Virus record (IMG/VR): IMGVR_UViG_2786546475_000019
Span: 974-64,973 of that record
DNA from: a virus
Length of the DNA: 64,000 nucleotides
Strand: one strand, 5' to 3'
Part shown: positions 1 through 64,000 of the stretch, in pieces
Position numbering within the stretch: position 1 is the first letter of the stretch
Layout of the letters: each line of letters starts with the position of its first letter
Position numbers and translations under genes: made by a program
The notes under the pieces: generated by a model
Told to the model about the DNA's origin: nothing
Databases searched by the model: none
The model's input: the letters and a program-made list of their open reading frames with translations, nothing else

Positions 1-100
1 AAGGACCATGGACCAAGGACAAAATGATAAATCTGGAACTGGACCCCGGACCCGGACAGGCCGACCAAGGACCGTGGACCGTGGACCATGTTGACAGCAC
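1..100. repeat. Array of GGACC / CCGTGGACC motifs
   Basis: ggacc occurs about 9 times in 100 nt, for example ggaccgtggaccgtggaccatg. The same motif family recurs at 2428-2520. Confidence 0.6.
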
Positions 101-212
101 CTAACATGTTCGCCATCTTTGGTCGGCCTGTCCGCCCCAGCAAAAAGCCGGTTGATGTTTTGCCGCCCCAGGTGAAGGCCGGTTGTTGGGAGGTCGATCC
201 AGGTTATCATGT

Positions 213-264
213 GGGTGTTCAATTTTGCAACACCGACAAAAAAGTGTTGCAAAATTGAACACCC
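213..264. repeat. Perfect 22-bp inverted repeat (gggtgttcaattttgcaacacc / ggtgttgcaaaattgaacaccc) with an 8-nt spacer
   Basis: Arms at 213-234 and 243-264 are exact reverse complements. Lies in a non-coding region. Operator- or cruciform-like. Confidence 0.8.
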
Positions 265-355
265 CCCTGAAAGTGGGGTGTGCGGTATCGCACACCCCCT
301 GAAAGTGGGGTGTGCGATACCGCACGTGCGGAACCGCACAGTGAGCGGTATCGCT
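264..355. repeat. Two direct copies of cccctgaaagtggggtgtgcg followed by a series of short palindromes of the form GTGCG-N4-CGCAC
   Basis: 264-284 and 296-316 are identical 21-mers. The palindromes gtgtgcggtatcgcacac, gtgcgataccgcac, gtgcggaaccgcac and gagcggtatcgctc follow one another. Confidence 0.75.
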
Positions 356-665
356 CAGCTCAACTGCCCTATATTAGATACTTCGGTGTAGTCAATTTGA
401 CTACATGATAGATCGGCGATTTTGCCTAAATCCAAGGCATCGCTGCCCACGGTATAGGCACAAGGATATTAGACGGTAAAAACCGACATATTGTGAGCTT
501 TCCAGATCGCTTTCCCGAAAACTAAGTGTCCAGTAACTATTTCAAAGTATTTTCACGCGGGGAAAACCGATGAATGGGAGCCGCAGACAGCGTGCCTAAA
601 ATTCAGGCAGGTATAATTGGGGCGTTCCAAGCGAACACGGGCAAGCCAAGCCAAATTCGGCACGC

Positions 666-694
666 TTGTCAAGTTCCACGGGACTCGCTACACT
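666..694 (+). promoter_or_regulatory. Candidate sigma-70-type promoter (TTGTCA-17 nt-TACACT)
   Basis: A -35-like hexamer at 666-671, a 17-nt spacer and a -10-like hexamer at 689-694, upstream of the first gene. Read by eye only. Confidence 0.3.
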
Positions 695-739
695 GTATGC
701 TGTAGCGTTTGATCTTTGACAATTTGGTTTCTAGTTGGC

Positions 740-819
740 GGTTAAACTCGCTACGCGGTCCAAATATCGCGGACCACGTAGCGAGTTTAACCGGGCTTGA
801 ACGGTGACAGGTTCAAGCC
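740..819. promoter_or_regulatory. Two consecutive stem-loops (about 21-bp stem with one mismatch, then a perfect 9-bp stem) upstream of the gene at 856
   Basis: ggttaaactcgctacgcggtcc (740-761) pairs with gcggaccacgtagcgagtttaacc (769-792). ggcttgaac (794-802) pairs with gttcaagcc (811-819). Confidence 0.7.
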
Positions 820-855
820 TATTTCATTAAATCCTTATTTGGAAGGAATACCACT

Positions 856-2217
856 ATGTCACAAGAATCTAAACTTACCTCTGTTTTGTCGCTGCATTTC
901 GATTTTGACGCGAAGTCTTTACTTTGCGGCATGAATCCCGGTTCAGATCGATACTTGACGCCAAACCCGGTTCAATCGCTAGTAGATAGCTTATTTGCTG
1001 GTTGGAATAGCCAGGAAAGCTTGAAAGCCATCACTAATGGCAATCTCGCTAAAATCGATCCGCGATTCACTAAAGCGGACGACGTAGCTAGTTTCGCTGC
1101 TAAACAGCGTCAAACTTTCCGTTCTGAATTCAGACCGGGGACAGACTTGTGGGCAGCTCTTTGCGGCAAGTCTGACAAGTTCATCGCCATTGGACCAGCA
1201 CCTGCAAAGGGGCAGCCTGATGAACGTTTAAAGATTCCCGTTGAATCGATCTACGCGGTCCTTAATCTTTGGTGCGGTACCAAAGCGAATGGCATGACCG
1301 TATCGGGCAACAGGCGTATGCTTGCGCTACTGTTTGTTCTGGCCCTTGAATATGCGGAAGCATTCGCGGAAGCATTAGGGGCAGGGAAAACGAACGAAGA
1401 CGCGGAAGCTGTTGCTAAAAAGACAGTGAAAGCTCATCGGATTCCCGTAGTATTCAAATCGTGGGACACGTTCCAAGATTTGACTAGCGAGCAAATTGCG
1501 GACAATGAACGGGTTCACCAGTCCAACTATACGGAATTGGATCAGGTACGTTTGGCCGTTAAGATCAAACGCGAAGACTGGGGACTGTCCAAGCGGGATA
1601 TCGCTCGACAGATTCCGGGTTTGCGGACCGTAGCCAAAAAGACTGGCGAACTACGCATTAACCAGCGTAGGGCGTCCAATGCAACGGATCGTGCCGATCT
1701 TGTCATCTATGCCGATGACGGGCTGGATATGAACGTCATGGACCGGTTGACCACGGACAACGTAGAAAGCTACGTTGAAGGTGGACCGATTCCAGTGAAA
1801 CGGATCGCTTTCGAACACGTTCCCTTCCTCATCGACGCTACCAAAGAGTACAGCAGTACCCACGCTGCTATTCTTAAAGCGGTTTACCCTGATGCTGTTT
1901 TCAGTGAAGGGGAGGCTATTGGCATCGATGCCGATTCTAAAGCTTTGGAACGCTATTTTCGGTATATTATCGAACATAGCGGTTCAGCGAAACAAGCTTT
2001 GACGATCAAGCAATTACGCGATGCGATCACAAAAATTCCGTCGTCCAAAGACGTGGAAGTATCGCTACGCAAGCTGTACGAAGTGATTGCCGCTGGCGAT
2101 CCAAACGCACTAGCGTTACCAGCTTTGAAAGCTTCAGCGTGGGCCACAATTGTGGATCGCGAAGCGGAAGCGGAAGCGGAAGCGGAAGCGGAAGCGGAAG
2201 CGGAATCCGCCAACTAG
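856..2217 (+). CDS. hypothetical protein with a C-terminal (Glu-Ala)n tail
   Basis: 453-aa ORF with a GGAAGGA ribosome-binding site 8 nt upstream. Ends in EAEAEAEAEAEAEAEA, encoded by 8x GAAGCG at 2161-2208. Confidence 0.6.
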   Translation: MSQESKLTSVLSLHFDFDAKSLLCGMNPGSDRYLTPNPVQSLVDSLFAGWNSQESLKAITNGNLAKIDPRFTKADDVASFAAKQRQTFRSEFRPGTDLWAALCGKSDKFIAIGPAPAKGQPDERLKIPVESIYAVLNLWCGTKANGMTVSGNRRMLALLFVLALEYAEAFAEALGAGKTNEDAEAVAKKTVKAHRIPVVFKSWDTFQDLTSEQIADNERVHQSNYTELDQVRLAVKIKREDWGLSKRDIARQIPGLRTVAKKTGELRINQRRASNATDRADLVIYADDGLDMNVMDRLTTDNVESYVEGGPIPVKRIAFEHVPFLIDATKEYSSTHAAILKAVYPDAVFSEGEAIGIDADSKALERYFRYIIEHSGSAKQALTIKQLRDAITKIPSSKDVEVSLRKLYEVIAAGDPNALALPALKASAWATIVDREAEAEAEAEAEAEAESAN

Positions 2218-2230
2218 AAACCCTTAGCCG

Positions 2231-2263
2231 CGGACCGGTCCAATTTGGACCGGTCTATTTTTA
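2231..2263 (+). terminator. Rho-independent terminator candidate
   Basis: A 9-bp GC-rich stem (gaccggtcc / ggaccggtc) with an aatt loop, followed by tatttttat. Sits immediately after the stop codon of the 856..2217 gene. Confidence 0.6.
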
Positions 2264-2273
2264 TGCCCTTGGA

Positions 2274-2334
2274 ATATCAACTAGCTGCACGCAATATCAA
2301 ATAGCTGCACGCAATATCAACTAGCTGCACGCAA
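2274..2334. repeat. Three tandem 20-bp direct repeats (atatcaa[c/a]tagctgcacgca)
   Basis: Copies at 2274-2293, 2294-2313 and 2314-2333. Confidence 0.85.
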
Positions 2335-2427
2335 ACCCGGTAGGGGTTTATCACAAGTCGTTGCACCCAGGAACAATACCGGGGTCCGTCGCCCTTAACG
2401 CGACGACACAAGCATGATATTTTGTGC

Positions 2428-2520
2428 CACGGTCCCCGGACCTAGCTACTCGGACCTAGCTACTCGGACCATGCACCCTGATCCACGGACCATGATCCAC
2501 GGACCACGGACCAAGCTACT
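2428..2520. repeat. CGGACC-motif array with roughly 14-bp periodicity
   Basis: cggacctagctact occurs twice, followed by cggaccatgcaccctgat, ccacggaccatgat, ccacggaccacggaccaagctact. A ttctgaa-ttttt-tcagaa palindrome lies at 2612-2631. Confidence 0.7.
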
Positions 2521-2687
2521 TAGGCCAAAACACAATGATACTGGGGTAGGGGTTCAGAATCCGCCGGTCCGTGGACCAAAGAACTTCATTAACGTTTCCT
2601 CTGAAAATTATTTTCTGAATTTTTTCAGAATTAGGGGCAATCCGTCCTGCCCTCATTCGTATCTATAGGGAAGTCCACCTACTGATA

Positions 2688-3257
2688 ATGATAATGACAA
2701 GAAAACTTTATCCAGCATTACCTGATCACCCTGAGTACCGTTGCAAGTCCACGGCTCAAAACAAACATTGTACGTTTCTATCATGTGACGGACTTCGCAA
2801 ACTGAATCTGTACGACGATCCAAGGCAATCTGATAAATGTCCCAAGCACGCCGGACGACCACCAAGTAAACAAACAGCTTTGGCAAAGTACATGGACACC
2901 CATCCTCATGAGGTGGGTTATCATTTGCCGGACCAAGCACCAAAGGTGCATTCCCAATCCCGAAGTGTCGCCGAAGAACTTCACATTCTCCGCACACTTC
3001 TTCAAAACACCCTGAACCAATGCAATACGTCGCTCGACTTACTCGCTAACACTGAGCGAATGACAGTCTTAAGTGATAAGATTGCTAACTTGATAAAAAC
3101 TGACGTATTCCTCGAAGAAAAAACAAAGAACTCCTTGACGCGGGACCAAATCATGGCCGTGCTCTCGGAGATACAACAAGTGATAACTCGGCATTGTTCG
3201 CCGGAGCAGGTCGCACTGATCCGTCAAGACTTCCAAGAACTAACCATTCCTGACTAA
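2688..3257 (+). CDS. hypothetical protein (Cys/His-rich N-terminus)
   Basis: 189-aa ORF following a repeat-rich intergenic region. Confidence 0.45.
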   Translation: MIMTRKLYPALPDHPEYRCKSTAQNKHCTFLSCDGLRKLNLYDDPRQSDKCPKHAGRPPSKQTALAKYMDTHPHEVGYHLPDQAPKVHSQSRSVAEELHILRTLLQNTLNQCNTSLDLLANTERMTVLSDKIANLIKTDVFLEEKTKNSLTRDQIMAVLSEIQQVITRHCSPEQVALIRQDFQELTIPD

Positions 3258-3268
3258 CCTCAGTTACT

Positions 3269-3574
3269 ATGCCAAGTCACATAAATCCAAATCGCATCAA
3301 ATCAGAGACGATGTTCGCCGGAGCACAGAACATCAACATTATCACTACGGAATCCAGCGTCACGCTCCGTGCTCCAGATGATACAACTCAATCGCTCACG
3401 CCAACCGGAACCCATCCAAATAAAGTAATCTCAGCAACCCTCGATCAAGCAGGTTTCTACACCGTAGACGGTCACATTGGAAAAGTCCTTGTGCTTGTTT
3501 CCACTTATGATGAAACCTACGGAGCTGCTTACAGAGGAACGGGACTCACCCCAGTAGTAGGCCAAGACGCCTAA
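3269..3574 (+). CDS. hypothetical protein
   Basis: 101-aa ORF, tightly packed with its neighbours. Confidence 0.4.
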   Translation: MPSHINPNRIKSETMFAGAQNINIITTESSVTLRAPDDTTQSLTPTGTHPNKVISATLDQAGFYTVDGHIGKVLVLVSTYDETYGAAYRGTGLTPVVGQDA

Positions 3575-3585
3575 CCAAACAAACC

Positions 3586-5217
3586 ATGTCATACGCAGAC
3601 GAAACAACAGCAAAAGCAGCCGTAGCAAATGCCATTGGCAACGCAACAAGCGTCGATCCAGTGAGCAATACGGAACATGCTGACGTTCTTGATAATTTGA
3701 TCGAGAACATCTTCGCCGCTGATGGTATCACTGTGTATTTCGCCGAACCTCTGTCGGGACTTGGCGATGACGGCGACGTCACAATCTACGAAAACAAAAT
3801 CTACTCGAAAGCTGCCGGAACATGGTCCGAGGAACTTGAATTAACAAGCTGGACTTTCAATACTGCTGATCCTCCCACGTCCACGTCTCACACTTATGCA
3901 ATCTCGACAACCGGCCAATTATACGTAAACGTCGCCGGAACATGGACCTTGCAGCAGTTATCATTAGGCAAATACAAAGGTGCTCACTCAACCACCACAA
4001 AGTATTACGCCAATGATATTATCCTCTACTCAGGGGAATTGCAGTACGCTAACAGCACGCACAATCCTAAGACATATGACGCCGCAGACTGGACTTCGCT
4101 ACCTACTGCGTCATCAACCCACGTACTCCACGATGATATCTCAACACTTCCTTCCTCCCCGGACGGTTACACGCTTGAACTATATGACGGGATCGGCGAG
4201 GGGATGCTCTTTGAGCGGGTATCAAGTGCGTGGGTTTACCGAACACAGACAACAACTCCAGTTGTTGACCTAACCTCTGGCAACGCTTCAACGATTGCAG
4301 CATATTTGTCCGCTGGTCAAATATATCGGTACAATTTAACGACAGGCGAACCATACTACGTTGATAACGCCGGAGCACGGACCTCGCTTCCTCCAATCCA
4401 AACCGCCGTAACAGCCCTACCGTCAATTGTAGACGGTCCCGATCTATTGGTTTGGACCACGGACCCTGACGGGCATCGAGCGTACTTTAAAGGAGCTTCC
4501 GCGTACCAGAAGCTCCCACTTGTCCCAAGTATCCAAGAGTCCGATCAATCACTTTCGGAGAATCGGGAACTAGCGTACAACGCCCGAACACTATCATTCG
4601 ACGGTGACGGCACATTCCGCTTCGGAGACTTAAGCGACAACACCGACGGATATTATGCGGCCTTCAACTCCGGTGCGTTACAGTGGGCCAATGCTACACC
4701 GGAAACGAACCTCACGTCCATCACCCCTACCATTGTCAATTCGCAAAACCTAGCTCTGGTAAACGACGGCACTAGCAACAGTTTCACGTTGAAATACGCA
4801 GGAAGCCAAGATCAAGACTTTACGTTTCCAGCAGATCTTCCAGCTTTAGGTAATATTCTGGAAGTCACGGGCCTTGCAACAAGTTCCATTGTAGTAGGCT
4901 GGCGTAAGCCCGTAAAAGACTGGTTCACGCTAACCTCAGCCACCCCAACTGTGACAGTTGACGGCAATGATAGCAAACGCTTTAAACTTGACCCTGGGCA
5001 CACTCCAATTACAATTGCTTTCACTAATTGTGAGCAACATGATTTTGTTCTCCTCAAGATACGAGGTCACGCTACAAACTCAGTGTCAATGCCTGCCGGA
5101 GCAGACGGTGACGTTTTCTCTCTTAGTACGGATGATACAAAAGCAACTTTAGTCACAGCTATCATTGATGGTTCCGCCATCCATCTTGGCGTAATGAGGG
5201 ACGTATCATGGGCTTAG
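3586..5217 (+). CDS. tail fibre-like protein (Thr/Ser/Asn-rich)
   Basis: 543 aa with composition typical of fibre or receptor-binding proteins. Overlaps the next beta-helix gene. Confidence 0.45.
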   Translation: MSYADETTAKAAVANAIGNATSVDPVSNTEHADVLDNLIENIFAADGITVYFAEPLSGLGDDGDVTIYENKIYSKAAGTWSEELELTSWTFNTADPPTSTSHTYAISTTGQLYVNVAGTWTLQQLSLGKYKGAHSTTTKYYANDIILYSGELQYANSTHNPKTYDAADWTSLPTASSTHVLHDDISTLPSSPDGYTLELYDGIGEGMLFERVSSAWVYRTQTTTPVVDLTSGNASTIAAYLSAGQIYRYNLTTGEPYYVDNAGARTSLPPIQTAVTALPSIVDGPDLLVWTTDPDGHRAYFKGASAYQKLPLVPSIQESDQSLSENRELAYNARTLSFDGDGTFRFGDLSDNTDGYYAAFNSGALQWANATPETNLTSITPTIVNSQNLALVNDGTSNSFTLKYAGSQDQDFTFPADLPALGNILEVTGLATSSIVVGWRKPVKDWFTLTSATPTVTVDGNDSKRFKLDPGHTPITIAFTNCEQHDFVLLKIRGHATNSVSMPAGADGDVFSLSTDDTKATLVTAIIDGSAIHLGVMRDVSWA

Positions 5218-7058
5218 GATTAGGATTAAACATGGGCTTGTTTCCTTTACCATCGGTTAAAGCAACATTGGACAACCGTCCTTTGTTCACGTCGCTTGCA
5301 TTTTTGCAATGGCGTCGCGATATAGTAACTGCAAAAGAACGCCCCACGTATTGGATCCCTCAAACAGAGTATTACGTCAGTGAATCGACCGGTAACGACG
5401 CTAACGCTGGAACAGAAGTCGCCCCTTGGCAAACACTTGAAAAAGCTCAACAAGTTCTTGACGCTTTGTCTGATGAATCGTATACCGTTATACGGCTCAA
5501 ACGTGGTGATACTTGGGAAGAAGAAGGAACTGTTTTAGCGGTAGACGGAAACTCGTGCTTACTGCGACTGACAAAGACGTTCAGCGGGATCAGTTCTTAC
5601 GGGTCCGGTGACCTGCCGTTTATCAATCAATTTGCTACCAAATACACGTCGGGTTGGACTGTTCACAGTGGGAACGTCTACGTCCGATCGGAAGCCAATG
5701 ATATTGTTAGCGTTCGGCTAACAACTGATCGCCTTGTACCTTTTTACGACGCCACAGACGCTACAGATTGTGCTACCGATATTGCTGACACAAACGGCTC
5801 ATATTTTTATGATGCGACTGGCAACAACTTATATGTCAACCTTGGCGGTACTGATCCGAATACAGTAACGATTGAAGCTGCAATTTCTAATGATGACACA
5901 GTTGAAGCGGTAGCACATGGTTGTTTCATCGAGAACATTCGGCTCGACGGCACGTTAAAAAGAACAACAAGGGACGAGCAGGCGGGTATCCGTTTAAATA
6001 TCAATGGCAGTGAAGTCGCAAGAATCGAGAACTGTGAAGCGTATTATGGTTCGTCTCACCTGATACACCAGAACGGTTTAACCGGGACTGGCGGCATCGG
6101 TATTATCAAGAATTGCAAAGCTGGCTATTCGCTCTGGAATACTGGCGGAAACACGATTTTCAATTCATACACATTAGGCGGCGATCAAGAGACTTATGTC
6201 CAAGACTGCGAGGTTCCTTATGGAACATTACCAGGTCACGAGTGGACGTCGACTAACTCAGCACACGATGCTTTAGATGGTTCAGCGTTTTATTGTCATG
6301 CTGGTGGCGGGGCAAACACTGGGTTTATCCTCGTCGATGGGATGAAGTGCGACCATGATAACGCTTGGGGTCCGCAAGAAGGGTCTTACAATGGTAGTGC
6401 TCCAGCAGCAGCAACAATCGAAGACGCCAAGGTAGTTGTCTTCGGAGAGGTCGTAGATAACAGCCGACTTGGGTTGCGATGTTTCCGATTATCACCTGCG
6501 AACGGAGTTGGAATTTGCAACACGTACACAGGAGGCTACGGCACCGATAGAAATTACCGAGCACTTTCAGCAACAAACCAAAGCGGCTTTATGTTTAATT
6601 GTCGCTTCGACGTTTCTCTCCCTGCTGGACTATTTAACGCTCACGGATTCTGGAACGGTTCTGGAACGTCAAATGTAAGCTGGTTCTTTAACCGTTTTAT
6701 CCAACGAGCTTCTCACGGATCGCATGATCTTGCGTTTAATTATGACTCCGTTTCTACATGGCCTGACAGCACGCTTTACAACAACGTTATCGCTCGCGTT
6801 GGAACCTATGATAACTCGGTCGCTATGTATAACGGCACTCCCGATTCCAACAACAATGCTCTGTATCAATTCAAAGGGGCGAACGCAGGAGCAAACTCAA
6901 TTGACATTACAACCGAGGCCGAAGCGGTTCAAGACACAGCAAATGTTGATACTTACGGTACATGGGAAGCTGCAAATACAGCAATCGGAGTTGTGCCTGA
7001 GTACGACAGGCTTCTGAACCCGCGAACAGCAACAACAAGCATTGGAGATTTGGCGTAA
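5208..7058 (+). CDS. parallel beta-helix (pectate-lyase-like) tailspike / depolymerase candidate
   Basis: 616 aa. Repeated N/G/T-rich beta-helix-like segments (NIRLDGT, IENCEAYYGSS, IKNCKAGYS, QDCEVPYG). Confidence 0.45.
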   Translation: MGLGLGLNMGLFPLPSVKATLDNRPLFTSLAFLQWRRDIVTAKERPTYWIPQTEYYVSESTGNDANAGTEVAPWQTLEKAQQVLDALSDESYTVIRLKRGDTWEEEGTVLAVDGNSCLLRLTKTFSGISSYGSGDLPFINQFATKYTSGWTVHSGNVYVRSEANDIVSVRLTTDRLVPFYDATDATDCATDIADTNGSYFYDATGNNLYVNLGGTDPNTVTIEAAISNDDTVEAVAHGCFIENIRLDGTLKRTTRDEQAGIRLNINGSEVARIENCEAYYGSSHLIHQNGLTGTGGIGIIKNCKAGYSLWNTGGNTIFNSYTLGGDQETYVQDCEVPYGTLPGHEWTSTNSAHDALDGSAFYCHAGGGANTGFILVDGMKCDHDNAWGPQEGSYNGSAPAAATIEDAKVVVFGEVVDNSRLGLRCFRLSPANGVGICNTYTGGYGTDRNYRALSATNQSGFMFNCRFDVSLPAGLFNAHGFWNGSGTSNVSWFFNRFIQRASHGSHDLAFNYDSVSTWPDSTLYNNVIARVGTYDNSVAMYNGTPDSNNNALYQFKGANAGANSIDITTEAEAVQDTANVDTYGTWEAANTAIGVVPEYDRLLNPRTATTSIGDLA

Positions 7059-7309
7059 TGCTACTAAACATAACTGATAAACACGGTGTCACTGTGGGTG
7101 TTGTTGAAGCAGACACCTTGGAGAAAGCTTCCAAGCTCGCAAGAGATCACGTCACCAAGTTGGTAGATCCTCCTGCTCCTGACGGCACTCCAGGCATGAA
7201 GTACCCTAAGACTGAAAGCTCTGATTTGTTCATCGCATTCTTCCGAGAAGAAACTGATAAGCGACCAATATTGAAATTCAAATTCAAGCCACTTGATGTG
7301 ATCAAGTAG
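7058..7309 (+). CDS. hypothetical protein
   Basis: 83-aa ORF whose start overlaps the previous stop codon. Confidence 0.4.
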   Translation: MLLNITDKHGVTVGVVEADTLEKASKLARDHVTKLVDPPAPDGTPGMKYPKTESSDLFIAFFREETDKRPILKFKFKPLDVIK

Positions 7310-7320
7310 TTAATAGACCA

Positions 7321-8034
7321 ATGAAAGAAATTTTAGATTCACTATCACTAATCGGGCTGTTTGTGCTATCCATCGTAACGATCATGCATTTCGTACAGCT
7401 TGACAATCGAGGCGAGTGGATGCGACAAGTGCAAGAAAATTTTGACTACGGACAGCGATGCAGCTTGCACGATTTGAAGCAAACCATCAAAGCAAACAAT
7501 TTAATAGAGCCTGATTTTGCACCGCGTCCTCCAGTCCCTGAACCGTTTTGGCGAGAAACTACAACGTCTGCAAAATCAGACACCTGCCCACATTGTAATG
7601 TACCAATGAGATTTTTTGATTGTGTTGGAACCGTTCGGGCGTGGCGTATTATCATCGCACATTCTCTGATCAGTGCGATGTATCTGGGTATTGCGTTTTT
7701 CCGTTTTCTTCCGGCTGGAATGGAAGCACGAACGCAAACGGAACGAGTTGTTTGGTATTCGCTCGCGTTTATCTTCCCGTTTTGCTGGGCTGCGGGATAC
7801 GGGACGACGATACTCGCCGGCTGGTTTCCTGCTTTGGCGTACTTTTTGAAAGAATCAGCGTGCTACGTTGACGCTGCATTTTGTGTTACTTTTCTATGGT
7901 CGACGCGAAATCAAAATTTGGTTTCGGTTACTGTTGATAGTTTTCGAGACGAAATTGAAGACATTGTCAACAACGAAGACTCTGACTTATCTCACGGCGA
8001 CCGCATTCAGCAGATTCGAGACTCTTTGCAATGA
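7321..8034 (+). CDS. polytopic membrane protein
   Basis: 237 aa with at least 4 hydrophobic helices. Confidence 0.45.
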   Translation: MKEILDSLSLIGLFVLSIVTIMHFVQLDNRGEWMRQVQENFDYGQRCSLHDLKQTIKANNLIEPDFAPRPPVPEPFWRETTTSAKSDTCPHCNVPMRFFDCVGTVRAWRIIIAHSLISAMYLGIAFFRFLPAGMEARTQTERVVWYSLAFIFPFCWAAGYGTTILAGWFPALAYFLKESACYVDAAFCVTFLWSTRNQNLVSVTVDSFRDEIEDIVNNEDSDLSHGDRIQQIRDSLQ

Positions 8035-8408
8035 ATATCTGGCTCTTGATGCAAGAATCGACAGCCCCTGGAATGCCTGCATGGGTGGGGTTCGTCACTG
8101 GTACGGGAGGTGGTCTAGTGATGGCAATTTTCGGACTGATTGCGTTGTGGAAGCGAATGATCTTCAAGGAAACACAGTACGAAAAACGGCTCGAAACGAA
8201 AGACAAAGAAGTCAATCAAATCGGGCGAGAGTTCGTTGAACTATCGATAAAGATGTTGGAACGGGACGAAAAAAACCGGGAAAACGATAAGGCAATCCGC
8301 GATGGTTTCGACAGACTAATTGAGCACGTTAAAACCGACTCACTTAAAATGGAGAATTGGCGGAAAGAGGTGGATCGAATATTGGCACAGCTGGTACCCC
8401 GTAAGTAA
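8031..8408 (+). CDS. membrane-anchored coiled-coil protein (i-spanin-like architecture)
   Basis: One N-terminal transmembrane segment followed by a charged, coiled-coil-like region. Confidence 0.35.
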   Translation: MNIWLLMQESTAPGMPAWVGFVTGTGGGLVMAIFGLIALWKRMIFKETQYEKRLETKDKEVNQIGREFVELSIKMLERDEKNRENDKAIRDGFDRLIEHVKTDSLKMENWRKEVDRILAQLVPRK

Positions 8409-8430
8409 AACGCAAAACAAAAGAGAACAA

Positions 8431-9531
8431 ATGACGAATTTAAGAACCCTGCTGCTGCTTCTAACAATTGTTGTTTTTCCGTCCATTTGTATCGGACAAG
8501 AGGGTCCAGATATCACTCAATGGCTGAAAGACAAGATCGCGAACCACGAACCTATCAAGTTGGAGCGTGGCGATTACTTCATTACAGAAACGATCAAGCT
8601 TCCAGGCAAGTACGGATCTTCGATTGAGGGTGTCGGTGTGGCTGCTGCTCACTTGTCTTCTGCAAACCCATACAATTGGCAGTCGACACGCATCTTCTGG
8701 CGTGGTGAACCGAATGAAGCCATGTTTCGGGCAGATGGATCGAATCAAACATTTAAAAACCTCACTCTTGTCGGCAAGCCAAGCTACAACGGCTCGACAG
8801 TTGAGGGCGTCGTCGGCGTGAAAGTCTTAAAAGCTCGCGGGCTTGGAACAGGCAAGCATCGATTCGAAAGTGTTTGGTTCCAGAACTTACACTACGGAAC
8901 ACAATGGGGTGAGTCTGCTACAGGGGCAGGTGCAAATTGCGACGAATCGTATTTTGACTCTTGTACATTCATGCAATGCCATTCAGCGACACGGTACGAG
9001 CACAGCCAAGCACTCGGCTTTACGTACATGAATTGTGTCTATAAGCAAGTTGAACGGTGTCATGATATTCAAGCCGGTGGGCATATCACAGCGTACAAGT
9101 GTTTCGTATCACAACCACCAAGCGGCAAGAAAGTTAACTTCTTTCACTTCACCGATGAAGCACAACGACGATATCGTATTGGAACATCGGCTGGAATGAT
9201 CACAGCTTACAATCTTAAGGTGGATTATCAATCAAAAGAAAACTTCCGAGCAGTCTGGATGGACAGCGACGTGAACGGTGTAACGATCACGTTCCGAGAT
9301 TGCCAAGTATCATTCACGGACTACGGCAAGGAACTATTCATCAAGGCAGGTGGTCCTGCAAAGATCGTCATTGATAACTGTCGCTTTCCCGGATATACAA
9401 CCTCACGCTACCAATTGAATACAGATGATCGTGGATTGACGCCAACGATGCAACGACCAACGATGGAATATATTCCACGAGCGATCGATACGGACCCTGT
9501 TCCTTCACCTACACCTATCGGACAAGGCTAA
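8431..9531 (+). CDS. secreted beta-helix protein (second depolymerase / tail-protein candidate)
   Basis: Start set at MTNLRTLLLLLTIVVFPSICIGQ, a signal-peptide-like N-terminus. The ORF track starts at 8320 and overlaps the previous gene. Confidence 0.45.
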   Translation: MTNLRTLLLLLTIVVFPSICIGQEGPDITQWLKDKIANHEPIKLERGDYFITETIKLPGKYGSSIEGVGVAAAHLSSANPYNWQSTRIFWRGEPNEAMFRADGSNQTFKNLTLVGKPSYNGSTVEGVVGVKVLKARGLGTGKHRFESVWFQNLHYGTQWGESATGAGANCDESYFDSCTFMQCHSATRYEHSQALGFTYMNCVYKQVERCHDIQAGGHITAYKCFVSQPPSGKKVNFFHFTDEAQRRYRIGTSAGMITAYNLKVDYQSKENFRAVWMDSDVNGVTITFRDCQVSFTDYGKELFIKAGGPAKIVIDNCRFPGYTTSRYQLNTDDRGLTPTMQRPTMEYIPRAIDTDPVPSPTPIGQG

Positions 9532-10265
9532 TGGATTGGACTGTAGCTGTAACTGCTTTAATTGCTTCTTTGCTTGGTTCCGGGGCTACTGGTGGTGCGA
9601 TTGCTGCGTACTTCAAATTTCGTACAAACCAGCAAGCTGTAAAATATGAACAGCAAGAAGTGTTATTCAAACAGATAATGGAGAACGCGAACCGAGCAAC
9701 GGCAAGAGTTGATATCTTGCTCAACGAACTTGCGAAACGCGACGAAGCCATCACTGAACGCAACACTAAAATTGGACAGCTCCAAAACGAAGTTCACGCC
9801 CTATCCGAAAAGGTCGATCGGCTCCGCAAGCAGATTAAACAAATGGAGTCTAACCGAATAGCCTACGACACCATGCACGTAGTCGAAGGTATGATGGACA
9901 CGTTCCCGTTCCCAGCTTGGCTACACTCAGTTGGCGAGAATAAATGGTACGTCAACGACGCATATTGCAAAGCATTTGGAATACACCGCGACACGTTCTG
10001 GCAAGGGGTAAACATCTTGGCGATGTACCCCGCTGAAATTGCGGCAAAGTACGTTCAACATGATATGAAAGTGGTAGAGTCCAATATGGGTTCGCTGTTT
10101 ACCGAGCAAGTCAGCAAAAACGTGATGCAACACGATCCACAATCTGAATTTGAGTGTGACATTTACAAGATGCCAATTGTAGCAGGCGGGAAAAGATACA
10201 TTTTCGGGCTGGCAAAGCTTGGGCATGACGTATGGGGCAACAAACTAGCAACTATTTCAGACTAA
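9531..10265 (+). CDS. membrane-anchored protein with a coiled-coil and a C-terminal globular domain
   Basis: N-terminal transmembrane segment (AVTALIASLLGSGATGGAIAAYF), then a heptad-like charged region. Confidence 0.4.
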   Translation: MDWTVAVTALIASLLGSGATGGAIAAYFKFRTNQQAVKYEQQEVLFKQIMENANRATARVDILLNELAKRDEAITERNTKIGQLQNEVHALSEKVDRLRKQIKQMESNRIAYDTMHVVEGMMDTFPFPAWLHSVGENKWYVNDAYCKAFGIHRDTFWQGVNILAMYPAEIAAKYVQHDMKVVESNMGSLFTEQVSKNVMQHDPQSEFECDIYKMPIVAGGKRYIFGLAKLGHDVWGNKLATISD

Positions 10266-10274
10266 GGTGATAAA

Positions 10275-10526
10275 ATGAATACCGTTATTATGGGGGTAAC
10301 AGTTAGTTGGAAAACTACTGTTGCTGCAATTCTTTCCTCTCTGGCTGCTATTTTTATGGTGCTAGCTGCTTATTTTGATGGCGACCCAGCCACGATCCCT
10401 AATTGGGAAACTGCAGCAATTGCCGTGTTGGCAATCGGCCAAATGATTATTGGGGTTTTTACTAAGGACAATGATAAGTCCACTGAAGACCATAAACTTC
10501 CTCGTAAACGATTGAGGACAAAATAA
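10275..10526 (+). CDS. small two-TM protein, holin-like
   Basis: 83 aa with two hydrophobic helices and a basic C-terminus (KLPRKRLRTK). Confidence 0.3.
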   Translation: MNTVIMGVTVSWKTTVAAILSSLAAIFMVLAAYFDGDPATIPNWETAAIAVLAIGQMIIGVFTKDNDKSTEDHKLPRKRLRTK

Positions 10527-11554
10527 TGGCTACTACCAAAACATTACTTCAAGGCTTTGACGGGCGGGAAGACTTTCGTGATATGCTTCGCGAAATGCGA
10601 ACGGCTGCCCTTCGGTCTTGGGACATTACTCTTGCAATACGTATTCGCAAAGTTCTTCGAAACAATAAACTGTTTGAAAAAGTCTACGACCATGCAACTG
10701 TAACTTCGGCTCAAGCTCTACTTGATAGTCCACGGCTCTCGGAATTTGGCGATGGGGAGTTTGGCAAATGGTTCCTCGATTGGTTCAAGAACGGTGGGGC
10801 TCAAGCTATCATTGAGTTCATTCGAGCATTGCTCCCGTTGTTTGGAGCTTTTATGAGCGTTCTGTTACCGCTTCTTATCACTTTGTCTTTGTGTGCCACG
10901 GCCCAAGGTCAAAGTATCAAAGGAGCCGAAACTGCTAAACCGGGATCGCTCGTTGTCTTAACGCCGGTGGATGCTGACGATGTTCGAACAGTTTGGAACT
11001 TGAATTACCCCGAACAATTCGAGGAGTATGCAGAAGAAAACGGCAAGCTTTTCATTGCAATGCCGTCAAAAACAATTTCGTTTTCACTTCTGGTGATTCC
11101 AAACGATACAACACTCCCAATTCGTAACCTACGTCATACAGTTTCTCCGTCTGACGCTCCAGTGGTTCCGGGCCCCGGTCCTGATCCAGTAGTGCCGAAA
11201 CCTCCAGAGATTGACGTAACTCAATCTCCAATTTATCAATTTGTCAAGAACAGTTTTGAGAGTATCCCGGACCCTAATAAGCGAGAAAGGGCCGGTAAGC
11301 TTGCAAAATCCTTTGGCATCATTTGTGCTCAAATCAAGAATAAAGAAATTACAACAGTCAACGACCTCTTGACTGATATTCGAGAGGCTAACCTGAAAGA
11401 TTGGCCCGAAGACTCTAGGCAACTGTGGACCTCTTTCCGTAACGGTATGGCTCGCCAGTTTGATACTTTGGAAGACGCTGGGGAGTTGGAGACCGTTGAC
11501 GATTTCTACCTTCATTTGAAAGCAATTCAAGTCGCTCTTGAGGAGTCAGTTTAA
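10526..11554 (+). CDS. hypothetical protein with an internal transmembrane segment
   Basis: 342 aa. Confidence 0.45.
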   Translation: MATTKTLLQGFDGREDFRDMLREMRTAALRSWDITLAIRIRKVLRNNKLFEKVYDHATVTSAQALLDSPRLSEFGDGEFGKWFLDWFKNGGAQAIIEFIRALLPLFGAFMSVLLPLLITLSLCATAQGQSIKGAETAKPGSLVVLTPVDADDVRTVWNLNYPEQFEEYAEENGKLFIAMPSKTISFSLLVIPNDTTLPIRNLRHTVSPSDAPVVPGPGPDPVVPKPPEIDVTQSPIYQFVKNSFESIPDPNKRERAGKLAKSFGIICAQIKNKEITTVNDLLTDIREANLKDWPEDSRQLWTSFRNGMARQFDTLEDAGELETVDDFYLHLKAIQVALEESV

Positions 11555-12492
11555 TGTACCCAATTCGTAGATTACCCGACGACCTTATCGTCAGTGAAGG
11601 GTTAACAGCTAAACAAATCAAAAGACAAGACGTTGGCTGGGATGAAATTGATCTCCAGCTTGATAAAGCTTTTGGCCGAGAAAATGAAAACCGATGCCCG
11701 ATTTTTATTGCAGACACCGGTCTTCCTGAACATCCAGATATTCCTAAAGCCCAAGAAGCTTGGAATTTTACCGACGACCCTTCTGTTGTGGATTTGAACT
11801 TCCACAGCACTTGGATCAATGGTAAGATGACGGCGTACAACAATGATATTGGGTACGAAGGTATTTGCCCTGAGGATACTCCAGTATTCATACTTAAAGT
11901 CTTGAACAATCAGGGTTCTGGTTGGCGTATGCTTCAAGCAATGCGTAAAGCGTTAGATTTCTGGGTCAACCATCCTAAACGTCGCTCAGGGGAGTGGGTT
12001 GCGGCAGTTTATAATATGAGTTACGGGGGTGGCGGCTATTCACAAGATGAACAAATTTTGTTTAAGGATATGATAAAAGAGAACATTCTTCCGTTTGCTG
12101 CCAGCGGCAATGAAGGACGTTCGGCTCCCTCATTCCCTGCGAAATATGAAGGAGTTCTATCAGTTGGAGCTTATGACCCTCAACGAGAGAAAGCAAGCTT
12201 TACTAATTACGGCCCGTGGACTGATTTTGTTGCTCCCGGCGTCAACGTCCCTTCCACAATCGGCAAAAACAAGTACGGCCCATATAGTGGGACGTCAATG
12301 GCTTGCCCAATTAAAGCAGCGTGTGCCGCTAATTTTATCAGCTCTCGCCCTAATGATAAATGGATGCATGATGTTCCAGGTTATCAAGAAGCTGTACAAC
12401 CGTATATGGAGAATCTGCCCGGCACTTGGGATGGAGACGGAGTATTCCTTCCCGCAAAAGGAACAGTTCGCAACAAATACTTTTTCTGGTAA
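11554..12492 (+). CDS. subtilisin-like (S8) serine protease
   Basis: Asp box FIADTGLPEHPDI and Ser box SGTSMACP match the subtilase catalytic motifs. Confidence 0.5.
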   Translation: MYPIRRLPDDLIVSEGLTAKQIKRQDVGWDEIDLQLDKAFGRENENRCPIFIADTGLPEHPDIPKAQEAWNFTDDPSVVDLNFHSTWINGKMTAYNNDIGYEGICPEDTPVFILKVLNNQGSGWRMLQAMRKALDFWVNHPKRRSGEWVAAVYNMSYGGGGYSQDEQILFKDMIKENILPFAASGNEGRSAPSFPAKYEGVLSVGAYDPQREKASFTNYGPWTDFVAPGVNVPSTIGKNKYGPYSGTSMACPIKAACAANFISSRPNDKWMHDVPGYQEAVQPYMENLPGTWDGDGVFLPAKGTVRNKYFFW

Positions 12493-12503
12493 AGGAGATC
12501 CCA

Positions 12504-12961
12504 TGAGATCACTACTATTATCAATGCTGACTTTGTCACTTGTTTGTTTTATTTCGTCTATTGGAACAGCAAGCACTCCGCTTACGTTTCAAGACGCTTT
12601 CAACCCCTGCCCTAACGGAGTGTGTCCAACTCCAGTACAAGGCGTCACGGTTCGCAAACCTTTGCTTCGCCCACAAACCACGATCTATGAAGCTTGGGAC
12701 GCGACACAAGGAGTTGTTCAATATTCCCAACCAGTGATAATTTCACAAGGAGTTGTTGAACAATTCACCGCCCCAGTCCAAGAGGTTATGACTACGGAAG
12801 TCGTTTACGAGTACACAACTTTATCAAACGCCATGTACTCGCAATGTGCGACTGCCAATATGGCAGTCGATATTCAACGACGGCGACGTAACTTGGTAAC
12901 GGCGTGGCGACAAAGACCTGGACTATTTGGATGGCGTAAACGACGAGGGCTATGTCAATGA
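12504..12961 (+). CDS. secreted hypothetical protein
   Basis: AAGGAG ribosome-binding site, then MRSLLLSMLTLSLVCFISSIGTAST (signal peptide). The ORF-track entry 12095..12961 is an over-extension through the protease gene. Confidence 0.4.
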
Positions 12962-13218
12962 ATCCAGTAGCTCACACCCTTCGATTGATATCAGTGACAG
13001 CAACAGCCGAAACTCTTAAGAGCCAAAACGATTTGTTCCACGGAGCTTCGGAAATTCGAGTGACCCCTGCTGCTGATATTACAATGAAGGATTTGCAGAC
13101 GGGAGCTTCTGTTACATTAACTTCCGGCCAAACACATTCCCTACCTGCCGCTAACGTTGCGACAGAATTTCAATTCACCACAAGTGGAGCCGAAGTGTTC
13201 CAAGTTTACTCCGCATGA
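12952..13218 (+). CDS. hypothetical protein (the position would suit a small terminase subunit; no supporting motif)
   Basis: 88 aa, start/stop-coupled to the terminase large subunit gene. Confidence 0.3.
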   Translation: MSMNPVAHTLRLISVTATAETLKSQNDLFHGASEIRVTPAADITMKDLQTGASVTLTSGQTHSLPAANVATEFQFTTSGAEVFQVYSA

Positions 13219-14894
13219 TAACTGAACTGTTTGACCATTTAGCCGAAAGCTTAACCCACAGCACAATCACAAATTGTGCTCAGTGGGCGTTAGAGCGTAG
13301 GGTTATGGGACGACCGTTCGAGGGCCCATGGAATTTTAAATTATTTCCGTGGTTATACACTCCGCACGTTTCCAACCATCCATTTCGGTTGGCATTGAAA
13401 GGTGCTCAATTAGGGTTTACAGAGTGGGCAATTAACGAAGCTTTTTACGCTATTGATCATAAGCGTTCAAATGTTTTATATTGTCTGCCTACAAAGGGCA
13501 ACGCGGGTGACTTTTCAACCACCCGCTTCAACCCTGCCCTAGCCCTTAGCCCCTATATCGCGAACTTGTTCTCTGGTGCAGATAATGTATCATTGAAGAC
13601 GGCAGGTTCTCGGTCACTGTATATTAGGGGTTCAAAGGCTAGAGCAGACTTGAAGTCTTTGCCAATTACTGTTTTGATACTTGACGAAATTGATGAAATG
13701 CCTAAAGAGTCAATCTCTCTAGCTCATCATCGTCTTGATGGACAAGCCGTAGGTTCAACTTCATTGCTTGAATTATCAACTCCTACTCTACCTGATATGG
13801 GGATTGACGCTGAGTACAAATTATCAAACCAGATGATTTACGTATTCCAGTGCCCAGGATGTAGCAAGTATATTGACTTGCAATACCCTAGGAATTTTAA
13901 GCTAACTGCTACGCGAATGAACGATCCTGACATTGAAAAGAGTTATTTCTTTTGTCACGAGTGTGATTACGTAATAGACCACGAAGCCAAACCAGAGATT
14001 TTTAAATGCAAGGAAATGGGCGGCACGGGTCACTACAGACCGCAAGTAAAATATGCTGACCGAGAAGGGTACTATGTAAATCAAATGTACTCCTCGGCCA
14101 AAGGCGGAACGCCAATTGAGTGGGCTAAAGCCGTAATACTTGCAGAAACAAATCCGTCAAAAGAACAAGAGCTTTGGAACTCTAAAGTTGGTAAAGGCCA
14201 TGCAACAGAGAACGCAAAGCTAGAAGAAGGAGTCTTAGAGCAGCATAAGCGAAACTACACTATTGCCGACTACGAACTCCATGATAATCGTATTAGAACA
14301 ATTGGGTGTGATGTTGGAGCAGTTTGCGATTTAGTGTGCTTAGAGTGGACGTGGGAGTCTGATCTTGGCCTGCCTAATGATAGATACCGTCCTCGACTGG
14401 TAGGTGAATTATCATTGCCCCGATCTTCGGAAGATGCCCGAGCCATTTTGGACTACTTCCGAAAGATGAACGCTCATATGTTTGTTATGGATTCCGAACC
14501 TGAAAGTCGTTTTGCTCGACAAGTCATCAATTTGCTAGGCGACTATGGGTTCATGTGTGATTATGGGAAAGGATACAAAGCAGGACAAGTTAATGTTAAA
14601 GAAGAAGATGGCTTTATCACTGTAAATCGAACTACATGGTTGGATATAACTATGTCTCGATTCACAGCTGCTAACAAAGACGGAACAGATTTACCTAGCG
14701 ACATAAGCGAACGATTCCTTCAACATATGACAGCCCCTGCTAGATATTACAAAGATGATGCAAATGGCGACCCCATAGCTATTTACAAAAATGAAAAAGC
14801 GGATCACTTGTTTCATGCGTGGACCTACGCTGAGATAGGATTGCCTCTTTACTTCCTAACAGCCGAAGGCGAAGATATCGATGTTATCTTTTAG
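13215..14894 (+). CDS. terL: terminase large subunit (GpA-like)
   Basis: 559 aa, N-terminal ATPase-like region (KGAQLGFTEW..., LILDEIDEM Walker-B-like). Sits immediately upstream of the portal/scaffold/capsid run. Confidence 0.55.
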   Translation: MITELFDHLAESLTHSTITNCAQWALERRVMGRPFEGPWNFKLFPWLYTPHVSNHPFRLALKGAQLGFTEWAINEAFYAIDHKRSNVLYCLPTKGNAGDFSTTRFNPALALSPYIANLFSGADNVSLKTAGSRSLYIRGSKARADLKSLPITVLILDEIDEMPKESISLAHHRLDGQAVGSTSLLELSTPTLPDMGIDAEYKLSNQMIYVFQCPGCSKYIDLQYPRNFKLTATRMNDPDIEKSYFFCHECDYVIDHEAKPEIFKCKEMGGTGHYRPQVKYADREGYYVNQMYSSAKGGTPIEWAKAVILAETNPSKEQELWNSKVGKGHATENAKLEEGVLEQHKRNYTIADYELHDNRIRTIGCDVGAVCDLVCLEWTWESDLGLPNDRYRPRLVGELSLPRSSEDARAILDYFRKMNAHMFVMDSEPESRFARQVINLLGDYGFMCDYGKGYKAGQVNVKEEDGFITVNRTTWLDITMSRFTAANKDGTDLPSDISERFLQHMTAPARYYKDDANGDPIAIYKNEKADHLFHAWTYAEIGLPLYFLTAEGEDIDVIF

Positions 14895-16407
14895 AAACAC
14901 TTCCGACTCGTTCAACTTTGATTTGAATATTACCAAATGGTATGAAGCTTATTATGGCGGGTATCAATTCATTGATAAATATCTGTACCAACAATCAAGC
15001 GAAAAGACAACTGAATTTGAGATACGTAAAAAGATTGCGTACAACCCTCCAGTATTGCAAAACGAGGTAGATCGTATTTTAAGAGCCGTCCAAGAACGTT
15101 TGCACTTGGTCAAACGGCGTAACGGCTCTCGAACCTATCAACAAATGGTAGCAGGAGAGAACGGCGGAGTAGATTATTTTGAGACCAACATGAATTTGTT
15201 TATGGCGGATCAAGTTCTACTTCACTTACTGATAGGCGGCGGGTGTGGAATCTTTATTGATAATTACGGCCCCGAAGATTTAACGTTTGAAGGGAACACT
15301 CACCCGTTCCTTCGAGTAGTTCCTCGTTACAAAATCACGCAAATGGAATACGGAGCTAATCGACAATTTGATAAAGTTTGTTTTGAAAATTTCAAATTTG
15401 AACGAGATTCAGACGGTCAACTTTGGTACACAGTTTACGACACGGACCCCGAAAAAGAGAAAGAGATCGATACACAAGGCCAATTGGAACTAAGCCGTAT
15501 TCCTTTTGTGTGGATTGAAATGCCACGACCCTTGTTGCGAGATGCAGCTGATATGCAAATTGCTTTGTTGAACCAACACTCAACTGAGCTTGAGTTCGCT
15601 ACCAAGTACAACTTTCCAATTTATTACGAGTACACGTCTCCTCGCGGTGGCGGAGACGTGCGTGATAAAAATCGAGAAATTGAACTTACCAAAACAAAAG
15701 GACGTAAAGTTAAACAAGGTTCTGGCCCTCCAGGTTATGTTACCCCGCCAACTGAAAATTTGGACGCGTCCATGCGTAAGAGTGAGCAGATCACTCAATT
15801 GATAAAAGACACTATCAATTCGAACATGGAAGAAAATAAAGAGGATGGTCAAAGCGGCTTGTCCTCATTGGGTCGCTTAATGGAGCGAGCGGAAAATGAA
15901 GTAGCCACGCTTCTAGAAGAATATATCAATGAAGGCGGACAAGCAAGAGTTTGTTACCCAAAAGTGTTCACCCTTCAAACGGTTGAAGAACGAACAGCTG
16001 AAGCTGAACTGTTTGAAAAAATGAGCAATTGCGTACCATCCAAAACGTTTCGAATGGTAACGCATAAGCAAAAAGCAGAAACGCTACTTGGCCCTGTTCT
16101 AACTACCGAAGAACTTGATGTTATATTCAAAGAGATCGAAGAAGCTCCGGCTTCGTGTGTAAACCCTGAAATGCTTTTAAAGCTTCTAGAAAAAGGAGCT
16201 TTGACTACTCATTTAGTTAATGAAATTCTTGGGTATCCTGCTGACGAAGCAGATAAAGCTTTGGAGCAACTTGCTGACCGAATGGCCGTCACTGTGGTAG
16301 CTCAAAGCAAAGCTAAAGAAGTTCAAAGTGATAGTTTACCAGACGACGCTCGACAAGCTCAACGCGGCGAGCAAGATGTTCCTAATGATATTGGAGAGCC
16401 TACCTAA
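14881..16407 (+). CDS. portal protein candidate
   Basis: 508 aa directly after the terminase gene, with an acidic C-terminus. Confidence 0.45.
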   Translation: MLSFRNTSDSFNFDLNITKWYEAYYGGYQFIDKYLYQQSSEKTTEFEIRKKIAYNPPVLQNEVDRILRAVQERLHLVKRRNGSRTYQQMVAGENGGVDYFETNMNLFMADQVLLHLLIGGGCGIFIDNYGPEDLTFEGNTHPFLRVVPRYKITQMEYGANRQFDKVCFENFKFERDSDGQLWYTVYDTDPEKEKEIDTQGQLELSRIPFVWIEMPRPLLRDAADMQIALLNQHSTELEFATKYNFPIYYEYTSPRGGGDVRDKNREIELTKTKGRKVKQGSGPPGYVTPPTENLDASMRKSEQITQLIKDTINSNMEENKEDGQSGLSSLGRLMERAENEVATLLEEYINEGGQARVCYPKVFTLQTVEERTAEAELFEKMSNCVPSKTFRMVTHKQKAETLLGPVLTTEELDVIFKEIEEAPASCVNPEMLLKLLEKGALTTHLVNEILGYPADEADKALEQLADRMAVTVVAQSKAKEVQSDSLPDDARQAQRGEQDVPNDIGEPT

Positions 16408-16859
16408 TGTACGGAACAATTGCAGAAGCTGATATTTATTTCACAACAAAACAATTTGATAACTTGAACGTCTGGCGAGACGCTCTAGACACTGATAAAA
16501 CAATCGCGTTAACTCAAGCCGCTCTACAGATTGATGGTTTGAAATACGCAACGGATACTCCATCTGGCCAAGAACATAAGTTTCCCTTGACGGGCCAAGA
16601 TGCAGTACCTACTAACGTAAAATATGCAGCGTATGAGATTGCTCGTGCGTTGCTATTTGGTGCGGACCCCAATCAAGATGATGAACTTCTTGACGCATCG
16701 GGAATTACTTTAGGAGAAATGCAAGTTTCCAAAGACCTAAAGTATATCTCAAGGGCGAAAGACAATGGAATTTCTTCTGCTGTCGCTTTTAAGTTTTTAT
16801 TACCGTACCTTATCAGTGACGATTACATTGATATTGTACGAGACCAACCCTCTGTTTAG
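16407..16859 (+). CDS. head-associated hypothetical protein
   Basis: 150 aa, lying between the portal and scaffold candidates. Confidence 0.4.
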   Translation: MYGTIAEADIYFTTKQFDNLNVWRDALDTDKTIALTQAALQIDGLKYATDTPSGQEHKFPLTGQDAVPTNVKYAAYEIARALLFGADPNQDDELLDASGITLGEMQVSKDLKYISRAKDNGISSAVAFKFLLPYLISDDYIDIVRDQPSV

Positions 16860-16871
16860 AAAGAGAGATTT

Positions 16872-17738
16872 ATGTTTGTTCCATTTTATCAACGCTTTCA
16901 ACTACCATTTTTGAATGTTGACGACGGTGCTGGCGGTTCTGGTGGCAGCAGCGAAGGTGATACTGGAGAAGGTGATACTGGAGAAGGAGGCTCTTTTGAA
17001 CCTATCACTTCTCAAGATCAACTAAACCGTGTCATCGGTTCGCGAATTGCTAAAGTCAAAACGCAAGCTGAGAAGCTACAGAGTCAACTGGAAGCTGTAA
17101 AGCAAGAGAAGCGTGCAACTCTTGAACACTTGAAAGAGCTTGAACAAAATCATTCGTTAAGTGAAGAACAACGAGAGAAGAATCGGTCAAAAATCCAAGA
17201 ACTCGAAAACTCTCTAATGACAGAGAAAGAACGAGCTGAAAAAAGGGCCAAAGAACTCTCTACAAAACATCAAAAAGAGTTGAAAGCTCTGGAAGATGAA
17301 AAAGACACTTGGCGGTCTCGTTATGAAAATTCAAGCATTGAACGTGCTATCAAAGACGCGGCTCTTGAACATGGAGCTAAAGTTCCAAACCAGATTTTTA
17401 GTATGCTTCGCGGCAACACGAAACTGGAAGAAATTGTTGAAGATGGGCAAGCAACTGGCAGGTTCCAATCTGTGACTACTATCATGGGTTACGGAGAAGA
17501 TGGAGAAAATGTTACAGATTTCACTTTGCCAACCGCAGAAGCAATTGCTAAGATGCGGGAAGATGGCTTGAATGATAATCTGTTCGACTCCAAACAAAAA
17601 GCTGGAACTGGTCGAGGCGGACGAACCGGGACTCAACGATACACCGCAGATCGTCCACCTGTTCCTGCCGATTTCGGCGGAGATATGGACGCTTTCAAAG
17701 ACGCTTACGACGACTGGCGTAAGAAATTTTTAACTTAA
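16872..17738 (+). CDS. scaffolding protein candidate
   Basis: Gly-rich N-terminus with repeated GEGDTGEG, followed by a long coiled-coil-like E/K/Q-rich region. Confidence 0.5.
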   Translation: MFVPFYQRFQLPFLNVDDGAGGSGGSSEGDTGEGDTGEGGSFEPITSQDQLNRVIGSRIAKVKTQAEKLQSQLEAVKQEKRATLEHLKELEQNHSLSEEQREKNRSKIQELENSLMTEKERAEKRAKELSTKHQKELKALEDEKDTWRSRYENSSIERAIKDAALEHGAKVPNQIFSMLRGNTKLEEIVEDGQATGRFQSVTTIMGYGEDGENVTDFTLPTAEAIAKMREDGLNDNLFDSKQKAGTGRGGRTGTQRYTADRPPVPADFGGDMDAFKDAYDDWRKKFLT

Positions 17739-17757
17739 ACACTACAGGAGATGAAGT

Positions 17758-19122
17758 ATGGCTTCGCCTAACGATGCGTTGATTCCTGAGCTATGGGCCC
17801 AGGAAGCTATTAACTTGATGTGGGAAAATTTCCTTTTCGGGCAATTGTTCCACACCGAATTCAAAAACCAAATTGCTGTTGCTGGCGACGTGGTTAACAC
17901 CTCTCGACCTGTTCGGATGCGTGCTCACCGTAAGAACAGCGACATTCAAACTATCAATGACCAAACCGCACGTTCAACTAATATCAAAGTTGAACTGAAC
18001 CAGCAAATTTACGTTTCGTTCTTGCTGGGTTCACGGGACCGGTCTTTGAGTTTTGTTGACTTGACAAGCAAGTATCTTGTCGAAGCGATGCAAGCTCAAA
18101 TCCGAATGATCGATCGCTCGATTGCTGGACACATTGCATTGTTCTTGGCCAACGCAGTTGGTACTTCAGGAACTATCAGTGCGTCTAACGCTTACAACCA
18201 ACTCACGTTGGCTCGTAAGAAACTGAACGATTACAATGTTCCTGAGCCAAACCGTCGGTTTGTCTTTGGCAATCGTTCGGATATCGCGTTCTTGCAAGAT
18301 GATCGCTTTATCAATAGCGATTACAACGGCATGGGCGGTACAGCGGTTCGCGAAGCGTATCTTGGTCGAACTCTCGGCTTTGATATGTTCCGTTCGCCAA
18401 ACTTGCCTATGGCTGAGAACTGCCCTCAACAGTCGCCAACGACTGTTGACGGAGCGGCAGCAGCAGGAGCTACGACTATTGACGTAGCAACTGGTACAGC
18501 CCCAGCTGTGAACTCGTACATCGAGATCGCAGGGGAAGGTTCTCCAAACTTGGTCACGGGAGTTTCAACTGATACTCTCACCTTGAAGCGTCCTCTGCGT
18601 AACGCCGTTGCTGACGGTGCCGCAGTCAAGATTTTCTCTCAAGGTGCTGTGAATAACGCAGCAGGCCACGATGCTGGTGATAACTTTGACGCCAAGGCAA
18701 ACGGTTACGCTGCTAACTGGGCCGAGGACATTGCTGTTGACGGTAACGTCCCAGCAGTTGGTCAAATTATCTCGTTTGCTTCGCATGACGCCGAGTACGT
18801 TGTTGTGAATCTCGAAGGTAGCAACATTCTTTTGGATCGCCCATTGGAAGCTGCAATCGATGACAATGACACTGTTGCTTTGGCTGGTGACTTCGAATTG
18901 AACTTCGCGTTTAACCCGAAAGCTATCGGTATCATTTCCCGTCCATTGGCTGTGGAGATGGAAGGAACTGGCGTCCGTTCAGCAATCGCCGAAGGTTATG
19001 GCTTTGGTGTTCGCGTGGATATCGGTTTTGACGGGACCAAGCAAGCACAACGTGTGACCATCAGCTCGTTGCTCGGTCTCAAGCAGTTGGATGAAGAACG
19101 CGGAGTACCTCTCCTTGCGTAA
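17758..19122 (+). CDS. major capsid protein candidate
   Basis: 454 aa following the scaffold gene. Size and position fit an HK97-fold major capsid protein. Confidence 0.5.
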   Translation: MASPNDALIPELWAQEAINLMWENFLFGQLFHTEFKNQIAVAGDVVNTSRPVRMRAHRKNSDIQTINDQTARSTNIKVELNQQIYVSFLLGSRDRSLSFVDLTSKYLVEAMQAQIRMIDRSIAGHIALFLANAVGTSGTISASNAYNQLTLARKKLNDYNVPEPNRRFVFGNRSDIAFLQDDRFINSDYNGMGGTAVREAYLGRTLGFDMFRSPNLPMAENCPQQSPTTVDGAAAAGATTIDVATGTAPAVNSYIEIAGEGSPNLVTGVSTDTLTLKRPLRNAVADGAAVKIFSQGAVNNAAGHDAGDNFDAKANGYAANWAEDIAVDGNVPAVGQIISFASHDAEYVVVNLEGSNILLDRPLEAAIDDNDTVALAGDFELNFAFNPKAIGIISRPLAVEMEGTGVRSAIAEGYGFGVRVDIGFDGTKQAQRVTISSLLGLKQLDEERGVPLLA

Positions 19123-19546
19123 TCAACGGCAAAGAATTGATAGGCTGCTGTATGCTCTGCAAAGGGCGTACAGTCAGCCCTGTCATTACGTGACAGTTAC
19201 TGGGGTGTCAACTGATTATGATACTGGAGCTATCTCCACTTCACAATCTGTGACACTTCATCCGCAGACTATCACGTTCCGTTCTAAATACGCACAGGAG
19301 CGACTTGCTAGCATTGGCCAATTATCATCTGGAGTTGAAGTCGCAGAACGAATGTTCGTTTTTCGAGGAAGCTCTTGGGAAGTAAACGAAAATGACTTTA
19401 TTGTGTATAACGGTAAAGCATTTGAGATTATTTCACATGATAACTTGGACGGAGCTGGCATGAGCTTTGCAACTAAATCCACTCAAAATGCGACTTTTAG
19501 CTTGTCTAAAACACACAGAGTGAGTGTTTATGTCTACGCAACTTAA
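19091..19546 (+). CDS. head-tail connector / completion candidate
   Basis: 151-aa ORF. Confidence 0.35.
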   Translation: MKNAEYLSLRNQRQRIDRLLYALQRAYSQPCHYVTVTGVSTDYDTGAISTSQSVTLHPQTITFRSKYAQERLASIGQLSSGVEVAERMFVFRGSSWEVNENDFIVYNGKAFEIISHDNLDGAGMSFATKSTQNATFSLSKTHRVSVYVYAT

Positions 19547-19976
19547 CGAAGTCTGGACCAAAGCTATCAAGCGGCGAGTCAATTTAGTTTGGCAGCCGAA
19601 ATTGGTAAATGTTTTAGTCCCAGAAGAACAACGACACTCCAAGGACTATAGTTCTTGGTTTGAAGTTAGAGTAGTCAATTTGCGATTTCGTGAACTCACT
19701 CACGGTTGTTGGAGAGCGAGTTTTGAAATCAGCATTTTAGTTATCTCTCCTGAGAGTGATAACATTTACACCCACGACGAAAGATCAGGTAAGGCAGCTT
19801 CCACAATGGTGGGCTGTTTTACCTTTTCGTCGGCGGGACTCGTACACTTTCAAAGAGTGCGAGAAGACGACGTGCAGATTCGAAACTTAGCTCGAAGGAG
19901 CCAAGGGTCGATTATTTTTGATTACGAAGTGATAGCCAAATACCAAGGAGATTTTGAGCATGGCCAGATCACCTAA
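19524..19976 (+). CDS. head-tail joining candidate
   Basis: 150-aa ORF. Confidence 0.4.
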   Translation: MFMSTQLNEVWTKAIKRRVNLVWQPKLVNVLVPEEQRHSKDYSSWFEVRVVNLRFRELTHGCWRASFEISILVISPESDNIYTHDERSGKAASTMVGCFTFSSAGLVHFQRVREDDVQIRNLARRSQGSIIFDYEVIAKYQGDFEHGQIT

Positions 19977-20463
19977 GATCGATTTGAAAAATGCTACCAT
20001 CAAGTTTCTTGACGGTACTGCTGTGACTCCACAAGAGTTGGAGTTGAAAGTTGATGATGGAAACATTACGTTCCAAAGTCAACGTGAAATTGAATACGTC
20101 CTTAATCGAGGCAAACTTGATTCAACGCGAGAAGGGGACGAAGTCCCAATGTCCGTAAGTATCAACTTGCGATGGGACGAAATTCGAGCCTCAACCGCTG
20201 ATTCTCATATGTCACCATATGAGTTTATCACTGGAGAGAATAAAGGATCAGCTGTTGTTTCAACAGGAGCTGATTGTGAACCGCTTGCCATTGATATCCA
20301 AGTTGTCTTGGGCCTCGACGCTTGTAGCGGTTCAAATGTTGAAGACGAAACAATCGTCTTTACTCAATTCCGTTACGAGTCTATTGACGGCGATGCATCT
20401 AACGGCACGTTGTCCGTGCAAGGACGATGCAATGCTAAACACCCAACTTCAACACGAGGGTAA
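19954..20463 (+). CDS. tail protein candidate (position suits a major tail protein)
   Basis: 169 aa. Confidence 0.4.
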   Translation: MSMARSPKIDLKNATIKFLDGTAVTPQELELKVDDGNITFQSQREIEYVLNRGKLDSTREGDEVPMSVSINLRWDEIRASTADSHMSPYEFITGENKGSAVVSTGADCEPLAIDIQVVLGLDACSGSNVEDETIVFTQFRYESIDGDASNGTLSVQGRCNAKHPTSTRG

Positions 20464-21054
20464 TTGATGAAAATCAAGGGAACCAAACTTGGACCAGTGG
20501 GACGTCACCCTATCACTTTGTTTTTTACGGATAAAAAACTTGTGGTATGGGTGAAGCCCATTTCTGATGAAAGTGAACTACACGCAGTCTATCCAGCTCC
20601 TCAACCTCCAACTGTTACAAAACGAGGGCAGGAGCCAGTTCAGGATTTCAAAGATCCACGCTACTTGGAAGCTGCGAAAAAATATAATGAAATTCATACT
20701 ACTTGGATGCTTTGGCATTCTTTGGTAAATGCCACTTTGGACGAAGCCGGAGAGCAGCCAGCAGGTATTGAATTTGAAACTATCAAGTTGGAAGAACCTG
20801 AAACTCTTCTCAACATTGATAAAGAATTGCACGAAGTAATGACTAGCTTGACGGTCATGAAAGTGTTCAATGATATTATGCGAGCTAATGCACCTTCTGA
20901 AAAGACTTTTGATGAATCTCTTGAAGCTTTTCAACTAGCTCGTCAAGCGGGCGGACAGTCTTCATTCCTGAAGGACGAACCGGAGACTACGGAGCTTGGC
21001 GAGCGTGCGAGCGAGCGGGAATCGGATTCCCCGGAATTGGCGGAAAGTCAGTAA
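20464..21054 (+). CDS. tail assembly protein candidate (acidic C-terminus)
   Basis: 196 aa. Confidence 0.4.
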   Translation: MMKIKGTKLGPVGRHPITLFFTDKKLVVWVKPISDESELHAVYPAPQPPTVTKRGQEPVQDFKDPRYLEAAKKYNEIHTTWMLWHSLVNATLDEAGEQPAGIEFETIKLEEPETLLNIDKELHEVMTSLTVMKVFNDIMRANAPSEKTFDESLEAFQLARQAGGQSSFLKDEPETTELGERASERESDSPELAESQ

Positions 21055-21135
21055 ATTGGGACGATCTTACTTGCTGGGAGCAGGAAAGATTATTAGCTTA
21101 CGATTTAGTCCGAGCAAAAGACGAGCAATTGAAAG

Positions 21136-21633
21136 ATGCTGAATTTCTCAAAAAACTTGCCCAGCTTACGATTAGATCGAAGTTTAGCTAATAAGACTTT
21201 TCGACGAGTTGCCGCCCAAGTTTGGAGAGAGTCTGCACGGGAATGGTTAAGGAGTATCATTGAAAACGTTCCAGTGGAGACTGGAATGGCCCGTGCGACT
21301 CTCATCCCTTTGGGTGAGTATTTGAATAATGTTGGAGGATTATCATTTTCAGCTACGCGACGACCTTACTACTCTAAACTAGAAGGTGGCGTTCAAAGCA
21401 TTGACTTAGGTATTGACTACACTGAATTTGAAATAGATGATGACGCATTAGACGGAACATTAAAGTTAATTTGGAACCCTCACACAATTCACTATTGGGT
21501 CGCGGGCTACTACAAAGGTAACGCAACTCCAGGTCCAGAGCTTCTTGATAACGCTGAATCTGTTTTCGAAGAAGCGTTTCAGACAAGAATGGACAAACGA
21601 CTTCCTGCTGCTCTTGACGAACTCATTAAGTAA
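21136..21633 (+). CDS. tail protein candidate
   Basis: 165 aa, immediately upstream of the tape-measure gene. Confidence 0.4.
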   Translation: MLNFSKNLPSLRLDRSLANKTFRRVAAQVWRESAREWLRSIIENVPVETGMARATLIPLGEYLNNVGGLSFSATRRPYYSKLEGGVQSIDLGIDYTEFEIDDDALDGTLKLIWNPHTIHYWVAGYYKGNATPGPELLDNAESVFEEAFQTRMDKRLPAALDELIK

Positions 21634-21641
21634 GGATTGCA

Positions 21642-24600
21642 ATGGCCAAGCAATACGATATTGATACCCAACCTGCGATTAAAAGTCTCGCTGATTTAAC
21701 ATCAATGGTAGGGAAGCTGACTAAAAAGTCAGAAACTTATAATGATAGGCAACGTACCGCGAACCGAGCACTTAAAACTGCTGGGGATCGCCTTGTTACG
21801 TTTAAAGATAATGTCAAGCACGCTGCTTCCGGTGTTCGATCTTTGAACACGGCTCTTGACAAAATGGACACAACCAATGATAATTTCAACAAATTAAATA
21901 CGGCTGCTGGTGTTTTAGGCCGAAGACTAGATAGCTTAGAGACTAAAGCCGGAACTACTATCATTCGGTTGGGGGAATTACGCACAGCCGCAGGTCGAGC
22001 AGCAGGGGCTTTGGAGCGTGAAAAGAAAATCATTGGAGAGTTAAACAGCTCTCTAAGTCAAATGAACCAACGCTTCAAGCGTATGGTTCAAATCTTTGAT
22101 GATAAGAACCAAAAGTTGAATCTGCAACAAAGGGCAATGCTGGCAGACGCTAGAGCCATGGGCCAAGGTACTAAGTCTGCTAACCTGCTCTCTCGTACTT
22201 TGCGACGATTGAGAGATATTGTCGGAACGTTCGCAGGATATGGAGCTTTGTTCCTTATCACTAACGAGCTACGTCAATCCATTGGTTCCGCAAAAGAATA
22301 CGCTAAAGCCATTTCCGAGATTAGAACAATCTCGGACCGAGCTGCAGTCTCCAGTCAAGAGTGGACCAATAAGCTTTTAGAACAGTCTAATGCGTATGGC
22401 TTTACGTTTCTGGATCAAGCCGAAGCTGCGTATCAATCTCTTTCGAATCAGGTCACCAACGCTGGTGATACTTTTGCTTTCTTGCGGTCAGAAGCTGCTT
22501 TGTCTATGGTAGCAGTTTCTTCGTTGGAAGCTGCAACTAACTCAACAACTGCTACATTGAACGCGTTTGGAGACTCGGCAGGAGCTGCTAGTCGCGTGAA
22601 CGCAATTCTGTTTAAGACGGTTGAAGAAGGTCGTATCCGCTTGGAAGACATGGCGAATACAATTGGTCGTGTTTCGATTCTATCATCCCAACTTAACATT
22701 AGCTTTACGGAACAACAAGCTGCTTTGACTCAACTAACAAAGCTTGGTGTACGGACCGAAGAAGCTATGACATTGTTGCGTAACGTCGAACTTAAATTGT
22801 TGAAGCCGTCGGAACGAATGTCTGAGCTGTTCAAAGAGTGGGGCTTTACCTCAGGTCAAGCAGCAGTTGAGACGTTAGGATTGGCTGGCGTCATGGAGAA
22901 GTTTGTCGAAACTGCTAAACAAAATGGCGACGTAGCCGCAGAGCTGGGTGATATTTTCAATCGCTTGAGGGCTATTGTCGGTGTCGCTGGTTTGACTCAA
23001 GCCTCATTAACTGAGGAAATGGAGAAGTTTGAGAACGCGTCGGAAAGTGCTTTAGGTGCTTTCTTGGAGCGAATTAACTCAATTGATACTAGAGCTAATC
23101 GCCAAATTCAACAGTTTAAGAATACGTTTGTTTCGGAGTTTGGGGCTCCTATTCTTAAAGTTCTTGTTGAGACCGCCGAAGGTATGGGCGGCATGGAAGC
23201 TGCAACAATTCAATTGATTCGCAACTTGAAACAGCTAGTGACAATTGGCGGAACTGTAGCCACGGCCCTTGGCGTCTTGGCCACAGGTCGTGGAGTTTAC
23301 GCCCAAGTTACGTACTGGACTAACCAGTACCGGATTGCCACTCTAGCAAATACAGCGGCTTTGTCGGCGGAACAAGTGGCATTAGTTCAAGCGTCAAGGG
23401 CTCGGATTGCCTACGCTTTGACTTCGCTAGGTGTGGCGGGGGGCGTAGCGTTAATTGCATATCAAATATATCAAGCCACTCAAGCTCACGAAGACTACGC
23501 GTCAAGTGTAAGACAAGCTGCTGCTGAGTTCCGTAACAACTTTGGACCGGACGGGCTTAAAGCTTATGAAACGCTTAATGTCGAAATCAACAACACTACC
23601 GAAGCAGCTCTAAAGCAAACACGAGCAATGCGTAGGGCCTTTGGAGAAAGTGCCGCCGCTATTACTCGCAACTTGAACGCGTTAGAAGCGGCAAATGATA
23701 GTACCATTAACGCACTAGACGAATCTATCTCCGCCTACGTTGATAAGATGGAGTCTAAGTTCCAGAAGATTCTTCGGGAAAGTGCCAAGATTTCAGCCAA
23801 GCTAGCTAATAATATTGCTCAAGGTACAGCGGCCACACAACAAGTTGATCTTAGCTTACGTGTGCGTCGACAAGTATCTAATATCAACCAAGGTGCTGAC
23901 CCTTTAATGGGGTACAAAAAGCTGTTCAAGCAGCTTGAGGCTGAGGCTTTTGCAGCTCTTGATAAAGGAGATAAACAACGAGCAGATAATCTGTTTGCAG
24001 AAGTTGACAAGCTAGTTTCTGAGTATCGCAAACGATACACTAATATTAAAGCTCCGACGCTCCCTATTCCAACTATTCCTGCGAACGCTACGCCGATGAT
24101 GCGTAGGCGATATCGAGGATACATTGAAAACATCAAAAAGCAAAATGCTGAGATTAAGAAAGCAACTGCTGATGATAAAGCGGAACTTAACCGAAAATTT
24201 GAAGAAGGTCAAATTAAGTTTTATCAACGACGTAATGATAAAATCAAAGAATACATTGAACTTCTTAAGAAACAAAAAGCTGCCGAGGATAAAGCTCGTG
24301 AAGTAATGACTCAAAAGTTTAAAACTTTTGAAAATATTTTCGAACAAGTTGATGAAGCTAAGACGGGAGACGAAGTTCGATCTCTTACTAATAAATTCAA
24401 AACAGCTTCCGCTGGTGTTCTGGACCCAACGGAACGTCTTAAGTTTATTCGGGACTTGAACCAGAAAGCCCTCGCTTTAGACGAGAAAGCAGAGATTGAG
24501 CGTAAACGAGTTCTGGTTGCACGGGCCAAAGAAACCCAAGAGGCGTACTTAAAGACTCGCGACGAATTGATAAAACGTCAAGAAGAAGCTCGACGTAAGC

Positions 24601-25241
24601 TCAATGAGTCCTTGACTATTAACTTAACAGACGGGGAGTTTGCAGATCGGTTTGCTAATAAAGATAAAGCGTTACAAACCATAATTAAAGACGCCCAAAA
24701 ACAAATTAGGCGATCCAAAGCTAGGTTAACTCCGGGTTGGCTTGTAAAGGAAGACAGCATTAGAGCGGAGAAGTTGACTCTGCGAGAAGCTGAACAGACT
24801 TTAAAAAGGGCTATGGCTCAACAAAAAACTCTTAAAGATCTTTATCGCCAAGTTAAGGACTTTAACCTCAAGCCTACTGATAAAAAAGCCGAAGCTTTGA
24901 TGGATACTTTAGGTAACCTTCCAGGTTTCGAAAAGTTTACTAATAAGATTGGGCAAGCAGCTGATGAAGTGAACCGGTTACGTAACCTTTCGCTCCAACC
25001 ATTTGATTTGAAAATTGACGCTGACGCCAGTTTGGAAACAATTCGAAAATTGCAGAAAAATATAGACATGTTGCGAGAAGGGTTGGAGTTGACACCAATT
25101 AATTTTGCTCCGCTTCAACAACCTACTACTCAAAACAACATTACGTTCAACGTATCTCCGGGCCAAGGACCAGATGCTTTGGTGGCGGACGTTACTGATA
25201 AAATTTACGATGCCTTTAGACGAGGATTGATAAACGTATGA
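21642..25241 (+). CDS. tail tape measure protein
   Basis: 1199 aa, largely alpha-helical and coiled-coil-like, with a Gly-rich hydrophobic segment near residue 520-600. Confidence 0.6.
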   Translation: MAKQYDIDTQPAIKSLADLTSMVGKLTKKSETYNDRQRTANRALKTAGDRLVTFKDNVKHAASGVRSLNTALDKMDTTNDNFNKLNTAAGVLGRRLDSLETKAGTTIIRLGELRTAAGRAAGALEREKKIIGELNSSLSQMNQRFKRMVQIFDDKNQKLNLQQRAMLADARAMGQGTKSANLLSRTLRRLRDIVGTFAGYGALFLITNELRQSIGSAKEYAKAISEIRTISDRAAVSSQEWTNKLLEQSNAYGFTFLDQAEAAYQSLSNQVTNAGDTFAFLRSEAALSMVAVSSLEAATNSTTATLNAFGDSAGAASRVNAILFKTVEEGRIRLEDMANTIGRVSILSSQLNISFTEQQAALTQLTKLGVRTEEAMTLLRNVELKLLKPSERMSELFKEWGFTSGQAAVETLGLAGVMEKFVETAKQNGDVAAELGDIFNRLRAIVGVAGLTQASLTEEMEKFENASESALGAFLERINSIDTRANRQIQQFKNTFVSEFGAPILKVLVETAEGMGGMEAATIQLIRNLKQLVTIGGTVATALGVLATGRGVYAQVTYWTNQYRIATLANTAALSAEQVALVQASRARIAYALTSLGVAGGVALIAYQIYQATQAHEDYASSVRQAAAEFRNNFGPDGLKAYETLNVEINNTTEAALKQTRAMRRAFGESAAAITRNLNALEAANDSTINALDESISAYVDKMESKFQKILRESAKISAKLANNIAQGTAATQQVDLSLRVRRQVSNINQGADPLMGYKKLFKQLEAEAFAALDKGDKQRADNLFAEVDKLVSEYRKRYTNIKAPTLPIPTIPANATPMMRRRYRGYIENIKKQNAEIKKATADDKAELNRKFEEGQIKFYQRRNDKIKEYIELLKKQKAAEDKAREVMTQKFKTFENIFEQVDEAKTGDEVRSLTNKFKTASAGVLDPTERLKFIRDLNQKALALDEKAEIERKRVLVARAKETQEAYLKTRDELIKRQEEARRKLNESLTINLTDGEFADRFANKDKALQTIIKDAQKQIRRSKARLTPGWLVKEDSIRAEKLTLREAEQTLKRAMAQQKTLKDLYRQVKDFNLKPTDKKAEALMDTLGNLPGFEKFTNKIGQAADEVNRLRNLSLQPFDLKIDADASLETIRKLQKNIDMLREGLELTPINFAPLQQPTTQNNITFNVSPGQGPDALVADVTDKIYDAFRRGLINV

Positions 25242-25564
25242 TATTTGCCTTGGAAACTATCACGGATCTTTATGGTCACTTGTTGTCCGCCCCAATGTTG
25301 TGCGGATTGATTACAGAGGAATTACCGACCTCATCAGATTCATGGGCCCTGAAGCCTTGGACTGCATCACAAGAGAAATCAATAGACGGTTCAGTCGTAG
25401 ACGATAAAATTATTTTTGATGATGTGTCGTTTACCTTGGAGTCTAACATCAAGGGCTTCTATATTCGTCATGCGTCTCGTTTGATATTTACAGACACTTT
25501 GGACCTTGGTTCAGAAACTGAATTTACCGTGTCGCCCCAATTCTCAATTATCAACGTGAGCTAA
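25238..25564 (+). CDS. distal tail protein candidate
   Basis: 108 aa. Confidence 0.35.
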   Translation: MIFALETITDLYGHLLSAPMLCGLITEELPTSSDSWALKPWTASQEKSIDGSVVDDKIIFDDVSFTLESNIKGFYIRHASRLIFTDTLDLGSETEFTVSPQFSIINVS

Positions 25565-25567
25565 CTC

Positions 25568-25921
25568 ATGTCTTGCCTAACTGAACGAGCAAACGATGTA
25601 TTGTTTGGAGCAACATCTGTTCGCAAACCTGAGTTTAATAATCAAAATCAATATGATAAAATGGTGGACGAGTACCGTACTCCAAACGGTCCCACCATTT
25701 TTATTGACCAAGATTGTTTAGAAGATAAACACGATCTTAGATTCCACCAACAAGATTGGACCACGATCTTTGAATTTTGGCTAGCAAACAAAGGCATCAT
25801 TTTTACGTACACTGACCATCACGATATTGAACACAATGCTTTGTTTCGGCGAGGTCCCCGTATCGTAGAGAAGCACGACGATTGTACGTACAACGTTCAA
25901 GTGGAGTTGCAGTATGTTTAG
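25568..25921 (+). CDS. hypothetical tail protein
   Basis: 117 aa. Confidence 0.35.
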   Translation: MSCLTERANDVLFGATSVRKPEFNNQNQYDKMVDEYRTPNGPTIFIDQDCLEDKHDLRFHQQDWTTIFEFWLANKGIIFTYTDHHDIEHNALFRRGPRIVEKHDDCTYNVQVELQYV

Positions 25922-26231
25922 TATTGATGGAATTGACGTTCCGATGCCAAAACGAGGGAACTCGTTTGAAGATACAACGCAAATTATCATCCAGCAAACT
26001 GAGGATGATAGTGTCCACACGCAAATCAAAGATGGTGAAATTATTCGCCAGATGCAGTGTGAAGTTCCAAATGATGTTTACGACCAAATAAAAACTAAGA
26101 GAGGCACAGAAGTAGCTTTAATCTTTGACGACTATTCGGAAAATGTCACAATGATGTTTGACGCATCCCCTAACTTCCAACGCACTCTTTGGAATGTGAG
26201 TTTTACTTTCTATGAGAAATATAGCAGTTAA
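25914..26231 (+). CDS. hypothetical tail protein
   Basis: 105 aa. Confidence 0.35.
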   Translation: MFSIDGIDVPMPKRGNSFEDTTQIIIQQTEDDSVHTQIKDGEIIRQMQCEVPNDVYDQIKTKRGTEVALIFDDYSENVTMMFDASPNFQRTLWNVSFTFYEKYSS

Positions 26232-28899
26232 CCAATACGGCCATTCTTCAAAGATTGAAATTGATTTGAATGGCATGTTATACGAACCTCTTAAAATTGG
26301 TACACTGTCTCAAACCAGTGTAAACGCCACCCGTGATGTTGCAACTATTGAAGTTGTACTTCACGGTACTATTGATATTGCTTTTGAAGCTCCGTGTGCT
26401 GTAAAGTATAACGGAGAAATTTTATTTAAGGGCATTGTTGATACTCCGATTCGGCAAGAACGAGGCGTAACCAAATTCCGAGTTATTCAACAAGTGGAAG
26501 CAGAGGAAGTTGGCTTTGCTCCAGAAGAAAGTGAACTTGACTTGATAAATGAGTTCACTCCGTGGCCTATGGGTTTCGGAAGTCCGGTATACGCTAAGAC
26601 CGTCAAGGTCCGTAAACAACCTACAACCAGCACTGAGACTAACATCTGTTTGATAAATCTTGAGCTAGTTGAACGACGCGACCAGCTTCTAGACGCAATA
26701 AATCGTGGGTTATTTATCATTAACTATTGGCGAACTGCTGCGGATAAGCAAGTCAATCCTAATGCTGAAACAACATTAAACCAATACATTGCAGTTCTCA
26801 CTACAGGAGAAGCTCAAAATATCCTCTGGGCTGAAGCTCGTAATTTGCTTCAACAACGTCAAGATGATCTGAACAAACATCCAAACGACATTGATACGCT
26901 AACTGAATTTTACAATCAGCAAGATGAAGTAGCTTCTTTAAGTGATACTATTAACGCTTTGCTTCAAAGCAAAGTAACGCTAGAGGACCATATACAGTTC
27001 CTACGCTTCATGGCTCGTATGAAGCGATATGCAGTTGATAACATGCTTAAGATTTGGAAGCAGCTTCGCATATGGACTTACGAGTATTTTGAGCTTGCGT
27101 TACAAATCTGTGAACAAGAACGGTGTGCTCAACCTGTTCATTACGTTGAAGACTCTAGGGACTTTCCTCAGAACACTGATGTTGATGTTCGGATCAATGA
27201 CTTCATTTTTACTGTCCAGTTCGACGGTAAAAAGATGACAGGTATCAGTGGCCCGAACCCTGAACAAGAGAACCTAACAGTTAGCCCACATCGAGAGGAC
27301 GATGCTCCGTGTTCCGAGTACGAGTTTTTCAACGGTGTCAACGTATTTTACACTCCCGCTATCGGCCTAGAAAATACTTGGTGTTTGGTCAAAGACACCA
27401 GCGACAATTATCACGTTATCTACGTCGAGAAGCAAGAAGATGATAAGTGCACGTTTCGAGTTGTTCCATGGTCCGGGGAGCGTTTTAAACAAGCACAGTC
27501 TCAATCTCTTGAAGCGGCAACTTTACAGTTAGCCGACGCTCCAATTTATGATATTTTAAGAGACGGAGTAAACTCGTCTCTTTACCAAAGTCAAGCGTTT
27601 AATCCTAATACATGGCTTGACCGTAAATCAGCTGACTACATTCAAGCTATCGCTCCGTTGTCAAATCCCGGACCAGACGTTCGTCGAAACATTGCTATGC
27701 TGGTCCACTTAAAGAAGTTTGATAACCTTAACGGTTTAGTGATTCCGGACCCTCAGCCTAGGGACATTTACACTATCATTGGGGAAGATATTGCTAGCAT
27801 TGAGCAAGTAGCCTCCCGTCCGTTACCTTCTTGGTATGACTATAATTTGATACCAGAAGAACTTCCTGAATTAGAAAACTGGGAAGCTCCTCCCGGCACC
27901 GAAGTCACAATGGACACTTGTGAAATTTACGCCATTAACACAATTCAATCTCAAGTTCATGGAGTTTATGCTTATTTCACGGATCGAGATAAGAAAAGTT
28001 TACGGGCCCTTCCTGAAAGTTATTATGAGATTGAGACAGAGGACTTAGGCACGTTACGTCCAACTCTTTTAAAGCTTCGGCGACCTTTGCCAAGTAATTG
28101 GGATAAAGAGATTTACGCCACCTACACGTCCAAAGTTGGACCAAACGTGGCAGATATCTTACGATACATTATCAATAAGTACACTGATAAAACACCAAAT
28201 TCGTCTTTTGATACTGTCAAAGAGTACCTCGTAAACTACCCTGCTAACTTTGTAGTGTATGATCGTCCTGACGCTCTTTCGCTGATAAATCGTATTTGTC
28301 GCGAAGCTCGCTGTGCGGTCACGTTAAGAGACGACCAGTTCCACTTGACTTACCTTTCCCGAGTTCCAGGCTCTGACGGCATTGGATTCACTTCTAGCAC
28401 TGTGTTGAAGAAATCACGCTCAGTAAGAGTTTCTAAAGTTGAAGATATTATCACTCGGTACAATGTTACGTGGACGCCGAACGGACTGCCCATTGAACCT
28501 GAGAAGCTTGTCTTGCGACATAATGTTGGCAAGTACGGGTTAAAAGATAATGACTACGATTTCCTGATTTATGACCAGTATGACTTGGTGCATAAAACAA
28601 TTAACTTCTGGTTGATTCGCAACTCAGAAATTTATCAATTTTGGAAAGGCAATTTAACAATTGGTGGCATCAACTATCAATTGCTTGATGAGCTGTCTAA
28701 TGGCGTTGGAACGGGTAGAGTACAGTCTTGGGAATACGCTCATGATACTCGGACCGTTACTGTTGAAGTAAACACTGGAATTCCTTACAACGAAGACGCG
28801 GTAAATCAATATTACTGGCCGTCTCAAATTGATGCTGAACTTATCTGGCCAAATGAAGCTGACACCACTGGAGTAACAGGAACAATCGAATGCCCGTAG
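26212..28899 (+). CDS. large tail tip / baseplate hub protein candidate
   Basis: 895 aa, downstream of the tape-measure gene. Confidence 0.45.
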   Translation: MRNIAVNQYGHSSKIEIDLNGMLYEPLKIGTLSQTSVNATRDVATIEVVLHGTIDIAFEAPCAVKYNGEILFKGIVDTPIRQERGVTKFRVIQQVEAEEVGFAPEESELDLINEFTPWPMGFGSPVYAKTVKVRKQPTTSTETNICLINLELVERRDQLLDAINRGLFIINYWRTAADKQVNPNAETTLNQYIAVLTTGEAQNILWAEARNLLQQRQDDLNKHPNDIDTLTEFYNQQDEVASLSDTINALLQSKVTLEDHIQFLRFMARMKRYAVDNMLKIWKQLRIWTYEYFELALQICEQERCAQPVHYVEDSRDFPQNTDVDVRINDFIFTVQFDGKKMTGISGPNPEQENLTVSPHREDDAPCSEYEFFNGVNVFYTPAIGLENTWCLVKDTSDNYHVIYVEKQEDDKCTFRVVPWSGERFKQAQSQSLEAATLQLADAPIYDILRDGVNSSLYQSQAFNPNTWLDRKSADYIQAIAPLSNPGPDVRRNIAMLVHLKKFDNLNGLVIPDPQPRDIYTIIGEDIASIEQVASRPLPSWYDYNLIPEELPELENWEAPPGTEVTMDTCEIYAINTIQSQVHGVYAYFTDRDKKSLRALPESYYEIETEDLGTLRPTLLKLRRPLPSNWDKEIYATYTSKVGPNVADILRYIINKYTDKTPNSSFDTVKEYLVNYPANFVVYDRPDALSLINRICREARCAVTLRDDQFHLTYLSRVPGSDGIGFTSSTVLKKSRSVRVSKVEDIITRYNVTWTPNGLPIEPEKLVLRHNVGKYGLKDNDYDFLIYDQYDLVHKTINFWLIRNSEIYQFWKGNLTIGGINYQLLDELSNGVGTGRVQSWEYAHDTRTVTVEVNTGIPYNEDAVNQYYWPSQIDAELIWPNEADTTGVTGTIECP

Positions 28900-29705
28900 A
28901 AGACCGTAAACCTAGTGACCTGTCTGATGAATTTCCTGAACGAATTTTTCCAAATTTAAAACCGCCTGGAACTATTCGAACTGAACGAATAGGTCTCCCA
29001 AAACAAGACGCGTTCTACAACGACACTACCGAAGATCCGTACACAGATGATAGGTTGTTGTCGGAAGTTGGGGTCGTTGTTAAAAAGAACAGTAATGCCG
29101 TTTACGTAGTCCATACTCAAAATGGCGTTCAACGTACTTCGTTAGCTTTGGACCCAAATCGAGAATATCAAATTGGACGGGAAGTAGTTTTACAGCCGCC
29201 CCGATTAGAAGGGGATGACTGGCTTATCATTGGTGAGACTCGTCAACGAGAGAGTGAGTATGTAATTTGGAAAGCTCGCCATAATGGAACGTCCTATGCT
29301 TTCCAAGCTGACCCAATGAAAGAATCCCATTTGGAGCTAGACGGAGCTGACTGGAAACGATTTGCTACGGTCCTTGGCTCAACAATGACGCTACCTCCAG
29401 GTTGGTATGATATTTCAATCAACGTTAAGAGCCTAGGCAGCTCTCTGCTAGTTGTTGATATGACGCAAGTTGGTGGAGATCAAGGAAGCGACTCAGCCCC
29501 AGCTTCATGGACATATGACGTGGAACACAATGGCACGGAGCTTGCTACAGATTACGACCCTGTGAGCGGTAACATTTATAAACGTCCATCTATTGGCCAA
29601 CTAAGTGTAGCAACCAAGGGTATCTGGGCAGCAGGAGCTATTGTTTGGTGTAACGAAGCTTTGGTTGGTGGCGACTGTGACGATCTTGTAGGATGGGAAG
29701 GGTAA
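28890..29705 (+). CDS. tail-associated hypothetical protein
   Basis: 271 aa. Confidence 0.4.
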   Translation: MPVEDRKPSDLSDEFPERIFPNLKPPGTIRTERIGLPKQDAFYNDTTEDPYTDDRLLSEVGVVVKKNSNAVYVVHTQNGVQRTSLALDPNREYQIGREVVLQPPRLEGDDWLIIGETRQRESEYVIWKARHNGTSYAFQADPMKESHLELDGADWKRFATVLGSTMTLPPGWYDISINVKSLGSSLLVVDMTQVGGDQGSDSAPASWTYDVEHNGTELATDYDPVSGNIYKRPSIGQLSVATKGIWAAGAIVWCNEALVGGDCDDLVGWEG

Positions 29706-30379
29706 TGAAGAAGTCAATCGTATTGGTAGCAGTTGGCCCCATGTTCCAATTCTATCAACAGTATACTAAACGCCGCTTTGAAGCTTACGCTGATAAAATA
29801 GGAGCTGAGTTAATAGTCCTAACTGGCATCACTCAAAAGTGGTGGGGTTTAGAGAAATACCGAGTGTCTAAACTTGAACTAACTGGCCCAACAGTTTACA
29901 TTGATGTAGACGTTTTGATTCAAAGTTGGGCTAGAGACATTTTTGAACTTTATCAACCGGGGAAAGTTGGGATTTATGACGACTACCCCGAAGCTAGAGA
30001 AGCTCAACCGGGAAACGACTGGGCTCCCCGTGAATGGTCGGAAATGATGCAGTACCAACACATCGATGACCCTTTTAGGGAGCGACTTTTAAATAGCGGG
30101 GTAGTGCTTTTTGATAAAGAGACCCAACATATTTGGAACCCGCCGCCTTTTCGATTTAAGCCTAGGCATTGTGCGGAACAGTTCTGGATTGATTATCAAG
30201 TCGGTGACAACTGGTTCCCGTTGCCTAGGGAATTCAACCATCAACATTGGACTAAAAGCTTTGCTACCTCGTTTCATAAAAGCGATTTTGTGCACTTGTC
30301 CGCCTGCAAGAATCGAGAATATTGGATCGCTAAATACGAGCACCTTTTAGATAGGAGCCAACCTTATGACAACAATTGA
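29693..30379 (+). CDS. nucleotide-sugar glycosyltransferase-like protein (GT8-like DxD motif)
   Basis: KYRVSKLELTGPTVYIDVDVLI is a DxD-type motif in a Rossmann-like N-terminal half. Confidence 0.4.
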   Translation: MGRVMKKSIVLVAVGPMFQFYQQYTKRRFEAYADKIGAELIVLTGITQKWWGLEKYRVSKLELTGPTVYIDVDVLIQSWARDIFELYQPGKVGIYDDYPEAREAQPGNDWAPREWSEMMQYQHIDDPFRERLLNSGVVLFDKETQHIWNPPPFRFKPRHCAEQFWIDYQVGDNWFPLPREFNHQHWTKSFATSFHKSDFVHLSACKNREYWIAKYEHLLDRSQPYDNN

Positions 30380-30530
30380 TATTTCAGATATGACGTTTGA
30401 AATTAACTCGGATGGAAGCATCTCAATTCGATTCTTTAGCTCTACGACGTTTTCTATCAATTTGCTTGATGGAGTAGACGGCGATGAAGCAGTTGTATCT
30501 GTCACTCGAAAGAAACAAATGGATTAGAAA

Positions 30531-31748
30531 ATGCCTAAATTTACGCTTCTTGATTTTGCGGAAACAGAGACTCAAAGAAAATACGTAAAAGAGTATTTAG
30601 CTGTAAGGTCAATGCAAAAAGTAGCTGATACTTTTTCAGTCAGTAGGCCCGCAGTTTCCAAGTGTTTGAAAAGAGTTCGAGCGTTAGCTATTGTTCAAGG
30701 ATGGGACCCGGACCGTGGGTTTGATAAACCTGTAGCTACTAATCAAATAGCTCACGGAATTAGTAGCTATTACAATTCCGAAGGAGTTAAAACTCAAGAA
30801 TGGGTCAAGTCTTCTCTGAATCTTGATAAACTCAAAGATTTGATGAACGCCCTAGTGGGAGAGTTTAAGAAAGATATTAAACCGATTCGTCCTACAAAGA
30901 TCCTGAAACGAGCTAAATTTTCAGAAGACGCTATTACGTTTTATTTAAAAGGAGATGCTCACTTAGGACTACTTTCCTCCAAAGAGCTTACAGGAGTAGA
31001 AAACCACACTCTGGATTTAGGGATTCAGGTTAATAAAGCAGCTACCGCCAATTTGATAGATCGAGCAGCTCCAACTAAAATTGGAGTTTTAGTGAATTTA
31101 GGAGACGTCCTACACGCTAATGATAGCTCTGGCTTGACTCCTCGGAACCGCCATAAGCTGGACACTCATCTTAATTTTACAGAAGTTGCTCGCGGTCTTA
31201 GAAAATTGCTCTTGTGGGAAGTGGCTCAAGCTTTAAGTAAACACAAAGAAGTTTGGGTAGTTAACGTGAAAGGCAATCATGACCCGGACCCTGCAATCTG
31301 GATCAACGAAATTCTTGAAACAAAATATGAGAATGAACCAAGAGTTAAAATTATTCCCAACGCTCAACCTATCATTCCTTTAGCTTTTGGGGACTCTGCT
31401 GTTTTCTTAAGGCACGGAGACAAAGCCCCTCACTCTAGGGCGTATGAAGTTATTACGTCACATGAGGAGTATTCAGAAGTTTTCTGTAACGCTCGCCCTG
31501 CAAACACCTACGTGTGGTCCGGACATATACATCATGAAACCAAGAAAGAAATTGGTAAAACTAAGATTGAAACGTTCCCAAGCTTAGCTCCAATTGATTT
31601 ACACCACGCTCAATCGTTGTACGGAGCTTCCCGTTCAATGGTAAGTATTGAGATACATGAAGAATACGGAGAGATTGCTAGACGAACTTGTAACCATCGT
31701 ATGGCTAAAGAGTTAATTCGAACTTACGCAATTACTTCGGGTATTTAA
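30531..31748 (+). CDS. HTH domain fused to a calcineurin-like metallophosphoesterase
   Basis: N-terminal HTH-like segment (VSRPAVSKCLKRVRALAI). Phosphoesterase motifs VLVNLGDVLHAND, VNVKGNHDPDP, LRHGDK and SGHIHHET. Confidence 0.55.
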   Translation: MPKFTLLDFAETETQRKYVKEYLAVRSMQKVADTFSVSRPAVSKCLKRVRALAIVQGWDPDRGFDKPVATNQIAHGISSYYNSEGVKTQEWVKSSLNLDKLKDLMNALVGEFKKDIKPIRPTKILKRAKFSEDAITFYLKGDAHLGLLSSKELTGVENHTLDLGIQVNKAATANLIDRAAPTKIGVLVNLGDVLHANDSSGLTPRNRHKLDTHLNFTEVARGLRKLLLWEVAQALSKHKEVWVVNVKGNHDPDPAIWINEILETKYENEPRVKIIPNAQPIIPLAFGDSAVFLRHGDKAPHSRAYEVITSHEEYSEVFCNARPANTYVWSGHIHHETKKEIGKTKIETFPSLAPIDLHHAQSLYGASRSMVSIEIHEEYGEIARRTCNHRMAKELIRTYAITSGI

Positions 31749-32255
31749 ATGATACTTCAATGGCTTTCTGATCTGCTTCAAATGTTCACGGACCTCGTTC
31801 CTCGGCCTTTGATTGTGCGGGCTGACGAGGAGCTAGTATCATTTGTCTTTGGTAAATACACTAGGAAGCTTGGGCCAGGTTGGTACATTTCTTGGCCAGC
31901 TTTTGAAGAATTAGAAGTAGTTCAAGTCAAAAGAGATTTTGTTTCTCGCCAACAGAAATTTTGTAAAAACGGCATCACTTATGCTTATTCTTGGCAAGTG
32001 CCTTACGAAATTACTGATGCCTTAAAGATGGTAGTTAACACGTACGACTACCAAGAGACAATTGCTGATTTTGTAGAAGTGTCTTTAGCGGAGTGTTGGC
32101 AAAACTTTGGACCTGCCGAAATTTGTAACCTTGAAACACAAGATAAAGTGTTTGATAAAGTTCGCGGTATTTTGGAAGAGTACGGGGTTGAAATTAAAGC
32201 GTTTCGTATCACCTCGCACTCCGAAGTAATTGCTTTATCCATTTGGGAGAAATAA
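31749..32255 (+). CDS. hypothetical protein
   Basis: 168 aa. Confidence 0.4.
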   Translation: MILQWLSDLLQMFTDLVPRPLIVRADEELVSFVFGKYTRKLGPGWYISWPAFEELEVVQVKRDFVSRQQKFCKNGITYAYSWQVPYEITDALKMVVNTYDYQETIADFVEVSLAECWQNFGPAEICNLETQDKVFDKVRGILEEYGVEIKAFRITSHSEVIALSIWEK

Positions 32256-33403
32256 TGCCTTTTCTATTTCGTAACGGCCGCTTAGTTTATCAAGACGGCA
32301 AAGCAGTAGTTAGCGACGATACTACAGAGTGCGTCTGTTGTGATCAAATTGGAGAAGATCCTTGTACGTGTGCCGGGCTCCCTGATGCTATTTACGTCTA
32401 CGCTTACGACCGTTGGGCTTTGCAATATGATAGCTTTAGACCCATGTGGACGTGGGATGAATTCTTGTTTGAGAGGCAAACTGATACAACGTGGGAGAGC
32501 GTGGAGCTTGAAACTCTTAGGTGTGACGGAAGTAACTACTTAACGTGGGACGGCGTTGGATTGTTGCAAGGCCCGGGAAATAGTAATCTTGTTTGTGGGT
32601 GTGATCTTTTTGCAAGTCGTCAACCTTATTATGGGTATTATCGAATAGAGGAGTGCCACCCTGATTTCCAATCTTTTAACGCAACAAATCCTACTAGACC
32701 AATTCCTTGTCCTATTGAGAATCAAAATGATTTCGGGTATTCTATCAGTCGCACACTTAGCGGCTTATTCTTGGGATTTGAAGAATCGTATCTAGGGGGA
32801 GGGACTGGATACGATGGCGGCGAGAGCGGAGCCGGTAAACAATACGGCTACGGTCCATGGCAACGAACCTTGGGAAATGTTCAACGACCTGCGTTCCGGG
32901 ACCCATGTTTAGATTATCCTCCGTGGTTAGGAGCTACAGCTTACGGACCTTCGGCCTATGGAGCAGGGAGCATTGATTTTGACGAGTGTTACTCTCTTGA
33001 GTATTTAGAAGGTCCTTCTGAGACGTACCCTCAAGATTGGCAATATACTTGGGCTTTTGGTTGGAGTCAAGCGGAAGCTCCTAACATTGCCAAGTTTCTA
33101 AATTTGATAATTAAAGGCGATGGTACGCTATCTGTTATCTTCCACCGAGGCGTGCCTAATACAACTCACGCGTACGGCAAACCAATTATGTCGCCCCTGA
33201 ATCCTTTAGAAATTTGGGGAGGTACTGCTACAGGATACGACTTCAATGATAGCTCTCCACAAACTTTTGATATTGAAGTAAAGCGACATGGAATATATGT
33301 CACGCCTTTACCGATGACATACACTTTTACGATTCTTCAACAGAATCCGACAATTGATACTCCAGGCCCAACATCGATTTACACAGGGAGTTTTGAAGCA
33401 TGA
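32243..33403 (+). CDS. hypothetical Gly/Tyr/Trp-rich protein
   Basis: 386 aa. Confidence 0.4.
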   Translation: MGEIMPFLFRNGRLVYQDGKAVVSDDTTECVCCDQIGEDPCTCAGLPDAIYVYAYDRWALQYDSFRPMWTWDEFLFERQTDTTWESVELETLRCDGSNYLTWDGVGLLQGPGNSNLVCGCDLFASRQPYYGYYRIEECHPDFQSFNATNPTRPIPCPIENQNDFGYSISRTLSGLFLGFEESYLGGGTGYDGGESGAGKQYGYGPWQRTLGNVQRPAFRDPCLDYPPWLGATAYGPSAYGAGSIDFDECYSLEYLEGPSETYPQDWQYTWAFGWSQAEAPNIAKFLNLIIKGDGTLSVIFHRGVPNTTHAYGKPIMSPLNPLEIWGGTATGYDFNDSSPQTFDIEVKRHGIYVTPLPMTYTFTILQQNPTIDTPGPTSIYTGSFEA

Positions 33404-33612
33404 GCCAAAGCCAACTTGAAGCTTACGCCAGACAACGTAAGTTTAGGCCCAAGATGGAAAATGTTCAAATTTGTGAACAGTGCGACCACTTAATACGTGA
33501 TCGCTACTGTTCCAAATTTGGCAAGTGTCCTGACGCTCAAAAAGATTTCTTTAAAGCCCTTGAACGAAGTAAATGTCCTTTAGAGAAATTTCCGTCGCAG
33601 CTCAGCGAATAG
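33400..33612 (+). CDS. small zinc-ribbon protein
   Basis: CEQCDH...CSKFGKCPD. Confidence 0.35.
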   Translation: MSQSQLEAYARQRKFRPKMENVQICEQCDHLIRDRYCSKFGKCPDAQKDFFKALERSKCPLEKFPSQLSE

Positions 33613-33996
33613 AATTCTAACTTGCTTAGGAGTTAACTCTAACAAACGCCCGATTTCCGAATACGTATAGTATTGAAGTCGTAAACTTACAGCCCATCGC
33701 TCCTCGACAGTTAGCCTATCTAGGTCAAACTGATCGAGGAATTCTTCTGCACTTCTTGATAATTCTTCAATATCGCCTAACGCTTCGGTATCATTGTTTG
33801 TTTGCATTTTCTTTCGACGACGGTAAGCGTCAATACCTCTCGACCGTAGTAAGGTTCTTAAGTGTGAGATGAATTTCTTTTCCTCAACTAGCTCATGATA
33901 ATTCTCCCACGCTTGTAAAAATTCCAAAGATAGCGAGCAGTCAAATTTAGTTTCAAACTCTCGCAACAAGTAAACATAATCGTCGATCCTTCGCAT
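33580..33996 (-). CDS. HTH protein resembling sigma-70 region 4
   Basis: C-terminal YSEIGRLLELTPKQVRILFAELRRK. Last gene of the minus-strand nucleotide operon. Confidence 0.4.
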   Translation of the reverse strand: MRRIDDYVYLLREFETKFDCSLSLEFLQAWENYHELVEEKKFISHLRTLLRSRGIDAYRRRKKMQTNNDTEALGDIEELSRSAEEFLDQFDLDRLTVEERWAVSLRLQYYTYSEIGRLLELTPKQVRILFAELRRKFL

Positions 33997-34005
33997 GATA
34001 GTCTC

Positions 34006-34593
34006 CTACACTGCTGTTAAGTCTAGCCAACACAATTTTTTGTAAATTTTAGCAGTCAACAACGTATCATAAAGAGCGTCATGCAAACTAGCTTGATCGT
34101 AAGGAATGTCCAAAGCTTTGGCTAATGAGCTAAGCTTCACATCTGGGAACAATGGCTTATGGCCCCGAAGCTCACATCTATCATTGATAAAGTGAGCATA
34201 ATCCATGGTGTCTCTACAGAACCCGTGGAAGTGGAGTCCATAAGTTGCCGACCCATATAGTTTCTCCAACATAGGCCTATCAAAATCTTTGTAGTTGTGT
34301 CCAACTGGCAAGATTCTAGACCATTCCGCTGAGAAGTTTAACCGTTCAACCCAGTCTTCAAACGCATCCATTGCTTGGTCCTGAGTCAATCCATGGATGC
34401 TGGCTTTAGCTGCGTAGGGCGAAGTGATATTTACTTCTGGTTTTATCAACCACTGAACCGCTAGATGTTCAACAGGATCAAGATTATCATTAAGAGGAAT
34501 CATAGCAACTTGCCAGACCTCATCTAGCTCTACATCCGTTCCTGTCGTCTCAGTATCAATGCAGACTAACAAACTTCCTTTATGGTTTAACAT
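34006..34593 (-). CDS. DnaQ-like DEDDh 3'-5' exonuclease
   Basis: Exo I CIDTETTG, Exo II HNYKDFDRPML, Exo III HDALYDTLLTAKIY. Confidence 0.65.
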   Translation of the reverse strand: MLNHKGSLLVCIDTETTGTDVELDEVWQVAMIPLNDNLDPVEHLAVQWLIKPEVNITSPYAAKASIHGLTQDQAMDAFEDWVERLNFSAEWSRILPVGHNYKDFDRPMLEKLYGSATYGLHFHGFCRDTMDYAHFINDRCELRGHKPLFPDVKLSSLAKALDIPYDQASLHDALYDTLLTAKIYKKLCWLDLTAV

Positions 34594-35230
34594 TTTCTAG
34601 GCCCCCAGAATTAAGACCTTTGATAGACTTAGCCAGTTTTAGGGTCTTCGCAATCAAATCCTGAATGCTTCCATCATTTTCCAAAATGAAAGTTGCACGC
34701 TCCTTGAACCGTCCAACATCTTCGGAGACGTGCTCAGGTTTAGGAGGAATCTTGCCCGGACGTTCAAGATAAATTGTAACATCGAACAAATCAAACTCGT
34801 TATCAAACCTAACGTCGTCAGCCAAGAATGAATTTGACCCCATGAAATTTAAAACGCCTCGGACGTGAGCGTCCTTATTAAGCGTTCGAACAATCCCCGT
34901 CCCAAAATATTGCATCAACATTCGAGGAGTCTGCATGATAGGATGGTCCCAATGAGCCACTCGTTCAATTCCTCGAAGCGAAACTCCGCTACGTGTTTGG
35001 AAATGGAGACAAAACTTACGAATAACTCTGGGCCCGATTACTCGTTCATTGATGCGAATGCCTTTGAAGAAACTTTCAAGCCAGAAACATCGCTCCAAAC
35101 CAAAAGTCAAAGACAACGCACTTTTCAAATGTTTAGCCAACGGATGATAGTAAAGCTCTAGCTCTTGGGTAAGAACTTGAGCCACGAGACTTTTTCCACT
35201 TCCTTTGTAGCCAATGATACCTACTCTCAT
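34580..35230 (-). CDS. deoxynucleoside monophosphate kinase (T4 gp1-like)
   Basis: P-loop GYKGSGKS. C-terminal ILENDGSIQDLIAKTLKLAK aligns with T4 gp1 ITNDGSLEELFSKIKNTLK. Confidence 0.6.
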   Translation of the reverse strand: MRVGIIGYKGSGKSLVAQVLTQELELYYHPLAKHLKSALSLTFGLERCFWLESFFKGIRINERVIGPRVIRKFCLHFQTRSGVSLRGIERVAHWDHPIMQTPRMLMQYFGTGIVRTLNKDAHVRGVLNFMGSNSFLADDVRFDNEFDLFDVTIYLERPGKIPPKPEHVSEDVGRFKERATFILENDGSIQDLIAKTLKLAKSIKGLNSGGLENVKP

Positions 35231-35655
35231 TCTTTTTCTCCTTTTTCTGGATTACCGAAACAGTTGTAACAAATACCTTCTACTAAGCAATAAGCTTCAC
35301 AATCCCCGCAATGTTCGCCAAGGTCTGTAGGAATACCATGATATTCGATAGGCTTATTGTGCTCTGTTGCGTAGTCCAACTCAGCTTGAACGCCGATTGA
35401 TTGTCTCCAACCCCACTGAGTTAGAACTATCAAAGATTCACAAAAGCTCAAATACTCTAAGTCAATCTTTTCCCAAAAGTCCCAAGTGGTGGCCACGTTG
35501 GACATATGTTTCTGAAGCTCATGACTGTGAGTAATAGGGCTGTAAACGTTGGTCCCATTCTGAACCAAACGGGCCGCGTACCTTGTGACTACTCCAAACC
35601 GATGGTCTATCATTCGAGAATCAGAGTGAGTGTAAGGGGTAGCTAAATATATCAT
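35227..35655 (-). CDS. nucleoside 2-deoxyribosyltransferase / DNPH1 (Rcl)-like protein (DUF1937-like)
   Basis: N-terminal MIYLATPYTH and a SIGVQAELDYA segment matching the NDT-family nucleophile motif (SxGxxxExGyA). Cys-rich C-terminal tail. Confidence 0.45.
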   Translation of the reverse strand: MIYLATPYTHSDSRMIDHRFGVVTRYAARLVQNGTNVYSPITHSHELQKHMSNVATTWDFWEKIDLEYLSFCESLIVLTQWGWRQSIGVQAELDYATEHNKPIEYHGIPTDLGEHCGDCEAYCLVEGICYNCFGNPEKGEKE

Positions 35656-36347
35656 TTGCTTCTCCGGTTAGCTTGATAATTTGCGATTGAAAACCCACGA
35701 GGAGTCATACTACGAATCTCTTTTACGTTAGGGTGTGATCCTCCAATTTTACCATATTGCCGGGAGTATCCATCTTCTGGTATCACTTTCTTTTTAGGCG
35801 GCATCTTAAACCCGCCACCTGTCCACAGGTATGTTTCCTTCGGGTACGCGTCCCGTGGAGCAATATATTGTGGCCAAGTAGGGTGTTCATCATCTTCTGG
35901 TAAGTACCCACCGTATTCGTACGGGTGAAACTTGTAATCTGGTTTACGCCACAAAGATGATAGTCTCGATTTAGGATTCTCAATGAACCACGGACATTGC
36001 AACTCTGTGAAAACGCGACGACACCAGATAGCGTAACGTGCAGCTTTGTATTGGAAGTCTGGATCGTGGCCTTCTTTCGAGGGCCAGTGAATAATTCCAG
36101 AGACTGCCAAGTCGGTACAAACAGGGAACGCCGCCCCAAATACCACTTCCTTTCCTTGAAAAGTATCAATGATACGCCTAACTTGTTCCAGGTCGTGAAG
36201 GTCAGCCTTGTGGAAATGAATCACGTTGTCCCCGATCCGTTGTCGATGATCTACGTGCTTTATATCGTAAGCATGACATTCGTAACCTGCTCTGGCCCAA
36301 GGATGAAGTAACACCCCGGAGTGATCGTACAAGCTTAAAACTATCAT
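35652..36347 (-). CDS. C5-pyrimidine methyltransferase-like catalytic core without a target-recognition domain
   Basis: Motif I-like LSLYDHSG, motif IV FPVCTDLAVSG (Pro-Cys catalytic dipeptide), motif VI FIENPKS. Only 231 aa, so no room for a target-recognition domain. Confidence 0.45.
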   Translation of the reverse strand: MIVLSLYDHSGVLLHPWARAGYECHAYDIKHVDHRQRIGDNVIHFHKADLHDLEQVRRIIDTFQGKEVVFGAAFPVCTDLAVSGIIHWPSKEGHDPDFQYKAARYAIWCRRVFTELQCPWFIENPKSRLSSLWRKPDYKFHPYEYGGYLPEDDEHPTWPQYIAPRDAYPKETYLWTGGGFKMPPKKKVIPEDGYSRQYGKIGGSHPNVKEIRSMTPRGFSIANYQANRRSK

Positions 36348-37168
36348 ACGGCCACGTCACCTTTGATAGCCGGATGGGGATTGTAACCTTCAAGAATAAT
36401 ATCTTCCCACCGAAGTGATAAAATATTCTCCAAAGGAGATAACACCGGATCAGCTTGCCTTGCAAAACGAAGCTTTGGAGCTTCTTTAGCTGGGCGTCTC
36501 AACTGTAGGTTGACTTGATCTACGTGGTTGTTGTAGATATGAGCGTCGCCAAACGTATGGTAATACGTCTTGGGTTTAAGGTCCGTGGCCCACGCCAAAA
36601 TGTACATAAGCAACACGTAGGATGCAATGTTAAACGGAACGCCAAGAAACATATCAGCAGAGCGTTGATACATTTTCAAGGACAGTTCTCCATTTGATAC
36701 GTAGCATTGGAAAAACATATGGCACGGCGGTAAGGCCGCATCTCCACCTGGAAGGTGATGTTTTGGGTGCCAAGCAGAGCAAATAACTCGTCGGCTGTTT
36801 GGAGACTCAGTTAGGCAATCAAGCACGTACTGAATCTGATCTACGCCGTTGAAGTCTCTCCACATCTTCCCATACACCGGACCAAGCTCTCCGGCAGCGT
36901 CTGCCCATTCGTCCCAGATATGAACATTCAGGTCTTGTAACGATTTGATATTTGTCTCTCCTCGAAGAAACCACATCAGTTCCTCAAATACCAACCGCAA
37001 AGGTACAAACTTTGTAGTGAGCAATGGGAAGTGACTACTGATTGTTCCGTAAATTTGAGGGCCGAATAGACGAATTGTTCCGGTCCCTGTTCTATCATCA
37101 TGTGTTTCTCCGTGGAGCAAAACACTTTTAAGTAATGACAGATACTGTTGTTCTAACGCTGAATACAT
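36344..37168 (-). CDS. thyA: thymidylate synthase homolog (ThyA fold; dTMP synthase or dUMP/dCMP-modifying paralog)
   Basis: Near end-to-end match to the ThyA signature: DRTGTGT, WDEWAD, GPVYGKMWR, SRRVICSAWHP, ALPPCHMFFQCYV, GDAHIYNNHVDQ. Confidence 0.8.
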   Translation of the reverse strand: MYSALEQQYLSLLKSVLLHGETHDDRTGTGTIRLFGPQIYGTISSHFPLLTTKFVPLRLVFEELMWFLRGETNIKSLQDLNVHIWDEWADAAGELGPVYGKMWRDFNGVDQIQYVLDCLTESPNSRRVICSAWHPKHHLPGGDAALPPCHMFFQCYVSNGELSLKMYQRSADMFLGVPFNIASYVLLMYILAWATDLKPKTYYHTFGDAHIYNNHVDQVNLQLRRPAKEAPKLRFARQADPVLSPLENILSLRWEDIILEGYNPHPAIKGDVAV

Positions 37169-37294
37169 TAAGTGCTCCTTTGTTTTAGGTACGTGTCTAA
37201 GGTAATTACTGCTGCTTCAATAGTAGACTTCTCCTGTTCAAATTCTTTCAATAGGATCTCCTGATGATCTTTGGAAAGAATTATCAATGAATTT

Positions 37295-37573
37295 CTAGTT
37301 CTGATTTTTTTTTTTTTGACCTATTTTAACTGCCAGTATTAAATCTTCAACGTTCCAGGCGTCAGTTTCAATACCAGTAAATGATAGTTTTCGATTCTCA
37401 GGACCGGTATAAATTACTCCGCCCAAGTCATAGATCATATTAGATCTGAATGTTGCACTGTCTGGTGTAACATTGTAGACTCGCTCGCAATGAAGAATCC
37501 GTTCACAAGCCGTAGCCCAATCCGAACACCATTGGTTAACAACTACTTCATCTTGGAAATTGATAAATACCAT
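37295..37573 (-). CDS. hypothetical protein (C-terminus encoded by a 13-nt homopolymer)
   Basis: 92 aa. The KKKNQN C-terminus is encoded by A13 on the coding strand. Confidence 0.3.
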   Translation of the reverse strand: MVFINFQDEVVVNQWCSDWATACERILHCERVYNVTPDSATFRSNMIYDLGGVIYTGPENRKLSFTGIETDAWNVEDLILAVKIGQKKKNQN

Positions 37574-37585
37574 AAACAGCCTTTC

Positions 37586-38236
37586 TTAAACCATATTCAA
37601 AGTAATTGGAGGTTTGTCGCTTTTTAAAAGTTTAGCTAGCTTTTCTAACGCTCGCTTTTCAAGTTGACGAACTCTTTCTCGCGAGATATTAAGAGTTTCC
37701 CCAATAGTCTTAAGAGGAATCCCTTGGGCTCGTAGCCTCAAAACTAAAGCATCTCGACTATTTAACTCAAGAAAAGCTTTTTCTAGAGCAATAAGCTCCT
37801 CTTGCCATTCTATCAAATCCCTATCAAGACATTCTAAAGGTGTAACAGGGTTATTAAATAGCCCGTGTAAGGTTTGAAACATTGGAGCACGAGCTATAGC
37901 AGCTTTAGCTCTGTCAAGATGAGCTGGATTTGGAGATACTTTAATTAACTCCACCTTGGTTTTCATGTAAGTTATCATTCGTTGTTTCACCCACGGAGTG
38001 GCGTAAGTTGAAAACTGATAACCTTTACTAGGGTCAAATTTTTTGACCGCCTGACATAACCCACTCATTCCTTCTTGAATTAAATCGTCTAAATCAAGCT
38101 TAGAATTTTTCTTGGCAAAAGACACCGCTATCTTGATAACCAATCCTTGATTATCTAACACTAACCGATTGAGTGCTTCATCAGCTTCCTTTCTAGCAGA
38201 ATGATATTTTTGTAATAACTCGTCATTAGTATCCAC
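37586..38236 (-). CDS. RNA polymerase sigma factor (sigma-70 family, group 3/4-like)
   Basis: Region 2 (GLVIKIAVSFAKKNSKLDLDDLIQEGMSGLCQAVKKFDPSKGYQFSTYATPWVKQRM) and region 4 HTH (LKTIGETLNISRERVRQLEKRALEKL). Confidence 0.7.
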   Translation of the reverse strand: MDTNDELLQKYHSARKEADEALNRLVLDNQGLVIKIAVSFAKKNSKLDLDDLIQEGMSGLCQAVKKFDPSKGYQFSTYATPWVKQRMITYMKTKVELIKVSPNPAHLDRAKAAIARAPMFQTLHGLFNNPVTPLECLDRDLIEWQEELIALEKAFLELNSRDALVLRLRAQGIPLKTIGETLNISRERVRQLEKRALEKLAKLLKSDKPPITLNMV

Positions 38237-38415
38237 AGTTCACTCACAATCTAAAGGGAATTGTTCATGTATTTCCAAACTCACAACCAACTTCCCACAC
38301 TTAGGACAACGAACCGACTGTTTTCTTTTCTTGAGCCGATGCTCAAGCTCCTGTTTTGTTGACCGTTGTTCAGCGGGAAAAGTTGTTTTGACTACCACAG
38401 GCTCCGGGGTTTCAT

Positions 38416-38805
38416 TTACGTCCATAAGTCAACCAAATGTTCAGGAACAGGTTGTAGCTCTCCGTTACGTTCAATCAAAACGCTTCCAGGGCAAACTGTG
38501 TAAACTCTATCACCATAGTCAAGTATAGCATGTTCACTAACGGAACAGTGACAAACCGGACAGAGCCACTCGCCATCAATGTTAGGGTGACGAAAATGTC
38601 TCAACGAGCTGTCGTCCTTCAACGTGTTAAAATGTTTCACGAACCCGCCAAGCTTGATCTCTGCTACGGCTTTCGGGTAATTGAGTTCGAGTAGCTCATC
38701 TTGTGTCAGTGTCACGACCTGACCACGTTTAAATGGTCCACGGTCCGCGAAGCGACCATTGAAATAATGAGCACCTGCCGCTGATAGTTTTACTTTGAAA
38801 TTCAT
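38416..38805 (-). CDS. hypothetical zinc-binding protein
   Basis: CPVCHC...CPGS. Confidence 0.35.
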   Translation of the reverse strand: MNFKVKLSAAGAHYFNGRFADRGPFKRGQVVTLTQDELLELNYPKAVAEIKLGGFVKHFNTLKDDSSLRHFRHPNIDGEWLCPVCHCSVSEHAILDYGDRVYTVCPGSVLIERNGELQPVPEHLVDLWT

Positions 38806-39149
38806 TTCAAAACCTCGTTACACCACTCTTCCAAATCATTCACCCAACGTCCAGCTAAGTTGAACACAAACCATAAATGATACCACTTATGGTCTTTACC
38901 TAACTGCGTTTCGAAAGCTTCCTTCCACCACTCACTTGGTATCTGAAAATTACCCCATCGAGGCGTTTCGTCTCTTGCCCAGCGTTCAAGAACTGTTTGC
39001 ACGGTCCGTGCTACTTGCTTCAAGGAGTCTTCTTCGAATCCTTTCACACTTGCGACAAGTAAATCACGAAGTGATAATCCGTTGTCTTTTGCAAGCTCCT
39101 GAATCTTTTTGCGAGCTACTTCAGACATTTCAATTTTTAATGTTGGCAT
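38802..39149 (-). CDS. hypothetical protein
   Basis: 115 aa. Confidence 0.35.
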   Translation of the reverse strand: MPTLKIEMSEVARKKIQELAKDNGLSLRDLLVASVKGFEEDSLKQVARTVQTVLERWARDETPRWGNFQIPSEWWKEAFETQLGKDHKWYHLWFVFNLAGRWVNDLEEWCNEVLK

Positions 39150-39304
39150 TCATTTTCTCCGATACGAAAATATAGATTGTACGAAACGTTAGACTAACAG
39201 TCACAAACCAAAGCACAATGAACGTAGGAAATGAGTGCCAAGCTTTCATATCACAGTGATGTAAGAAATATGCCAACAAATACCCCGAAGCAATTGTTAA
39301 TAGG

Positions 39305-39682
39305 CTAAATAATATCACTTTTACCATCCGGTTTCTCCGTATTTGATAACAATATTGCAGTCCGCGTAACGCCGCCTATGGTCCACGTATTAGGGAGTAG
39401 CTCAATAAGCTCCTCTGCAATCTCTTGCATCTCCTCTTTATCAATGCTATTTGAAGTTACAAGAATATCAACGCCATGGTCGTAGACCATGTTTCGCCCG
39501 CAGAATGAACAGTTTTCGGCCATATAAGCGTAGACTATTTGGAAAGGAGAAAGATCTTCAACAGTGATATAAACGTTGTAGGTGTCAATACTGATACTCA
39601 AAGATTGAGCATCTTCAATATCAGACAATGCTTCACGTAACTTGCCTGCCGTTAAAGTCTTATCTTCTAGTTTCATCTTCAT
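39305..39682 (-). CDS. hypothetical protein
   Basis: 125 aa. Confidence 0.35.
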   Translation of the reverse strand: MKMKLEDKTLTAGKLREALSDIEDAQSLSISIDTYNVYITVEDLSPFQIVYAYMAENCSFCGRNMVYDHGVDILVTSNSIDKEEMQEIAEELIELLPNTWTIGGVTRTAILLSNTEKPDGKSDII

Positions 39683-40206
39683 AGGTCCCCGTCCTTTCGG
39701 TTGTTTGATTCTTCGACGGTAAAACCTTTCTTGTACCGTCCTTCAAGTTTGTTTCGATTCATTTGTAGCACTTCTTCAAGTGTTGAGCCAATTGTTTGAG
39801 CGGCTTCCCGTATGTAGCCTATTAAAAGGCCATGACACCGTTTCACAAGTTCTCGGTCAAAAGGCAGACCTTGATAAAAGACTTTCTTTTTATGTTCTGC
39901 CAATGTTTCGAGGGTTTCTAAAATGCTGTCCCCACTATCTACCCATATCTCGAACGGCTCAATATCAATTGACGCCGCAAGCAGCAAAACGTAGAACAAC
40001 ATATCGCCAAGCTCAAGTTTAATATGTCGAGCGTCGTCCGTGTTCCTCGTTTCAAAGAACTCAGCCACGATCCCATCAACAGCAGTCGCGAATCGCGGAA
40101 CGTCGACCTCTTTATGAAGGTTCCTTTGAGCTTCAAAATACTCGTGAAGATCGCTTGATTGAGGTGATAATTTTTCGTTAATAAAGTTAAGATGTTCTTT
40201 AAACAT
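39679..40206 (-). CDS. mazG: MazG-like nucleoside triphosphate pyrophosphohydrolase
   Basis: KLELGDMLFYVLLLAASIDIEP and NRNKLEGRY match the all-alpha NTP-PPase signature. Confidence 0.6.
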   Translation of the reverse strand: MFKEHLNFINEKLSPQSSDLHEYFEAQRNLHKEVDVPRFATAVDGIVAEFFETRNTDDARHIKLELGDMLFYVLLLAASIDIEPFEIWVDSGDSILETLETLAEHKKKVFYQGLPFDRELVKRCHGLLIGYIREAAQTIGSTLEEVLQMNRNKLEGRYKKGFTVEESNNRKDGDL

Positions 40207-40422
40207 TGTTTCTCCTTTAGGCAGAACCTAAACCTTTCCCACAAATGGCACACTCAATAGTATCATACAACCAGCCCGGAATGATAATTACAAGCCGTTT
40301 CTTGTACTTAGGGCCGCAGCATTCCTTTCTTGATTTAATTTGTTTAACTTCCTTGTTGGTAGCCTCTCGAACTTTCGATGATAGGACGTGTCCTGCGAAA
40401 CGTTCCGTAACTATTTCGACTT

Positions 40423-40710
40423 TCATTCTTGCTCCCCGAGTGCGAAGCCAAGCTCTTGGTACCGGCTAACACGTTCTTCTGCGGATCCACCACTGAAAAC
40501 TACTCTATTTTCTGTCTTGAAAATACTGCCGGTCCAAGTAAGATTTTCAATCTTAACTGTTACTTCTTCGTCTAACTCAAGCAACAAACCTTCAAAAGGT
40601 TGAAACGGTAGCTCATACAGCAAACTTAAACTCCCATGATACTTACTCACATACCTTCCGTTAAGGTCCTTATTCTCTTGTAAGTGAACTTTAATTAGAA
40701 TATGATACAT
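40423..40710 (-). CDS. hypothetical protein
   Basis: 95 aa. Confidence 0.35.
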   Translation of the reverse strand: MYHILIKVHLQENKDLNGRYVSKYHGSLSLLYELPFQPFEGLLLELDEEVTVKIENLTWTGSIFKTENRVVFSGGSAEERVSRYQELGFALGEQE

Positions 40711-41024
40711 TACTTCTGCTCCTCGAAATGCTTAGATGGAAAACGATGCCAGCCAAATAATAACCGCTCCATGTTCCGTGGTTCGTCGATCTCAGCAACC
40801 GGACGAGCACCACCGACCGTGGTGAACTGGACGTACATACACTTCTTACGCTTATACCCAATACACAGATGGCCTTTCAACCGTTTGATAGGTCCACGGT
40901 ACATGTAGTATTTGGTGCGACTGAGCCGCCGGAACCGTTTCGTTAACCTTTCCATGACTGTTCCCAAGCGTGCAACGCTTTGAGCAAGTTCCTCAGTTGA
41001 ACAACTTAAAAGGTTATTTATCAT
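40710..41024 (-). CDS. hypothetical protein
   Basis: 104 aa. Confidence 0.35.
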   Translation of the reverse strand: MINNLLSCSTEELAQSVARLGTVMERLTKRFRRLSRTKYYMYRGPIKRLKGHLCIGYKRKKCMYVQFTTVGGARPVAEIDEPRNMERLLFGWHRFPSKHFEEQK

Positions 41025-41377
41025 TTGTTAAACTCCTCAATATATTTTATCAACTCAGGTGTCGGTTCTGCAACAATAATCGGTAACATTAGTCCGATCT
41101 CACTGATACTTCGAGCCAACGTTTCAACATAATCTTGAGGTGCGACCCGTATAGGGTTTGGTGTTAGCTCGATATCTTCAATTTTCAAAACTTTTTGAGT
41201 CCGATTATCCGGCCCACGAACCACGTAACATTTGATAGAGTCGTACCCTACCAACTTACACGCTTCCAATCTTGCGTTGCCGCCAAGGACCACGTACTTT
41301 TTCTTAAGTTTGAAGCCTGGAGTCGAAAGCACACAAGCCGCAGCTCCGAGGGCCGCCATAAATTCTCTACGTTCCAT
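41021..41377 (-). CDS. hypothetical protein with ParB-like GxxR and (P)NP boxes in inverted order and an RR-containing N-terminus
   Basis: VVLGGNARLEACKLVG and ELTPNPIRV. N-terminal MERREFMAALGAAACVLS resembles a twin-arginine signal. Confidence 0.3.
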   Translation of the reverse strand: MERREFMAALGAAACVLSTPGFKLKKKYVVLGGNARLEACKLVGYDSIKCYVVRGPDNRTQKVLKIEDIELTPNPIRVAPQDYVETLARSISEIGLMLPIIVAEPTPELIKYIEEFNK

Positions 41378-41563
41378 TTTTCTTCCAAATAAATACTGTA
41401 TATTTGTCCGGGTCCGTCACGTACGAAGCGAACCCTTTCTCAATCGCCTCTTTCTCTCGCTTTTTCTTCCCAGCATACTCGCCGAAAGCGTAACAAATGA
41501 ATCCGACTGCGGAAACAAGGCAAACGGCTGACGCAATCAACGGTGGAATAATCCTAGGGTCTA

Positions 41564-42001
41564 TCATTTGTTAACCTCACAAGTGAACCGGATACCGTTT
41601 GGAGCACAAAGATCTCGCAACTCAGCGAGGGTTGTATCCTCCCTAATAGATAATCCATTCCCACCCGCATCGTGAACCGCCTTCGTGAGCGAGTCCATGA
41701 ACTCTCGCTCGGGGTCCGGCTTGACTCGGAGGATGTAGAAATCCTCTGGTGAAAAAGGAGCACGCGAAATCATATCGCTCCAGTTTCGCCAACCATGTGG
41801 TTTGATTTTGACTTCAAGATTACCTTGAAGGTACGCTGCCCACAACTCTTTTTGTTCAGGCGGTATCACTCGGTAACGATTTGCTGACCAATCAGGGGGA
41901 CAAACGAGGGTCCAATCTTGCCCATCGAGTGATGACCATACCTTAACATCTTGATGGTCGGCCCACATCTTTATGTAGTCAGCGTGTCTGTGTCTAGCCA
42001 T
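41564..42001 (-). CDS. hypothetical protein, paralog of the 45794..46369 product
   Basis: N-terminal ~80 aa (MARHRHADYIKMWADHQDVKVW...IPPEQKELWAAYLQGNLEV) align with MMKHKHADEIIKWALNQEAEVW...ILPEYKEAWSVYLDGELEY. Confidence 0.45.
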   Translation of the reverse strand: MARHRHADYIKMWADHQDVKVWSSLDGQDWTLVCPPDWSANRYRVIPPEQKELWAAYLQGNLEVKIKPHGWRNWSDMISRAPFSPEDFYILRVKPDPEREFMDSLTKAVHDAGGNGLSIREDTTLAELRDLCAPNGIRFTCEVNK

Positions 42002-42082
42002 TTTTCCAATTCTCCCACTCTTGATAACATTTGGTCATGAACGGTTGGAACTGTTCCAACGCTCTTTGTTCTTCAATGGATA

Positions 42083-42991
42083 TCATAACATCAACTCCCG
42101 CTCGAAACCAGCTGCATTTTCGTGCCCGCCACCATTGTAGAACTCGGCCACGGTTCTTGCTTTAATGTAACACTCTGCCGTAGACCGGATGCTGTACCGG
42201 TATTTCTTGGCAACGCCATCGTAGAACCAAGACATTGCTGGTTTACCAGTAAGGTTGCAAATCTCATGAAGCAAGTCACTGATAATATCTCCGTGAGTGT
42301 TGTTAAGACACGGAAGGAATCCAAATGGAGTCACGACTCCTGTGAGAATAGCCCCGTCCTCACCTACTGTTCTTTTTAGAATCCCTTTGATTTTATGGGC
42401 CAAATACTCATTGATAACTTTACCTTTATCGATAAGCTCAGAAATATCAAGCTCGGCCCATACTCCAAAATTCCAGTCCGTGGCCCGAAGGGCACGGTCC
42501 ACGTTAATGGTTGCGGGGTATTTCCAATTCCAAAGATCACGATCTTCGGTATATTGAACGAGAGCTTCAACATTCCCGCTCCCCATGGAACAGTTCATAA
42601 ACTCCCAAGTAAGTCTAGCCCCGGACTTCTCCATATTCAACTTGATAAACAACTTATGTTTCTGGATGATAGTTTCTTGCCCACTCTCTTGGATATCGTA
42701 ACCTGTCGCTTCTTTAGCTTGAGTTATCAATTTCTCAACCGCAGATTTATGGTGATCTAAGACCACAACCTGATCAAAATTCCGAGCGTATTGTTCCAGC
42801 ACTTCCAAGTCATAGCTGAAATCAACAATATACAGCTGGTTGCCTTGTGCTTCTGGAGCAGGTTGCCCGTAATGCACTGGAAGGTATTCAGTGAAATCTT
42901 CCCCATGTTTCATCCAAAGAACATAGGCTGAGCAGAATCCATCCAAACAACTGGCATGGTAAATGATAGTTACGTCTTGAGTGTTAGGCAT
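42083..42991 (-). CDS. DHH-DHHA1 phosphoesterase (NrnA/RecJ-like)
   Basis: DHH motifs IYHASCLDGFCSA and VVVLDHHKS. DHHA1 motif GGGHENAAGF. Confidence 0.65.
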   Translation of the reverse strand: MPNTQDVTIIYHASCLDGFCSAYVLWMKHGEDFTEYLPVHYGQPAPEAQGNQLYIVDFSYDLEVLEQYARNFDQVVVLDHHKSAVEKLITQAKEATGYDIQESGQETIIQKHKLFIKLNMEKSGARLTWEFMNCSMGSGNVEALVQYTEDRDLWNWKYPATINVDRALRATDWNFGVWAELDISELIDKGKVINEYLAHKIKGILKRTVGEDGAILTGVVTPFGFLPCLNNTHGDIISDLLHEICNLTGKPAMSWFYDGVAKKYRYSIRSTAECYIKARTVAEFYNGGGHENAAGFERELML

Positions 42992-43442
42992 TTGTTACTA
43001 CTTTCACGTTAGGTTTAAGAATATTTCTCCAAGCTTCGGGAACACGTCCCGCGTGCCAAACATTGTTACAAATGTAACAAATATCATCTCCTTCGAAACG
43101 AAGGACTCGGCCTCCGAAACCAAGAAAGTGGTCCGTGCCCCACTCCATTGGTACATAGTAAGCGTGATAATTTTGATCGACTATCACTTGGGCCATTCGG
43201 TCGTACCAAAAGTTACAACTGAAACAGAGCTTACGGGTCCTCATATCATCTTTGCAACTGTACGTCAAAGAGATGCACTTGCCGCACTTACAACAAGGCT
43301 CTTCTAAGATATTTTGGTTCCCCCGAAGCTTTTCCTCAGTATCAAAGCCGCCAACTCGTGAACTTTGGAAAGAGGGCGGCTCAATGGATTCAACAATTTT
43401 ACCGTCGACTAGCCAGAATGTAGCCACTTTAAGAGAGTTCAT
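42984..43442 (-). CDS. Cys/His-rich protein (possible HNH-like or zinc-finger protein)
   Basis: CCKCGKC, CFSCNFW, CYICNNVWH. Confidence 0.35.
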   Translation of the reverse strand: MNSLKVATFWLVDGKIVESIEPPSFQSSRVGGFDTEEKLRGNQNILEEPCCKCGKCISLTYSCKDDMRTRKLCFSCNFWYDRMAQVIVDQNYHAYYVPMEWGTDHFLGFGGRVLRFEGDDICYICNNVWHAGRVPEAWRNILKPNVKVVTNA

Positions 43443-43689
43443 CGCTTTTTCTTTCTTTTTGGAGGTTTAGTAGCTTTCTTTGCTTCCGTTACTAAAACGA
43501 AAGCATAAATTTGCACCACTTCATCTGGAGTATGGGGACCTGTAGTGCTTTTATCAGGGTGACGTAACCTGTAATCTGGAAGCAGTTTGTACTTCCGCTT
43601 ACGCAACCCTTTCAAAGCTTTGTGCAACGGTGAATTTTTGATAGTTCCGGTTACTTTTCCAGGGTCTCCGACGTAGTTTACTTTAACTT

Positions 43690-43911
43690 TCATCGTATTT
43701 CAATCTCTCCCATCATAAGAAGTTCTTCTAGCCCAAACACTTCATCTTCCCCACAACTGGTACAGTGATAGTTTCGAGCGTCTGGCTCACAATAATCATC
43801 CGCAGGCTCCTCGCACTTGCGACAGAAACCGTGTCCGCCTTCCATAGACATCTCAGTGTATTCAGTTTCAGTTAATTCAATCATAGCTTTCCTTTCAAAT
43901 GAAGTAGCCAT
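43690..43911 (-). CDS. small zinc-ribbon protein
   Basis: CRKCEE...CTSCGED. Confidence 0.3.
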   Translation of the reverse strand: MATSFERKAMIELTETEYTEMSMEGGHGFCRKCEEPADDYCEPDARNYHCTSCGEDEVFGLEELLMMGEIEIR

Positions 43912-44387
43912 TCCGGCTCAGTAGTTCCAACGTATCCCATACCTTTGCCAAGAATCTTGTCTTGATAATAATACCATCGGTATGAGAAGATACAGTCTTC
44001 GAAATCTCCGGCCAAGCCTTTATAATATCCAGGCATAGCCAAGTTTGGAGGAGTAAGAGGGCCACGTCGTATGTAACACGGAGATTGATAAAGATACCCA
44101 ACCCGGTTCCATACTTCATGTAAAGCTAACCCTCTCTTATCCCGCTCCTTCAACAACGCTATCATATGCTTCAAAGTCCATTGATAATTTGAATCAGTGG
44201 AACGAACCCATTGAGTTGACGGGTGATTTGCGAAGCATGGTTTACACATTCCTTGACGCCAAAGTCCAACTTCGTCATGTGCCGTTGATAACATTTGGGC
44301 ACACTCAATCGGCATTTTTGTTAAATGGTCCGTGGCCATGTAGCTAGCTGCAAGGACCGGGTCCATATCAAGGAAGAAAACATTCAC
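43881..44387 (-). CDS. hypothetical protein (apparent GTG start)
   Basis: 168 aa. The first codon on the minus strand is GTG. Confidence 0.4.
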   Translation of the reverse strand: MNVFFLDMDPVLAASYMATDHLTKMPIECAQMLSTAHDEVGLWRQGMCKPCFANHPSTQWVRSTDSNYQWTLKHMIALLKERDKRGLALHEVWNRVGYLYQSPCYIRRGPLTPPNLAMPGYYKGLAGDFEDCIFSYRWYYYQDKILGKGMGYVGTTEPEWLLHLKGKL

Positions 44388-44770
44388 GCCCCAAGTCCAA
44401 GCGATTTGATGGAAGCCCTTTTGAGTGCTGTCAAGGTAACAACACGTCCAAGTAGCTTGGAAAGTGTTTCTTCGAAGTTATCAAGTTGCTCCGATAATTT
44501 GTATTCGAAGCCGTTCAAAAGTATCACTTCTTCCAAGTTCTCAGAAACCCAAGAATTTAAGTCTTGGTCTTTCACAAGATACTTACCGTCTTGAATCGTT
44601 AACTTGCCATTGATAGTTGGGCCTTTCAATTCGTCTCGCCAAATTTTCACGTTTTCAGGAGCGGTTATGTTAATTGAAGCAGCTCCTGATCCTGCATCAA
44701 AGATTGTTACCCGAACGTCGTTCCCAATTGTAAATGATTGCGACGCCCAGCGTTTAAGAGTTAACGCCAT
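44384..44770 (-). CDS. hypothetical protein
   Basis: 128 aa. Confidence 0.35.
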   Translation of the reverse strand: MALTLKRWASQSFTIGNDVRVTIFDAGSGAASINITAPENVKIWRDELKGPTINGKLTIQDGKYLVKDQDLNSWVSENLEEVILLNGFEYKLSEQLDNFEETLSKLLGRVVTLTALKRASIKSLGLGA

Positions 44771-44790
44771 GATAAGCTCCTAGTATTTCC

Positions 44791-45816
44791 TTAAAGTGTG
44801 ACTGTGAATGTTTCCGAAGCCCGTGTGACTGCCGTATATCGCCAACGGACCGGGCTCCAAAGGTCGCATTGTTCATCTACAATATGAACGTGCTCCCACT
44901 CAGAACCTTGTGATTTGTGTGTTGTAATAGCGTAAGCGTGATCAATTGCAAGCAGCCCTTTTGGAAAGGCATCATACAAATCACGCTGGTTCATGGACCG
45001 TCCAATCGAATCCAAGCCTACGTCGCTAATTGTATCATCTTCAAAAGTGACGTTAGCTACCATATCGTCATGCCATTTGTTCACTTTTCGAATGACCTTA
45101 ACCATTCCGTTGTAGAATGGTGGGTCATTTTTCAAAATGATAATTGGCCGCCCTGGAATCAAAGGGTTTGAAGGGTTGTCGTGGAGTTCCCGATTCAAAG
45201 AGTGACGAGTTTTATTAAACCCGCACAAAATGATCTTATCACCGGGCGTGGACCTGTACCATGATACAGGGTCCGTGTCCGCTACGAAACGATCTGAATA
45301 TTTGCCCGACGCTCGAACATACATGGACTCCTGAATGATAGGGTTGTCTGCTGCTTGCCGATGAATCGTGGACAACTCTACATCAAGGTCAAGCATCAAA
45401 TTTGGATTCTTACCGACTGGCTCCAACTGTCCATGATCTCCGGTGAGTATCACTTTCATGTTGTAACTCAGAAGGTCTTCCCAAAGCCGTTGATTCACGG
45501 TGCTTGCTTCGTCAATGTAGAAGTAAGTCCCAAGAATATCTTTCTTTGGCTTCTTGAAGAATCTCATACTCTTTCTATCAAATCGATAGATTGTGCTATG
45601 AATTGTTTGAGCTTTCTTTACTCCTTTCTTACGCAACTGCTCAACGGCCTTACCCATAAAAGCACAAGGGACTCCTCCGGGTTTACGTCGCAATATCTCT
45701 TGGGCAATCGTAGTCTTCCCAGTACCGGCGTACCCGCCAATACGGAAGACTTGCTGACTGGAACTAAGAGCTGTGTTGATTACAGACTCTTGTTCAGGCG
45801 TTAGAATTATCATCAT
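44791..45816 (-). CDS. Dda/RecD-like SF1 DNA helicase
   Basis: Walker A GGYAGTGKT, Walker B FYIDEAS, later TGDHGQLEPV and TIHRQ motifs. Confidence 0.7.
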   Translation of the reverse strand: MMIILTPEQESVINTALSSSQQVFRIGGYAGTGKTTIAQEILRRKPGGVPCAFMGKAVEQLRKKGVKKAQTIHSTIYRFDRKSMRFFKKPKKDILGTYFYIDEASTVNQRLWEDLLSYNMKVILTGDHGQLEPVGKNPNLMLDLDVELSTIHRQAADNPIIQESMYVRASGKYSDRFVADTDPVSWYRSTPGDKIILCGFNKTRHSLNRELHDNPSNPLIPGRPIIILKNDPPFYNGMVKVIRKVNKWHDDMVANVTFEDDTISDVGLDSIGRSMNQRDLYDAFPKGLLAIDHAYAITTHKSQGSEWEHVHIVDEQCDLWSPVRWRYTAVTRASETFTVTL

Positions 45817-46369
45817 TGAACCTTTCTAGAAACTCAGGGGCACAGACCGTGGGTCGTGTGTCTTCGAAATCCGTAACACTCAGTGGGAGGCCGAAACCAA
45901 TTGCCCCGTCGAAAGGGTAGTATGCTGCAATGTAACTTTTAAGATAGCCGAACGTCTGTATCGGCTCCGACTTTCCCGCGTATCGATACCCATGTTTCAC
46001 GAAGCAATTGATAACATCAATGGCTTCTTGCGACGTGTTGCACTCGACTTGGAATCCTGACAACCAAACGTTCGCCTTACGTGCACGTCGGAAGTGTTCA
46101 GGTTTAGTCACTGAAAAGATCGGCGGCTCTTTGTCCGTCCACGGCCTCCACTGGTTGTCCAAGATTGAATAATACTCAAGCTCGCCGTCGAGGTACACCG
46201 ACCACGCCTCTTTATACTCAGGTAAGATGGTGCGGTATTCTTGGTCGAGAGCCCAGTTCGGGTTAACAGGAATAAAAGCCCAAGGGCTAGTAGACGTCCT
46301 AGTCCAAACTTCTGCTTCTTGGTTCAGGGCCCATTTGATAATTTCGTCTGCATGTTTGTGTTTCATCAC
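45794..46369 (-). CDS. hypothetical protein, paralog of the 41564..42001 product
   Basis: See 41564..42001. Confidence 0.45.
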   Translation of the reverse strand: MMKHKHADEIIKWALNQEAEVWTRTSTSPWAFIPVNPNWALDQEYRTILPEYKEAWSVYLDGELEYYSILDNQWRPWTDKEPPIFSVTKPEHFRRARKANVWLSGFQVECNTSQEAIDVINCFVKHGYRYAGKSEPIQTFGYLKSYIAAYYPFDGAIGFGLPLSVTDFEDTRPTVCAPEFLERFNDDNSNA

Positions 46370-46998
46370 TCAACTCCTCCAAATAAATTGTCTTGACACG
46401 TTTGACACAAGCCACTGATTTGATATTCGCGGATACTGGCTTCGTCTTCGAAATTGTCAGCAATGTTCCCACACCCAATGGGGCTTGGCACACATTGAGC
46501 TTGTTTGATACAACGCCTACGGTCCTTGCCCAACTGTTTAGTTAAAGCTGCTTCAATTGCTTCGTCTTTAACGGTAGGCGTATACCGTTTGATAAACTTT
46601 TCGACTTTCTCCAAGTTATCACGCCATTCAAAATTTCCTAAATACCAAAACGTATTTTTAGGGCAATCTTCTGTCCCGTAAAATGCCCACAATCCTTCTA
46701 GTCGCCCGGAACGACATTGATCAATAGCGTTTTCAAAAGCGTTCAAATCATCAAAGTCAAAGTCCAAGAACTTAGCCCTTGACTCACAGTCCCAAATTAC
46801 GGAAGTGGTTAACCGCTTCTCCGCTATTTTTTGGATAGTACAGGTCGCGGCACAGCCTATACAAATGCCTTCTCGTTGAGCACCCCAAGACCCCATATAC
46901 ACTTCAAAGTCCGGGGCTTTATCAAATTCTTTTAGCGAGTCAACCATGACTTGCAACGCGTCGATTGGAGTGGGGACTATTTCTTTGATACTTTTCAT
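46366..46998 (-). CDS. hypothetical Cys-rich protein
   Basis: 210 aa. Confidence 0.4.
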   Translation of the reverse strand: MKSIKEIVPTPIDALQVMVDSLKEFDKAPDFEVYMGSWGAQREGICIGCAATCTIQKIAEKRLTTSVIWDCESRAKFLDFDFDDLNAFENAIDQCRSGRLEGLWAFYGTEDCPKNTFWYLGNFEWRDNLEKVEKFIKRYTPTVKDEAIEAALTKQLGKDRRRCIKQAQCVPSPIGCGNIADNFEDEASIREYQISGLCQTCQDNLFGGVE

Positions 46999-47606
46999 AA
47001 TGATAATGCCTTAATGATAAGGGACGCTCGGATAGTTTCTGCTTCAATTTGAGCTTTTTTAAGCTCTTTCTCGTAGGTTCGCTTGGTCCGGGACCCTAGC
47101 CCCTGTTCCAAGTCCCAATAACGAGGGGTTACGTACTCCATTACAGACGTGGCAAATTGGCTTTCAGCTTCACACTCTAAAGCAATTTGTGCTTGGTCGC
47201 CTTGAGCCGAGTAGCCTAAGTATAAAAAGTCTTCTTTAGCCGCCCGGAAAGCAGCGACTCGTATGCACATTTTCATCGCATTGATAATATGAGACTGTTC
47301 CATATCCTCAATGTTAATGCTTTTGCCTCCTTTCATAATCCAGGTCGGTTTACGTAAATACTTGGAAGCGTGAGCACTTTTCACTGTGGAGCGTACTCGA
47401 CTGTTCCAAATCTCTAAATACGTCTTTTGAAGGTAACCCGCTTTTCGAAGTTTTTCCTCAAGCTGGCGAAGCTTTTTATCAATGTGACGATGTTTTGTAG
47501 CTCGTCTGGAGTCATCACTATGTTCGTAAGTTACGTCAAAAGTGTTGAGTAACTCTTTGTACTCCTCTAAACTCATGATATCTCCTTTTGGTTGTACCTG
47601 GCCCAT
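46995..47606 (-). CDS. hypothetical protein
   Basis: 203 aa. Confidence 0.4.
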   Translation of the reverse strand: MGQVQPKGDIMSLEEYKELLNTFDVTYEHSDDSRRATKHRHIDKKLRQLEEKLRKAGYLQKTYLEIWNSRVRSTVKSAHASKYLRKPTWIMKGGKSINIEDMEQSHIINAMKMCIRVAAFRAAKEDFLYLGYSAQGDQAQIALECEAESQFATSVMEYVTPRYWDLEQGLGSRTKRTYEKELKKAQIEAETIRASLIIKALSL

Positions 47607-47848
47607 ATTTTTTTCATTTTATCAACTGGAACATCTCCAATGAAAAGAAAACGAATGCTGAGAGATAATTGAATCATGTCCCACGAAACTTTCTCTCCAT
47701 CGTCGAACTCAATCATAGGCTCTAAAGACCCATGATCGTTAAGAAAAATACCGACATATGTGGCCCTCGTAACTTTATCAATGTCTCCATATTGATTGAA
47801 CCATGTGAACTTTTTATCACGTACCGCATCCACTTGGTGCGTGGCCAA
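47573..47848 (-). CDS. hypothetical protein
   Basis: 91 aa. Confidence 0.35.
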   Translation of the reverse strand: MATHQVDAVRDKKFTWFNQYGDIDKVTRATYVGIFLNDHGSLEPMIEFDDGEKVSWDMIQLSLSIRFLFIGDVPVDKMKKIWARYNQKEIS

Positions 47849-47992
47849 GAACTCGACTTCGGGTACTGTTTTAAGGTTCTTGAAAGGTACACCTGCGTGA
47901 CAAAGGGCTTTCTTCCCGTCAACAATGATAAAATCTCCTGTAAATGGAAGGTTACGAAAAATCCGTGATTTCAGTTATTGCGTATTTTTTCA

Positions 47993-48277
47993 TTACGAGT
48001 CTCCTAAAAAGAATTTATGGCTTATTTTATCATCAAGAATGTTTTCGACTTCTTCCCAAGTTGTAATTCCTTGGTATCCTCGTCCGTCGTACTCAAGAAC
48101 AACGTCTCCAAAGGTTAAGTCCCACGTGAACTCAAGCACGGCCCACACTCCATCTGCGTACTGGCACAGAAAAGAGCCTTGTTGCAAAGGACATTTTCCA
48201 TCAAGGAAAGAAGCGGCTTGCTCTGTAAAATCGGAGTCTTGGTTTTTAACAAAGTCAAGTAATGTATCAAAGTTCAT
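47993..48277 (-). CDS. hypothetical protein
   Basis: 94 aa. Confidence 0.35.
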   Translation of the reverse strand: MNFDTLLDFVKNQDSDFTEQAASFLDGKCPLQQGSFLCQYADGVWAVLEFTWDLTFGDVVLEYDGRGYQGITTWEEVENILDDKISHKFFLGDS

Positions 48278-48281
48278 TTTT

Positions 48282-48650
48282 TTATCCTTGTGGAAAATAA
48301 TGATTTAAAAAAGGTTCCAAGGCCCGGGCACAACGAGCACATGAGTGTTCCCAGTCCCCGTTATCACTTAACTCCCCGTGGCCTACTTGATACGTGCCGT
48401 TAGTATGGAGCGTCACTTGGCAACGTCCGCCACACTCAATACCGATACTCTTGTTGTGAGATTTGATAATCTCATCAGCGATCTCGTAACACGGAGCTTC
48501 AACAACAATGTACGTATCAGGGGCGTTGACCATTACTACTACTACTGCGTAAGATTTACGCCCCATTCCCCGCTCATTAACACCTAGCCGCCACTCCAGA
48601 GAGCAGGCTTTTTCTTGAAGAAAACGTAATCGTTTCAAAGCTCCATTCAT
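48282..48650 (-). CDS. hypothetical protein
   Basis: 122 aa. Confidence 0.35.
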   Translation of the reverse strand: MNGALKRLRFLQEKACSLEWRLGVNERGMGRKSYAVVVVMVNAPDTYIVVEAPCYEIADEIIKSHNKSIGIECGGRCQVTLHTNGTYQVGHGELSDNGDWEHSCARCARALEPFLNHYFPQG

Positions 48651-48910
48651 ACCACGCTCCTTGTTGCTTTAGTTTCATCTCCAAGGCCCACGACAGGAAC
48701 TATCAATTCCCCGTTTGGGACAGGGACCGTGACTTCTTCTGGCAATTCAAACCAGTAGTTATAGTGTCGTCCACAAGGGAATTCCACTTTGATAGCTACC
48801 TTAGCTACTGAATCCCTTGTACTTTCTTTGATTCCTTCTTGGGTAATCATTGTTAAACTTTCTGTAAAGTGAGTATAGTCCGTAAATAAACACTAATAAG
48901 TAAAGCATCC

Positions 48911-48944
48911 TGCTCCCCTTTGCTCCCCTTTGCTCCCCTTTGCT
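48911..48944. repeat. Three tandem 10-bp repeats (tgctcccctt) in an intergenic region
   Basis: Copies at 48911-48920, 48921-48930 and 48931-48940, plus a partial copy. Confidence 0.85.
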
Positions 48945-48951
48945 TCATTCG

Positions 48952-49341
48952 CTAGTTAAGACCTGGAAATGTACCCATGATACTTCCAAAGTGTTCCAAA
49001 CCCCCTAGCCCCAAGTAGTACCGCTCCACATCGATATCTAATAAATGATAGTGTGCGTTGTACAGCTCTAAATAATCTAAATATCGTTTGATAATTTCAG
49101 CTTGTGTCTCTCCTTTACAAAGAGACTCACGACTTATTGCATATACGTAACGATATATTCCCTTATTCTTAGGGACTGGGTTCTCCCATAAATGTTGTTG
49201 CACGTAATCTACGCCTAGAAGCACTAGGCTGTCAACGTACGTGCAAGTATCAGCGTCCATCTTATGTCCAATGATACTGAGATGTAGCTTTAGGTCCATC
49301 TCCAAAGCCCATGGACCTACTTGCTTTTGCCATTCGGTCAT
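48952..49341 (-). CDS. hypothetical protein
   Basis: 129 aa. Confidence 0.35.
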   Translation of the reverse strand: MTEWQKQVGPWALEMDLKLHLSIIGHKMDADTCTYVDSLVLLGVDYVQQHLWENPVPKNKGIYRYVYAISRESLCKGETQAEIIKRYLDYLELYNAHYHLLDIDVERYYLGLGGLEHFGSIMGTFPGLN

Positions 49342-49508
49342 TTGTCTCTCCGTACAGGTAGATGGTAATATTGGCCGTGTTCTTCAAACAAACATCTGAT
49401 AAAAATGTTCACTTTTGACATTTCTGTCCACGGCCCTTTAGAGGCCATCCAAATTACAAAAAGTCCGGCCCCCAATATTAAAGCCATTGATAAAGCTTTG
49501 TGTTTCAT
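49338..49508 (-). CDS. small membrane protein (start corrected to the cassette ATG)
   Basis: The AAAGGAATATCATG ribosome-binding site and start lie within repeated cassette A. MKHKALSMALILGAGLFVIWMAS. Confidence 0.35.
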   Translation of the reverse strand: MKHKALSMALILGAGLFVIWMASKGPWTEMSKVNIFIRCLFEEHGQYYHLPVRRDK

Positions 49509-49580
49509 GATATTCCTTTCTAAACAAGTAAACAACGGTCCACGCTCCATGATACTTGGAGCGTGGTACGTTGGCTACTC
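49506..49580 (-). promoter_or_regulatory. Repeated upstream cassette A (conserved boxes, variable hairpin, ribosome-binding site and ATG)
   Basis: Minus strand: GTAGCCAACGTACC, then hairpin ccacgctcca-tgatactt-ggagcgtgg, then GGACCGTTGTTTACT, then RBS and ATG. Confidence 0.6.
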
Positions 49581-49586
49581 TTACCG

Positions 49587-50147
49587 TTAGGTAGACTCAA
49601 ACGTTACGATATCCGGGTCTTGTAGCCCTCCGCCTAAGTCGGAAGCTTTCAACTCAAATTCGTAATTAACTCCACGGAACCCCGTGAAGTTATCACCGAC
49701 CCAGCCGTCGAAAGTGAACTCAACCCGCACCGTGACAGTAGGAGCGGGAATAGCTACTTCCTCAATGAATACGTCGGTCCAGCCTTGACCGCCAGAACCT
49801 CCATTAAGCGGGTTAGTGTTGTTTCCCCAATTCATAGGAAATTTTATAGTTTCCGTCACGCTCACGGGACCATTTGGGCCTTCTACCACGACAGTGTGGT
49901 CAACCATTTGATAAGTTCTCACGTGAACTGCAAGCCACTCCAAACGATTGTCAACCCACCAAGTTGCAGTTAAGTTAACTTTTGTAACGTCCCCGGCTGA
50001 GACTTCCGTGACTCCCATTGAGGCGGAGCTGTAGTAGTCTCCGGAAGTGCCGTGCACCGGGTTGTTGCCGCCTCCGCCTACTTGACCGTAAGCAGTTGTT
50101 GCTACGAGCAACAGAATAGTAAACAACACAAGTGATAAAATACGCAT
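49587..50147 (-). CDS. secreted hypothetical protein
   Basis: N-terminal signal peptide MRILSLVLFTILLLVATTAYGQ. Confidence 0.45.
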   Translation of the reverse strand: MRILSLVLFTILLLVATTAYGQVGGGGNNPVHGTSGDYYSSASMGVTEVSAGDVTKVNLTATWWVDNRLEWLAVHVRTYQMVDHTVVVEGPNGPVSVTETIKFPMNWGNNTNPLNGGSGGQGWTDVFIEEVAIPAPTVTVRVEFTFDGWVGDNFTGFRGVNYEFELKASDLGGGLQDPDIVTFEST

Positions 50148-50189
50148 AGTCTCTCCTTAAAAGAGTAAAGATTTGTGGTCCGTGGACCA

Positions 50190-51014
50190 TCATTTAGTAG
50201 GACGACACAATGCTCGTGTCTTCCAGTAGTTGAAGCTACGTTCCAACTCTTTGACGAACGCTTCCGCATCCATCTGAGTATCAGTGCCGCCGTCGCTGCC
50301 GAAGTGGTTGTGCAGCAACGTTTCAGGTTTCATCGGAGCATTCAGGTCTTCTAAGTCCACCCCAGCGTTGACTGAGATGATATTCCACCGCCCGTAGGCT
50401 TGTTCTCCGCTCTCATAGAGCACGTCTCGATGATAAAGGACGACTTCGACGTGGCAGGCGGCGGCCTTATTTACGCCGTCCAAGTATTCATGCCGACGTG
50501 GCGACTCGCCGTCACGTCGTGGCTTATACTCCACGATCAAAGTATCATTGTTCCGAAGCTTACGAATAGGGCAATAAACCCCGTTCGCGTCAATCGGAAC
50601 GATGATAACTCCGTCTCTATAGCCGGGACGCTGCTCGTGAAATCGGGCTTGTACCTGTTCAACGAGCACTTCGTCTGAGAACTTCCAGTGGGAGAACTCA
50701 CTATTGGCTGTCTGCCGACTAACGAAGTCGTGGACCGCTACGTCTGGAGCTGGGTTGCTCCAGTTCTGTTGCGTAACCTGCAACACGGTGGGTTCTCCAT
50801 TAGGGTGGATCGCCGCTTTGTCCCTTGGCTCGTAGTCATAAATGAAGGTATCTCCGTCCGAGGATTGAAGGGCATTACGCCCCGATCCATCTTCTTCTGC
50901 GTCGCCGTAGGGGACGTAGCCGTTTTTAAGAAGTATGATAAATTCGTCGTTACTTAACATTTGTTGGTTGTCAGTTTTCATCTCGCTCTCCTGTTTATTT
51001 AACAAGCTTTCCAT
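50190..51014 (-). CDS. hypothetical protein
   Basis: 274 aa. Confidence 0.4.
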   Translation of the reverse strand: MESLLNKQESEMKTDNQQMLSNDEFIILLKNGYVPYGDAEEDGSGRNALQSSDGDTFIYDYEPRDKAAIHPNGEPTVLQVTQQNWSNPAPDVAVHDFVSRQTANSEFSHWKFSDEVLVEQVQARFHEQRPGYRDGVIIVPIDANGVYCPIRKLRNNDTLIVEYKPRRDGESPRRHEYLDGVNKAAACHVEVVLYHRDVLYESGEQAYGRWNIISVNAGVDLEDLNAPMKPETLLHNHFGSDGGTDTQMDAEAFVKELERSFNYWKTRALCRPTK

Positions 51015-51283
51015 TCAGCAATAAGTTTAGCAGCTTCGGGTGAGACTTTCACCCACTGTTTCACTGAAATGTCCTCATGGGTTTCAACAGCTGCCGTGAT
51101 ACGTGTGTTGGTCTTCGGACCATTAGCCGCTAAGCCAAAGAGTCCACCGCACTCAGAACTCCAGTAAAGGACCATTCGAGCGTTTCGCAATTTGATAGGC
51201 TTTCCAGCTTCGGGGTCTTTGTCCGCCATACCGATTATAACGGCTCGTCCGTTTTCCCCGCAACAAACTAGATACATCGACAT
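50999..51283 (-). CDS. hypothetical protein
   Basis: 94 aa. Confidence 0.35.
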   Translation of the reverse strand: MSMYLVCCGENGRAVIIGMADKDPEAGKPIKLRNARMVLYWSSECGGLFGLAANGPKTNTRITAAVETHEDISVKQWVKVSPEAAKLIAEWKAC

Positions 51284-51284
51284 T

Positions 51285-51629
51285 TCAGTCTCCTCTTATC
51301 AATTGATAAATTTCTTTGTAAGTATGTACTGGCATATTATACTTGTCCGCTATATCCTGCCAGTTCTCTTCCCACCAGCTAAAAGAATGACACTGACCCC
51401 CAACTTTCAACACTCCAAAGTCTTGGTTGACTTCTACTTTGCGGCCGTGTAAAATTCCGAGTGTTATCAGTTTGCCGTAGCCGTAGCCGTAGCCGTAGCC
51501 GTAGCCGTCGCCGTCGCCGTAGCCGTCGCCGTAGCCGTAGCCGTAGCCGTAGCCGTCGCCGTAGCCGTAGCCGGTCCCGTAGCCGGTCCCGTAGCCGGTC
51601 CCGTAGCCGTCGCCGTGGTTACTTAACAT
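51285..51629 (-). CDS. protein with an N-terminal (G-Y-G / D-G-Y)n low-complexity repeat
   Basis: About 50 residues of GYGTGYGTGYGYGDGYGYGYGYGDGYGDGDGYGYGYGYGYG, encoded by a GCCGTAGCC tandem DNA repeat at 51477-51620. Followed by a 60-aa globular tail. Confidence 0.45.
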   Translation of the reverse strand: MLSNHGDGYGTGYGTGYGTGYGYGDGYGYGYGYGDGYGDGDGYGYGYGYGYGKLITLGILHGRKVEVNQDFGVLKVGGQCHSFSWWEENWQDIADKYNMPVHTYKEIYQLIRGD

Positions 51630-51726
51630 TTGATAGTTCCTTATAAATGATCAACTTTGGTCTTTGCTTCACGCGGACCGATGTACGGTTCCAACGTAAA
51701 TAAGTCATTGATATTTTCACATAGTT

Positions 51727-51933
51727 TCATCTTGCTCTCCTGTTTGCTCGCTTAGCGAGTCGTTGAGTTTCAGGATCGTCCGGAAGTATCACTAGCGATC
51801 CTGCGGTCTTATGGCCGTACACCATGTACCCTGTAGCACGCTCCGTGGTGCTACAGGTTGCACACGTCATTGTGTGCGGAAGTACCTCTAAGCGTTCACT
51901 ATCAATTTGTGTTTTGCAGTTTATGCAGTTCAC
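51727..51933 (-). CDS. DksA/TraR-type C4 zinc-finger protein
   Basis: CINCKTQI...17 aa...CATCS spacing and a basic C-terminus. Confidence 0.4.
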   Translation of the reverse strand: MNCINCKTQIDSERLEVLPHTMTCATCSTTERATGYMVYGHKTAGSLVILPDDPETQRLAKRANRRAR

Positions 51934-52178
51934 TCTTGCTCCTTCCAGAACTTGATATTTTTGACAACCCCTTCGGCGAGGTCAGCGATAGAATCTATCA
52001 CTTCTCGCTCACAACCGGGAATGGTGTAGAAGTAATTAAACTCCCCACCCTCGGTGAAGGTAACAAGTTGCGTGAAGCGACCCTTGTTTATCTTGGACAA
52101 GTGCCAGTAGACTTCGCGAACGCCTTCGTTAAGAAAAATGTAACAGGGAGTTTCGCCAATGACTTTAGTTTCGTACAT
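51930..52178 (-). CDS. hypothetical protein (start set at the cassette-like AGGATTATCATG)
   Basis: RBS and ATG copy at 52176-52190. MYETKVIGETPCYIF... Confidence 0.35.
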   Translation of the reverse strand: MYETKVIGETPCYIFLNEGVREVYWHLSKINKGRFTQLVTFTEGGEFNYFYTIPGCEREVIDSIADLAEGVVKNIKFWKEQE

Positions 52179-52188
52179 GATAATCCTT

Positions 52189-52695
52189 TCAGATTGAGTA
52201 AGTGCGAGATTGAAGTGCTTGTTTCGGTTCACGGCCCTTGTACTTAGTTCCAGGCTGCTCGAACCACGTTCCACGTGAGATGTGAATATCCAAGTCAAGA
52301 TATTCATACTTCGGGACGTTATAATAGTCTGCTAAGTCGTAAACGTCCAGATTATCAAGATCTGGAATTGGTCGCAACGTAATATGCGACAGTACGTAAG
52401 CCGCCACATTACGTTGCTTACGCTTGAGCGTTGGGTTAGCCGCTTGGACCGTGGCCCACAGCCGCTCAAAAGACTCTAGAGTTGGACACAACTCAATGAT
52501 AGATACTCTCTTAGACATTGGCCACGGCTCCCATCTTAAGAACCTTGGCACACATTGCCAACAATTTGGCGTGGTGTCGGGGAGCTTCAACATGGTTCTC
52601 GAACCATGAATCATCCGCCCCACATGGTAGCTTGACTCCCCCGGCTCGGAAGTATTGATAATTGTGCCGTGCGACACGGGCATTGTCCCGTGCAT
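52189..52695 (-). CDS. hypothetical protein (start uncertain; the 5' part overlaps the next gene by up to 185 nt)
   Basis: ORF-track entry. The downstream in-frame start MSKRVSIIEL (52518) would remove the overlap. Confidence 0.25.
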   Translation of the reverse strand: MHGTMPVSHGTIINTSEPGESSYHVGRMIHGSRTMLKLPDTTPNCWQCVPRFLRWEPWPMSKRVSIIELCPTLESFERLWATVQAANPTLKRKQRNVAAYVLSHITLRPIPDLDNLDVYDLADYYNVPKYEYLDLDIHISRGTWFEQPGTKYKGREPKQALQSRTYSI

Positions 52696-53062
52696 TGAGC
52701 AAGCACTCCCGTCTCGTGGCCCGTGGCGGACGAAGATGGTCGAATTTCATCAAAAGAACGCTATCAATGGAAGATTTCCCGCATCCTGCGTCTCGCAGCG
52801 TGCGAATATCATCCGCTGCGGCTTTGCGAGCGGTTCGAACCCACTCAATATGGGCCAGAGCTTCCCGATAAAGGTCGATCTGTTCGCTGATCCAGTAGCC
52901 AAGGGTGGCCTCAAAATCATGGAGAGTTACTTGATAGTCCAGAGTTCCGACCCAACGTAGCGGGGTGCCTGGAATGTAAGCTTTGTAGTCGTGGCCGGAA
53001 GCCTCGACCTCGACAGGCAAATCGTTGACGTAGAACATTCCAAGAGGTTGCATAGCTTTCAT
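52511..53062 (-). CDS. hypothetical protein (start corrected to the cassette ATG)
   Basis: AAAGGATTATCATG at 53060-53075 (minus strand). MKAMQPLGMFYVND... Confidence 0.4.
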   Translation of the reverse strand: MKAMQPLGMFYVNDLPVEVEASGHDYKAYIPGTPLRWVGTLDYQVTLHDFEATLGYWISEQIDLYREALAHIEWVRTARKAAADDIRTLRDAGCGKSSIDSVLLMKFDHLRPPRATRRECLLNARDNARVARHNYQYFRAGGVKLPCGADDSWFENHVEAPRHHAKLLAMCAKVLKMGAVANV

Positions 53063-53140
53063 GATAATCCTTTCAAGTGAGAAAAAAGTAAACAACGGTC
53101 CCTGCACCTCACGAGTGCATGGTACGTTGGCTACTGGCTT
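53060..53140 (-). promoter_or_regulatory. Repeated upstream cassette B
   Basis: Same conserved boxes as cassette A. Hairpin ctgcacctcacgagtgcatgg. Confidence 0.6.
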
Positions 53141-53144
53141 GCTA

Positions 53145-53570
53145 CTAAACAATTGCCCTCTGATTCAGTTCAGGAACAACAGTGTGAGCTATCAATATCC
53201 CAAGCTTGACGCCCCAGTTGACGAGTCTTTGATAAGCTTCGTCCAGCTCCGCCAACGTCTTATATTTAAGGGTCAGCCCGCTGATTAGCAAAGGCTCACC
53301 GTCGCGAGTCGCTCGCAACACGCATTTCCCGTCCCCGGTTGTGATAGAAAAGCTGCATTTATCAGCTAGTCGTAGCTGCGGTATGCCAACCATGTTCAAT
53401 TTTCGTCGAACGTATTGGCGAGCCGCCTGGGAGTCCGTAGCATACGTGACCTTGAGGTGCTCAATAATTTGTTGAGTGTCGGACGTGCCATACAGCTCCT
53501 GAAGTCGCTGATCGGTCTCAAACATCAGAAGTTGCTCGATGAAATTCCAAGTCGTGTGATTGTTAATCAT
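53145..53570 (-). CDS. hypothetical protein
   Basis: 141 aa, starting at the cassette C ATG. Confidence 0.45.
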   Translation of the reverse strand: MINNHTTWNFIEQLLMFETDQRLQELYGTSDTQQIIEHLKVTYATDSQAARQYVRRKLNMVGIPQLRLADKCSFSITTGDGKCVLRATRDGEPLLISGLTLKYKTLAELDEAYQRLVNWGVKLGILIAHTVVPELNQRAIV

Positions 53571-53650
53571 GATAATCCTTTCAAGAAATTAGTAAACAAC
53601 GGTCCATGCACCTCATGGGTGCACGGTACGTCAGCTACCAACTACTTATA
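53568..53650 (-). promoter_or_regulatory. Repeated upstream cassette C
   Basis: catgataatcctttcaag...agtaaacaacggtcc-atgcacctcatgggtgcacgg-tacgtcagctac. Confidence 0.6.
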
Positions 53651-54014
53651 CTTCAGTCCGCCACTTAAGCCAGAATTCCAACATAGCGTTAAAGTTGTGG
53701 TAAGTCCCGTCGTCTTCGACGTTATGATAATCTTCAAGGTCCAACGGGGCGAACTCCTCAAGTGTCTCACGCAACGGTCTGACGGTGTGTGAACCATTCG
53801 TTGAGTAAGAATATGAAACTTCCGTTAACGCCTCACATCGCACAATAAAGGTTTCGAAAGTTTTCTCAAGCCGAGATTGGAGCCTGCGATCTTTGATTTC
53901 TCGAACTATCAGTACCGGGGTTCCTGGTCCTTTGACCAATAACCCTTTCTTGATTTCGATTCGGTTCTCTTTGACTTCTCGACAGATTTTGAACAACATA
54001 GACTTAGCTTTCAT
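53646..54014 (-). CDS. hypothetical protein
   Basis: 122 aa, starting at the cassette D ATG. Confidence 0.45.
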   Translation of the reverse strand: MKAKSMLFKICREVKENRIEIKKGLLVKGPGTPVLIVREIKDRRLQSRLEKTFETFIVRCEALTEVSYSYSTNGSHTVRPLRETLEEFAPLDLEDYHNVEDDGTYHNFNAMLEFWLKWRTEV

Positions 54015-54090
54015 GATAATCCTTTCAAGTGAGAAACAGTAAACAACGGTCCGGGCTACCCGTGGGCAGCACGGTACGTTGGCTATTGAT
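54012..54090 (-). promoter_or_regulatory. Repeated upstream cassette D
   Basis: catgataatcctttcaagtgagaaacagtaaacaacggtcc-gggctacccgtgggcagcacgg-tacgttggctat. Confidence 0.6.
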
Positions 54091-54285
54091 AGACCTAGGC
54101 CCGAAGGCCCAGGATTAAATCCAGATTGTCAAAGATCAAAATTATCATTTGTGTCCCGCCACTGGCGGAAATGATATGATAGCTTACAGACCTACGGTCA
54201 ATCTATTCTATACTTAATATCGGCAATTGGGAAGTAAGAAAATAGATTATTTTTGAAAATAATCAAAACTTTATCATATCATTTT

Positions 54286-54627
54286 TTACACTGTTTCCTT
54301 CTCAATGATAATCCCATTGATTTCGAATTGGTTCGTGACCATATGCCAATGCATATCATTATACAGGAACCGATAGCAAGTTCTCCGATACCTGAACTCG
54401 TGACTAGGCCCATGGGCCGTGTACTCGGGTGTAGGCCATTTATCAATGTACCCTGTTAGAGACACGGACCTTTCATCTGGAAAAAAGAATTCAGGCTCTT
54501 GGACCTTGATCAATTCATCGTTGGACAAGTTACGGAGCCAAAGCCTATCTTCATCAAGATGATAATTTGCCTGCCACTCAAACCAAGCTTCAAACTCAGT
54601 CATGAAACAGTATGGGTTTCTGTTCAT
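54286..54627 (-). CDS. hypothetical protein (start trimmed to remove overlap with the Dam gene)
   Basis: GGAG-5 nt-ATG at 54625-54636 (minus strand). MNRNPYCFMTEFEAWFEWQ... Confidence 0.35.
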   Translation of the reverse strand: MNRNPYCFMTEFEAWFEWQANYHLDEDRLWLRNLSNDELIKVQEPEFFFPDERSVSLTGYIDKWPTPEYTAHGPSHEFRYRRTCYRFLYNDMHWHMVTNQFEINGIIIEKETV

Positions 54628-54628
54628 G

Positions 54629-55396
54629 TTAACTCCCAAGAATATAAAGTGCTTCAACCACGGAAGATCGAATCTCGCCAGCAGATTGATAGATTCGATA
54701 CTCGTACTTTTCAGTCCATTCCTGAGCTTCCAAGTATGTGTTCTTGTAGTGATTGATAACAACAGTGCCTTGTCGGTCCTTGGCCCACGAAACAATTTCC
54801 TCAAGCGAGATCAGATCGAACCCTTGTGTCTCATCGTAAGGCGGGTCCAAGTAGAATAACGCATCGACACTATCATATGAAGCTAGCTTCTTCCAGTCCC
54901 AATTCTCGATTTGCCACTTGCTAATACGAGCACGAAGCAGGGGCCAGATTCTCATTTTACTGGCTACATTCGGCTGCTTCTGTGAGAAGTTGCGAGCGTA
55001 GTTAAGCCTCCGCCCCAAGTAAGACATAACCGCTGTCACGTACCACTTTGCTGCACGCTTCACGGGGTTACTTGATAGCTGCCAAGTCTTTTTGCAATGC
55101 AACCATTCTTCTTCGGAAGAAGGATGATACTTTTTAAGTTCTTCGACAAGCTCCTCGTAGTGGTTACGGAACGCTCGATAGAAGTCAATGATCCCGGAGT
55201 CTTTATCATTAAACACCATGTACGGGAACTGAGCCACGTTCAATGATACCATTCCTGTCCCGCCAAACACGTCAATAAATTTCTTGTGCGTGTCTCGCAT
55301 GTGGTTCAGAATAGGAAGAATATGTTGCAAGGCCCGTGCCTTAGACCCTATCATTCGAAACGGAGCTTCACGTTTCTTGAAGTCTTTATCAGTCAT
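54629..55396 (-). CDS. DNA N6-adenine methyltransferase (Dam / D12 class)
   Basis: Motif I DVFGGTG near the N-terminus and motif IV DPPY near the C-terminus. Confidence 0.7.
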   Translation of the reverse strand: MTDKDFKKREAPFRMIGSKARALQHILPILNHMRDTHKKFIDVFGGTGMVSLNVAQFPYMVFNDKDSGIIDFYRAFRNHYEELVEELKKYHPSSEEEWLHCKKTWQLSSNPVKRAAKWYVTAVMSYLGRRLNYARNFSQKQPNVASKMRIWPLLRARISKWQIENWDWKKLASYDSVDALFYLDPPYDETQGFDLISLEEIVSWAKDRQGTVVINHYKNTYLEAQEWTEKYEYRIYQSAGEIRSSVVEALYILGS

Positions 55397-55641
55397 CCTA
55401 GTATCTCCAAGAGAACATTTAATTGGTCAGCACACGTCCGATACCCTTGTCGCTCGGCTTCGCGACGGTTTTCAAACTCCTGACCTTCTGGAGACCCATC
55501 AACTATTTCAGGTCGAGCCCCTTTCTCTCGCCACTTCTCAATCAACGCTTCTAAAACTTCTCGCTTGATACTTTTAGTCATACGACTTTCCTCCCGTGTG
55601 TTAATGTAATTGTTTCGCCAGTTTGGGTAGTCTCTGTCCAC
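55393..55641 (-). CDS. hypothetical protein (GTG start)
   Basis: 82 aa. Confidence 0.3.
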   Translation of the reverse strand: MDRDYPNWRNNYINTREESRMTKSIKREVLEALIEKWREKGARPEIVDGSPEGQEFENRREAERQGYRTCADQLNVLLEILG

Positions 55642-55976
55642 GTCTTAGACCACGGACCTCGAATTGATAGCATCCACCCTTTGCCCTCGACCTTATGGTT
55701 CAGCTCGTGAGGTGTGTACTTTACTCGGAACTTTTTATACTCCCGTGGCCAGCCGTAAATACAGTCAAAGTCGTCCGGTTTCCGAACAAACTCCGTGGCC
55801 CATCCCATTAGGAGCATGGTCCATGCATTGAACGCATGGGTGTGGAAGTTCCGTTCAGCAGCACCGCCCTTCACTCGAAGCAGAACGATTGAGAACAAAC
55901 ATTTGATTTCAATGATAAAGAACCCTGTTACGTTGGACTTTGGTCCACCATCTTTACGCCATGATAATAACCTCAT
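55578..55976 (-). CDS. hypothetical protein
   Basis: 132 aa; the 3' end overlaps the next ORF by 64 nt. Confidence 0.35.
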   Translation of the reverse strand: MRLLSWRKDGGPKSNVTGFFIIEIKCLFSIVLLRVKGGAAERNFHTHAFNAWTMLLMGWATEFVRKPDDFDCIYGWPREYKKFRVKYTPHELNHKVEGKGWMLSIRGPWSKTWTETTQTGETITLTHGRKVV

Positions 55977-55979
55977 AGT

Positions 55980-58592
55980 TTAAGTTGCCCTTTCTCCCTT
56001 AATCGTTTCCCTTTTAACACCGTCTGGAGTTTCAACAAAACGAAACCCGTTGTCTTTCGGAGCTTCATACGAGAAGCGAACATTGTAGATACATGTCTTT
56101 TGCATCTCGTCAATAGCTATCAAATACATTTCCGCTAGGTTCTGTTCGAACTTCTTACGATTTGCTCGCCCCCCGTCGTCCATGTAGTTCTTATACAGAA
56201 GTTGAAGCTCCACTTTTGATCCAGGCTGTTCTTGGAGCACGGACCGTGCAAAGAGTTCAACGTCGGTTCGGTTCAAGTCCGCAGCTTGCTCTTTATCAAC
56301 CGTATCCACAACAGGAACATTCAAACGCCCCTGAGTTGGCGGTATTTGATACGCTAACAAGGCATACAGAAACGCGGGAGCTTGAGCTTCCAGTTGTTCC
56401 AAAAGAAGTTTCTTTGGAATAACTTTATCTGGCTTCTTGGGTACATTGATAACCGTGATTCGGGTGTCTCCGGGAAGTATCGGACAGAACTCACGATTGT
56501 TCGCGGTGTGAATCCAATGCGACGTATTAGGTATCATGTAAGCGGGCTTGCCTTTTGTGTTGACTGAGATTACTTTGGACGTAACATAGTCTTTAACTTT
56601 TTGATAAACAGTGGAGTCCGAGTTCAAGTTAATCTCCTCAAGAACGCAAAGCACCGCCCCAGCAAGTTCACTGTTGAACGAGCTGACTAACGCGTTCTCC
56701 GCTCGAACGACACCGGGACTAAACAACAATGATAATGCTTCATGCAAAATCGACTTCCCGGTGTCTTGCTCCGTGGAATACAAAAACAGAAACGGCAAAG
56801 GTTCAAACGGTTGTTGTATCAATGACGCGACCCACGCAAACAGATAGTCGTGTCCTTTGCAAATACCGTTCTCCGTGAACCAATTATCCTTACGAACGTA
56901 TTGATCTAGAGAGTGTCCGATATGGTCCAGAATCTTCATCCAAAGATCAAAGTTTCCTTCTTCTGGAGTGTGTCGCAGTTGAGCAGCTCCCCGATTCCAT
57001 AAACGATTACCCGGATATTCAGACTCAAAGGGTCGTGAAACAATGTTCCAGGGCTTCATGATAGCTTCACCCTGCATCTGCTGAATCTCTTTAGTGTTCA
57101 TTCCTTGGCTTTTGAGACCGAGCGTCAGGTTGGCGATCGGTTCTTCGATCCAACCGTTATCATGCGTCTCAATAGCCCAACCGGCGTCCACGCTACCCAT
57201 AATCATGTGACGAATCTGCGTATTCGTGTCCACGTCATACGGGCTACCAGTACGAGACTCTTTTATCACTTTCAACCAACGTGTTCCTTTTGCGATCCAA
57301 CCTTCAATGCCGCCTGGGTCGCCTTTGATTTTCGGAATCTCAATTTTAAGCTTGTTTTCCTTTAGCTGAGTGACAGTTGCTTGACGAGCTATCAATACTT
57401 CGTCAATGGCTTGCATTTCATGTTGCTGGAAAAGCTTAGTCAATTTATGAGCAGGAAGCACCATTCCTTTTTTATCATCTTCTAACGCTCCTGAATCTTT
57501 CACCAAGGTCCAAAGCGGTGGAACATAATTCAAATACGTGCGAGTCCATCCGTTCTTCGTGGTCCACGATTCATGTTCCTTGGCTTCGTTGCCATATCGG
57601 TACACGGCCCATGCTCCGTGTGGAAGCGGATACGCGAAGCAGTTCTGTTTGTGGAGATCAGTTCCGTCACTGATAGTCTGGAAATCGCCTTTAAACCCGA
57701 GTTCTTTGGAAGCTTGCTCCAATAGTTTAGTGTGCGTGATAAACATCTTTCCTTCCGCGTTCCAGTAACCAAACGCGGAGTTGTTATTCATCCACTCAAG
57801 CAAACGCTCATGTTCTTCTTCAAGCGTCACGGACTGTTTGTGCTTGATAATTTCTTCCATACGGTCATCAGCATAAGAGTGTTTCTTCTTACCGCTCACG
57901 ACGCCAATATGATCTCGCCATCCCAGCGGCTCTTTGATATGGGCCTCAGCTTCCTTAATAATTTGAAAGCCGTTCTCTCCCGTTTTCCGTGACCATACCC
58001 ACATATTACAACCGAAAACATCAACTGCAAGGTCAAAGTCGAAACCAGTCTCAAGACATAGTTGACTCAGAACGCCGCGAGCAAGAGCAGCGTGTTCTGC
58101 CCGACTTGTCGTAGTGATAAGGTCTTCAAAGAAAACATATAAGTGGTAGCCAGCTCCACTTTTAGATCGTTGTACTCGCACCCAAGGTACGTTACACGCT
58201 CGTTGTTGAATATCAAGTAGATCAGTCTGCGTTAGCTTGTGCTTGTGCCGAGCTGAGTGGCCCACGATACCGTCAAAGTCGAAAGCAACATATCGCGAGA
58301 TGCATTGCCCAAAGTCCCACCCCGATAAACCAACCATTGAGGCGTGATCTTCCAGGCTGAACTTGATATTTCCTTCATCGTATTTGCCATCAATTCGAAA
58401 ATTCTTCCAGACTTGAACACCGTCAGTCCACTCCCGGTAGGTCCGACCTTTGTATTCCTTATCAACAGGCTCGCCGCCATCAGCGGCTACGTTTACTTGA
58501 ACTTCCATTGTAGGCGAGTATAACGCCGCCATGTGGGGTTCTGCGTTATCACGCAAGAATCGTTCTAAAGCTTCACTTTTACGCATTAACAA
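55980..58592 (-). CDS. bifunctional primase-polymerase (Prim-Pol) / SF3 (D5-like) helicase
   Basis: N-terminal Prim-Pol signature VAFDFDGIVGHS...SGAGYHLYVFFE. C-terminal P-loop YSTEQDTGKS and Walker B LCVLEEI. Confidence 0.6.
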   Translation of the reverse strand: MLMRKSEALERFLRDNAEPHMAALYSPTMEVQVNVAADGGEPVDKEYKGRTYREWTDGVQVWKNFRIDGKYDEGNIKFSLEDHASMVGLSGWDFGQCISRYVAFDFDGIVGHSARHKHKLTQTDLLDIQQRACNVPWVRVQRSKSGAGYHLYVFFEDLITTTSRAEHAALARGVLSQLCLETGFDFDLAVDVFGCNMWVWSRKTGENGFQIIKEAEAHIKEPLGWRDHIGVVSGKKKHSYADDRMEEIIKHKQSVTLEEEHERLLEWMNNNSAFGYWNAEGKMFITHTKLLEQASKELGFKGDFQTISDGTDLHKQNCFAYPLPHGAWAVYRYGNEAKEHESWTTKNGWTRTYLNYVPPLWTLVKDSGALEDDKKGMVLPAHKLTKLFQQHEMQAIDEVLIARQATVTQLKENKLKIEIPKIKGDPGGIEGWIAKGTRWLKVIKESRTGSPYDVDTNTQIRHMIMGSVDAGWAIETHDNGWIEEPIANLTLGLKSQGMNTKEIQQMQGEAIMKPWNIVSRPFESEYPGNRLWNRGAAQLRHTPEEGNFDLWMKILDHIGHSLDQYVRKDNWFTENGICKGHDYLFAWVASLIQQPFEPLPFLFLYSTEQDTGKSILHEALSLLFSPGVVRAENALVSSFNSELAGAVLCVLEEINLNSDSTVYQKVKDYVTSKVISVNTKGKPAYMIPNTSHWIHTANNREFCPILPGDTRITVINVPKKPDKVIPKKLLLEQLEAQAPAFLYALLAYQIPPTQGRLNVPVVDTVDKEQAADLNRTDVELFARSVLQEQPGSKVELQLLYKNYMDDGGRANRKKFEQNLAEMYLIAIDEMQKTCIYNVRFSYEAPKDNGFRFVETPDGVKRETIKGERAT

Positions 58593-59017
58593 ACCTCATT
58601 AACAAATTGATATCATTTTCGATAACAGATTCGAGAAAGCCCGAAACAACCAGACTTCACCCTATAGCTACGAGTGGCGGGATATCGGATTGCCCCACAA
58701 AATGAAAATAAATCGAGTTAATGGAAATTGATACGAAACTTTAATGACGTTTCCAGTGCAGCGTTATCATTATTCTCTCACGTACGCGAAGCCATTAACG
58801 TTTTTGATACTCAAACCTTTAATTTAAGCTTCTACTTCTTATGGGTACGAGGTGAAAGTAAAATATAGTAGTAGTGTAAATATTATAAGGATTTCAGCCG
58901 CTCAGGCGAGCTTCTGATAAGAAAACGTTAATGAGCCAAATTTTACGTTAAATTGGTATGTTTCGACGGGAATTGATACCGTCTCACTGCTCTCCTCCCG
59001 AACCTTGCATCTTGGCT

Positions 59018-59082
59018 CACGCTACACGTATCACGCTACACGTATCACGCTACACGTACGCGTAGCACGTGGGTACGTGCCA
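59018..59082. repeat. Three 14-bp direct iterons (cacgctacacgta[t/c]) followed by tacgcgta and cacgtg palindromes
   Basis: Copies at 59018-59031, 59032-59045 and 59046-59059, then cgcgtagcacgtgggtacgtgcc. Confidence 0.8.
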
Positions 59083-59374
59083 GGGCCAAAGACCTTGAGT
59101 TCTCTTTTAAGTCTCGGAACTGACGTGTAAATTAGTAAGCGGTTATCATTTTGCGTGAGCAAATGATAATTCTCGCGTGCTCCCGCGTGTCCCGCACGTG
59201 CGACTATTTAAATACGCGACGTGCGTAAATGATATGATACATGGTTTTCAAAATACTTGAAAATATTTTCAAAATACGGGGCAATCCTGCCCGGTTTTAT
59301 TCGTAGCTATAGGGGGAAAGTAGACTGTTTTACTTTCCAAAACGACTATCATATCATTTGTGGAGAAGTCCAAC

Positions 59375-60403
59375 ATGGCAGAAGAAACTCAAGCTACCGA
59401 AACTATCATTTCAGAAGGATTGACTCAAGAGCAGTTCGAATCCGTGGGTAGCGACATTCAGGCGATTTCTATCAATGAGATCACCGTCCCTGAAGTTAAG
59501 CTTCGTGGCGTGAACACCGAAGGGGAAGAATACTTGGAACTCAAGGATTCTATCAAATCGCAAGGACTGTTGCAGAACATTACTGTACGTCCCGTCGAAA
59601 TCGCTGGCAAGCAAGGCTACGAACTTATCACTGGGCTCCAGCGATATACTGCTTGCAAGGAACTCGGACATGAGACTATCGACGCTCGTGTGAAAGAAAT
59701 GTCCGAGCAAGAAGCTTGGTTGTGGATGATCCACGAAAACACTCAACGTGTTACGCAAAAAGCGTCAGATATCACCAAGCTCTTGAAGCGTCTGATCGCC
59801 AAAGATCCAACGATGTCTATTCCACGACTCGCGAAGCTTTTGTCGAAGTCCGTGCCCCAAGTACAGAACTATCTGGCACTTGATAAACTGACCGACGAGG
59901 CAAAGGAATTGGTCGATGATGAAACCATCGGTTTGACCAACGCAGTTGCTCTCGCCAAGCTCCCACCTGAGGAGCAGGAAGACTTGCTTGCTGACGCGTC
60001 AACAATGACCGTTGCTGAATTTGTTCCACTTGTAAACGAACGAAAAGAAAAGGTTGATCAAGCCAATCGTGAAGCTCGTGAACAGGAAAAGAACACGTTT
60101 TCTCCGAAACCAAAAGCTCGCAAGAAAGACGATCTCGTCACCGAGCTTGGAATTATCATGGGCACGGAGACTGGCACTTCGCTTCTTATGGAGTGCTTGA
60201 ACGGTCAGGATGTTGATACTTCCAACCAGAATGTCAAGGCAGTTATCACTCAGACAATGGAGTGGGTCCTGAACCTTGATCCAGCGTCCGTCGACGCTCA
60301 ACGAGCGAAATGGGAAGACGCCAAAAAGAAGCGGGAAGAACGAGAAAAAGCGAAAGCTGCCGCTCGTGCCGAACGTGAAAAGGCGAAAGCCCTGGAAATC
60401 TAA
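59375..60403 (+). CDS. ParB-like nuclease-domain protein
   Basis: SQGLLQNITVRP...YELITGLQRYTACKELG is a ParB N-terminal signature. Lys/Glu-rich C-terminus. ATG at 59375 preferred over the GTG at 59360 because a GGAG ribosome-binding site lies at 59362-59365. Confidence 0.6.
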   Translation: MAEETQATETIISEGLTQEQFESVGSDIQAISINEITVPEVKLRGVNTEGEEYLELKDSIKSQGLLQNITVRPVEIAGKQGYELITGLQRYTACKELGHETIDARVKEMSEQEAWLWMIHENTQRVTQKASDITKLLKRLIAKDPTMSIPRLAKLLSKSVPQVQNYLALDKLTDEAKELVDDETIGLTNAVALAKLPPEEQEDLLADASTMTVAEFVPLVNERKEKVDQANREAREQEKNTFSPKPKARKKDDLVTELGIIMGTETGTSLLMECLNGQDVDTSNQNVKAVITQTMEWVLNLDPASVDAQRAKWEDAKKKREEREKAKAAARAEREKAKALEI

Positions 60404-60487
60404 ATTGATAGTTTCAATTTAGTTTCAATTTAGATTCCATCTGATACTTCAATTTTAAACTTCAACTTCAATTTAAAAGGACATTTT

Positions 60488-61156
60488 ATGTCTCAACTTG
60501 CACAGCTCAAGAAAAAAGTTTCCAACAAACCTGATCCTCAAGAACGTAACTTGATAACATCCGGCTCTAACATGCCGTACGTCAAGTTGTGTGGCTCAAG
60601 CACCACGCTTGTGAAGCAGGGTATCATTCCAATGGGGCATCACTCCCTAACGGAAGGTCAGAATCACATTGACCTTGGAAACGAGTTTCTTGCTGCGTTT
60701 ATTTCAAATCGTCCAAAAGCCGTTCACTACGGCGAAGATTTGACTATCAGTTATGATCCGACGAAACCTGAGTTTCAGGAGATTATGAAGAAAGCTGATT
60801 TGGGTGGACAAGCCGCTCGTGGGTATTCCTACGGTTACGAGTTTCTTCTATACTTGCCAGAGCAAAACAAAATGGCAACGTATCATTTTGGAAATCCCAC
60901 GGCTCGCCAGTCAACTGATGCGATCCTTGCATTGTTTGACGACCACAACTTCTTCATGGCGACGGTCAGCTCCACACTGATCGAGCGGAAAGGCAATTCA
61001 TGGCACGGTCCTGTAGTCAAATACTACGAGAACCCTGTTGAAATGCCAAAGTTTGATGCTGAAACTGTTCAAGCTTCCATTGAGAAGTTTGATAATCCTG
61101 TCCCATTGATCGGTACCGAAGTGGCTACTGACGAAGTGGCAAACGATCTTGAGTAA
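60488..61156 (+). CDS. hypothetical protein
   Basis: 222 aa. Confidence 0.4.
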   Translation: MSQLAQLKKKVSNKPDPQERNLITSGSNMPYVKLCGSSTTLVKQGIIPMGHHSLTEGQNHIDLGNEFLAAFISNRPKAVHYGEDLTISYDPTKPEFQEIMKKADLGGQAARGYSYGYEFLLYLPEQNKMATYHFGNPTARQSTDAILALFDDHNFFMATVSSTLIERKGNSWHGPVVKYYENPVEMPKFDAETVQASIEKFDNPVPLIGTEVATDEVANDLE

Positions 61157-61442
61157 GCGACCAAAGTGGGAGTTCTTTGAACCTCAAAAATTCAAAAAGC
61201 TTCTATACGAAGCAGACCAGACTGATTTGTCTGGTCTGCATTCGCTTACTGATATTTCACAACATTACGGCGAGCGTAATAGACACCACTATTACGCTCT
61301 CGTTTTCGTTTGTGACATTGAGGAAATAACTCGTATTGCCCCACACGTCAACGTAACAATCTGTACGGTCGTTGATAAAAAGTATTATTGTTTGGCCTCA
61401 GGAAGTAAAGAATCATGGATCAAGCTCGGTTACATGAAATAA
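61149..61442 (+). CDS. hypothetical protein
   Basis: 97 aa. Confidence 0.3.
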   Translation: MSKRPKWEFFEPQKFKKLLYEADQTDLSGLHSLTDISQHYGERNRHHYYALVFVCDIEEITRIAPHVNVTICTVVDKKYYCLASGSKESWIKLGYMK

Positions 61443-63412
61443 GAAATTCACACAAAGGGATAAACGTCATCCGCCCCAGCTTAATGAGTAAGCTGGCAGA
61501 AGGTCCAGTACGTCTAAAGCTCACGTACCAAGGCCGACGTTATCCTATGACGTTCAACATCAACAGCGATGCCACTGAAATATCAATTAAGTTCCCCTTC
61601 TCAAGAAAAGGGCTTGAGCTGGTCAAGACTCGCTTCGGGGGACGTAAATGGGACAAAACCAATGAGCGTTGGACCATGCCGCTCACAATGCGTAACTTGT
61701 TCCTAATGGACCTACTCTCAGGAGGCAAACCTCATTTAAATTGGCGTCGTGAGGAAGACTACACCGACTTTATCAAAGAGTTCTGGGCTCAACGAGATAA
61801 ACCTTTCGAGTGTGAATTGTTTCAACATCAGATTGAAATGATAAATCTTGCTCTCAACTCTCGACACGTAATCCTGGCCGCAGATATGGGCCTTGGCAAA
61901 ACGTTAACGGCAATCGTTGTTATGGAGATTCTAGGAATTCCCAAGTGTACTTGGGTGGCTCCTAATGCTCCGTTAGCTCAAGCAAAGAACGAGTTTCGAG
62001 ATTGGCGAACACTGACTCAGGCTCGGTGGCTCACGTATCGTGGAGCCGTAAAATGGCAAAACGAATACACTGGTAAAGCTCCGAAAGCTTTTATCATTGA
62101 CGAATCTGCCTACATTAAAAACAAATCACAACGAACAGATGCTTGTTTGTACATTGCCGACTGCGTACGAGAGGAGCATGGCCTGGACTCATTAATCCTG
62201 CTCCTGTCGGGTAAACCAGCTCCTAAGTCCCCACCTGATTGGTTTAACCAAGTGGAAGCAATTTGTCCCGGAGCTATCAACGAGAATTCAAAATATACTC
62301 TTGAACGTCGCTTAGGTCTTTGGAAACAATCTGAATACGGCGAGTTCCAAGAACTTGTTACTTGGTATGATAACGAAGATAAGTGTGCCCATTGCGGGGA
62401 GATTAAACTTCACCCTAACCATCAAGAGCTTGACTTCGAAGAATTTATTCGTCACGGCTCTACTGGCGAACTAGCCACGTATGAGCGTCACGAATTCCAA
62501 CCGTCGGTAAACGAAGTTATCAAGTTCGGTCAACGGCTTAATGGCTTTTGTGGTGTGTGGCAAAAAGAAGATTGCACTGACTTGCCGCCAAAGCAATTCC
62601 ACGTGGAACAACTCGTTGTTACTCCTGAAATGTTGAACTTAGCTAAGTCTTACATGGCGAAAGCAACATCAGGTTCCGAGTCTTTGATATTTTTACGAAC
62701 ATTATCTGATGGTTTTGTTTACCAGAAGATACCAACCGATCAACTTGCTGTATGCCAAGGGTGTCATGGCGAAAAGCAAGTCGAAATGATAGACCCTGAC
62801 ACTAACGAAACGTTTTGGGCTGATTGTCACACGTGCCACGGTGAAGGATCAGTGCCGCTTATTGAACGAGTCTATCAAACGTACCCAACACCTAAGTTGG
62901 ATTACTTACACAAGTTACTTGAACTTCATAAGGAGACTGGACGATTTGTGACATTTGCAGCTTTCCAAGCATCAGTAGACATCATTACCAACTTTGCATT
63001 GCAAAAGAATTGGCAAGTGATACAAGCTGATGGGCGAGGCTGGATGTTCCACAAAGGTATTGATAACGTTGCTAAGATGAAGAAAGGGGAAATGCTAGAT
63101 TACTTCCAGAAAGGCCCGGACGACCGCGTATTATTCGTAGGTCAACCCGGAGCTGCTGGTAGTGGATTGACATTGCATCGCTCACCCGGAGTCTTCTTTT
63201 ACTCCAATGATAACGTACCGAATAACCGGTTTCAAGCTATTGATCGAGTTCATCGTATTGGTATGCGTGACGATGGTGGTCACGTCTACGATTGTTTGTG
63301 TTTACCGTCGGATAAACGTATTTTGTCCACGTTAAATAATTCAGAACGATTATCATCTATTACTCTTGACCAGTTGAAGAAGGATTATGAGCACTACCAC
63401 CCCACAAATTGA
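61415..63412 (+). CDS. SNF2/RAD54-family helicase with a Cys4-type insertion
   Basis: Motif I ADMGLGKT, motif II IIDESAYIKN, motif VI QAIDRVHRIGM. Zinc knuckle CQGCHGEKQ...CHTCHGEGS. Confidence 0.75.
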   Translation: MDQARLHEIRNSHKGINVIRPSLMSKLAEGPVRLKLTYQGRRYPMTFNINSDATEISIKFPFSRKGLELVKTRFGGRKWDKTNERWTMPLTMRNLFLMDLLSGGKPHLNWRREEDYTDFIKEFWAQRDKPFECELFQHQIEMINLALNSRHVILAADMGLGKTLTAIVVMEILGIPKCTWVAPNAPLAQAKNEFRDWRTLTQARWLTYRGAVKWQNEYTGKAPKAFIIDESAYIKNKSQRTDACLYIADCVREEHGLDSLILLLSGKPAPKSPPDWFNQVEAICPGAINENSKYTLERRLGLWKQSEYGEFQELVTWYDNEDKCAHCGEIKLHPNHQELDFEEFIRHGSTGELATYERHEFQPSVNEVIKFGQRLNGFCGVWQKEDCTDLPPKQFHVEQLVVTPEMLNLAKSYMAKATSGSESLIFLRTLSDGFVYQKIPTDQLAVCQGCHGEKQVEMIDPDTNETFWADCHTCHGEGSVPLIERVYQTYPTPKLDYLHKLLELHKETGRFVTFAAFQASVDIITNFALQKNWQVIQADGRGWMFHKGIDNVAKMKKGEMLDYFQKGPDDRVLFVGQPGAAGSGLTLHRSPGVFFYSNDNVPNNRFQAIDRVHRIGMRDDGGHVYDCLCLPSDKRILSTLNNSERLSSITLDQLKKDYEHYHPTN

Positions 63413-64000
63413 AATGATTCCGTTAAGCGACATCTATTCAGATGATTCGTTTAACTGTCGTCAAAAATTTAAAGATCGCGAAGTCAGAGGACTTTCCCGA
63501 AGTATCAAAGCTAAGGGATTGTTTACTCCGATTATCGTTCGACCAAAGCCCGGACCTAATGGTGAGAAATACACTATTGTCGCGGGACACCGTCGTAAAC
63601 GAGCCACGGAGCTTGCAGGCCAAACCCATATTCAAGCTATCGTTAAGAACCTTACGGACGACGAAGCTCGAAATATCAATTTGAAAGAGAACTTGGAACG
63701 CCAAGATTTGACACTTTGGCAAGAAGTGAAAGCTCTTGAGTGGTATCGAGATCAACAACTGAACGTCTTTCAAATTATGGACCGTATCAATCAAACAGAA
63801 GCGTGGATTGAGAACCGGCTTCTCGTTCTTCGGATGCCTGCGGGGGTTCAAGAAATGGTTGAAATGGGTCACTTAACTTTAGGCCATATTCGAAGCTTGA
63901 AAAAGTTTATGAATCGTCCTGACTTGCTTGGAAAGTATGCAGCCAAGCTATCAGAGCGGTACGCTTTGGGCAACAAAAACGTCACTCTTGCCCACATTCT
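63388..64000 (+). CDS. second ParB-like nuclease-domain protein (3'-truncated by the window edge)
   Basis: In-frame translation from the ATG at 63388 gives IPLSDIYSDDSF...KGLFTPIIVRPKPGPNGEKYTIVAGHRRKRATELAG. Absent from the ORF track because no stop codon falls inside the window. Confidence 0.5.

What the first reader, a model, noticed from the sequence alone, without database searches (positions are those of the whole stretch)
1..855. Gene-free 855-bp left region made almost entirely of nested repeats and hairpins
It contains a GGACC-motif array (1-100); a perfect 22-bp inverted repeat (213-264); two 21-bp direct repeats; a chain of GTGCG-N4-CGCAC mini-palindromes (264-355); a 16-bp palindrome tagtcaatttgacta (about 388-403); a cgctaca-N8-tgtagcg hairpin (about 686-707); a roughly 21-bp-stem hairpin (740-792); and a 9-bp-stem hairpin (794-819). 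Such density suits a packaging (pac/cos) site, a regulatory hub for a DNA-binding protein array, or a structured non-coding RNA. It lies about 12 kb upstream of the terminase gene, so a terminus or packaging role is possible but not implied.
Basis: seen in the sequence. Interest (0 to 1): 0.6.

Follow-up and report, generated by a model that had tools for sequence, protein, structure and literature searches.

The report
Repeat-packed control region of marine phage
The 855-base stretch is real and far more repeat- and hairpin-rich than chance allows, but it is only half of a 1.66-kb gene-free region inside a circularly assembled marine phage genome; it most likely holds arrays of protein-binding sites (probably for DNA packaging or replication) followed by the structured leader of an orphan gene, which is an ordinary kind of phage feature in an unusually elaborate form.

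Summary
Every listed repeat is present. The stretch folds 11-14 SD better than shuffles and holds the three most fold-prone 300-nt windows of the genome.

It is not a left end. Sister contigs read straight across window position 1, and the gene-free region extends 804 nt further upstream. That upstream part holds the most AT-rich segment of the genome, flanked by CCGCCCCA-core iterons.

The region is composite:
- Phased GGACC heptads, 10 contiguous, with a second array downstream of orphan gene 856-2217.
- Four 14-bp GTGCG-N4-CGCAC palindromes.
- Long inverted repeats.
- From about 690 to 855, the gene's leader. Hairpin 794-821 keeps its stem through compensatory changes between two strain types.

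No Rfam family, tRNA, DnaA box or canonical parS was found. The orphan protein has no detectable family.

Two new leads:
- The same heptads, together with a perfect parS-like 16-mer, lie just upstream of the large terminase gene in an unrelated IMG/VR phage lineage.
- The iteron core CGCCCCA is a genome-wide motif found 13:0 on one strand, and it is densest here.

Best reading (0.35): a packaging-recognition or DNA-end region at the junction of the replication and virion gene blocks. Rivals are an iteron origin (0.25) and a ParB- or omega-like regulatory array (0.2). This is a new member of a known kind, of moderate interest.

The parts
1..90 (+). Tail of the upstream GGACC heptad array, units (A/G)TGGACC or AAGGACC. 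The full array runs from window -46 to 89 and has 10 contiguous heptads in strain type A and 7-8 in type B.
   Evidence: cores at 3, 10, 41, 48, 69, 76, 83; spacing is 7 or a multiple of 7 within sub-arrays; copy number differs between strains
53..134 (.). Inverted repeat with 19-nt arms (53-71 / 116-134) enclosing three heptads and a mini-hairpin, CATGTT-N10-AACATG (88-109). In type B the right arm gains two inverted heptads (GGTCC).
132..193 (+). Two degenerate 31-nt iterons, CCGCCCCAG...CCGGTTG. They are diverged copies of the 28-nt iteron CCGCCCCAAGTTAGAACAGGTGATTTGT, present 3 times upstream of the window, and of the 30-nt coding repeats in the 3' end of the upstream gene.
207..270 (.). 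Long inverted repeat with 27-nt arms (21 bp perfect) and a 10-nt spacer.
263..357 (.). Two 32-nt direct repeats, each a CCCCC-TGAAAGT-GGGG mini-hairpin plus a palindrome, and four 14-bp palindromes GTGCG-N4-CGCAC (280, 312, 326, and the variant at 343). Type B has five, with invariant half-sites and different spacers. The boundary between the 100%-identical and ~90%-identical parts of the two strain types falls here. Type-B assemblies also break here, at a poly-G run.
387..403 (.). Palindrome GTAGTCAA-T-TTGACTAC. It is deleted in type B. A half-related copy lies just after the stop codon of the upstream gene (L001 158-173).
423..609 (.). Two copies of TGCCT-N7-AGGCA (423-439 and 593-609). The second abuts a perfect TATAAT (611-616) inside a ~60-nt block that is identical in both strain types.
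666..707 (+). Sigma-70-like promoter candidate TTGTCA-17-TACACT (666-694), overlapping the hairpin CGCTACA-N8-TGTAGCG (686-707), which is followed by TTTGATCTTT.
   Evidence: consensus scan only; the total number of hits is not above shuffles; hairpin identical in both types
726..741 (+). Left arm of a perfect 16-nt inverted repeat, GGTTTCTAGTTGGCGG. The right arm, CCGCCAACTAGAAACC (2207-2222), covers the stop codon of gene 856-2217.
   Evidence: I12; kept in type B with a 1-nt bulge; chance expectation about 0.002 for 3.7 kb (own estimate)
739..793 (+). Hairpin H1 with 23-bp arms and a 9-nt loop. The apical stem contains a GGTCC/GGACC pair.
   Evidence: -39 to -41 kcal/mol, z about -10; three substitutions between strains leave Watson-Crick or wobble pairs
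794..821 (+). Hairpin H2 with a 10-bp stem, followed by TATTTCATT. The stem sequence differs between strain types but pairing is kept.
   Evidence: GGGCTTGAAC/GTTCAAGCCT against GGGCTGGGTC/GATCCAGCCT, -16.5 and -17.2 kcal/mol
841..2217 (+). Shine-Dalgarno sequence GGAAGGA (841-847) and the orphan gene (856-2217, 453 aa, with an (EA)n C-terminal tail). This is the gene that the two heptad arrays flank.
   Evidence: only one distant homologue (P0002); no family, no structure match
2232..2256 (+). Intrinsic terminator of the orphan gene, with a stem built from GGACC/GGTCC. Type B has a different GGACC-stem terminator.
2273..2334 (.). 20-bp tandem repeat AATATCAACTAGCTGCACGC, 3.1 copies (4 in L001).
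2431..2580 (+). Downstream GGACC heptad array, with 8-9 cores spaced by 7, 14 or 21 nt.
2633..2670 (+). Promoter-like element GGGGCAATCC-N13-TCGTATCTATAGGG, which opens the next transcription unit. Two more copies lie at 58697-58660 (-) and 59277-59314 (+).

Best explanation
Window 1-855 is the right-hand half of a 1.66-kb gene-free region (window -804 to 855). It lies in a ~72-kb, circularly assembled, virulent-type marine phage genome, at the junction between the replication genes (ParB-like, helicase, PolA, ligase) and the block that runs into the virion genes.

The region is a mosaic, not one element.

(a) SHOWN: several families of repeats of the protein-binding type.
- CCGCCCCA-core iterons on both sides of the most AT-rich 120 nt of the genome.
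- GGACC heptads phased at 7 bp, in arrays on both sides of orphan gene 856-2217.
- Four or five 14-bp palindromes.
- Long inverted repeats.

(b) SHOWN: the last ~170 nt form the structured leader of the orphan gene. This comprises a 23-bp hairpin, then a 10-bp hairpin whose pairing is kept by compensatory changes, then the Shine-Dalgarno sequence. The gene ends in its own terminator.

(c) INFERRED: an oligomerising DNA-binding protein coats the contiguous heptads, as omega does on pSM19035 heptads. Dimeric proteins occupy the palindromes. Together they build a large nucleoprotein complex at this module junction.

(d) INFERRED, my committed guess: this complex is the recognition platform at which concatemeric DNA is engaged and cut by the packaging machinery (pac/cos or DTR-boundary type). 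The dense, co-oriented CCGCCCCA cluster then acts like terminally clustered Chi sites that shield the resulting DNA end.

The iteron and AT-rich half may additionally, or instead, be the replication origin.
For: - The repeats and hairpins are far beyond chance, and this is the top fold-prone region of the genome.
- The region is contiguous in four other contigs, and the genome closes on itself.
- Heptads are spaced by exact multiples of 7. Copy number varies between strains (10 against 7-8) while the unit is kept. A second array lies 215 nt beyond the gene's stop.
- Palindrome half-sites are invariant and spacers vary between strain types.
- H2 shows compensatory stem changes, and the terminator is replaced by a different GGACC-stem terminator.
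- In an unrelated IMG/VR lineage (TerL 61-100% identical among 7 loci), non-coding arrays of 4-10 GGACC[GA]T heptads lie at the junction DUF7227-DUF932 | array | (TerS) TerL. In 5 loci they are 205-330 nt upstream of TerL, the classical position of packaging recognition sites.
- CGCCCCA occurs 21:1 on the + strand, and 13:0 outside the locus. Simulation gives a mean of 2.2 and a maximum of 7. The distant relative L005 has CCGCCCCA twice on the same strand as its polA gene and none on the other strand (2:0).
- Co-oriented, terminally clustered Chi sites are documented in phages LLS and MD8 (PMC12315714).
- TerL's only, weak relatives are Herelleviridae terminases (22-24% identity). From general knowledge, those phages have fixed ends remote from the terminase gene.
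Against: - No DNA end has been mapped, and the assemblies are circular.
- The contig breaks all fall in repeats, so assembler failure explains them.
- The region is 12.4 kb from TerL, and no small terminase was identified.
- The heptad-bearing lineage has an unrelated TerL, so the parallel is positional, not homologous.
- Those heptads also lie upstream of a promoter-like conserved block, so a transcriptional role fits equally well.
- The AT-rich tract and iteron layout is the textbook look of an origin.
- The polar motif could have another meaning, and its active orientation cannot be deduced.
- No binding protein is identified. The orphan protein's ParB-like motifs (GNRR...IP...DNER...HTH) get no statistical support (hhalign probability 0.2%; Pfam, PDB and NCBIfam all negative).
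Confidence: 0.35

Rival explanations
1. Iteron-type replication origin with its control region. An initiator binds the CCGCCCCA...GGTGAT iterons on both sides of the AT-rich tract and melts it. The heptad arrays flanking gene 856-2217 act like P1 incC/incA or P4 ori/crr arrays, and the orphan gene would be the origin-binding protein.
For: - The most AT-rich 120 nt of the 72-kb genome (GC 20.8%) lies at window -685 to -566.
- Direct repeats of 28-31 nt, all in one orientation, lie on both sides of it. There are at least 4 in the 3' end of the upstream gene, 3 downstream, and 2 degenerate copies in the window. From general knowledge, this resembles the lambda ori iterons inside gene O.
- The region lies directly after the replication module.
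- Repeat arrays flank a gene on both sides.
Against: - No DnaA box, even with 1 mismatch, in the 1.66 kb.
- The cumulative GC skew has its minimum at 59-62 kb and its maximum at 33 kb, not here, although skew follows gene orientation.
- The divergent 58.6-59.4 kb intergenic region next to the primase-helicase gene is an equally good origin candidate.
- The orphan protein matches no Rep, initiator or winged-helix family.
- The iteron core is dispersed genome-wide on one strand, which is not how origin iterons behave.
Confidence: 0.25
2. Centromere-like or silencing array without a packaging role. One of the phage's ParB-like proteins, a small omega-like protein, or the orphan protein itself nucleates on the heptads and palindromes and spreads. 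This would auto-regulate gene 856-2217 and gate the promoter at 2633 that opens the next operon.
For: - Two genes with ParB_N + HTH_ParB domains (59360-60403 and 63388 onward).
- At least 4 contiguous 7-bp repeats is the requirement of omega-type sites (PMC9499535).
- In the other phage lineage the same heptads sit next to a perfect parS-like TGTTYCACGTGRAACA.
- The downstream array ends 55 nt before the promoter-like element at 2633.
- GGACC/GGTCC pairs also form the apex of H1 and the terminator stem.
- The only distant homologue of the orphan protein also has a short-repeat array (CCAAGAGCC) downstream of it.
Against: - No canonical parS in the window with up to 3 mismatches.
- No ParA was seen among the proteins scanned.
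- The gene content is that of a virulent phage: sigma factors, thymidylate synthase, PolA, and no integrase among the proteins scanned.
- No RHH protein was identified.
- The orphan protein's resemblance to ParB is not significant.
Confidence: 0.2
3. Mostly non-functional DNA. It would be a slippage- and recombination-prone spacer in which tandem and inverted duplications accumulate, with only the promoter, leader and terminators of the neighbouring genes functional.
For: - Copy numbers of the 30-bp, 20-bp, 14-bp and 7-bp repeats differ between assemblies.
- Indels remove whole elements, such as the palindrome at 387-403 in type B.
- The non-coding iterons resemble the coding repeats of the neighbouring gene, as duplication remnants would.
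Against: - The upstream half is 100% identical between strain types except for repeat copy number.
- The palindrome half-sites are kept while spacers change, and hairpin pairing is kept by compensation.
- The same heptad recurs in arrays in an unrelated phage lineage at a fixed genomic position.
- A 1.66-kb spacer is costly in a capsid-limited genome (general reasoning).
Confidence: 0.1
4. The region chiefly encodes one or more structured non-coding RNAs. One example would be a ~90-nt RNA from the TATAAT at 611 to the hairpin and T-run at 686-715. Another would be a long hairpin RNA processed by RNase III.
For: - Very strong folding z-scores.
- A 60-nt fully conserved block around TATAAT, followed by a terminator-like hairpin.
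- Compensatory changes in H2.
Against: - No Rfam family at gathering threshold. The permissive scan gives only sub-threshold miRNA-hairpin look-alikes.
- Both strands fold equally well, as expected for DNA palindromes.
- The substitutions in H1 favour neither strand consistently.
- The heptads, iterons and 14-bp palindromes are better explained as duplex DNA sites.
- Only two sequence types are available, so covariation power is minimal.
Confidence: 0.05

Closest known systems
Phage T5 injection-stop-signal (iss) region in the left terminal repeat
   Same: [quoted passage not shown]
   Different: The T5 region carries paired DnaA boxes and lies inside a mapped 10-kb terminal repeat. Here no DnaA box is present, termini are unmapped, and the phages are unrelated.
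pSM19035 omega (RHH ParB) heptad parS sites
   Same: Contiguous 7-bp repeats occur in direct and inverted orientation, in arrays of 7-10. At least 4 contiguous units are needed for function, and the arrays lie upstream of promoters (PMC9499535).
   Different: The heptad sequence is different. No RHH protein or ParA (delta) was identified, and the context is a virulent phage rather than a plasmid.
Packaging recognition sites made of short repeats (P1 pac hexamers, SPP1 pacL/pacR boxes, lambda cosB R sites) and the 7-bp SRL/SRR arrays next to the T7 terminal repeat (own knowledge, not checked in a paper here)
   Same: Arrays of short phased repeats flank a central segment. The position is at a module boundary. 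The same heptads lie upstream of TerL in another phage lineage.
   Different: The region is 12.4 kb from TerL. No cleavage site or small terminase is known. Here the arrays flank a whole gene (2.4 kb apart), not a ~100-bp cleavage region.
Iteron origins with flanking control arrays (lambda ori in gene O; P1 oriR-repA-incA; P4 ori/crr) (own knowledge)
   Same: Same-orientation iterons lie next to the most AT-rich tract. Some iterons lie in the 3' end of a coding gene. A gene is bracketed by repeat arrays.
   Different: There are no DnaA boxes and no recognisable initiator. The GC skew does not point here. The iteron core is also dispersed, strand-specifically, over the whole genome.
Terminally clustered, co-oriented Chi sites of phages LLS and MD8
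   Same: An over-represented octamer lies almost exclusively on one strand (21:1 here; 20:3 and 32:0 there), with a dense cluster at one place in the genome (PMC12315714).
   Different: The host and its Chi sequence are unknown. The motif here is embedded in 28-31-nt iterons. No link to RecBCD or AddAB was tested.

Membership tests
pac/cos packaging site | Mapped DNA end or cleavage site in virion DNA | not testable with these tools
   No reads are available. All assemblies are circular or break in repeats.
pac/cos packaging site | Location within or next to the terminase genes | tested here: not met
   TerL lies at 13215-14894, 12.4 kb away. No small terminase was recognised near the region.
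pac/cos packaging site | Arrays of short repeats that bind the recognition subunit | tested here: inconclusive
   The arrays are present and phased. Identical heptads lie upstream of TerL, or of TerS-TerL, in another lineage. The binding protein is unknown.
Iteron-type replication origin | Three or more same-orientation direct repeats next to an AT-rich unwinding element | tested here: met
Iteron-type replication origin | DnaA boxes or a recognisable cognate initiator gene | tested here: not met
   No TTWTNCACA with up to 1 mismatch in the region. The adjacent orphan proteins match no family.
Iteron-type replication origin | Strand-compositional switch at the site | tested here: not met
   The cumulative GC skew extremes are at ~61.6 kb and ~33 kb. 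This is confounded by gene orientation.
ParABS centromere (HTH-ParB type) | Canonical 16-bp parS palindrome | tested here: not met
   No match to TGTTTCACGTGAAACA with up to 3 mismatches in 64 kb.
ParABS centromere (HTH-ParB type) | ParB and ParA genes | tested here: inconclusive
   Two ParB_N + HTH_ParB genes are present. No ParA was seen among about 45 proteins scanned, but the scan was not exhaustive.
Omega-type heptad centromere or operator | At least 4 contiguous 7-bp repeats | tested here: met
   10 contiguous heptads in type A, 7-8 in type B.
Omega-type heptad centromere or operator | RHH DNA-binding protein encoded nearby | not tested
   Small ORFs were not systematically searched for RHH folds.
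T5 iss | Paired DnaA boxes inside inverted repeats within a terminal repeat | tested here: not met
   the terminal repeat status is unknown
Described non-coding RNA family (Rfam 15) | Covariance-model match at gathering score | tested here: not met
   0 matches in 64 kb. The permissive scan gives only miRNA-hairpin look-alikes at 21-33 bits against thresholds of 56-95.
Intrinsic terminator (hairpin 794-821) | GC-rich stem followed by a U-tract | tested here: inconclusive
   The stem is conserved by compensation. The tail TATTTCATT is weak, although the consensus scan flagged the site. The hairpin lies 35 nt before the start codon, so it could be a leader or attenuator hairpin instead.
Insertion sequence (for the 16-nt inverted repeat 726-741 / 2207-2222 around the orphan gene) | Terminal inverted repeats plus transposase homology, target duplication and multiple copies | tested here: not met
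   The inverted repeat is present. The protein matches no transposase family and has only 2 clusters in 5.8 billion proteins. No flanking duplication is seen. The homologue locus L006 has no such inverted repeat.
ParB/Srx-fold protein (for the orphan protein 856-2217) | Significant profile match to ParB_N or HTH_ParB | tested here: not met
   hhalign against a 32-sequence ParB alignment gives probability 0.2%. No Pfam hit at E up to 10. No PDB hit. AlphaFold pLDDT is 38-41, which is unusable. Only a motif-level resemblance was seen by eye.

The most novel reading that the evidence does not exclude
GGACC[GA]T heptad arrays may be a transferable 'genome-start' module used by unrelated tailed phages, partnered with parS-like or other palindromes. 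A ParB-type or other spreading protein would mark the concatemer for packaging there. The iteron core CCGCCCCA would then be a previously unrecognised Chi-like polarity signal of an uncultured marine host, clustered next to the DNA end. The orphan 453-aa protein bracketed by the arrays would be a new kind of recognition or early-entry protein.
Probability: 0.15. Interest if true: 0.65.

Novelty: new member of a known kind. Interest (0 to 1): 0.4.

Why it matters
If the packaging or DNA-end reading is right, the locus gives the physical ends and packaging signal of a widespread but uncultured Tara Oceans phage. No cultured relative was found: blastn and PolA tblastn gave no match in 50,697 phage records.

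It would also give a heptad motif that can be used to find genome starts in other metagenomic phages. The strand-polar octamer could reveal the Chi sequence, and so help identify the host.

If the region is instead the origin or a regulatory array, it is a well-delimited and testable example, but of an ordinary kind. Either way the case is a warning. The 'left end' of a metagenomic contig was here an assembly break inside a repeat.

Tried and rejected
- **Known RNA families and tRNAs.** None found.
- **Similarity to cultured phages.** blastn of window 1-3000 found no match, and PolA tblastn found no match. TerL and the capsid protein give only 22-30% hits.
- **Exact-pattern scans.** A conserved 27-31-mer of the region found nothing in IMG/VR or JGI metagenomes. 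The iteron pattern gave 73 single chance hits and no arrays in IMG/VR. A TerL-based locus search found nothing. The PolA-based search gave one distant contig (L005) with no comparable gap.
- **Function of the orphan protein.** No hits in Pfam, PHROGs, NCBIfam, a PDB profile search, or tblastn against plasmids and phages. A 1.84-billion-protein HMMER search gave one homologue. Two AlphaFold runs reached pLDDT 38 and 41, so no fold search was attempted. hhalign against ParB gave probability 0.2%.
- **The minus-strand 168/258-aa ORF.** Rejected as coding, because the frame is not kept between strains.
- **IS element or invertible segment** for the 16-nt inverted repeat. Rejected (see the membership test).
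- **DnaA boxes and canonical parS.** Absent.
- **Strand of H1 from substitutions.** I first read the pattern as favouring a plus-strand RNA. Folding both strands of both types showed no consistent preference, so I withdrew the claim.
- **fold_alignment on two sequences.** It gave no double-sided changes because MAFFT misaligned H2. The compensation is visible only when each hairpin is folded on its own.
- **ATGATA/TGATAA motif.** It is only ~2.8-fold enriched and is common genome-wide, so I did not pursue it.
- **The ~355-aa ORFs next to heptads in several IMG/VR loci.** Most are probably spurious arginine-rich reading frames.
Full report
**1. What is there.**

- GGACC occurs at 3, 10, 41, 48, 69, 76 and 83.
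- An inverted repeat has a 21-bp perfect core (213-233 / 244-264) inside 27-nt arms.
- Two 22-nt perfect direct repeats lie at 263-284 and 295-316.
- Three exact GTGCG-N4-CGCAC palindromes and one GAGCG/CGCTC variant lie at 280-356. That is 3 observed against 0.04 expected.
- A palindrome lies at 387-403.
- Hairpins lie at 686-707, 739-793 and 794-821.

As a single strand the 855 nt fold 11 SD (+ strand) and 14 SD (- strand) better than dinucleotide shuffles. After regression on GC, the 300-nt windows starting at -56, 44 and 144 are the three most fold-prone of the whole 65 kb. No ORF exceeds 74 aa. The long minus-strand ORF called in public annotation runs through the heptad array and loses its frame between strains.

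**2. It is not a left end, and it is only part of the feature.**

The orphan protein of the first gene is encoded on Tara Oceans scaffolds of 72.2-72.3 kb. Another strain sits on a 71.4-kb scaffold in which the region is internal. These contigs read straight through window position 1, which lies inside the heptad array.

Joining the pieces closes a ~72.1-kb circle. The true gene-free region runs from the stop codon of a 185-aa gene (window -805) to the start codon at 856, a length of 1.66 kb.

All contig ends fall in repeats:
- the 30-bp coding repeat (L001, L007);
- the heptad array (the window itself, L003);
- a poly-G run with palindromes at about 270 (L009, and the N-gap in L002).

Assembler failure is therefore a sufficient explanation for the contig ends.

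**3. Anatomy of the whole locus (window coordinates).**

- From about -896 to -805: at least 2-5 copies of a 30-bp repeat, CCGCCCCAAGCGGAAGCAGGTGATGCCGAG. They encode a PPQAEAGDAE tail of the upstream gene.
- -685 to -566: the most AT-rich 120 nt of the genome, GC 20.8%.
- -460 to -303: three 28-nt iterons, CCGCCCCAAGTTAGAACAGGTGATTTGT. Two of them sit inside a 79-nt repeat.
- -46 to 89: GGACC heptads. Ten are contiguous in strain type A and seven or eight in type B.
- 53-134: a 19-nt-arm inverted repeat around three heptads.
- 132-193: two degenerate iterons.
- 207-270: the long inverted repeat.
- 263-357: the 32-nt repeats and the 14-bp palindromes.
- 387-403: a palindrome that is absent from type B.
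- 423-439 and 593-609: two TGCCT-N7-AGGCA sites. The second abuts a perfect TATAAT inside a 60-nt invariant block.
- 666-694: a weak sigma-70-like promoter candidate.
- 739-793 (H1) and 794-821 (H2): hairpins.
- 841-847: the Shine-Dalgarno sequence.
- 856-2217: the orphan gene.
- 2232-2256: its terminator.
- 2273-2334: a 20-bp repeat, 3-4 copies.
- 2431-2580: a second heptad array phased at 7, 14 and 21 nt.
- 2633-2670: a promoter-like element, GGGGCAATCC-N13-TCGTAnCTATAGGG. It recurs at the heads of the two divergent units at 58.66-58.70 kb and 59.28-59.31 kb.
- A perfect 16-nt inverted repeat (726-741 / 2207-2222) brackets the gene.

**4. Genome context.**

The phage has a virulent-type gene set:
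- a primase-helicase (DUF5906), an SNF2 helicase and a Dda-like helicase;
- PolA, ligase and an exonuclease;
- thymidylate synthase, a dNMP kinase and two DNA methyltransferases;
- two sigma-factor-like genes;
- two proteins with ParB_N + HTH_ParB domains.

TerL (13215-14894) resembles only Herelleviridae terminases, at 22-24% identity. Nothing in the phage collection matches the DNA or PolA. The region lies between the last gene of the rightward replication operon and the block that leads into the virion genes.

**5. Comparative evidence within the species.**

Two strain types exist: A (window, L001, L007) and B (L002, L003, L009). They are 99.6-100% identical up to window ~260 and again from ~2612. 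In between they are only 80-93% identical. The palindrome array, the leader, the orphan gene and the downstream arrays therefore form one mosaic block.

Within that block:
- The palindromes keep GTGCG/CGCAC while their 4-nt spacers differ, and their number changes from 4 to 5.
- H2 has a different stem sequence but the same 10-bp pairing, at -16.5 and -17.2 kcal/mol.
- H1 tolerates three transitions that remain Watson-Crick or wobble pairs. Which strand benefits differs between the types, so no strand can be inferred.
- The terminator is replaced by another GGACC-stem terminator.
- Heptad, 20-bp and 30-bp copy numbers vary.
- The orphan protein is 95-96% identical at the protein level, against 90-93% at the DNA level, so it is a real gene under purifying selection.

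**6. The orphan protein.**

Two searches of 5.8 billion proteins and one exhaustive HMMER search of 1.84 billion representatives found only one distant homologue, P0002 (31% identity over 140 aa). Its 4.4-kb contig also carries a short-repeat array (CCAAGAGCC, 5 copies) in the next non-coding gap.

By eye, both proteins show a ParB-like string (G/A-x-R-R ... IP ... QIADN(D/E)R..QSNYT..(D/E)QV ... HTH). This gets no statistical support: hhalign probability is 0.2%, Pfam and PDB are negative, and AlphaFold pLDDT is 38-41. The protein's function remains open.

**7. Leads from outside.**

(a) Scanning IMG/VR for three contiguous GGACC[GA]T heptads gave 32 loci.
- Seven belong to one lineage, with a Terminase_6C TerL that is 61-100% identical among them.
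- In that lineage, non-coding arrays of 4-10 heptads lie at the junction DUF7227-DUF932 | array | TerL, with a TerS in between in L097.
- In five of the loci the array is 205-330 nt from the TerL start.
- Four of the seven (L100, L105, L110, L114) also have a perfect parS-like TGTTYCACGTGRAACA between the array and TerL. L102, which belongs to the same lineage by its DUF7227 and DUF932 genes but ends before TerL, has one about 45 nt from its array. A sixth copy, in L113, lies about 5 kb from that locus's array.
- That TerL is unrelated to the window's TerL.
- So the same heptad marks the head of the packaging/virion block in an unrelated phage group.

(b) The iteron core CGCCCCA occurs 21 times on the + strand and once on the - strand of the 72-kb genome.
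- Outside the repeat locus the count is 13:0, in both plus-gene and minus-gene blocks. A Markov simulation gives a mean of 2.2 and a maximum of 7 in 300 runs.
- The distant relative L005 has CCGCCCCA twice, both on the strand of its polA gene.
- The orientation never flips around the circle, which points to a unidirectional process.
- Phages LLS and MD8 show the same pattern for Chi, with 20:3 and 32:0 and clustering near one genome end (PMC12315714).

**8. Interpretation.**

Shown:
- The region is a set of duplex-DNA repeat families of the protein-binding type.
- The last ~170 nt carry conserved RNA-type hairpins directly in front of the ribosome-binding site of an independently terminated gene.

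Inferred:
- The contiguous heptads are coated by an oligomerising protein. The omega protein of pSM19035 needs at least 4 contiguous 7-bp units (PMC9499535).
- The palindromes bind dimers.

My committed guess, at 0.35, is that this complex is the packaging-recognition or DNA-end region, with the CCGCCCCA cluster acting as a Chi-like shield. It rests on four things:
- the positional parallel with the TerL-proximal heptads;
- the polar-motif pattern;
- the weak kinship of TerL to fixed-end phages;
- the T5 precedent of a 1662-bp repeat-laden non-coding region near a terminus (bioRxiv 10.1101/866236).

The main rival, at 0.25, is an iteron origin. It is favoured by the AT-rich tract between the iteron arrays and by the neighbouring replication genes. 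It is disfavoured by the absence of DnaA boxes, by the GC skew, by the lack of a recognisable initiator, and by the genome-wide dispersal of the iteron core.

A ParB- or omega-like regulatory array without a packaging role gets 0.2. Largely non-functional repeat DNA gets 0.1. A principal ncRNA gets 0.05. These readings are not mutually exclusive across sub-segments.

**9. Verdict.**

This is a real and statistically extreme feature, correctly described but mis-framed as a genome end. It belongs to the familiar class of cis-acting repeat regions at phage module junctions (origin, packaging or regulatory). Its unusual features are heptad arrays bracketing an orphan gene and an iteron core that doubles as a genome-wide polar motif. 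Interest is moderate, at 0.4. Read-level terminus mapping on public Tara data would decide most of the open questions.

Noticed in passing
whole window; e.g. 5340, 12769, 25288, 25533, 36132, 44387, 48559, 52616, 53210, 55011, 56655, 61472; clusters at 132-171 and L001 30-650: The 7-mer CGCCCCA (mostly within CCGCCCCA) is almost exclusively on the + strand: 21:1 in the 72-kb genome, and 13:0 outside the repeat locus against ~2.2 expected. This holds regardless of gene orientation. A distant relative (L005) has it 2:0 on the same strand as its polA gene. The pattern resembles the co-oriented Chi sites of phages LLS and MD8.
   Followed up: partly
2633-2670 (+), 58660-58697 (-), 59277-59314 (+): A bipartite promoter-like element, GGGGCAATCC-N13-TCGTA(T/G)CTATAGGG, with fixed spacing, lies at the head of three transcription units. 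It is unlike the sigma-70 consensus. The phage encodes sigma-factor-like proteins at 37586-38236 (-) and 33580-33996 (-).
   Followed up: partly
L100 5630-5645, L102 3941-3956, L105 314-329, L110 2790-2805, L114 5403-5418 (IMG/VR loci): In an uncultured phage lineage, a perfect chromosomal-type parS (TGTTYCACGTGRAACA) lies 12-70 nt upstream of the large terminase gene in four loci, preceded by GGACCGT heptad arrays; in L102, whose contig ends before TerL, it lies about 45 nt from the array. I know of no described role for parS at a terminase gene.
   Followed up: partly
window ~263-277; L002 20950-20990; L009 1-10: In strain type B, two independent assemblies break at the same point. One shows a run of at least 15 G followed by a scaffold gap, and the other starts with 9 G. 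Either this is a real hypermutable homopolymer, or it is an artefact at a hairpin or a DNA end.
   Followed up: no
726-741 and 2207-2222: A perfect 16-nt inverted repeat brackets the orphan gene, from the 5' leader to the stop codon. It is kept in type B with a 1-nt bulge. It could pair the mRNA ends. An IS origin was rejected.
   Followed up: partly
5208-8300 against L009 4916-7500: The genes after 5.2 kb (616 aa and neighbours) are unalignable between the two strain types, which are otherwise 98-100% identical around them. They are probably host-range or tail-fibre cassettes. The 2-6 kb segment also has a GC skew opposite to the rest of the plus-strand block.
   Followed up: no
51470-51615 (- strand gene): A long, perfect-to-imperfect GTAGCC/GTCGCC hexamer repeat lies inside a coding region, giving a Gly-Tyr/Gly-Asp-rich repeat protein. 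It also accounts for several of the most strand-skewed k-mers.
   Followed up: no
58593-59359: The divergent intergenic region between the primase-helicase and ParB-like genes has its own repeats (CACGCTACACGTAT, 3 copies at 59020-59060), palindromes and AT-rich stretches. It lies at the cumulative GC-skew minimum and is an alternative origin candidate.
   Followed up: partly
2161-2205 and L001 1-150: Two coding tandem repeats border the locus. One is (GAAGCG)n, which encodes the (EA)n tail of the orphan protein and is absent in type B. The other is the 30-bp repeat that encodes PPQAEAGDAE in the upstream gene, with 2 to at least 5 copies.
   Followed up: partly
protein P0003 (= gene at 63388 onward): NCBI lists this phage ParB-like protein under a metagenome-assembled 'Acidobacteria bacterium' genome. 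The 72-kb phage contig was probably mis-binned, so that label should not be taken as the host.
   Followed up: no
2680-2700: GATAATGATAATGA at the start codon of gene 2688 matches the first 12 nt of the Fur-box consensus GATAATGATAATCATTATC (consensus recalled from memory).
   Followed up: no

Follow-up and report, generated by a model that had tools for sequence, protein, structure and literature searches.

DNA cytosine-5 methyltransferases (C5-MTases) and the enzymes of the thymidylate synthase (ThyA) family both proceed by attack of a cysteine on C6 of the pyrimidine, and the known nucleotide-level C5 enzymes use the ThyA/dCMP-hydroxymethylase fold. In DNMT3A and DNMT3B, which are CpG-specific, the target-recognition domain (TRD) is only a small loop. 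Methylation of CCWGG and GATC has been reported in Erwinia phages, in work that does not tell phage enzymes apart from those of the host and that could not be linked to PHROG 757, the family considered here. Activity in that family has been reported for a single member, the Dcm of phage K42 (a KarlJaspers-like Hanrivervirus), which is the trigger of retron Ec86/Eco1 (bioRxiv 10.1101/2023.08.16.553469; later publication, Cell Rep 2024;43:114857). According to the preprint, K42 Dcm raises 5-methylcytosine (5mC) on the Ec86 msDNA in vivo, as measured by LC-MS, and no such rise is seen when four residues, the catalytic cysteine among them, are mutated (C82A/E128A/K175A/K176A); expression of the enzyme is toxic, 5mC on msDNA is “high” in a host that already contains Dcm, and mutations of the motif in the double-stranded msDNA stem abolished defence (bioRxiv 10.1101/2023.08.16.553469). 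CCWGG specificity was assumed in that study from the host Dcm rather than mapped, the host being dcm+ (bioRxiv 10.1101/2023.08.16.553469). Our literature searches returned no mapped specificity for the family and no discussion of its missing TRD.

The window, a 64,000-nucleotide stretch of the genome of a marine metagenome phage, encodes a small protein of this family within a string of overlapping genes, together with a second orphan methyltransferase:

36344..37168, minus strand: canonical thymidylate synthase ThyA, upstream, with a 4-bp overlap with the MTase start (PF00303, E = 2.6e-97)
35652..36347, minus strand: small C5-cytosine DNA methyltransferase (PHROG 757 family, “phage Dcm-like”), 231 aa
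35227..35655, minus strand: DUF1937/nucleoside 2-deoxyribosyltransferase-like protein, downstream, with a 4-bp overlap with the MTase stop (PF09152, E = 3.9e-19; PF05014, E = 1.7e-4; phrog_355)
34580..35230, minus strand: dNMP kinase, in the same overlapping gene string (PF21448, E = 9.6e-9; phrog_139, E = 7.4e-25)
54629..55396, minus strand: Dam-like D12-class N6-adenine DNA MTase, the second orphan MTase (PF02086, E = 1.3e-18; phrog_56, E = 3.9e-38)

The methyltransferase reading frame starts with ATG and has the position and length given in the first-pass annotation, which did not mention the strand. NCBI already has an identical protein, named “Dcm methylase”, and the phrog_757 “DNA methyltransferase” profile covers residues 1–229 with profile positions 15–220 of 247 (E = 2.4e-60). 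Homologues occur in about 1,490 phage records (1489 with a match), many of them annotated as cytosine MTase or Dcm, and every one of the 1489 lies below 60% identity to the window protein. The family comprises 976 clusters at 50% identity, and most of its 150 best representatives are 200–260 aa long, a range that the single-domain length of 231 aa fits. Carriers include Drexlerviridae, Jerseyvirus and Kagunavirus matches, coliphages of Dhillonvirus size, Vequintavirinae, Klebsiella phages, and the roseophages CRP-207 and CRP-2, whose “methylase” genes are the closest cultured relatives (54.5% and 50.6% identity). The same domain is also found as a fusion inside phage proteins of 1126–1397 aa, one of which is named helicase-like. 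Longer members of 292–453 aa carry extensions without any Pfam domain; two of these extensions are of low complexity, and some may reflect wrongly called start codons. The 231-aa protein thus belongs to a large family with existing annotation and does not represent a new kind of enzyme. That it might be one part of a TRD-containing MTase split by a frameshift, a caveat raised at the outset, is excluded, because the genes on either side are unrelated and overlap it by 4 bp each and because length is conserved in the family; 1462 of the 1489 phage matches cover at least 80% of the query.

In terms of sequence similarity to known C5-MTases, Pfam and NCBIfam scans of the 231-aa protein returned no MTase match. 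PF00145, the profile search proposed in the first-pass annotation, gave no match at E ≤ 1, nor did PF00303 (thymidylate synthase) match this protein; PF00145 matches only 7 of 82 family members, weakly (best E = 0.0039). Against PDB sequences, the family profile produced sub-threshold matches only, to DNMT2 (4h0n, E = 0.3; an alignment limited to residues 1–87 and the generic motifs I–IV, and not significant) and to M.HaeIII (E = 1.2), and phmmer found nothing beyond these. With hhalign, the single sequence of DNMT3A gave a partial local alignment across motifs I–IV (E = 5e-4), and that of E. coli Dcm aligned over 72 columns comprising motifs IV–VI (E = 0.013, probability 3%).

The AlphaFold2 model (pLDDT 96.7) has the full β1–β7 topology of a class-I MTase, and structure comparison places this Rossmann-type fold closest to solved C5-MTases. 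Its best structural matches are DNMT3B, DNMT3A, a prophage C5-MTase, and M.HhaI, with DNMT3A/B as the top Foldseek matches (E ~1e-5); of the 327 residues of M.HhaI, approximately 180 can be aligned to the model. The description of the protein as a C5-MTase catalytic core, about 100 aa below the 327–328-aa chains of M.HhaI or M.HaeIII, therefore holds. The elements of this core map to the window as follows:

36315..36338, minus strand: motif I, SAM-binding loop LSLYDHSG (residues 4–11), a DNMT3-like SL[FY]D..G variant of FxGxG
36096..36128, minus strand: motif IV, FPVCTDLAVSG (residues 74–84), with the codon of the catalytic Cys77 at 36117..36119
35967..35987, minus strand: motif VI, FIENPKS (residues 121–127), with Glu123 and with ENP replacing ENV
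35835..35927, minus strand: conserved β6–β7 insert (residues 141–171), PYEYGGYLPEDDEHP..P.YIAPRDAYPK, family-specific, about 30 residues
35817..35840, minus strand: strand β7 at the motif VIII position, KETYLWTG (residues 170–177), strand E172–177 in the model
35727..35798, minus strand: variable, indel-prone loop at the TRD position (residues ~184–207, ~24 aa), from column entropy
35667..35726, minus strand: C-terminal helices with R..TPRGF.A (residues 208–227) at the motif IX/X position, H208–213 and H217–227 in the model

The strings of motifs I, IV, and VI named in the first-pass annotation are all found at these residues when checked against the DNA, and their canonical order is that of the classical bacterial C5-MTases. 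Conservation was counted over 82 divergent homologues, in which F74, P75, C77, G84, E123, N124, and P125, and likewise Asp28, are at least 90% conserved. Motif I (L6 in 78/82, D8 in 63/82, G11 in 62/82) is set by hhalign on VLSLFDGIATG of DNMT3A. Motif IV (C77 in 80/82, P75 in 76/82, G84 in 81/82) aligns to PCQ of DNMT2 and M.HaeIII, to E. coli Dcm, and to PCNDLS of DNMT3A. The Pro-Cys dipeptide that had been read into this motif stands only with respect to Cys77, as the window protein reads Pro75-Val76-Cys77; position 76 is Pro in 64 and Val in 8 of the 82 sequences, the family consensus being FPPC and Val at –1 being common to the marine subclade. Motif VI (E123 in 81/82, N124 in 76/82, P125 in 81/82) lines up with LENV of E. 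coli Dcm. Strand β7, at the putative motif VIII position, carries K-x-T with no canonical R-x-R (K170 in 80/82, T172 in 79/82, W175 in 82/82). By eye, KETYLWTG resembles RARYFWGN in the DNMT3A sequence, a likeness that is not an alignment result. R212, P216, and G218 of the C-terminal motif are kept in 79, 77, and 80 of the 82 homologues, respectively, and the window protein has all family-invariant residues (FP.C, ENP, P142, Y168, K170, T172, W175, P183, R212, and TPRGF). Together, the conserved residues and the Foldseek matches put the motifs far beyond chance: the product of 35652..36347 is a genuine C5-methyltransferase core, and its family membership, its fold, and the conservation of its catalytic residues are established.

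A canonical TRD is indeed absent, with only ~30 residues (178–207) separating β7 from the C-terminal helices. The first-pass annotation had concluded that so short a protein cannot hold a sequence-reading domain and had suggested a nucleotide-level or sequence-independent enzyme, a step that is not supported, since the CpG-specific DNMT3A/B manage with a small TRD loop. The only candidate specificity element in the sequence is the loop at residues ~184–207, in which residues 191–200 are among the positions of highest column entropy (3.49 bits) and, in 48% of homologues, up to 15 extra columns are inserted after residue 193. The β6–β7 insert, by comparison, is among the regions of lowest column entropy, with P142 and Y168 invariant and D166 and K170 at least 95% conserved; in the model, it folds into a short helix (142–148) and is then mostly non-regular. 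It is a candidate substrate- or DNA-contact element.

Within the small “phage Dcm-like” PHROG 757 family, the 231-aa protein probably acts as a SAM-dependent DNA (cytosine-5) methyltransferase, an orphan enzyme that would counter restriction at a short motif. For the window protein, we infer the catalytic steps, action on DNA, some degree of sequence specificity, and a role against restriction; others have demonstrated in vivo that a homologue increases 5mC in DNA. As a product of the phage operon for replication and nucleotide metabolism, the enzyme would flip a cytosine out of the DNA, attack its C6 with Cys77 (motif IV), protonate N3 through Glu123 (motif VI), and pass a methyl group to C5 from SAM, which motifs I–III and the C-terminal helix would bind. 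The ~24-residue loop and the β6–β7 insert, possibly with DNMT3-like oligomerization, may provide limited sequence recognition, and, together with the Dam-like enzyme, the orphan methylase would mark a short motif in the phage DNA and so guard it from restriction by the host. The pairing of a Dam-like MTase with a small C5-MTase in one phage is also found in Drexlerviridae. The silence of PF00145 and NCBIfam, the sub-threshold profiles, Val in place of Pro, and K-x-T in place of R-x-R speak against this reading.

We regard it as improbable that the protein is instead a largely or wholly unspecific DNA C5-methyltransferase, one that modifies the majority of accessible cytosines or recognizes contexts as short as CpN. 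Such a “global” enzyme would be consistent with the ~30 residues that take the place of a canonical TRD, with putative DNA-facing parts that are highly conserved across phages of very different hosts, in contrast to the variability of TRDs in specific MTases, and with the toxicity of K42 Dcm and the “high” 5mC on msDNA in a Dcm-containing host. The composition of the phage, however, argues otherwise. GCGC occurs at 1 site compared with 176 ± 11 expected, and there is no GAGCTC, CTCGAG, or AGTACT site at all. As the GCGC deamination products GTGC/GCAC are not enriched, 5mC deamination is ruled out as the cause, and the loss of GCGC is attributable to selection rather than to 5mC decay. When 80 related loci with the MTase are taken together, observed/expected ratios are 0.1–0.3 for many C-containing palindromes and 0.34 for CCWGG; in the window, CCWGG occurs 45 times compared with 78.6 ± 8.7 expected, and it is absent from L007 and L008. 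This under-representation in the window and its relatives speaks against protection of CCWGG. Purging of GCGC and avoidance of C-containing sites would be pointless if all cytosines were C5-modified, which argues against global methylation, as does the closest fold, that of DNMT3A/B, which reads CpG through a small loop. The strong site avoidance in the phage and its relatives shows that protection by the methylase is narrow at best, and the global C5 transferase suggested in the first-pass annotation is at odds with a genome from which GCGC and several other C-containing sites have been almost eliminated.

An m5C methyltransferase of RNA (tRNA) or of single-stranded or structured nucleic acid, acting in the manner of DNMT2 and not on double-stranded DNA, appears highly improbable: the DNMT2 match comprises motifs I–IV only and is not significant, the top structural matches are DNA enzymes, and mutations in a double-stranded stem were what abolished defence in the K42 system.

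Very little weight can be given to a nucleotide-level C5 transferase, a methylase or hydroxymethylase of dCMP, dUMP, or dCTP that would work with ThyA, the dNMP kinase, and MazG to create a modified pool. The gene string is suggestive of such a role, with its 4-bp overlaps, its translational coupling to the ThyA, DUF1937/NDT-like, and dNMP kinase genes, and a MazG gene near the MTase; moreover, LC-MS of K42 msDNA alone does not separate DNA-level from nucleotide-pool methylation. The fold, however, is that of a class-I SAM MTase of the DNA C5-MTase type and not the ThyA/dCMP-hydroxymethylase fold, and the domain is fused with helicase-like proteins. The ThyA, DUF1937, and dNMP kinase neighbourhood also sets the window phage apart from its PHROG 757 relatives: homologues of ThyA, the dNMP kinase, DUF1937, or MazG lie within 5 kb of the MTase in 0 of 80 related viral loci, which rules out a conserved linkage to nucleotide-metabolism genes, and the neighbours in cultured phages are helicase, polymerase, or small early genes. 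Along its entire length, the neighbouring ThyA is 49% identical to E. coli ThyA, and it keeps PCH, PFNIASY, and, at the C-terminus, HPxIKxxVA[VI]; it is canonical and has the dUMP-specifying Asn, so that a dCMP/dUMP hydroxymethylase is ruled out for this neighbour. The argument that position beside ThyA implies a nucleotide-level or global enzyme is thus not supported, and the purging of GCGC speaks against wholesale cytosine replacement.

There is scarcely any likelihood that the C5-MTase fold transfers a non-methyl group (e.g., carboxymethyl from Cx-SAM) or makes 5mC only to begin a hypermodification. Pro-Val-Cys for Pro-Cys and K-x-T for R-x-R might point to an MTase-like protein that has lost catalysis and serves in DNA binding or regulation. 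This is hardly credible, as Cys, Glu-Asn-Pro, and the acidic residue of motif II are all kept and the Val variant is conserved through a whole subclade under evident purifying selection.

We conclude that the 231-aa protein, the probable short-motif C5-MTase described above, is an ordinary phage enzyme, given the in vivo rise in DNA 5-methylcytosine that one relative causes, and that modification of pyrimidines globally or at the nucleotide level is probably not its function. For annotation, the outcome is an ordinary phage orphan methylase and no new nucleotide-modification enzyme. The remaining interest is in the family, whose abundant ~230-aa C5-MTases escape PF00145 and lack a TRD, one member being a retron trigger. 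It is conceivable, if unlikely, that these proteins represent the minimal natural scaffold of a DNA C5-MTase, selecting targets with very short or relaxed specificity, in place of a TRD, through the ~24-residue loop and the insert or through DNA structure (ssDNA or msDNA-type hairpins). A mapped specificity would show the minimum of protein needed to read the sequence around a flipped cytosine, and could yield a compact methylation tool. The homologues P0208 and P0215 have eukaryote-like, low-complexity N-termini; these and the DNMT3-like motifs I and IV (SL[FY]D and C[NT]DL[SA]) might reflect an evolutionary link to DNMT3-type enzymes.

Among the known systems, the ThyA-family C5 transferases have an unrelated fold and depend on folate, in contrast to the SAM-dependent Rossmann fold of the phage protein. 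With M.HhaI, M.HaeIII, and E. coli Dcm, it shares the fold, the motif I-IV-VI order, and the catalytic Cys and Glu, whereas it has no small domain or TRD, is from ~100 aa (M.HhaI) to 240 aa (Dcm) shorter, and shows no close sequence relationship to the E. coli Dcm/EcoRII type. DNMT3A and DNMT3B are 12–15% identical to it; they have ENV, R-x-R, and a TRD loop of ~50 residues in a protein ~50 aa longer, and are without the β6–β7 insert, and we do not claim that the phage protein belongs to DNMT3. K42 Dcm was compared through an orthologue proxy from the same genus, Hanrivervirus, damhaus_42, a 711-bp gene with C82, E128, K175, and K176 exactly as described for K42 Dcm. K42 differs in host and clade from the marine metagenome phage of the window, and the enterobacterial enzyme has K175 and Pro-Pro-Cys where the window protein has Pro169 and Pro-Val-Cys. 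The proxy (236 aa) is nevertheless 41% identical to the window protein end to end (E = 1e-59), and C82, E128, and K176 of K42 Dcm correspond to C77, E123, and K170, the last pair (K170/K176) being among the four positions mutated in the K42 enzyme.

The small C5-methyltransferase-like gene of the window begins with ATG and encodes 231 residues (35652..36347, minus strand); the first-pass annotation gave the same coordinates without the strand. The motif strings that it quoted are all present when checked against the DNA: LSLYDHSG at residues 4-11, FPVCTDLAVSG at 74-84 and FIENPKS at 121-127. The Pro-Cys dipeptide claimed for motif IV is Pro75-Val76-Cys77 in this protein (the Cys77 codon reads ACA on the plus strand, 36117..36119); the family consensus is FPPC, and the valine is a variant of the protein's marine subclade. 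At each end the gene shares 4 bp with its neighbour, its start with the stop of ThyA upstream and its stop with the start of the DUF1937 gene downstream, leaving no room for a hidden exon encoding a target-recognition domain (TRD) or for a frameshifted continuation.

The PF00145 profile search that had been proposed returned no match for the protein at E ≤ 1, an NCBIfam scan of it gave none, and only 7 of 82 relatives match PF00145, weakly. A family profile compared with all PDB sequences reached DNMT2 (E 0.3) and M.HaeIII (E 1.2), covering motifs I-IV only. The PF00145 and NCBIfam nulls are decisively outweighed, and the protein is assigned as a C5-methyltransferase, by the following evidence. 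PHROG 757, "DNA methyltransferase", is matched end to end (E 2.4e-60), and D28, F74, P75, C77, G84, E123, N124 and P125 are at least 90% conserved across 82 aligned, divergent homologues. An AlphaFold2 model built from 81 sequences (mean pLDDT 96.7, pTM 0.92) contains the complete class-I methyltransferase sheet, β1-β7, and a Foldseek search with this model returns DNMT3A/B as all of the first 21 matches (E ~1e-5). Using hhalign, motifs I-IV align to DNMT3A (E 5e-4; sequence confirmed against PDB 5yx2) and motifs IV-VI to E. coli Dcm (E 0.013).

This protein adds a divergent new member to a family that is already recognised and annotated. Homologues were found by tblastn in 1489 phage records, with at least 80% of the query covered in 1462 and every one below 60% identity; hosts include Escherichia, Klebsiella, Salmonella, Campylobacter and Vibrio, the groups include Drexlerviridae, Jerseyvirus, Vequintavirinae and roseophages CRP-207 and CRP-2, and many are already labelled DNA cytosine methyltransferase or Dcm. 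When 1.84 billion representatives were searched exhaustively, 976 clusters were recovered at E ≤ 1e-3, and most of the best 150 of these are 200-260 aa long. An identical protein sequence is deposited in NCBI under the name "MAG: Dcm methylase [Acidobacteria bacterium]" and recurs in Tara assemblies; the contigs are up to 72 kb long. The literature searched contains neither a mapped specificity for any member nor a discussion of how the family selects its targets. The remaining interest is at the family level, in enzymes that are very abundant, invisible to PF00145 and devoid of a TRD.

A study of phage K42 identified its dcm gene, 711 bp long, as the trigger of retron Ec86 (bioRxiv 10.1101/2023.08.16.553469; later Cell Rep 2024;43:114857). 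As reported there, K42 is 95.4% identical to KarlJaspers, escaper phages have a disrupted dcm gene, and expression of K42 Dcm increases 5mC in purified msDNA by LC-MS, a rise absent with the C82A/E128A/K175A/K176A mutant; the target was assumed to be CCWGG, as for host Dcm, and was probed by msDNA mutation only, in a dcm+ host (bioRxiv 10.1101/2023.08.16.553469). KarlJaspers is a Hanrivervirus, and gene 42 of Hanrivervirus damhaus, our proxy for the K42 orthologue, is 711 bp long with C82, E128, K175 and K176 at exactly the K42 Dcm positions. Its product aligns with the window protein over the whole length (41% identity, E 1e-59), so that the latter shares its family with an enzyme reported to methylate cytosine at C5.

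We consider it likely that the protein is an orphan DNA C5-methyltransferase of the phage, one whose recognition apparatus is minimal. It would methylate DNA through that apparatus, probably at short sites, in anti-restriction marking performed jointly with a second orphan enzyme:

54629..55396, minus strand: Dam-like D12-class N6-adenine methyltransferase (PF02086, E 1.3e-18)

Despite this gene, GATC is mildly rarer in the window (200 sites versus 241 ± 14 expected).

Relaxed or absent sequence specificity, which has a small chance of being correct, is opposed by the purging of GCGC and other C-containing sites in the window phage and its relatives. GCGC occurs once in the window (1324..1327) versus 176 ± 11 expected from dinucleotide-preserving shuffles (Markov o/e 0.01, z -18.6); GAGCTC, CTCGAG and AGTACT have zero sites (about 19, 11 and 8 expected), and CCWGG is rarer (45 versus 78.6 ± 8.7). 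Deamination of 5mC is ruled out as the cause of the GCGC loss, which reflects selection, as GTGC/GCAC are not enriched and GCGA, GCGT and GCGG are. This suggests a GCGC-specific endonuclease, from the host or encoded by the phage; GCGC is normal in other phages with the same methyltransferase. In the 80 relatives pooled, many C-containing palindromes and many 6-bp palindromes have o/e 0.1-0.3, with CCWGG at 0.34 and CCGG at 0.50. We infer that such purging would not persist if all cytosines were C5-modified, so that global or pool-level modification is unlikely, and that the site protected in this clade is probably a different one from CCWGG. GATA/TATC (o/e 1.59) and TATCA/TGATA (o/e 1.58) are strongly over-represented in the window (z ~17), and TATA is depleted (o/e 0.48). 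Two marine phage contigs carrying homologue P0078 (L007 and L008) have zero CCWGG in 10.7 kb, with ~10 expected.

An RNA or structured-ssDNA substrate is improbable. The small C5-methyltransferase fold forms one domain of far longer phage proteins in BFVD, A0A6J5SE15 (1397 aa, named helicase/UvrB-like) and A0A6J5NPY6 (1126 aa), at TM 0.69-0.70 and 26-27% identity, and these fusions, one of them helicase-like, fit a DNA substrate. Two further homologues, P0208 (453 aa, with a DNMT3-type motif IV, PPCNDLS) and P0215 (401 aa), have long acidic, Ser/Pro-rich low-complexity N-terminal extensions that contain no domain in a Pfam scan and look eukaryote- or giant-virus-like.

The neighbourhood bears on a transferase acting at the nucleotide level:

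34006..37168, minus strand: five genes overlapping by 4 to 14 bp (ThyA, C5-methyltransferase, DUF1937/nucleoside 2-deoxyribosyltransferase-like, dNMP kinase, RNase T-type exonuclease)
39679..40206, minus strand: MazG-like pyrophosphatase, replication module
42083..42991, minus strand: DHH/DHHA1 phosphoesterase, replication module
41021..41377, minus strand, and 59360..60403, plus strand: two ParB-like genes, replication module
37586..38236 and 33580..33996: two sigma-factor-like genes

A comparison with the 80 nearest viral loci (609 kb, with flanks of up to 5 kb) at a threshold of E ≤ 1e-5 gave no homologue of the window ThyA, DUF1937, dNMP kinase, exonuclease, MazG, Dam or sigma factor, and the five-gene arrangement recurs in none of these loci. 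The methyltransferase adjoins GP88-family and small early genes in marine contigs, and helicase, polymerase, ligase or small early genes in cultured phages; the ThyA linkage is thus idiosyncratic to the window phage. ThyA itself is canonical in sequence: from end to end it is 49% identical to E. coli ThyA, and it keeps PCH, the Asn of PFNIASY that specifies dUMP, and the conserved C-terminal end. Known nucleotide-level C5 enzymes have the ThyA fold, which the window protein lacks. The LC-MS of K42 msDNA formally leaves DNA-level and pool-level methylation unseparated, but the context, the canonical ThyA, the fold, the site avoidance and the fusions do not bear out the nucleotide-level or global transferase first proposed, and we regard nucleotide-level action as very unlikely. 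Transfer of another group, or the first step of a hypermodification, is equally remote, and an inactive protein slightly more so.

For the favoured DNA C5-methyltransferase, the AlphaFold2 model predicts the following anatomy:

Residues 2-11: β1, motif I
Residues 23-28: β2 with Asp28, motif II
Residues 34-47: β-hairpin and β3
Residues 68-84: β4, motif IV
Residues 82-115: two helices
Residues 120-127: β5, motif VI
Residues 138-140: β6
Residues 141-171: mostly non-regular segment
Residues 172-177: β7
Residues 196-227: three short helices

By column entropy, residues 141-180 belong to the best-conserved regions (P142, Y168 and W175 invariant; D166, K170 and T172 nearly so), and residues ~184-207, the site of the TRD in canonical enzymes, belong to the most variable. 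The latter stretch is also the principal place for insertions, which add as many as 15 columns there in 48% of homologues. Model and entropy together uphold the earlier view that a canonical TRD is absent, a loop of ~24 residues being left in its place. Whereas canonical C5-methyltransferases carry a TRD, in the small family β6 and β7 are separated by a conserved insert, and the motif VIII R-x-R of canonical enzymes would correspond to K170-x-T172 in the window protein, the two being equated by their position in β7.

Follow-up and report, generated by a model that had tools for sequence, protein, structure and literature searches.

In bacteriophage T7, the early sites R0.3, R0.5, R1, R1.1 and R1.3 constitute a paralogous family of hairpins within one phage, located between co-transcribed early genes. 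Each spans approximately two helical turns and has an internal loop dividing an upper from a lower stem, the stem is conserved at its base and variable at its top, and the Shine-Dalgarno (SD) sequence and AUG of the next gene lie within ~30 nt. Cleavage at these sites occurs 27-35 nt ahead of the AUG. Bacterial REP/BIME elements are likewise repeated extragenic palindromes inside operons and, as 3' hairpins, can stabilise upstream mRNA. E. coli RNase III substrates typically comprise two helical turns, and internal loops confine cutting to one strand, leaving protective 3' hairpins (PMC1540722). The PeSLs of T4-type phages are conserved ~70-nt intergenic stem-loop units that lie beside ORFans in the plastic non-structural region (PMC2839356, PMC4122927) and carry a promoter with the consensus TTTACW-N17-TAYWAT (PMC4122927). 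In Cluster K mycobacteriophages, a conserved, asymmetric, SD-containing motif (SAS) is found a few nucleotides before the ATG of non-structural genes only; the associated genes are unrelated, and a subset (ESAS) has, just upstream, an imperfect inverted repeat whose spacer varies (PMC3203893). Integron attC sites are imperfect palindromes that separate small, unrelated genes lacking promoters and oriented alike, with conserved ends carrying AAC...GTT, a small unpaired spacer and a top that is variable but paired; extrahelical bases and the unpaired central spacer distinguish the bottom strand (PMC5027507).

Here we describe a ~75-base unit, present in four copies on the minus strand of the window (the 64,000-nt stretch of DNA analysed), that separates unrelated small genes of an uncultured marine phage. 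The four copies, a hairpin-less remnant and a possible relic are as follows, with scores from a covariance model built from the four copies:

54088-54012, minus strand: cassette c54, with hairpin 54087-54038, U-rich spacer and RBS module with ATG 54027-54012 (81 bits)
53640-53568, minus strand: cassette c536, with hairpin 53639-53591, spacer and RBS with ATG 53583-53568 (95 bits)
53136-53060, minus strand: cassette c531, with hairpin 53135-53087, spacer and RBS with ATG 53075-53060 (91 bits)
49580-49506, minus strand: cassette c495, with hairpin 49579-49527, spacer and the RBS variant AGAAAGGAATATCATG (84 bits)
52201-52176, minus strand: RBS-only remnant, TTACT-caatc-TGAAAGGATTATCATG, without a hairpin (19 bits)
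50189-50148, minus strand: degenerate relic, judged by eye, a tGGTCCACGGACCa hairpin followed by acaaatcTTTACTcttttAAGGAGagact-ATG

The sequence GGACCGTTGTTTACT occurs exactly four times in the window, always on the minus strand, and GTAGCCAACGTACC is found at the same four sites with 0-2 mismatches. TGAAAGGATTATCATG is present at those sites and at 52176-52191. The original prediction, which placed a repeated cassette ahead of consecutive small minus-strand genes in at least four copies, with a partial copy consisting of RBS and ATG at 52176, is thus borne out, the number of full copies being exactly four. The genome-wide motif search that it had called for, carried out here with the covariance model over the ~72-kb genome (the window and the remainder outside it), yielded no fifth full cassette: the four copies scored 81-95 bits, and the next-best matches were their own reverse strands and the partial copy. 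Homologues of the cassette were looked for in other genomes, and none was found. Cassettes c531 and c54 have an exact 32-nt stretch in common (53053-53084 = 54005-54036). In the relic, GGACC...TTTACT...SD appear, by eye, in the same order as in the cassettes.

The blocks to either side of the variable hairpin had been read originally as separate signals. Instead, they are the two strands of one lower stem, and because they pair with each other, the unit is a single hairpin of ~50 nt (49-53 nt), or roughly two helical turns. From the base upwards it consists of a 5-bp stem (P1, AGUAG/UUACU), a C/U mismatch, a second 5-bp stem (P2, CAACG/CGUUG), a conserved 2x2 loop (UA/AC) and an upper stem (P3) of 9-10 bp, stacked across the 1x1 and 2x2 loops. 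P1, P2, the mismatch and the loop are fixed in sequence, the UA/AC loop being invariant in 4/4 copies and situated 9-10 bp below the apical loop, whereas P3 varies with its pairing kept. Every copy folds in its entirety as one hairpin, with minimum free energies of -22 to -30 kcal/mol and z-scores down to -4.8, the latter value belonging to c495, which has a perfect 10-bp upper stem; the pairing of c536 can be extended to 53643-53587. Invariant columns make up 40/45 of the flanks and RBS versus 6/24 of the upper stem and loop (Fisher p = 1.4e-7), so conservation differs by block, unlike uniform drift.

In a hand-made structural alignment, the 78 paired cells comprise 65 Watson-Crick pairs, 10 G.U pairs and 3 mismatches, and changes on both sides of the stem occur at four upper-stem pairs; a MAFFT alignment retains three such pairs, a number reached by 32/500 shuffles. 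Covariation in the upper stem is therefore suggestive at n = 4, its statistics being weak because the sequences are just four paralogues without an orthologue. The original claim that stem pairing survives sequence change stands, and its stronger form, that covariation indicates a selected structure, is reduced to a suggestion. On the sense strand, G.U pairs are found at seven sites versus one A.C site (binomial estimate for at least 7/8, ~0.035), including in c536, where the double change CA>UG in P2 gives two G.U pairs that can form in sense RNA alone. In 3/4 copies the fold of the antisense strand is about as good, which leaves room for a role at the DNA level or on the opposite strand.

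Each hairpin is intergenic, begins 2-10 nt past the upstream stop codon and runs in the same direction as the genes. It is followed by a short, U-rich, single-stranded spacer and then by the SD and ATG (UGAAAGGAUUAUC-AUG), confirming that the last block of the cassette is a translation start. The 16-nt RBS module is identical at four places and is also found without a hairpin at 52176. Downstream of c54 is a 122-aa ORFan (54014-53646); c536 is followed by a 141-aa strict ORFan that starts at 53570, c531 by a 183-aa ORFan that starts at 53062 rather than 53152, and c495 by a 56-aa gene that starts at 49508 rather than 49550 (some gene callers also give 56 aa). The partial copy, whose 5' part runs into the end of the 109-aa ORF before it, starts an 82-aa gene at 52178 (ORF-track start, 52307). 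Hence three start sites are changed, those after c495, c531 and the partial copy, and not the four originally announced, since 53570 and 54014 were already right. The genes that flank the cassettes are unrelated, non-paralogous ORFans, and the objection that the copies belong to one local duplication with paralogous neighbours therefore fails. The predicted probability that the RBS is unpaired is 0.61-0.65 for the four cassette genes, values made interdependent by the sequence that the copies have in common, compared with 0.48 +/- 0.11 for 47 other genes on the same strand; the hairpin-less partial copy is average, at 0.48.

Upstream of c54, which sits between this region and the first gene, is a probable promoter/operator and leader region with the following features:

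54089-54285, minus strand: probable promoter/operator and leader region
54284-54272, minus strand: AAATGATATGATA, with an inverted copy at 54169-54181, plus strand, within the promoter/operator region
54233-54205: sigma-70-like TTCCCA-17-TAGAAT, within the same region
54137-54121: GATCTTTGACAATCTGG, within the same region
54113-54094: UUCG-tetraloop hairpin, within the same region

The most likely interpretation of these data is that the cassette couples a translation start to a signal for mRNA processing or stability, and is not a promoter, a reading that the original prediction had offered in passing as a "processing or stability hairpin". That the cassettes act at the RNA level, as a hairpin plus RBS and not as promoters, is probable. 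The fuller account, an intercistronic RNA element that resembles the T7 RNase III sites and carries a standardised start of translation, is one that we favour tentatively. The cassettes would be cis-acting elements within one leftward, non-structural polycistronic transcript that begins within the 200 nt of promoter/operator region preceding c54, and each hairpin would serve as a processing and stability signal of the same sort as those between the T7 early genes. The cut would fall at or beside the internal loop, 31-37 nt before the AUG, and the enzyme would be an endonuclease specific for double strands, most probably host RNase III; alternatively, RNase E might cleave within the U-rich spacer. 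Cleavage would place a protective hairpin at the 3' end of the upstream message and give the downstream ORFan its own short leader, and even an uncleaved hairpin would still sequester upstream sequence and so keep the RBS unpaired. The unit may have reached the four gene junctions through duplication or recombination.

The T7 early intergenic regions, when folded with the same tool, share the layout of the cassettes: the upper stem measures 9-13 bp, an internal loop separates it from an AU-rich lower stem, and the SD lies just downstream. The cassettes have the two-turn hairpin, the internal loop between stems (31-37 nt before the ATG) and the intercistronic position of an RNase III site, as judged by criteria for E. 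coli substrates. RNase III cleavage specifically is a possible mechanism, though a doubtful one. This model alone leaves the strict conservation of the lower stem and RBS unexplained, since RNase III needs no fixed sequence; a protein that recognises the sequence, or gene conversion, may lie behind it.

Alternatively, the hairpins could be leaky intrinsic terminators (attenuators), in which P2 and P3, followed by UUUACU and more U, halt some of the host RNA polymerase, so that expression is graded along the operon or depends on antitermination. The stems are strong and GC-rich, the 3' side, with UUUACU and then a variable stretch rich in U, is compatible with a weak terminator, U accounts for 4-6 of the first 8 nt past P2, c495 and c536 were flagged as terminator-like by a loose consensus scan, and the stem-loops of PeSLs have been interpreted as terminators (PMC4122927). 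However, the U-run is broken (UUUACU) and partly paired in P1, and a terminator needs neither an invariant lower-stem sequence nor internal loops that are never repaired. Location argues the same way: c54 lies after the promoter region and ahead of the first gene, an awkward place for a terminator, the other cassettes are inside a tight string of co-oriented genes and not at the end of a transcription unit, and efficient termination would silence the downstream genes because no promoter follows the hairpins. We consider this explanation unlikely.

A third possibility, and one we regard as quite unlikely, is that the cassettes are operators at which a sequence-specific phage or host protein, acting on RNA or DNA, co-regulates the ORFans by recognising the fixed lower stem and internal loop, the fixed RBS module, or both. 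Such a protein would account for fixed sequence where a structure-only signal would not require any, and an RBS module found both with and without a hairpin (the latter at 52176) mirrors SAS with and without ESAS (PMC3203893). The inverted repeat, present in the four full copies and absent at 52176, marks the same kind of subset. The likeness is architectural only, since the 13-bp SAS consensus, GGGATAGGAGCCC, located 3-7 bp before the start codon, does not match TGAAAGGATTATC-ATG here. There are four cassette copies (plus one partial) versus 11-19 SAS/ESAS and, unlike in ESAS, departures in the cassette arms keep pairing and the spacer itself forms a stem; Pope et al. (2011) found RNA pairing of ESAS unsupported and favoured a DNA-binding protein (PMC3203893). 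For the cassettes, a dimeric DNA-binding protein would face half-sites 19-23 bp apart at variable spacing, and the self-complementarity of the spacer would be purposeless. One candidate for the binding protein would be a phage CsrA homologue acting on the AAGGAU site: the phage encodes a CsrA-domain protein (44384-44770), and that the fixed AAGGAU start module is its target is a smaller possibility. Against it, the apical loops lack GGA, and stem pairing takes up the second GGA. Such placement is unfavourable for CsrA binding.

It is also conceivable, but improbable, that the cassettes are portable junction modules at the DNA level, and that recombination between them, either homologous, as proposed for the PeSLs of T4-type phages, or structure-specific on a folded strand, as for integron attC sites, moves ORFans in and out. 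The neighbours are unrelated ORFans, and the copies form a mosaic in which c54 and c531 share the exact 32-nt segment and c531 and c536 share the hairpin. In addition, c495 and c536 bound the GC-richest 4-kb block of the window:

49531-53520: GC-rich compositional island, GC 0.4965 versus a window mean of 0.448

The maximum-likelihood edges of this island fall in c495 and ~50 nt from c536. That such modules operate in a non-T4 marine phage lineage, and that recombination between cassettes brought in this 4-kb ORFan island, is similarly improbable; if true, the hairpin-RBS unit would make any captured promoterless gene expressible at once, and the array would be the phage counterpart of integron cassette arrays, though with no integrase that can be recognised. 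However, 26 strain-level contigs from several samples are colinear, with no structural variation at any cassette, a comparison that covers strain-level contigs because no moderately diverged relative exists, and the cassette is absent from any other genome searched. No integrase, recombinase or attI was seen in the ORFs checked: integrases and recombinases did not appear in Pfam scans of ~30 larger ORFs (most of 12.5-33.4 kb and the small ORFs at 38-42 kb being among the parts left unscanned), nor among precomputed Pfam hits for called genes at 43.6-64 kb of the window and in the genome outside it. The conserved stem does contain AAC...GTT in attC orientation, but the hairpin is shorter than attC (49-53 nt versus 57-141), has no extrahelical bases, its unpaired positions being only the symmetric 2x2 loop and two 1x1 mismatches, and has seven G.T sites on the top (sense) strand versus one on the bottom, the opposite of attC (PMC5027507). 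For the original suggestion of PeSL-like shuffling, the ORFan neighbours and the island edges at two cassettes speak in favour, and the colinear contigs speak against.

Finally, it is extremely unlikely that the cassettes are promoters for host sigma-70 or a phage sigma factor with the hairpin upstream, as proposed originally. In favour, TTTACT agrees with the -35 consensus known from PST/T4 PeSLs, TATCAT matches 5/6 of TAYWAT (PMC4122927), a scan lists TTTACT-16-TATCAT at c536, and ORF 37586-38236, with sigma-70 regions 2 and 4, shows that the phage encodes a sigma factor. Against, TTTACT...TATCAT, the sole PeSL-like hexamer pair, has spacings of 19, 16, 20 and 14 nt across the four cassettes, and the conserved flanks, 19-23 nt apart, are simply the paired strands of a single stem. 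A transcript from TATCAT would lack the RBS because that hexamer runs into the ATG. Upstream of c54 there is a separate promoter/operator region, and the motif was found neither upstream of structural/late genes nor in the rest of the genome.

If the favoured reading, an RNA processing and stability element with a built-in translation start, is correct, a widely sampled Tara Oceans phage arranges part of its non-structural operon much like the T7 early region, with paralogous processing hairpins that have the RBS built into the repeat, and offers a compact example of how phages can express recently gained ORFans without reliance on the adjacent genes. The four-copy covariance model provides a clean search signature for like units in viromes. 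The 32-nt exact repeat also accounts for the breaks of short-read assemblies at the cassettes.

The cassettes share their architecture with the T7 early sites but have no sequence similarity to them, their internal loops are small and symmetric (2x2 and 1x1) where T7 has a larger asymmetric bubble, and the RBS is part of the repeat, unlike in T7. REPs, in contrast to the cassettes, belong to the host chromosome, number in the hundreds, occur in both orientations and lack a fused RBS. Like PeSLs, the cassette repeats are long enough to recombine (32 nt exact); they differ in lacking the sigma-70 promoter with N17 spacing that defines PeSLs and in that no indels between close relatives map to them, and the phage is not T4-like. 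The cassette is real and most likely a fairly ordinary phage regulatory repeat whose class of mechanism is not new, comparable repeats being already known in the T7 RNase III sites, PeSLs and SAS/ESAS.

The minus strand between 49.3 and 54.4 kb carries a string of tightly packed small genes, and four gaps of 75-83 nt within it each hold one cassette, a ~75-nt intercistronic unit composed of a hairpin, a spacer and a ribosome-binding site (RBS) with its ATG. Two lesser copies accompany them:

54088-54012, minus strand: full cassette (c54)
53640-53568, minus strand: full cassette (c536)
53136-53060, minus strand: full cassette (c531)
52245-52176, minus strand: partial copy that keeps TTACT, the spacer and the RBS; hairpin absent
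50189-50148, minus strand: 42-nt gap with an apparent worn-down relative, tGGTCCACGGACCa...TTTACT...AAGGAG-ATG
49580-49506, minus strand: full cassette (c495)

Parts of a cassette, 5' to 3' on the minus strand:

5' block: GTAGCCAACGTACC, with 0-2 mismatches
Variable segment: 19-23 nt, between GTAGCCAACGTACC and GGACCGTTGTTTACT
3' block: GGACCGTTGTTTACT, a 15-mer that occurs exactly 4 times in the window, here and nowhere else
Spacer: 8-14 nt, U-rich, after GGACCGTTGTTTACT
RBS block: (C)TTGAAAGGATTATC-ATG, at the four full copies and at 52176

When the whole window was scanned, filters off, with a covariance model built from the four copies, these scored 81-95 bits, followed by their own reverse strands and the partial copy at 19 bits. 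A sister scaffold (L089) supplies the other 7-8 kb of the genome and contains no additional copy; the family therefore comprises only those four full copies, which all fall in a 4.6-kb stretch of a single co-oriented gene string.

The original prediction treated the conserved blocks on either side of the variable segment as separate parts, but folding pairs them as the two strands of a single helix:

P1 (lower stem): AGUAG/UUACU, with a conserved G.U pair
Mismatch between P1 and P2: 1x1, C/U
P2 (lower stem): CAACG/CGUUG
Internal loop: 2x2, UA/AC
P3 (upper stem): CC...GG plus a variable 7-8 bp
Apical loop: 4-7 nt

The stacked length is ~22 positions, equal to two helical turns, and folding energies range from -22 to -30 kcal/mol (z-scores -1.3 to -4.8). 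Columns differ sharply in conservation: in the flanks and RBS 40 of 45 never vary, versus 6 of 24 for the upper stem plus loop (Fisher p = 1.4e-7), and 2 of 11 in the spacer, indicating that the copies are not merely recent duplicates in uniform drift. In the structural alignment 75 of 78 stem cells are paired (65 Watson-Crick, 10 G.U), and in P3 both partners differ between copies at four positions (G-C/A-U, U-A/C-G, U-A/A-U and C-G/A-U). An automatic alignment, in which one base of c54 is misplaced, retains three both-sided pairs, a count reached by 32 of 500 shuffles, and pairing falls to 32-57% there when partners are slid as a control. These data suggest that the covariation is real, although statistically thin with four sequences.

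G.U pairs occur on the sense strand at seven independent sites, versus one A.C site (a G.U on the opposite strand), a bias in favour of a sense-strand RNA (binomial probability ~0.035) without settling the matter. The P2 change CA>UG in c536 preserves pairing in the sense RNA only, and this copy folds at -24.8 kcal/mol in the sense and -18.3 kcal/mol in the antisense direction; in the other three the antisense fold is equal or slightly better, such that energy separates the strands in c536 alone.

Paralogy of the flanking genes would have reduced the copies to by-products of gene duplication. The cassette-led genes (122, 141, 183 and 56 aa) show no paralogy to one another or to the rest of the string, and such an origin is therefore excluded. 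No gene of the string belongs to a PHROG family, and the 141-aa gene, which lies between two cassettes, has no homologue among 5.8 billion proteins. Another gene of this region (51285-51629, minus strand) encodes an N-terminal half of Gly-Tyr/Gly-Asp dipeptide repeats with a 12-nt DNA period, the number of which varies between strains (114, 96 and 94 aa), and three tandem 10-nt units (AAAGGGGAGC; 48851-48951, minus strand) occupy the gap upstream of a 67-aa gene.

The window spans 1025-65024 on a Tara Oceans contig of 72,328 nt (ENA ERZ909121 k127_854715), strain-level copies of which (99.1-100% identical) are present in several other marine samples. Tara samples with this phage include ERR594309, ERR594388, ERR599361 and SAMEA2621191. 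The genome is that of a tailed phage and shows no DNA-level match among GenBank phages; the nearest matches to its terminase are only ~23% identical, and beyond the strain cluster its primase has a closest homologue of 47% identity. Its gene products include a DUF5906 primase, a Dam methylase, two ParB-like proteins, DNA polymerase A and thymidylate synthase, whereas tRNA and tmRNA genes are absent; among the ORFs checked, we saw no RNA polymerase, RNase III or integrase. NCBI lists its proteins as [quoted passage not shown], evidently because the phage contig was binned into a bacterial MAG. GGWCC, an AvaII-type palindrome, is densely clustered at 1-90 and 2232-2510 (the first kb has 9 sites and the third 14, versus ~2 per kb elsewhere; 154 in the window versus 89 expected), and two 31-nt direct repeats (263-325) and three 20-nt tandem repeats (2273-2334) are also present; these clusters and repeats may be iterons, a pac site or protein binding sites.

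Relatives that have the ParB-primase-Dam core in common with the phage (L031, L032 and L034) contain no cassette-like repeats, and no related loci were found in IMG/VR. There, the exact 15-mer gave 22 single matches, none in a cassette context, and a gapped pattern gave 53 chance matches without a cassette. In JGI metagenomes the strict gapped pattern gave 0 matches and a 3'-half pattern 26 loci, all explained by the RBS enforced in the pattern. GTDB genomes yielded one chance match, in a Pseudomonas coding region, GenBank phages matched neither the region nor a single cassette, and Rfam contained no match to the cassette. One of the 26 JGI loci, on an unrelated 6.4-kb metagenome contig (UEXM01006505.1; 306-382 and 5725-5795), has a look-alike hairpin-UUUACU-spacer-TGAAAGGATTATCATG unit; the contig also has a second hairpin, in front of AGAAAGGGATATCATG, which leads a serine recombinase gene. 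It has no proteins in common with the phage, and the likeness is probably coincidental since the search pattern forced the RBS. The cassettes are a genuine, lineage-specific family of intercistronic hairpin-RBS units.

By analogy with phage T7, their role is most likely that of an RNA-level processing or stability element joined to a standard translation start, in which the hairpin would serve in processing, stability and insulation. The gaps upstream of T7 genes 0.3, 0.5, 1 and 1.3, folded in the same way, have an upper stem of 9-13 bp that an internal loop separates from an AU-rich lower stem, with a Shine-Dalgarno (SD) site immediately 3'. The internal loop of the cassettes lies 31-37 nt before the AUG, and cuts in T7 fall 27-35 nt before it. 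RNase III substrates of the T7 type span two helical turns, and their internal loops limit cutting to one strand and leave protective 3' hairpins (PMC1540722). Predicted RBS accessibility is 0.61-0.65 for the cassette genes, at the top of the distribution, versus 0.48 +/- 0.11 for 47 other same-strand genes and 0.48 for the hairpin-less RBS module at 52178, a contrast that fits an insulating hairpin, the four values not being independent.

The main structural rival to a processing hairpin is a leaky terminator, as the stem is followed by UUUACU and a U-rich run with 4-6 U in the first 8 nt; however, this tail is interrupted and partly paired in P1, and c54 stands after a probable promoter region and before the first gene. 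A terminator scan of 26-46 kb provided no clear canonical terminators for comparison. RNA processing does not account for the fixed sequence of the lower stem and the fixed RBS module, which leaves room for a sequence-specific protein, similar to SAS/ESAS (PMC3203893), or for gene conversion between copies. A 128-aa phage protein has a CsrA domain at its N terminus (44384-44770, minus strand; Pfam E = 1e-9; PHROG 9500), and it may be connected with the cassettes' conserved start module, AAGGAU.

That the cassettes mark module junctions is a minority possibility. The c536-c495 block is the most GC-rich 4 kb of the window (0.4965 versus a mean of 0.448, sd 0.019; top 0.2% of windows), and a two-boundary likelihood fit places the edges of this island at 49531, inside c495, and 53520, 50 nt from c536 (support intervals 49421-49991 and 53320-53940; log-likelihood gain 16); as a single island, it is a lead and not proof. 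Colinearity holds across the cassettes in every one of the 26 strain-level contigs, and both the cassettes and 2-3 kb of flanking sequence are identical in all of them. Strain-level SNPs cluster inside the island (50.5-51 kb and 51.5-52.5 kb), with none in its surroundings; because the SNPs are clustered and the flanking 2-3 kb are equally SNP-free, the lack of cassette SNPs is uninformative and its apparent P = 0.025 invalid. Several independent short-read contigs (L028-L030, L097 and L098) start exactly 20 nt ahead of the ATG that opens the 122-aa or the 183-aa gene, positions that reflect assembly breaks at an exact 32-nt repeat common to c54 and c531 rather than RNA ends.

The proposals that each cassette contains a promoter, or a site for the phage sigma factor (37586-38236, minus strand; 216 aa, regions 2 and 4), are rejected. 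The conserved flanks are complementary to each other and 19-23 nt apart. No cassette lies upstream of any structural gene, which speaks against a sigma-factor site. The sole hexamer pair with any sigma-70 or PeSL promoter likeness, TTTACT...TATCAT, is spaced at 19 (c54), 16 (c536), 20 (c531) and 14 nt (c495), and TATCAT overlaps the start codon, such that transcripts from this promoter would lack the RBS. N4-type hairpin promoters were dismissed because the ORFs, the largest being 1199 aa, include none for a giant virion RNA polymerase, and because N4 has stems of 5-7 bp, shorter than those here; likewise a ParB/parS centromere because a variable self-complementary spacer is unfit for a palindromic protein site. 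The leftward gene string ends with a 138-aa ORF (33580-33996, minus strand) that matches sigma-70 region 4 weakly (E = 6e-4).

By contrast, the 271-nt gap preceding c54 looks regulatory in its own right, so the simplest reading places the cassettes inside a transcript begun upstream of c54. The window has exactly four copies of the 13-mer AAATGATATGATA, whose sequence includes an extended -10-like TGaTATGAT; they are arranged as two inverted pairs ~100-120 nt apart:

54284-54272 (minus) and 54169-54181 (plus): pair upstream of c54
59227-59239 (plus) and 59359-59347 (minus): pair in the divergent ParB/primase control region

They could act as an operator pair, as a promoter element, or in both roles; between the copies upstream of c54 there is a TTCCCA-17-TAGAAT match, and similar AAATGATAGGTTAGAA repeats are found in intergenic regions of the relative L031. 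GATCTTTGACAATNTGG occurs twice, at 54121-54137 (minus strand) before c54 and at 711-727 (plus strand) before a 453-aa gene. Each copy precedes one or two strong hairpins and an RBS of the GRAAGGAATA type, and the element may act as a leader or regulatory signal common to both sites. Within the 5' region of that 453-aa gene, a near-perfect 23-bp hairpin (CGGTTAAACTCGCTACGCGGTCC...GGACCACGTAGCGAGTTTAACCG; 738-792) precedes a second (795-820); the 23-bp hairpin has GGACC and GTTTAAC in common with the cassette stem and scores 16 bits (E = 0.28) with the cassette model.

Among known systems, integron attC sites bear a superficial likeness to the cassettes (AAC...GTT, a top that is paired but variable, and co-oriented genes without promoters), but membership fails on extrahelical bases, G.T strand bias (PMC5027507), length and an integrase, of which the ORFs checked contain none. 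PeSL cassettes, to which the units had been likened, also combine a stem-loop with an ORFan context; their defining promoter (TTTACW-N17-TAYWAT in PST/T4; PMC4122927) is absent here, and the units are thus not members. The closest architectural analogue is SAS/ESAS, in which some copies of an RBS motif have an inverted repeat upstream and others do not, and the function of which was still unknown in 2025 (PMC12699233); its sequence is different, and in the cassettes the arms co-vary. T7 RNase III sites, like the cassettes, consist of a helix of two turns, interrupted by a conserved internal loop and placed just after a stop codon and just before an SD site. The cassettes share every testable structural and positional feature of these sites, and we propose with moderate confidence that they work like them, the two being non-homologous.
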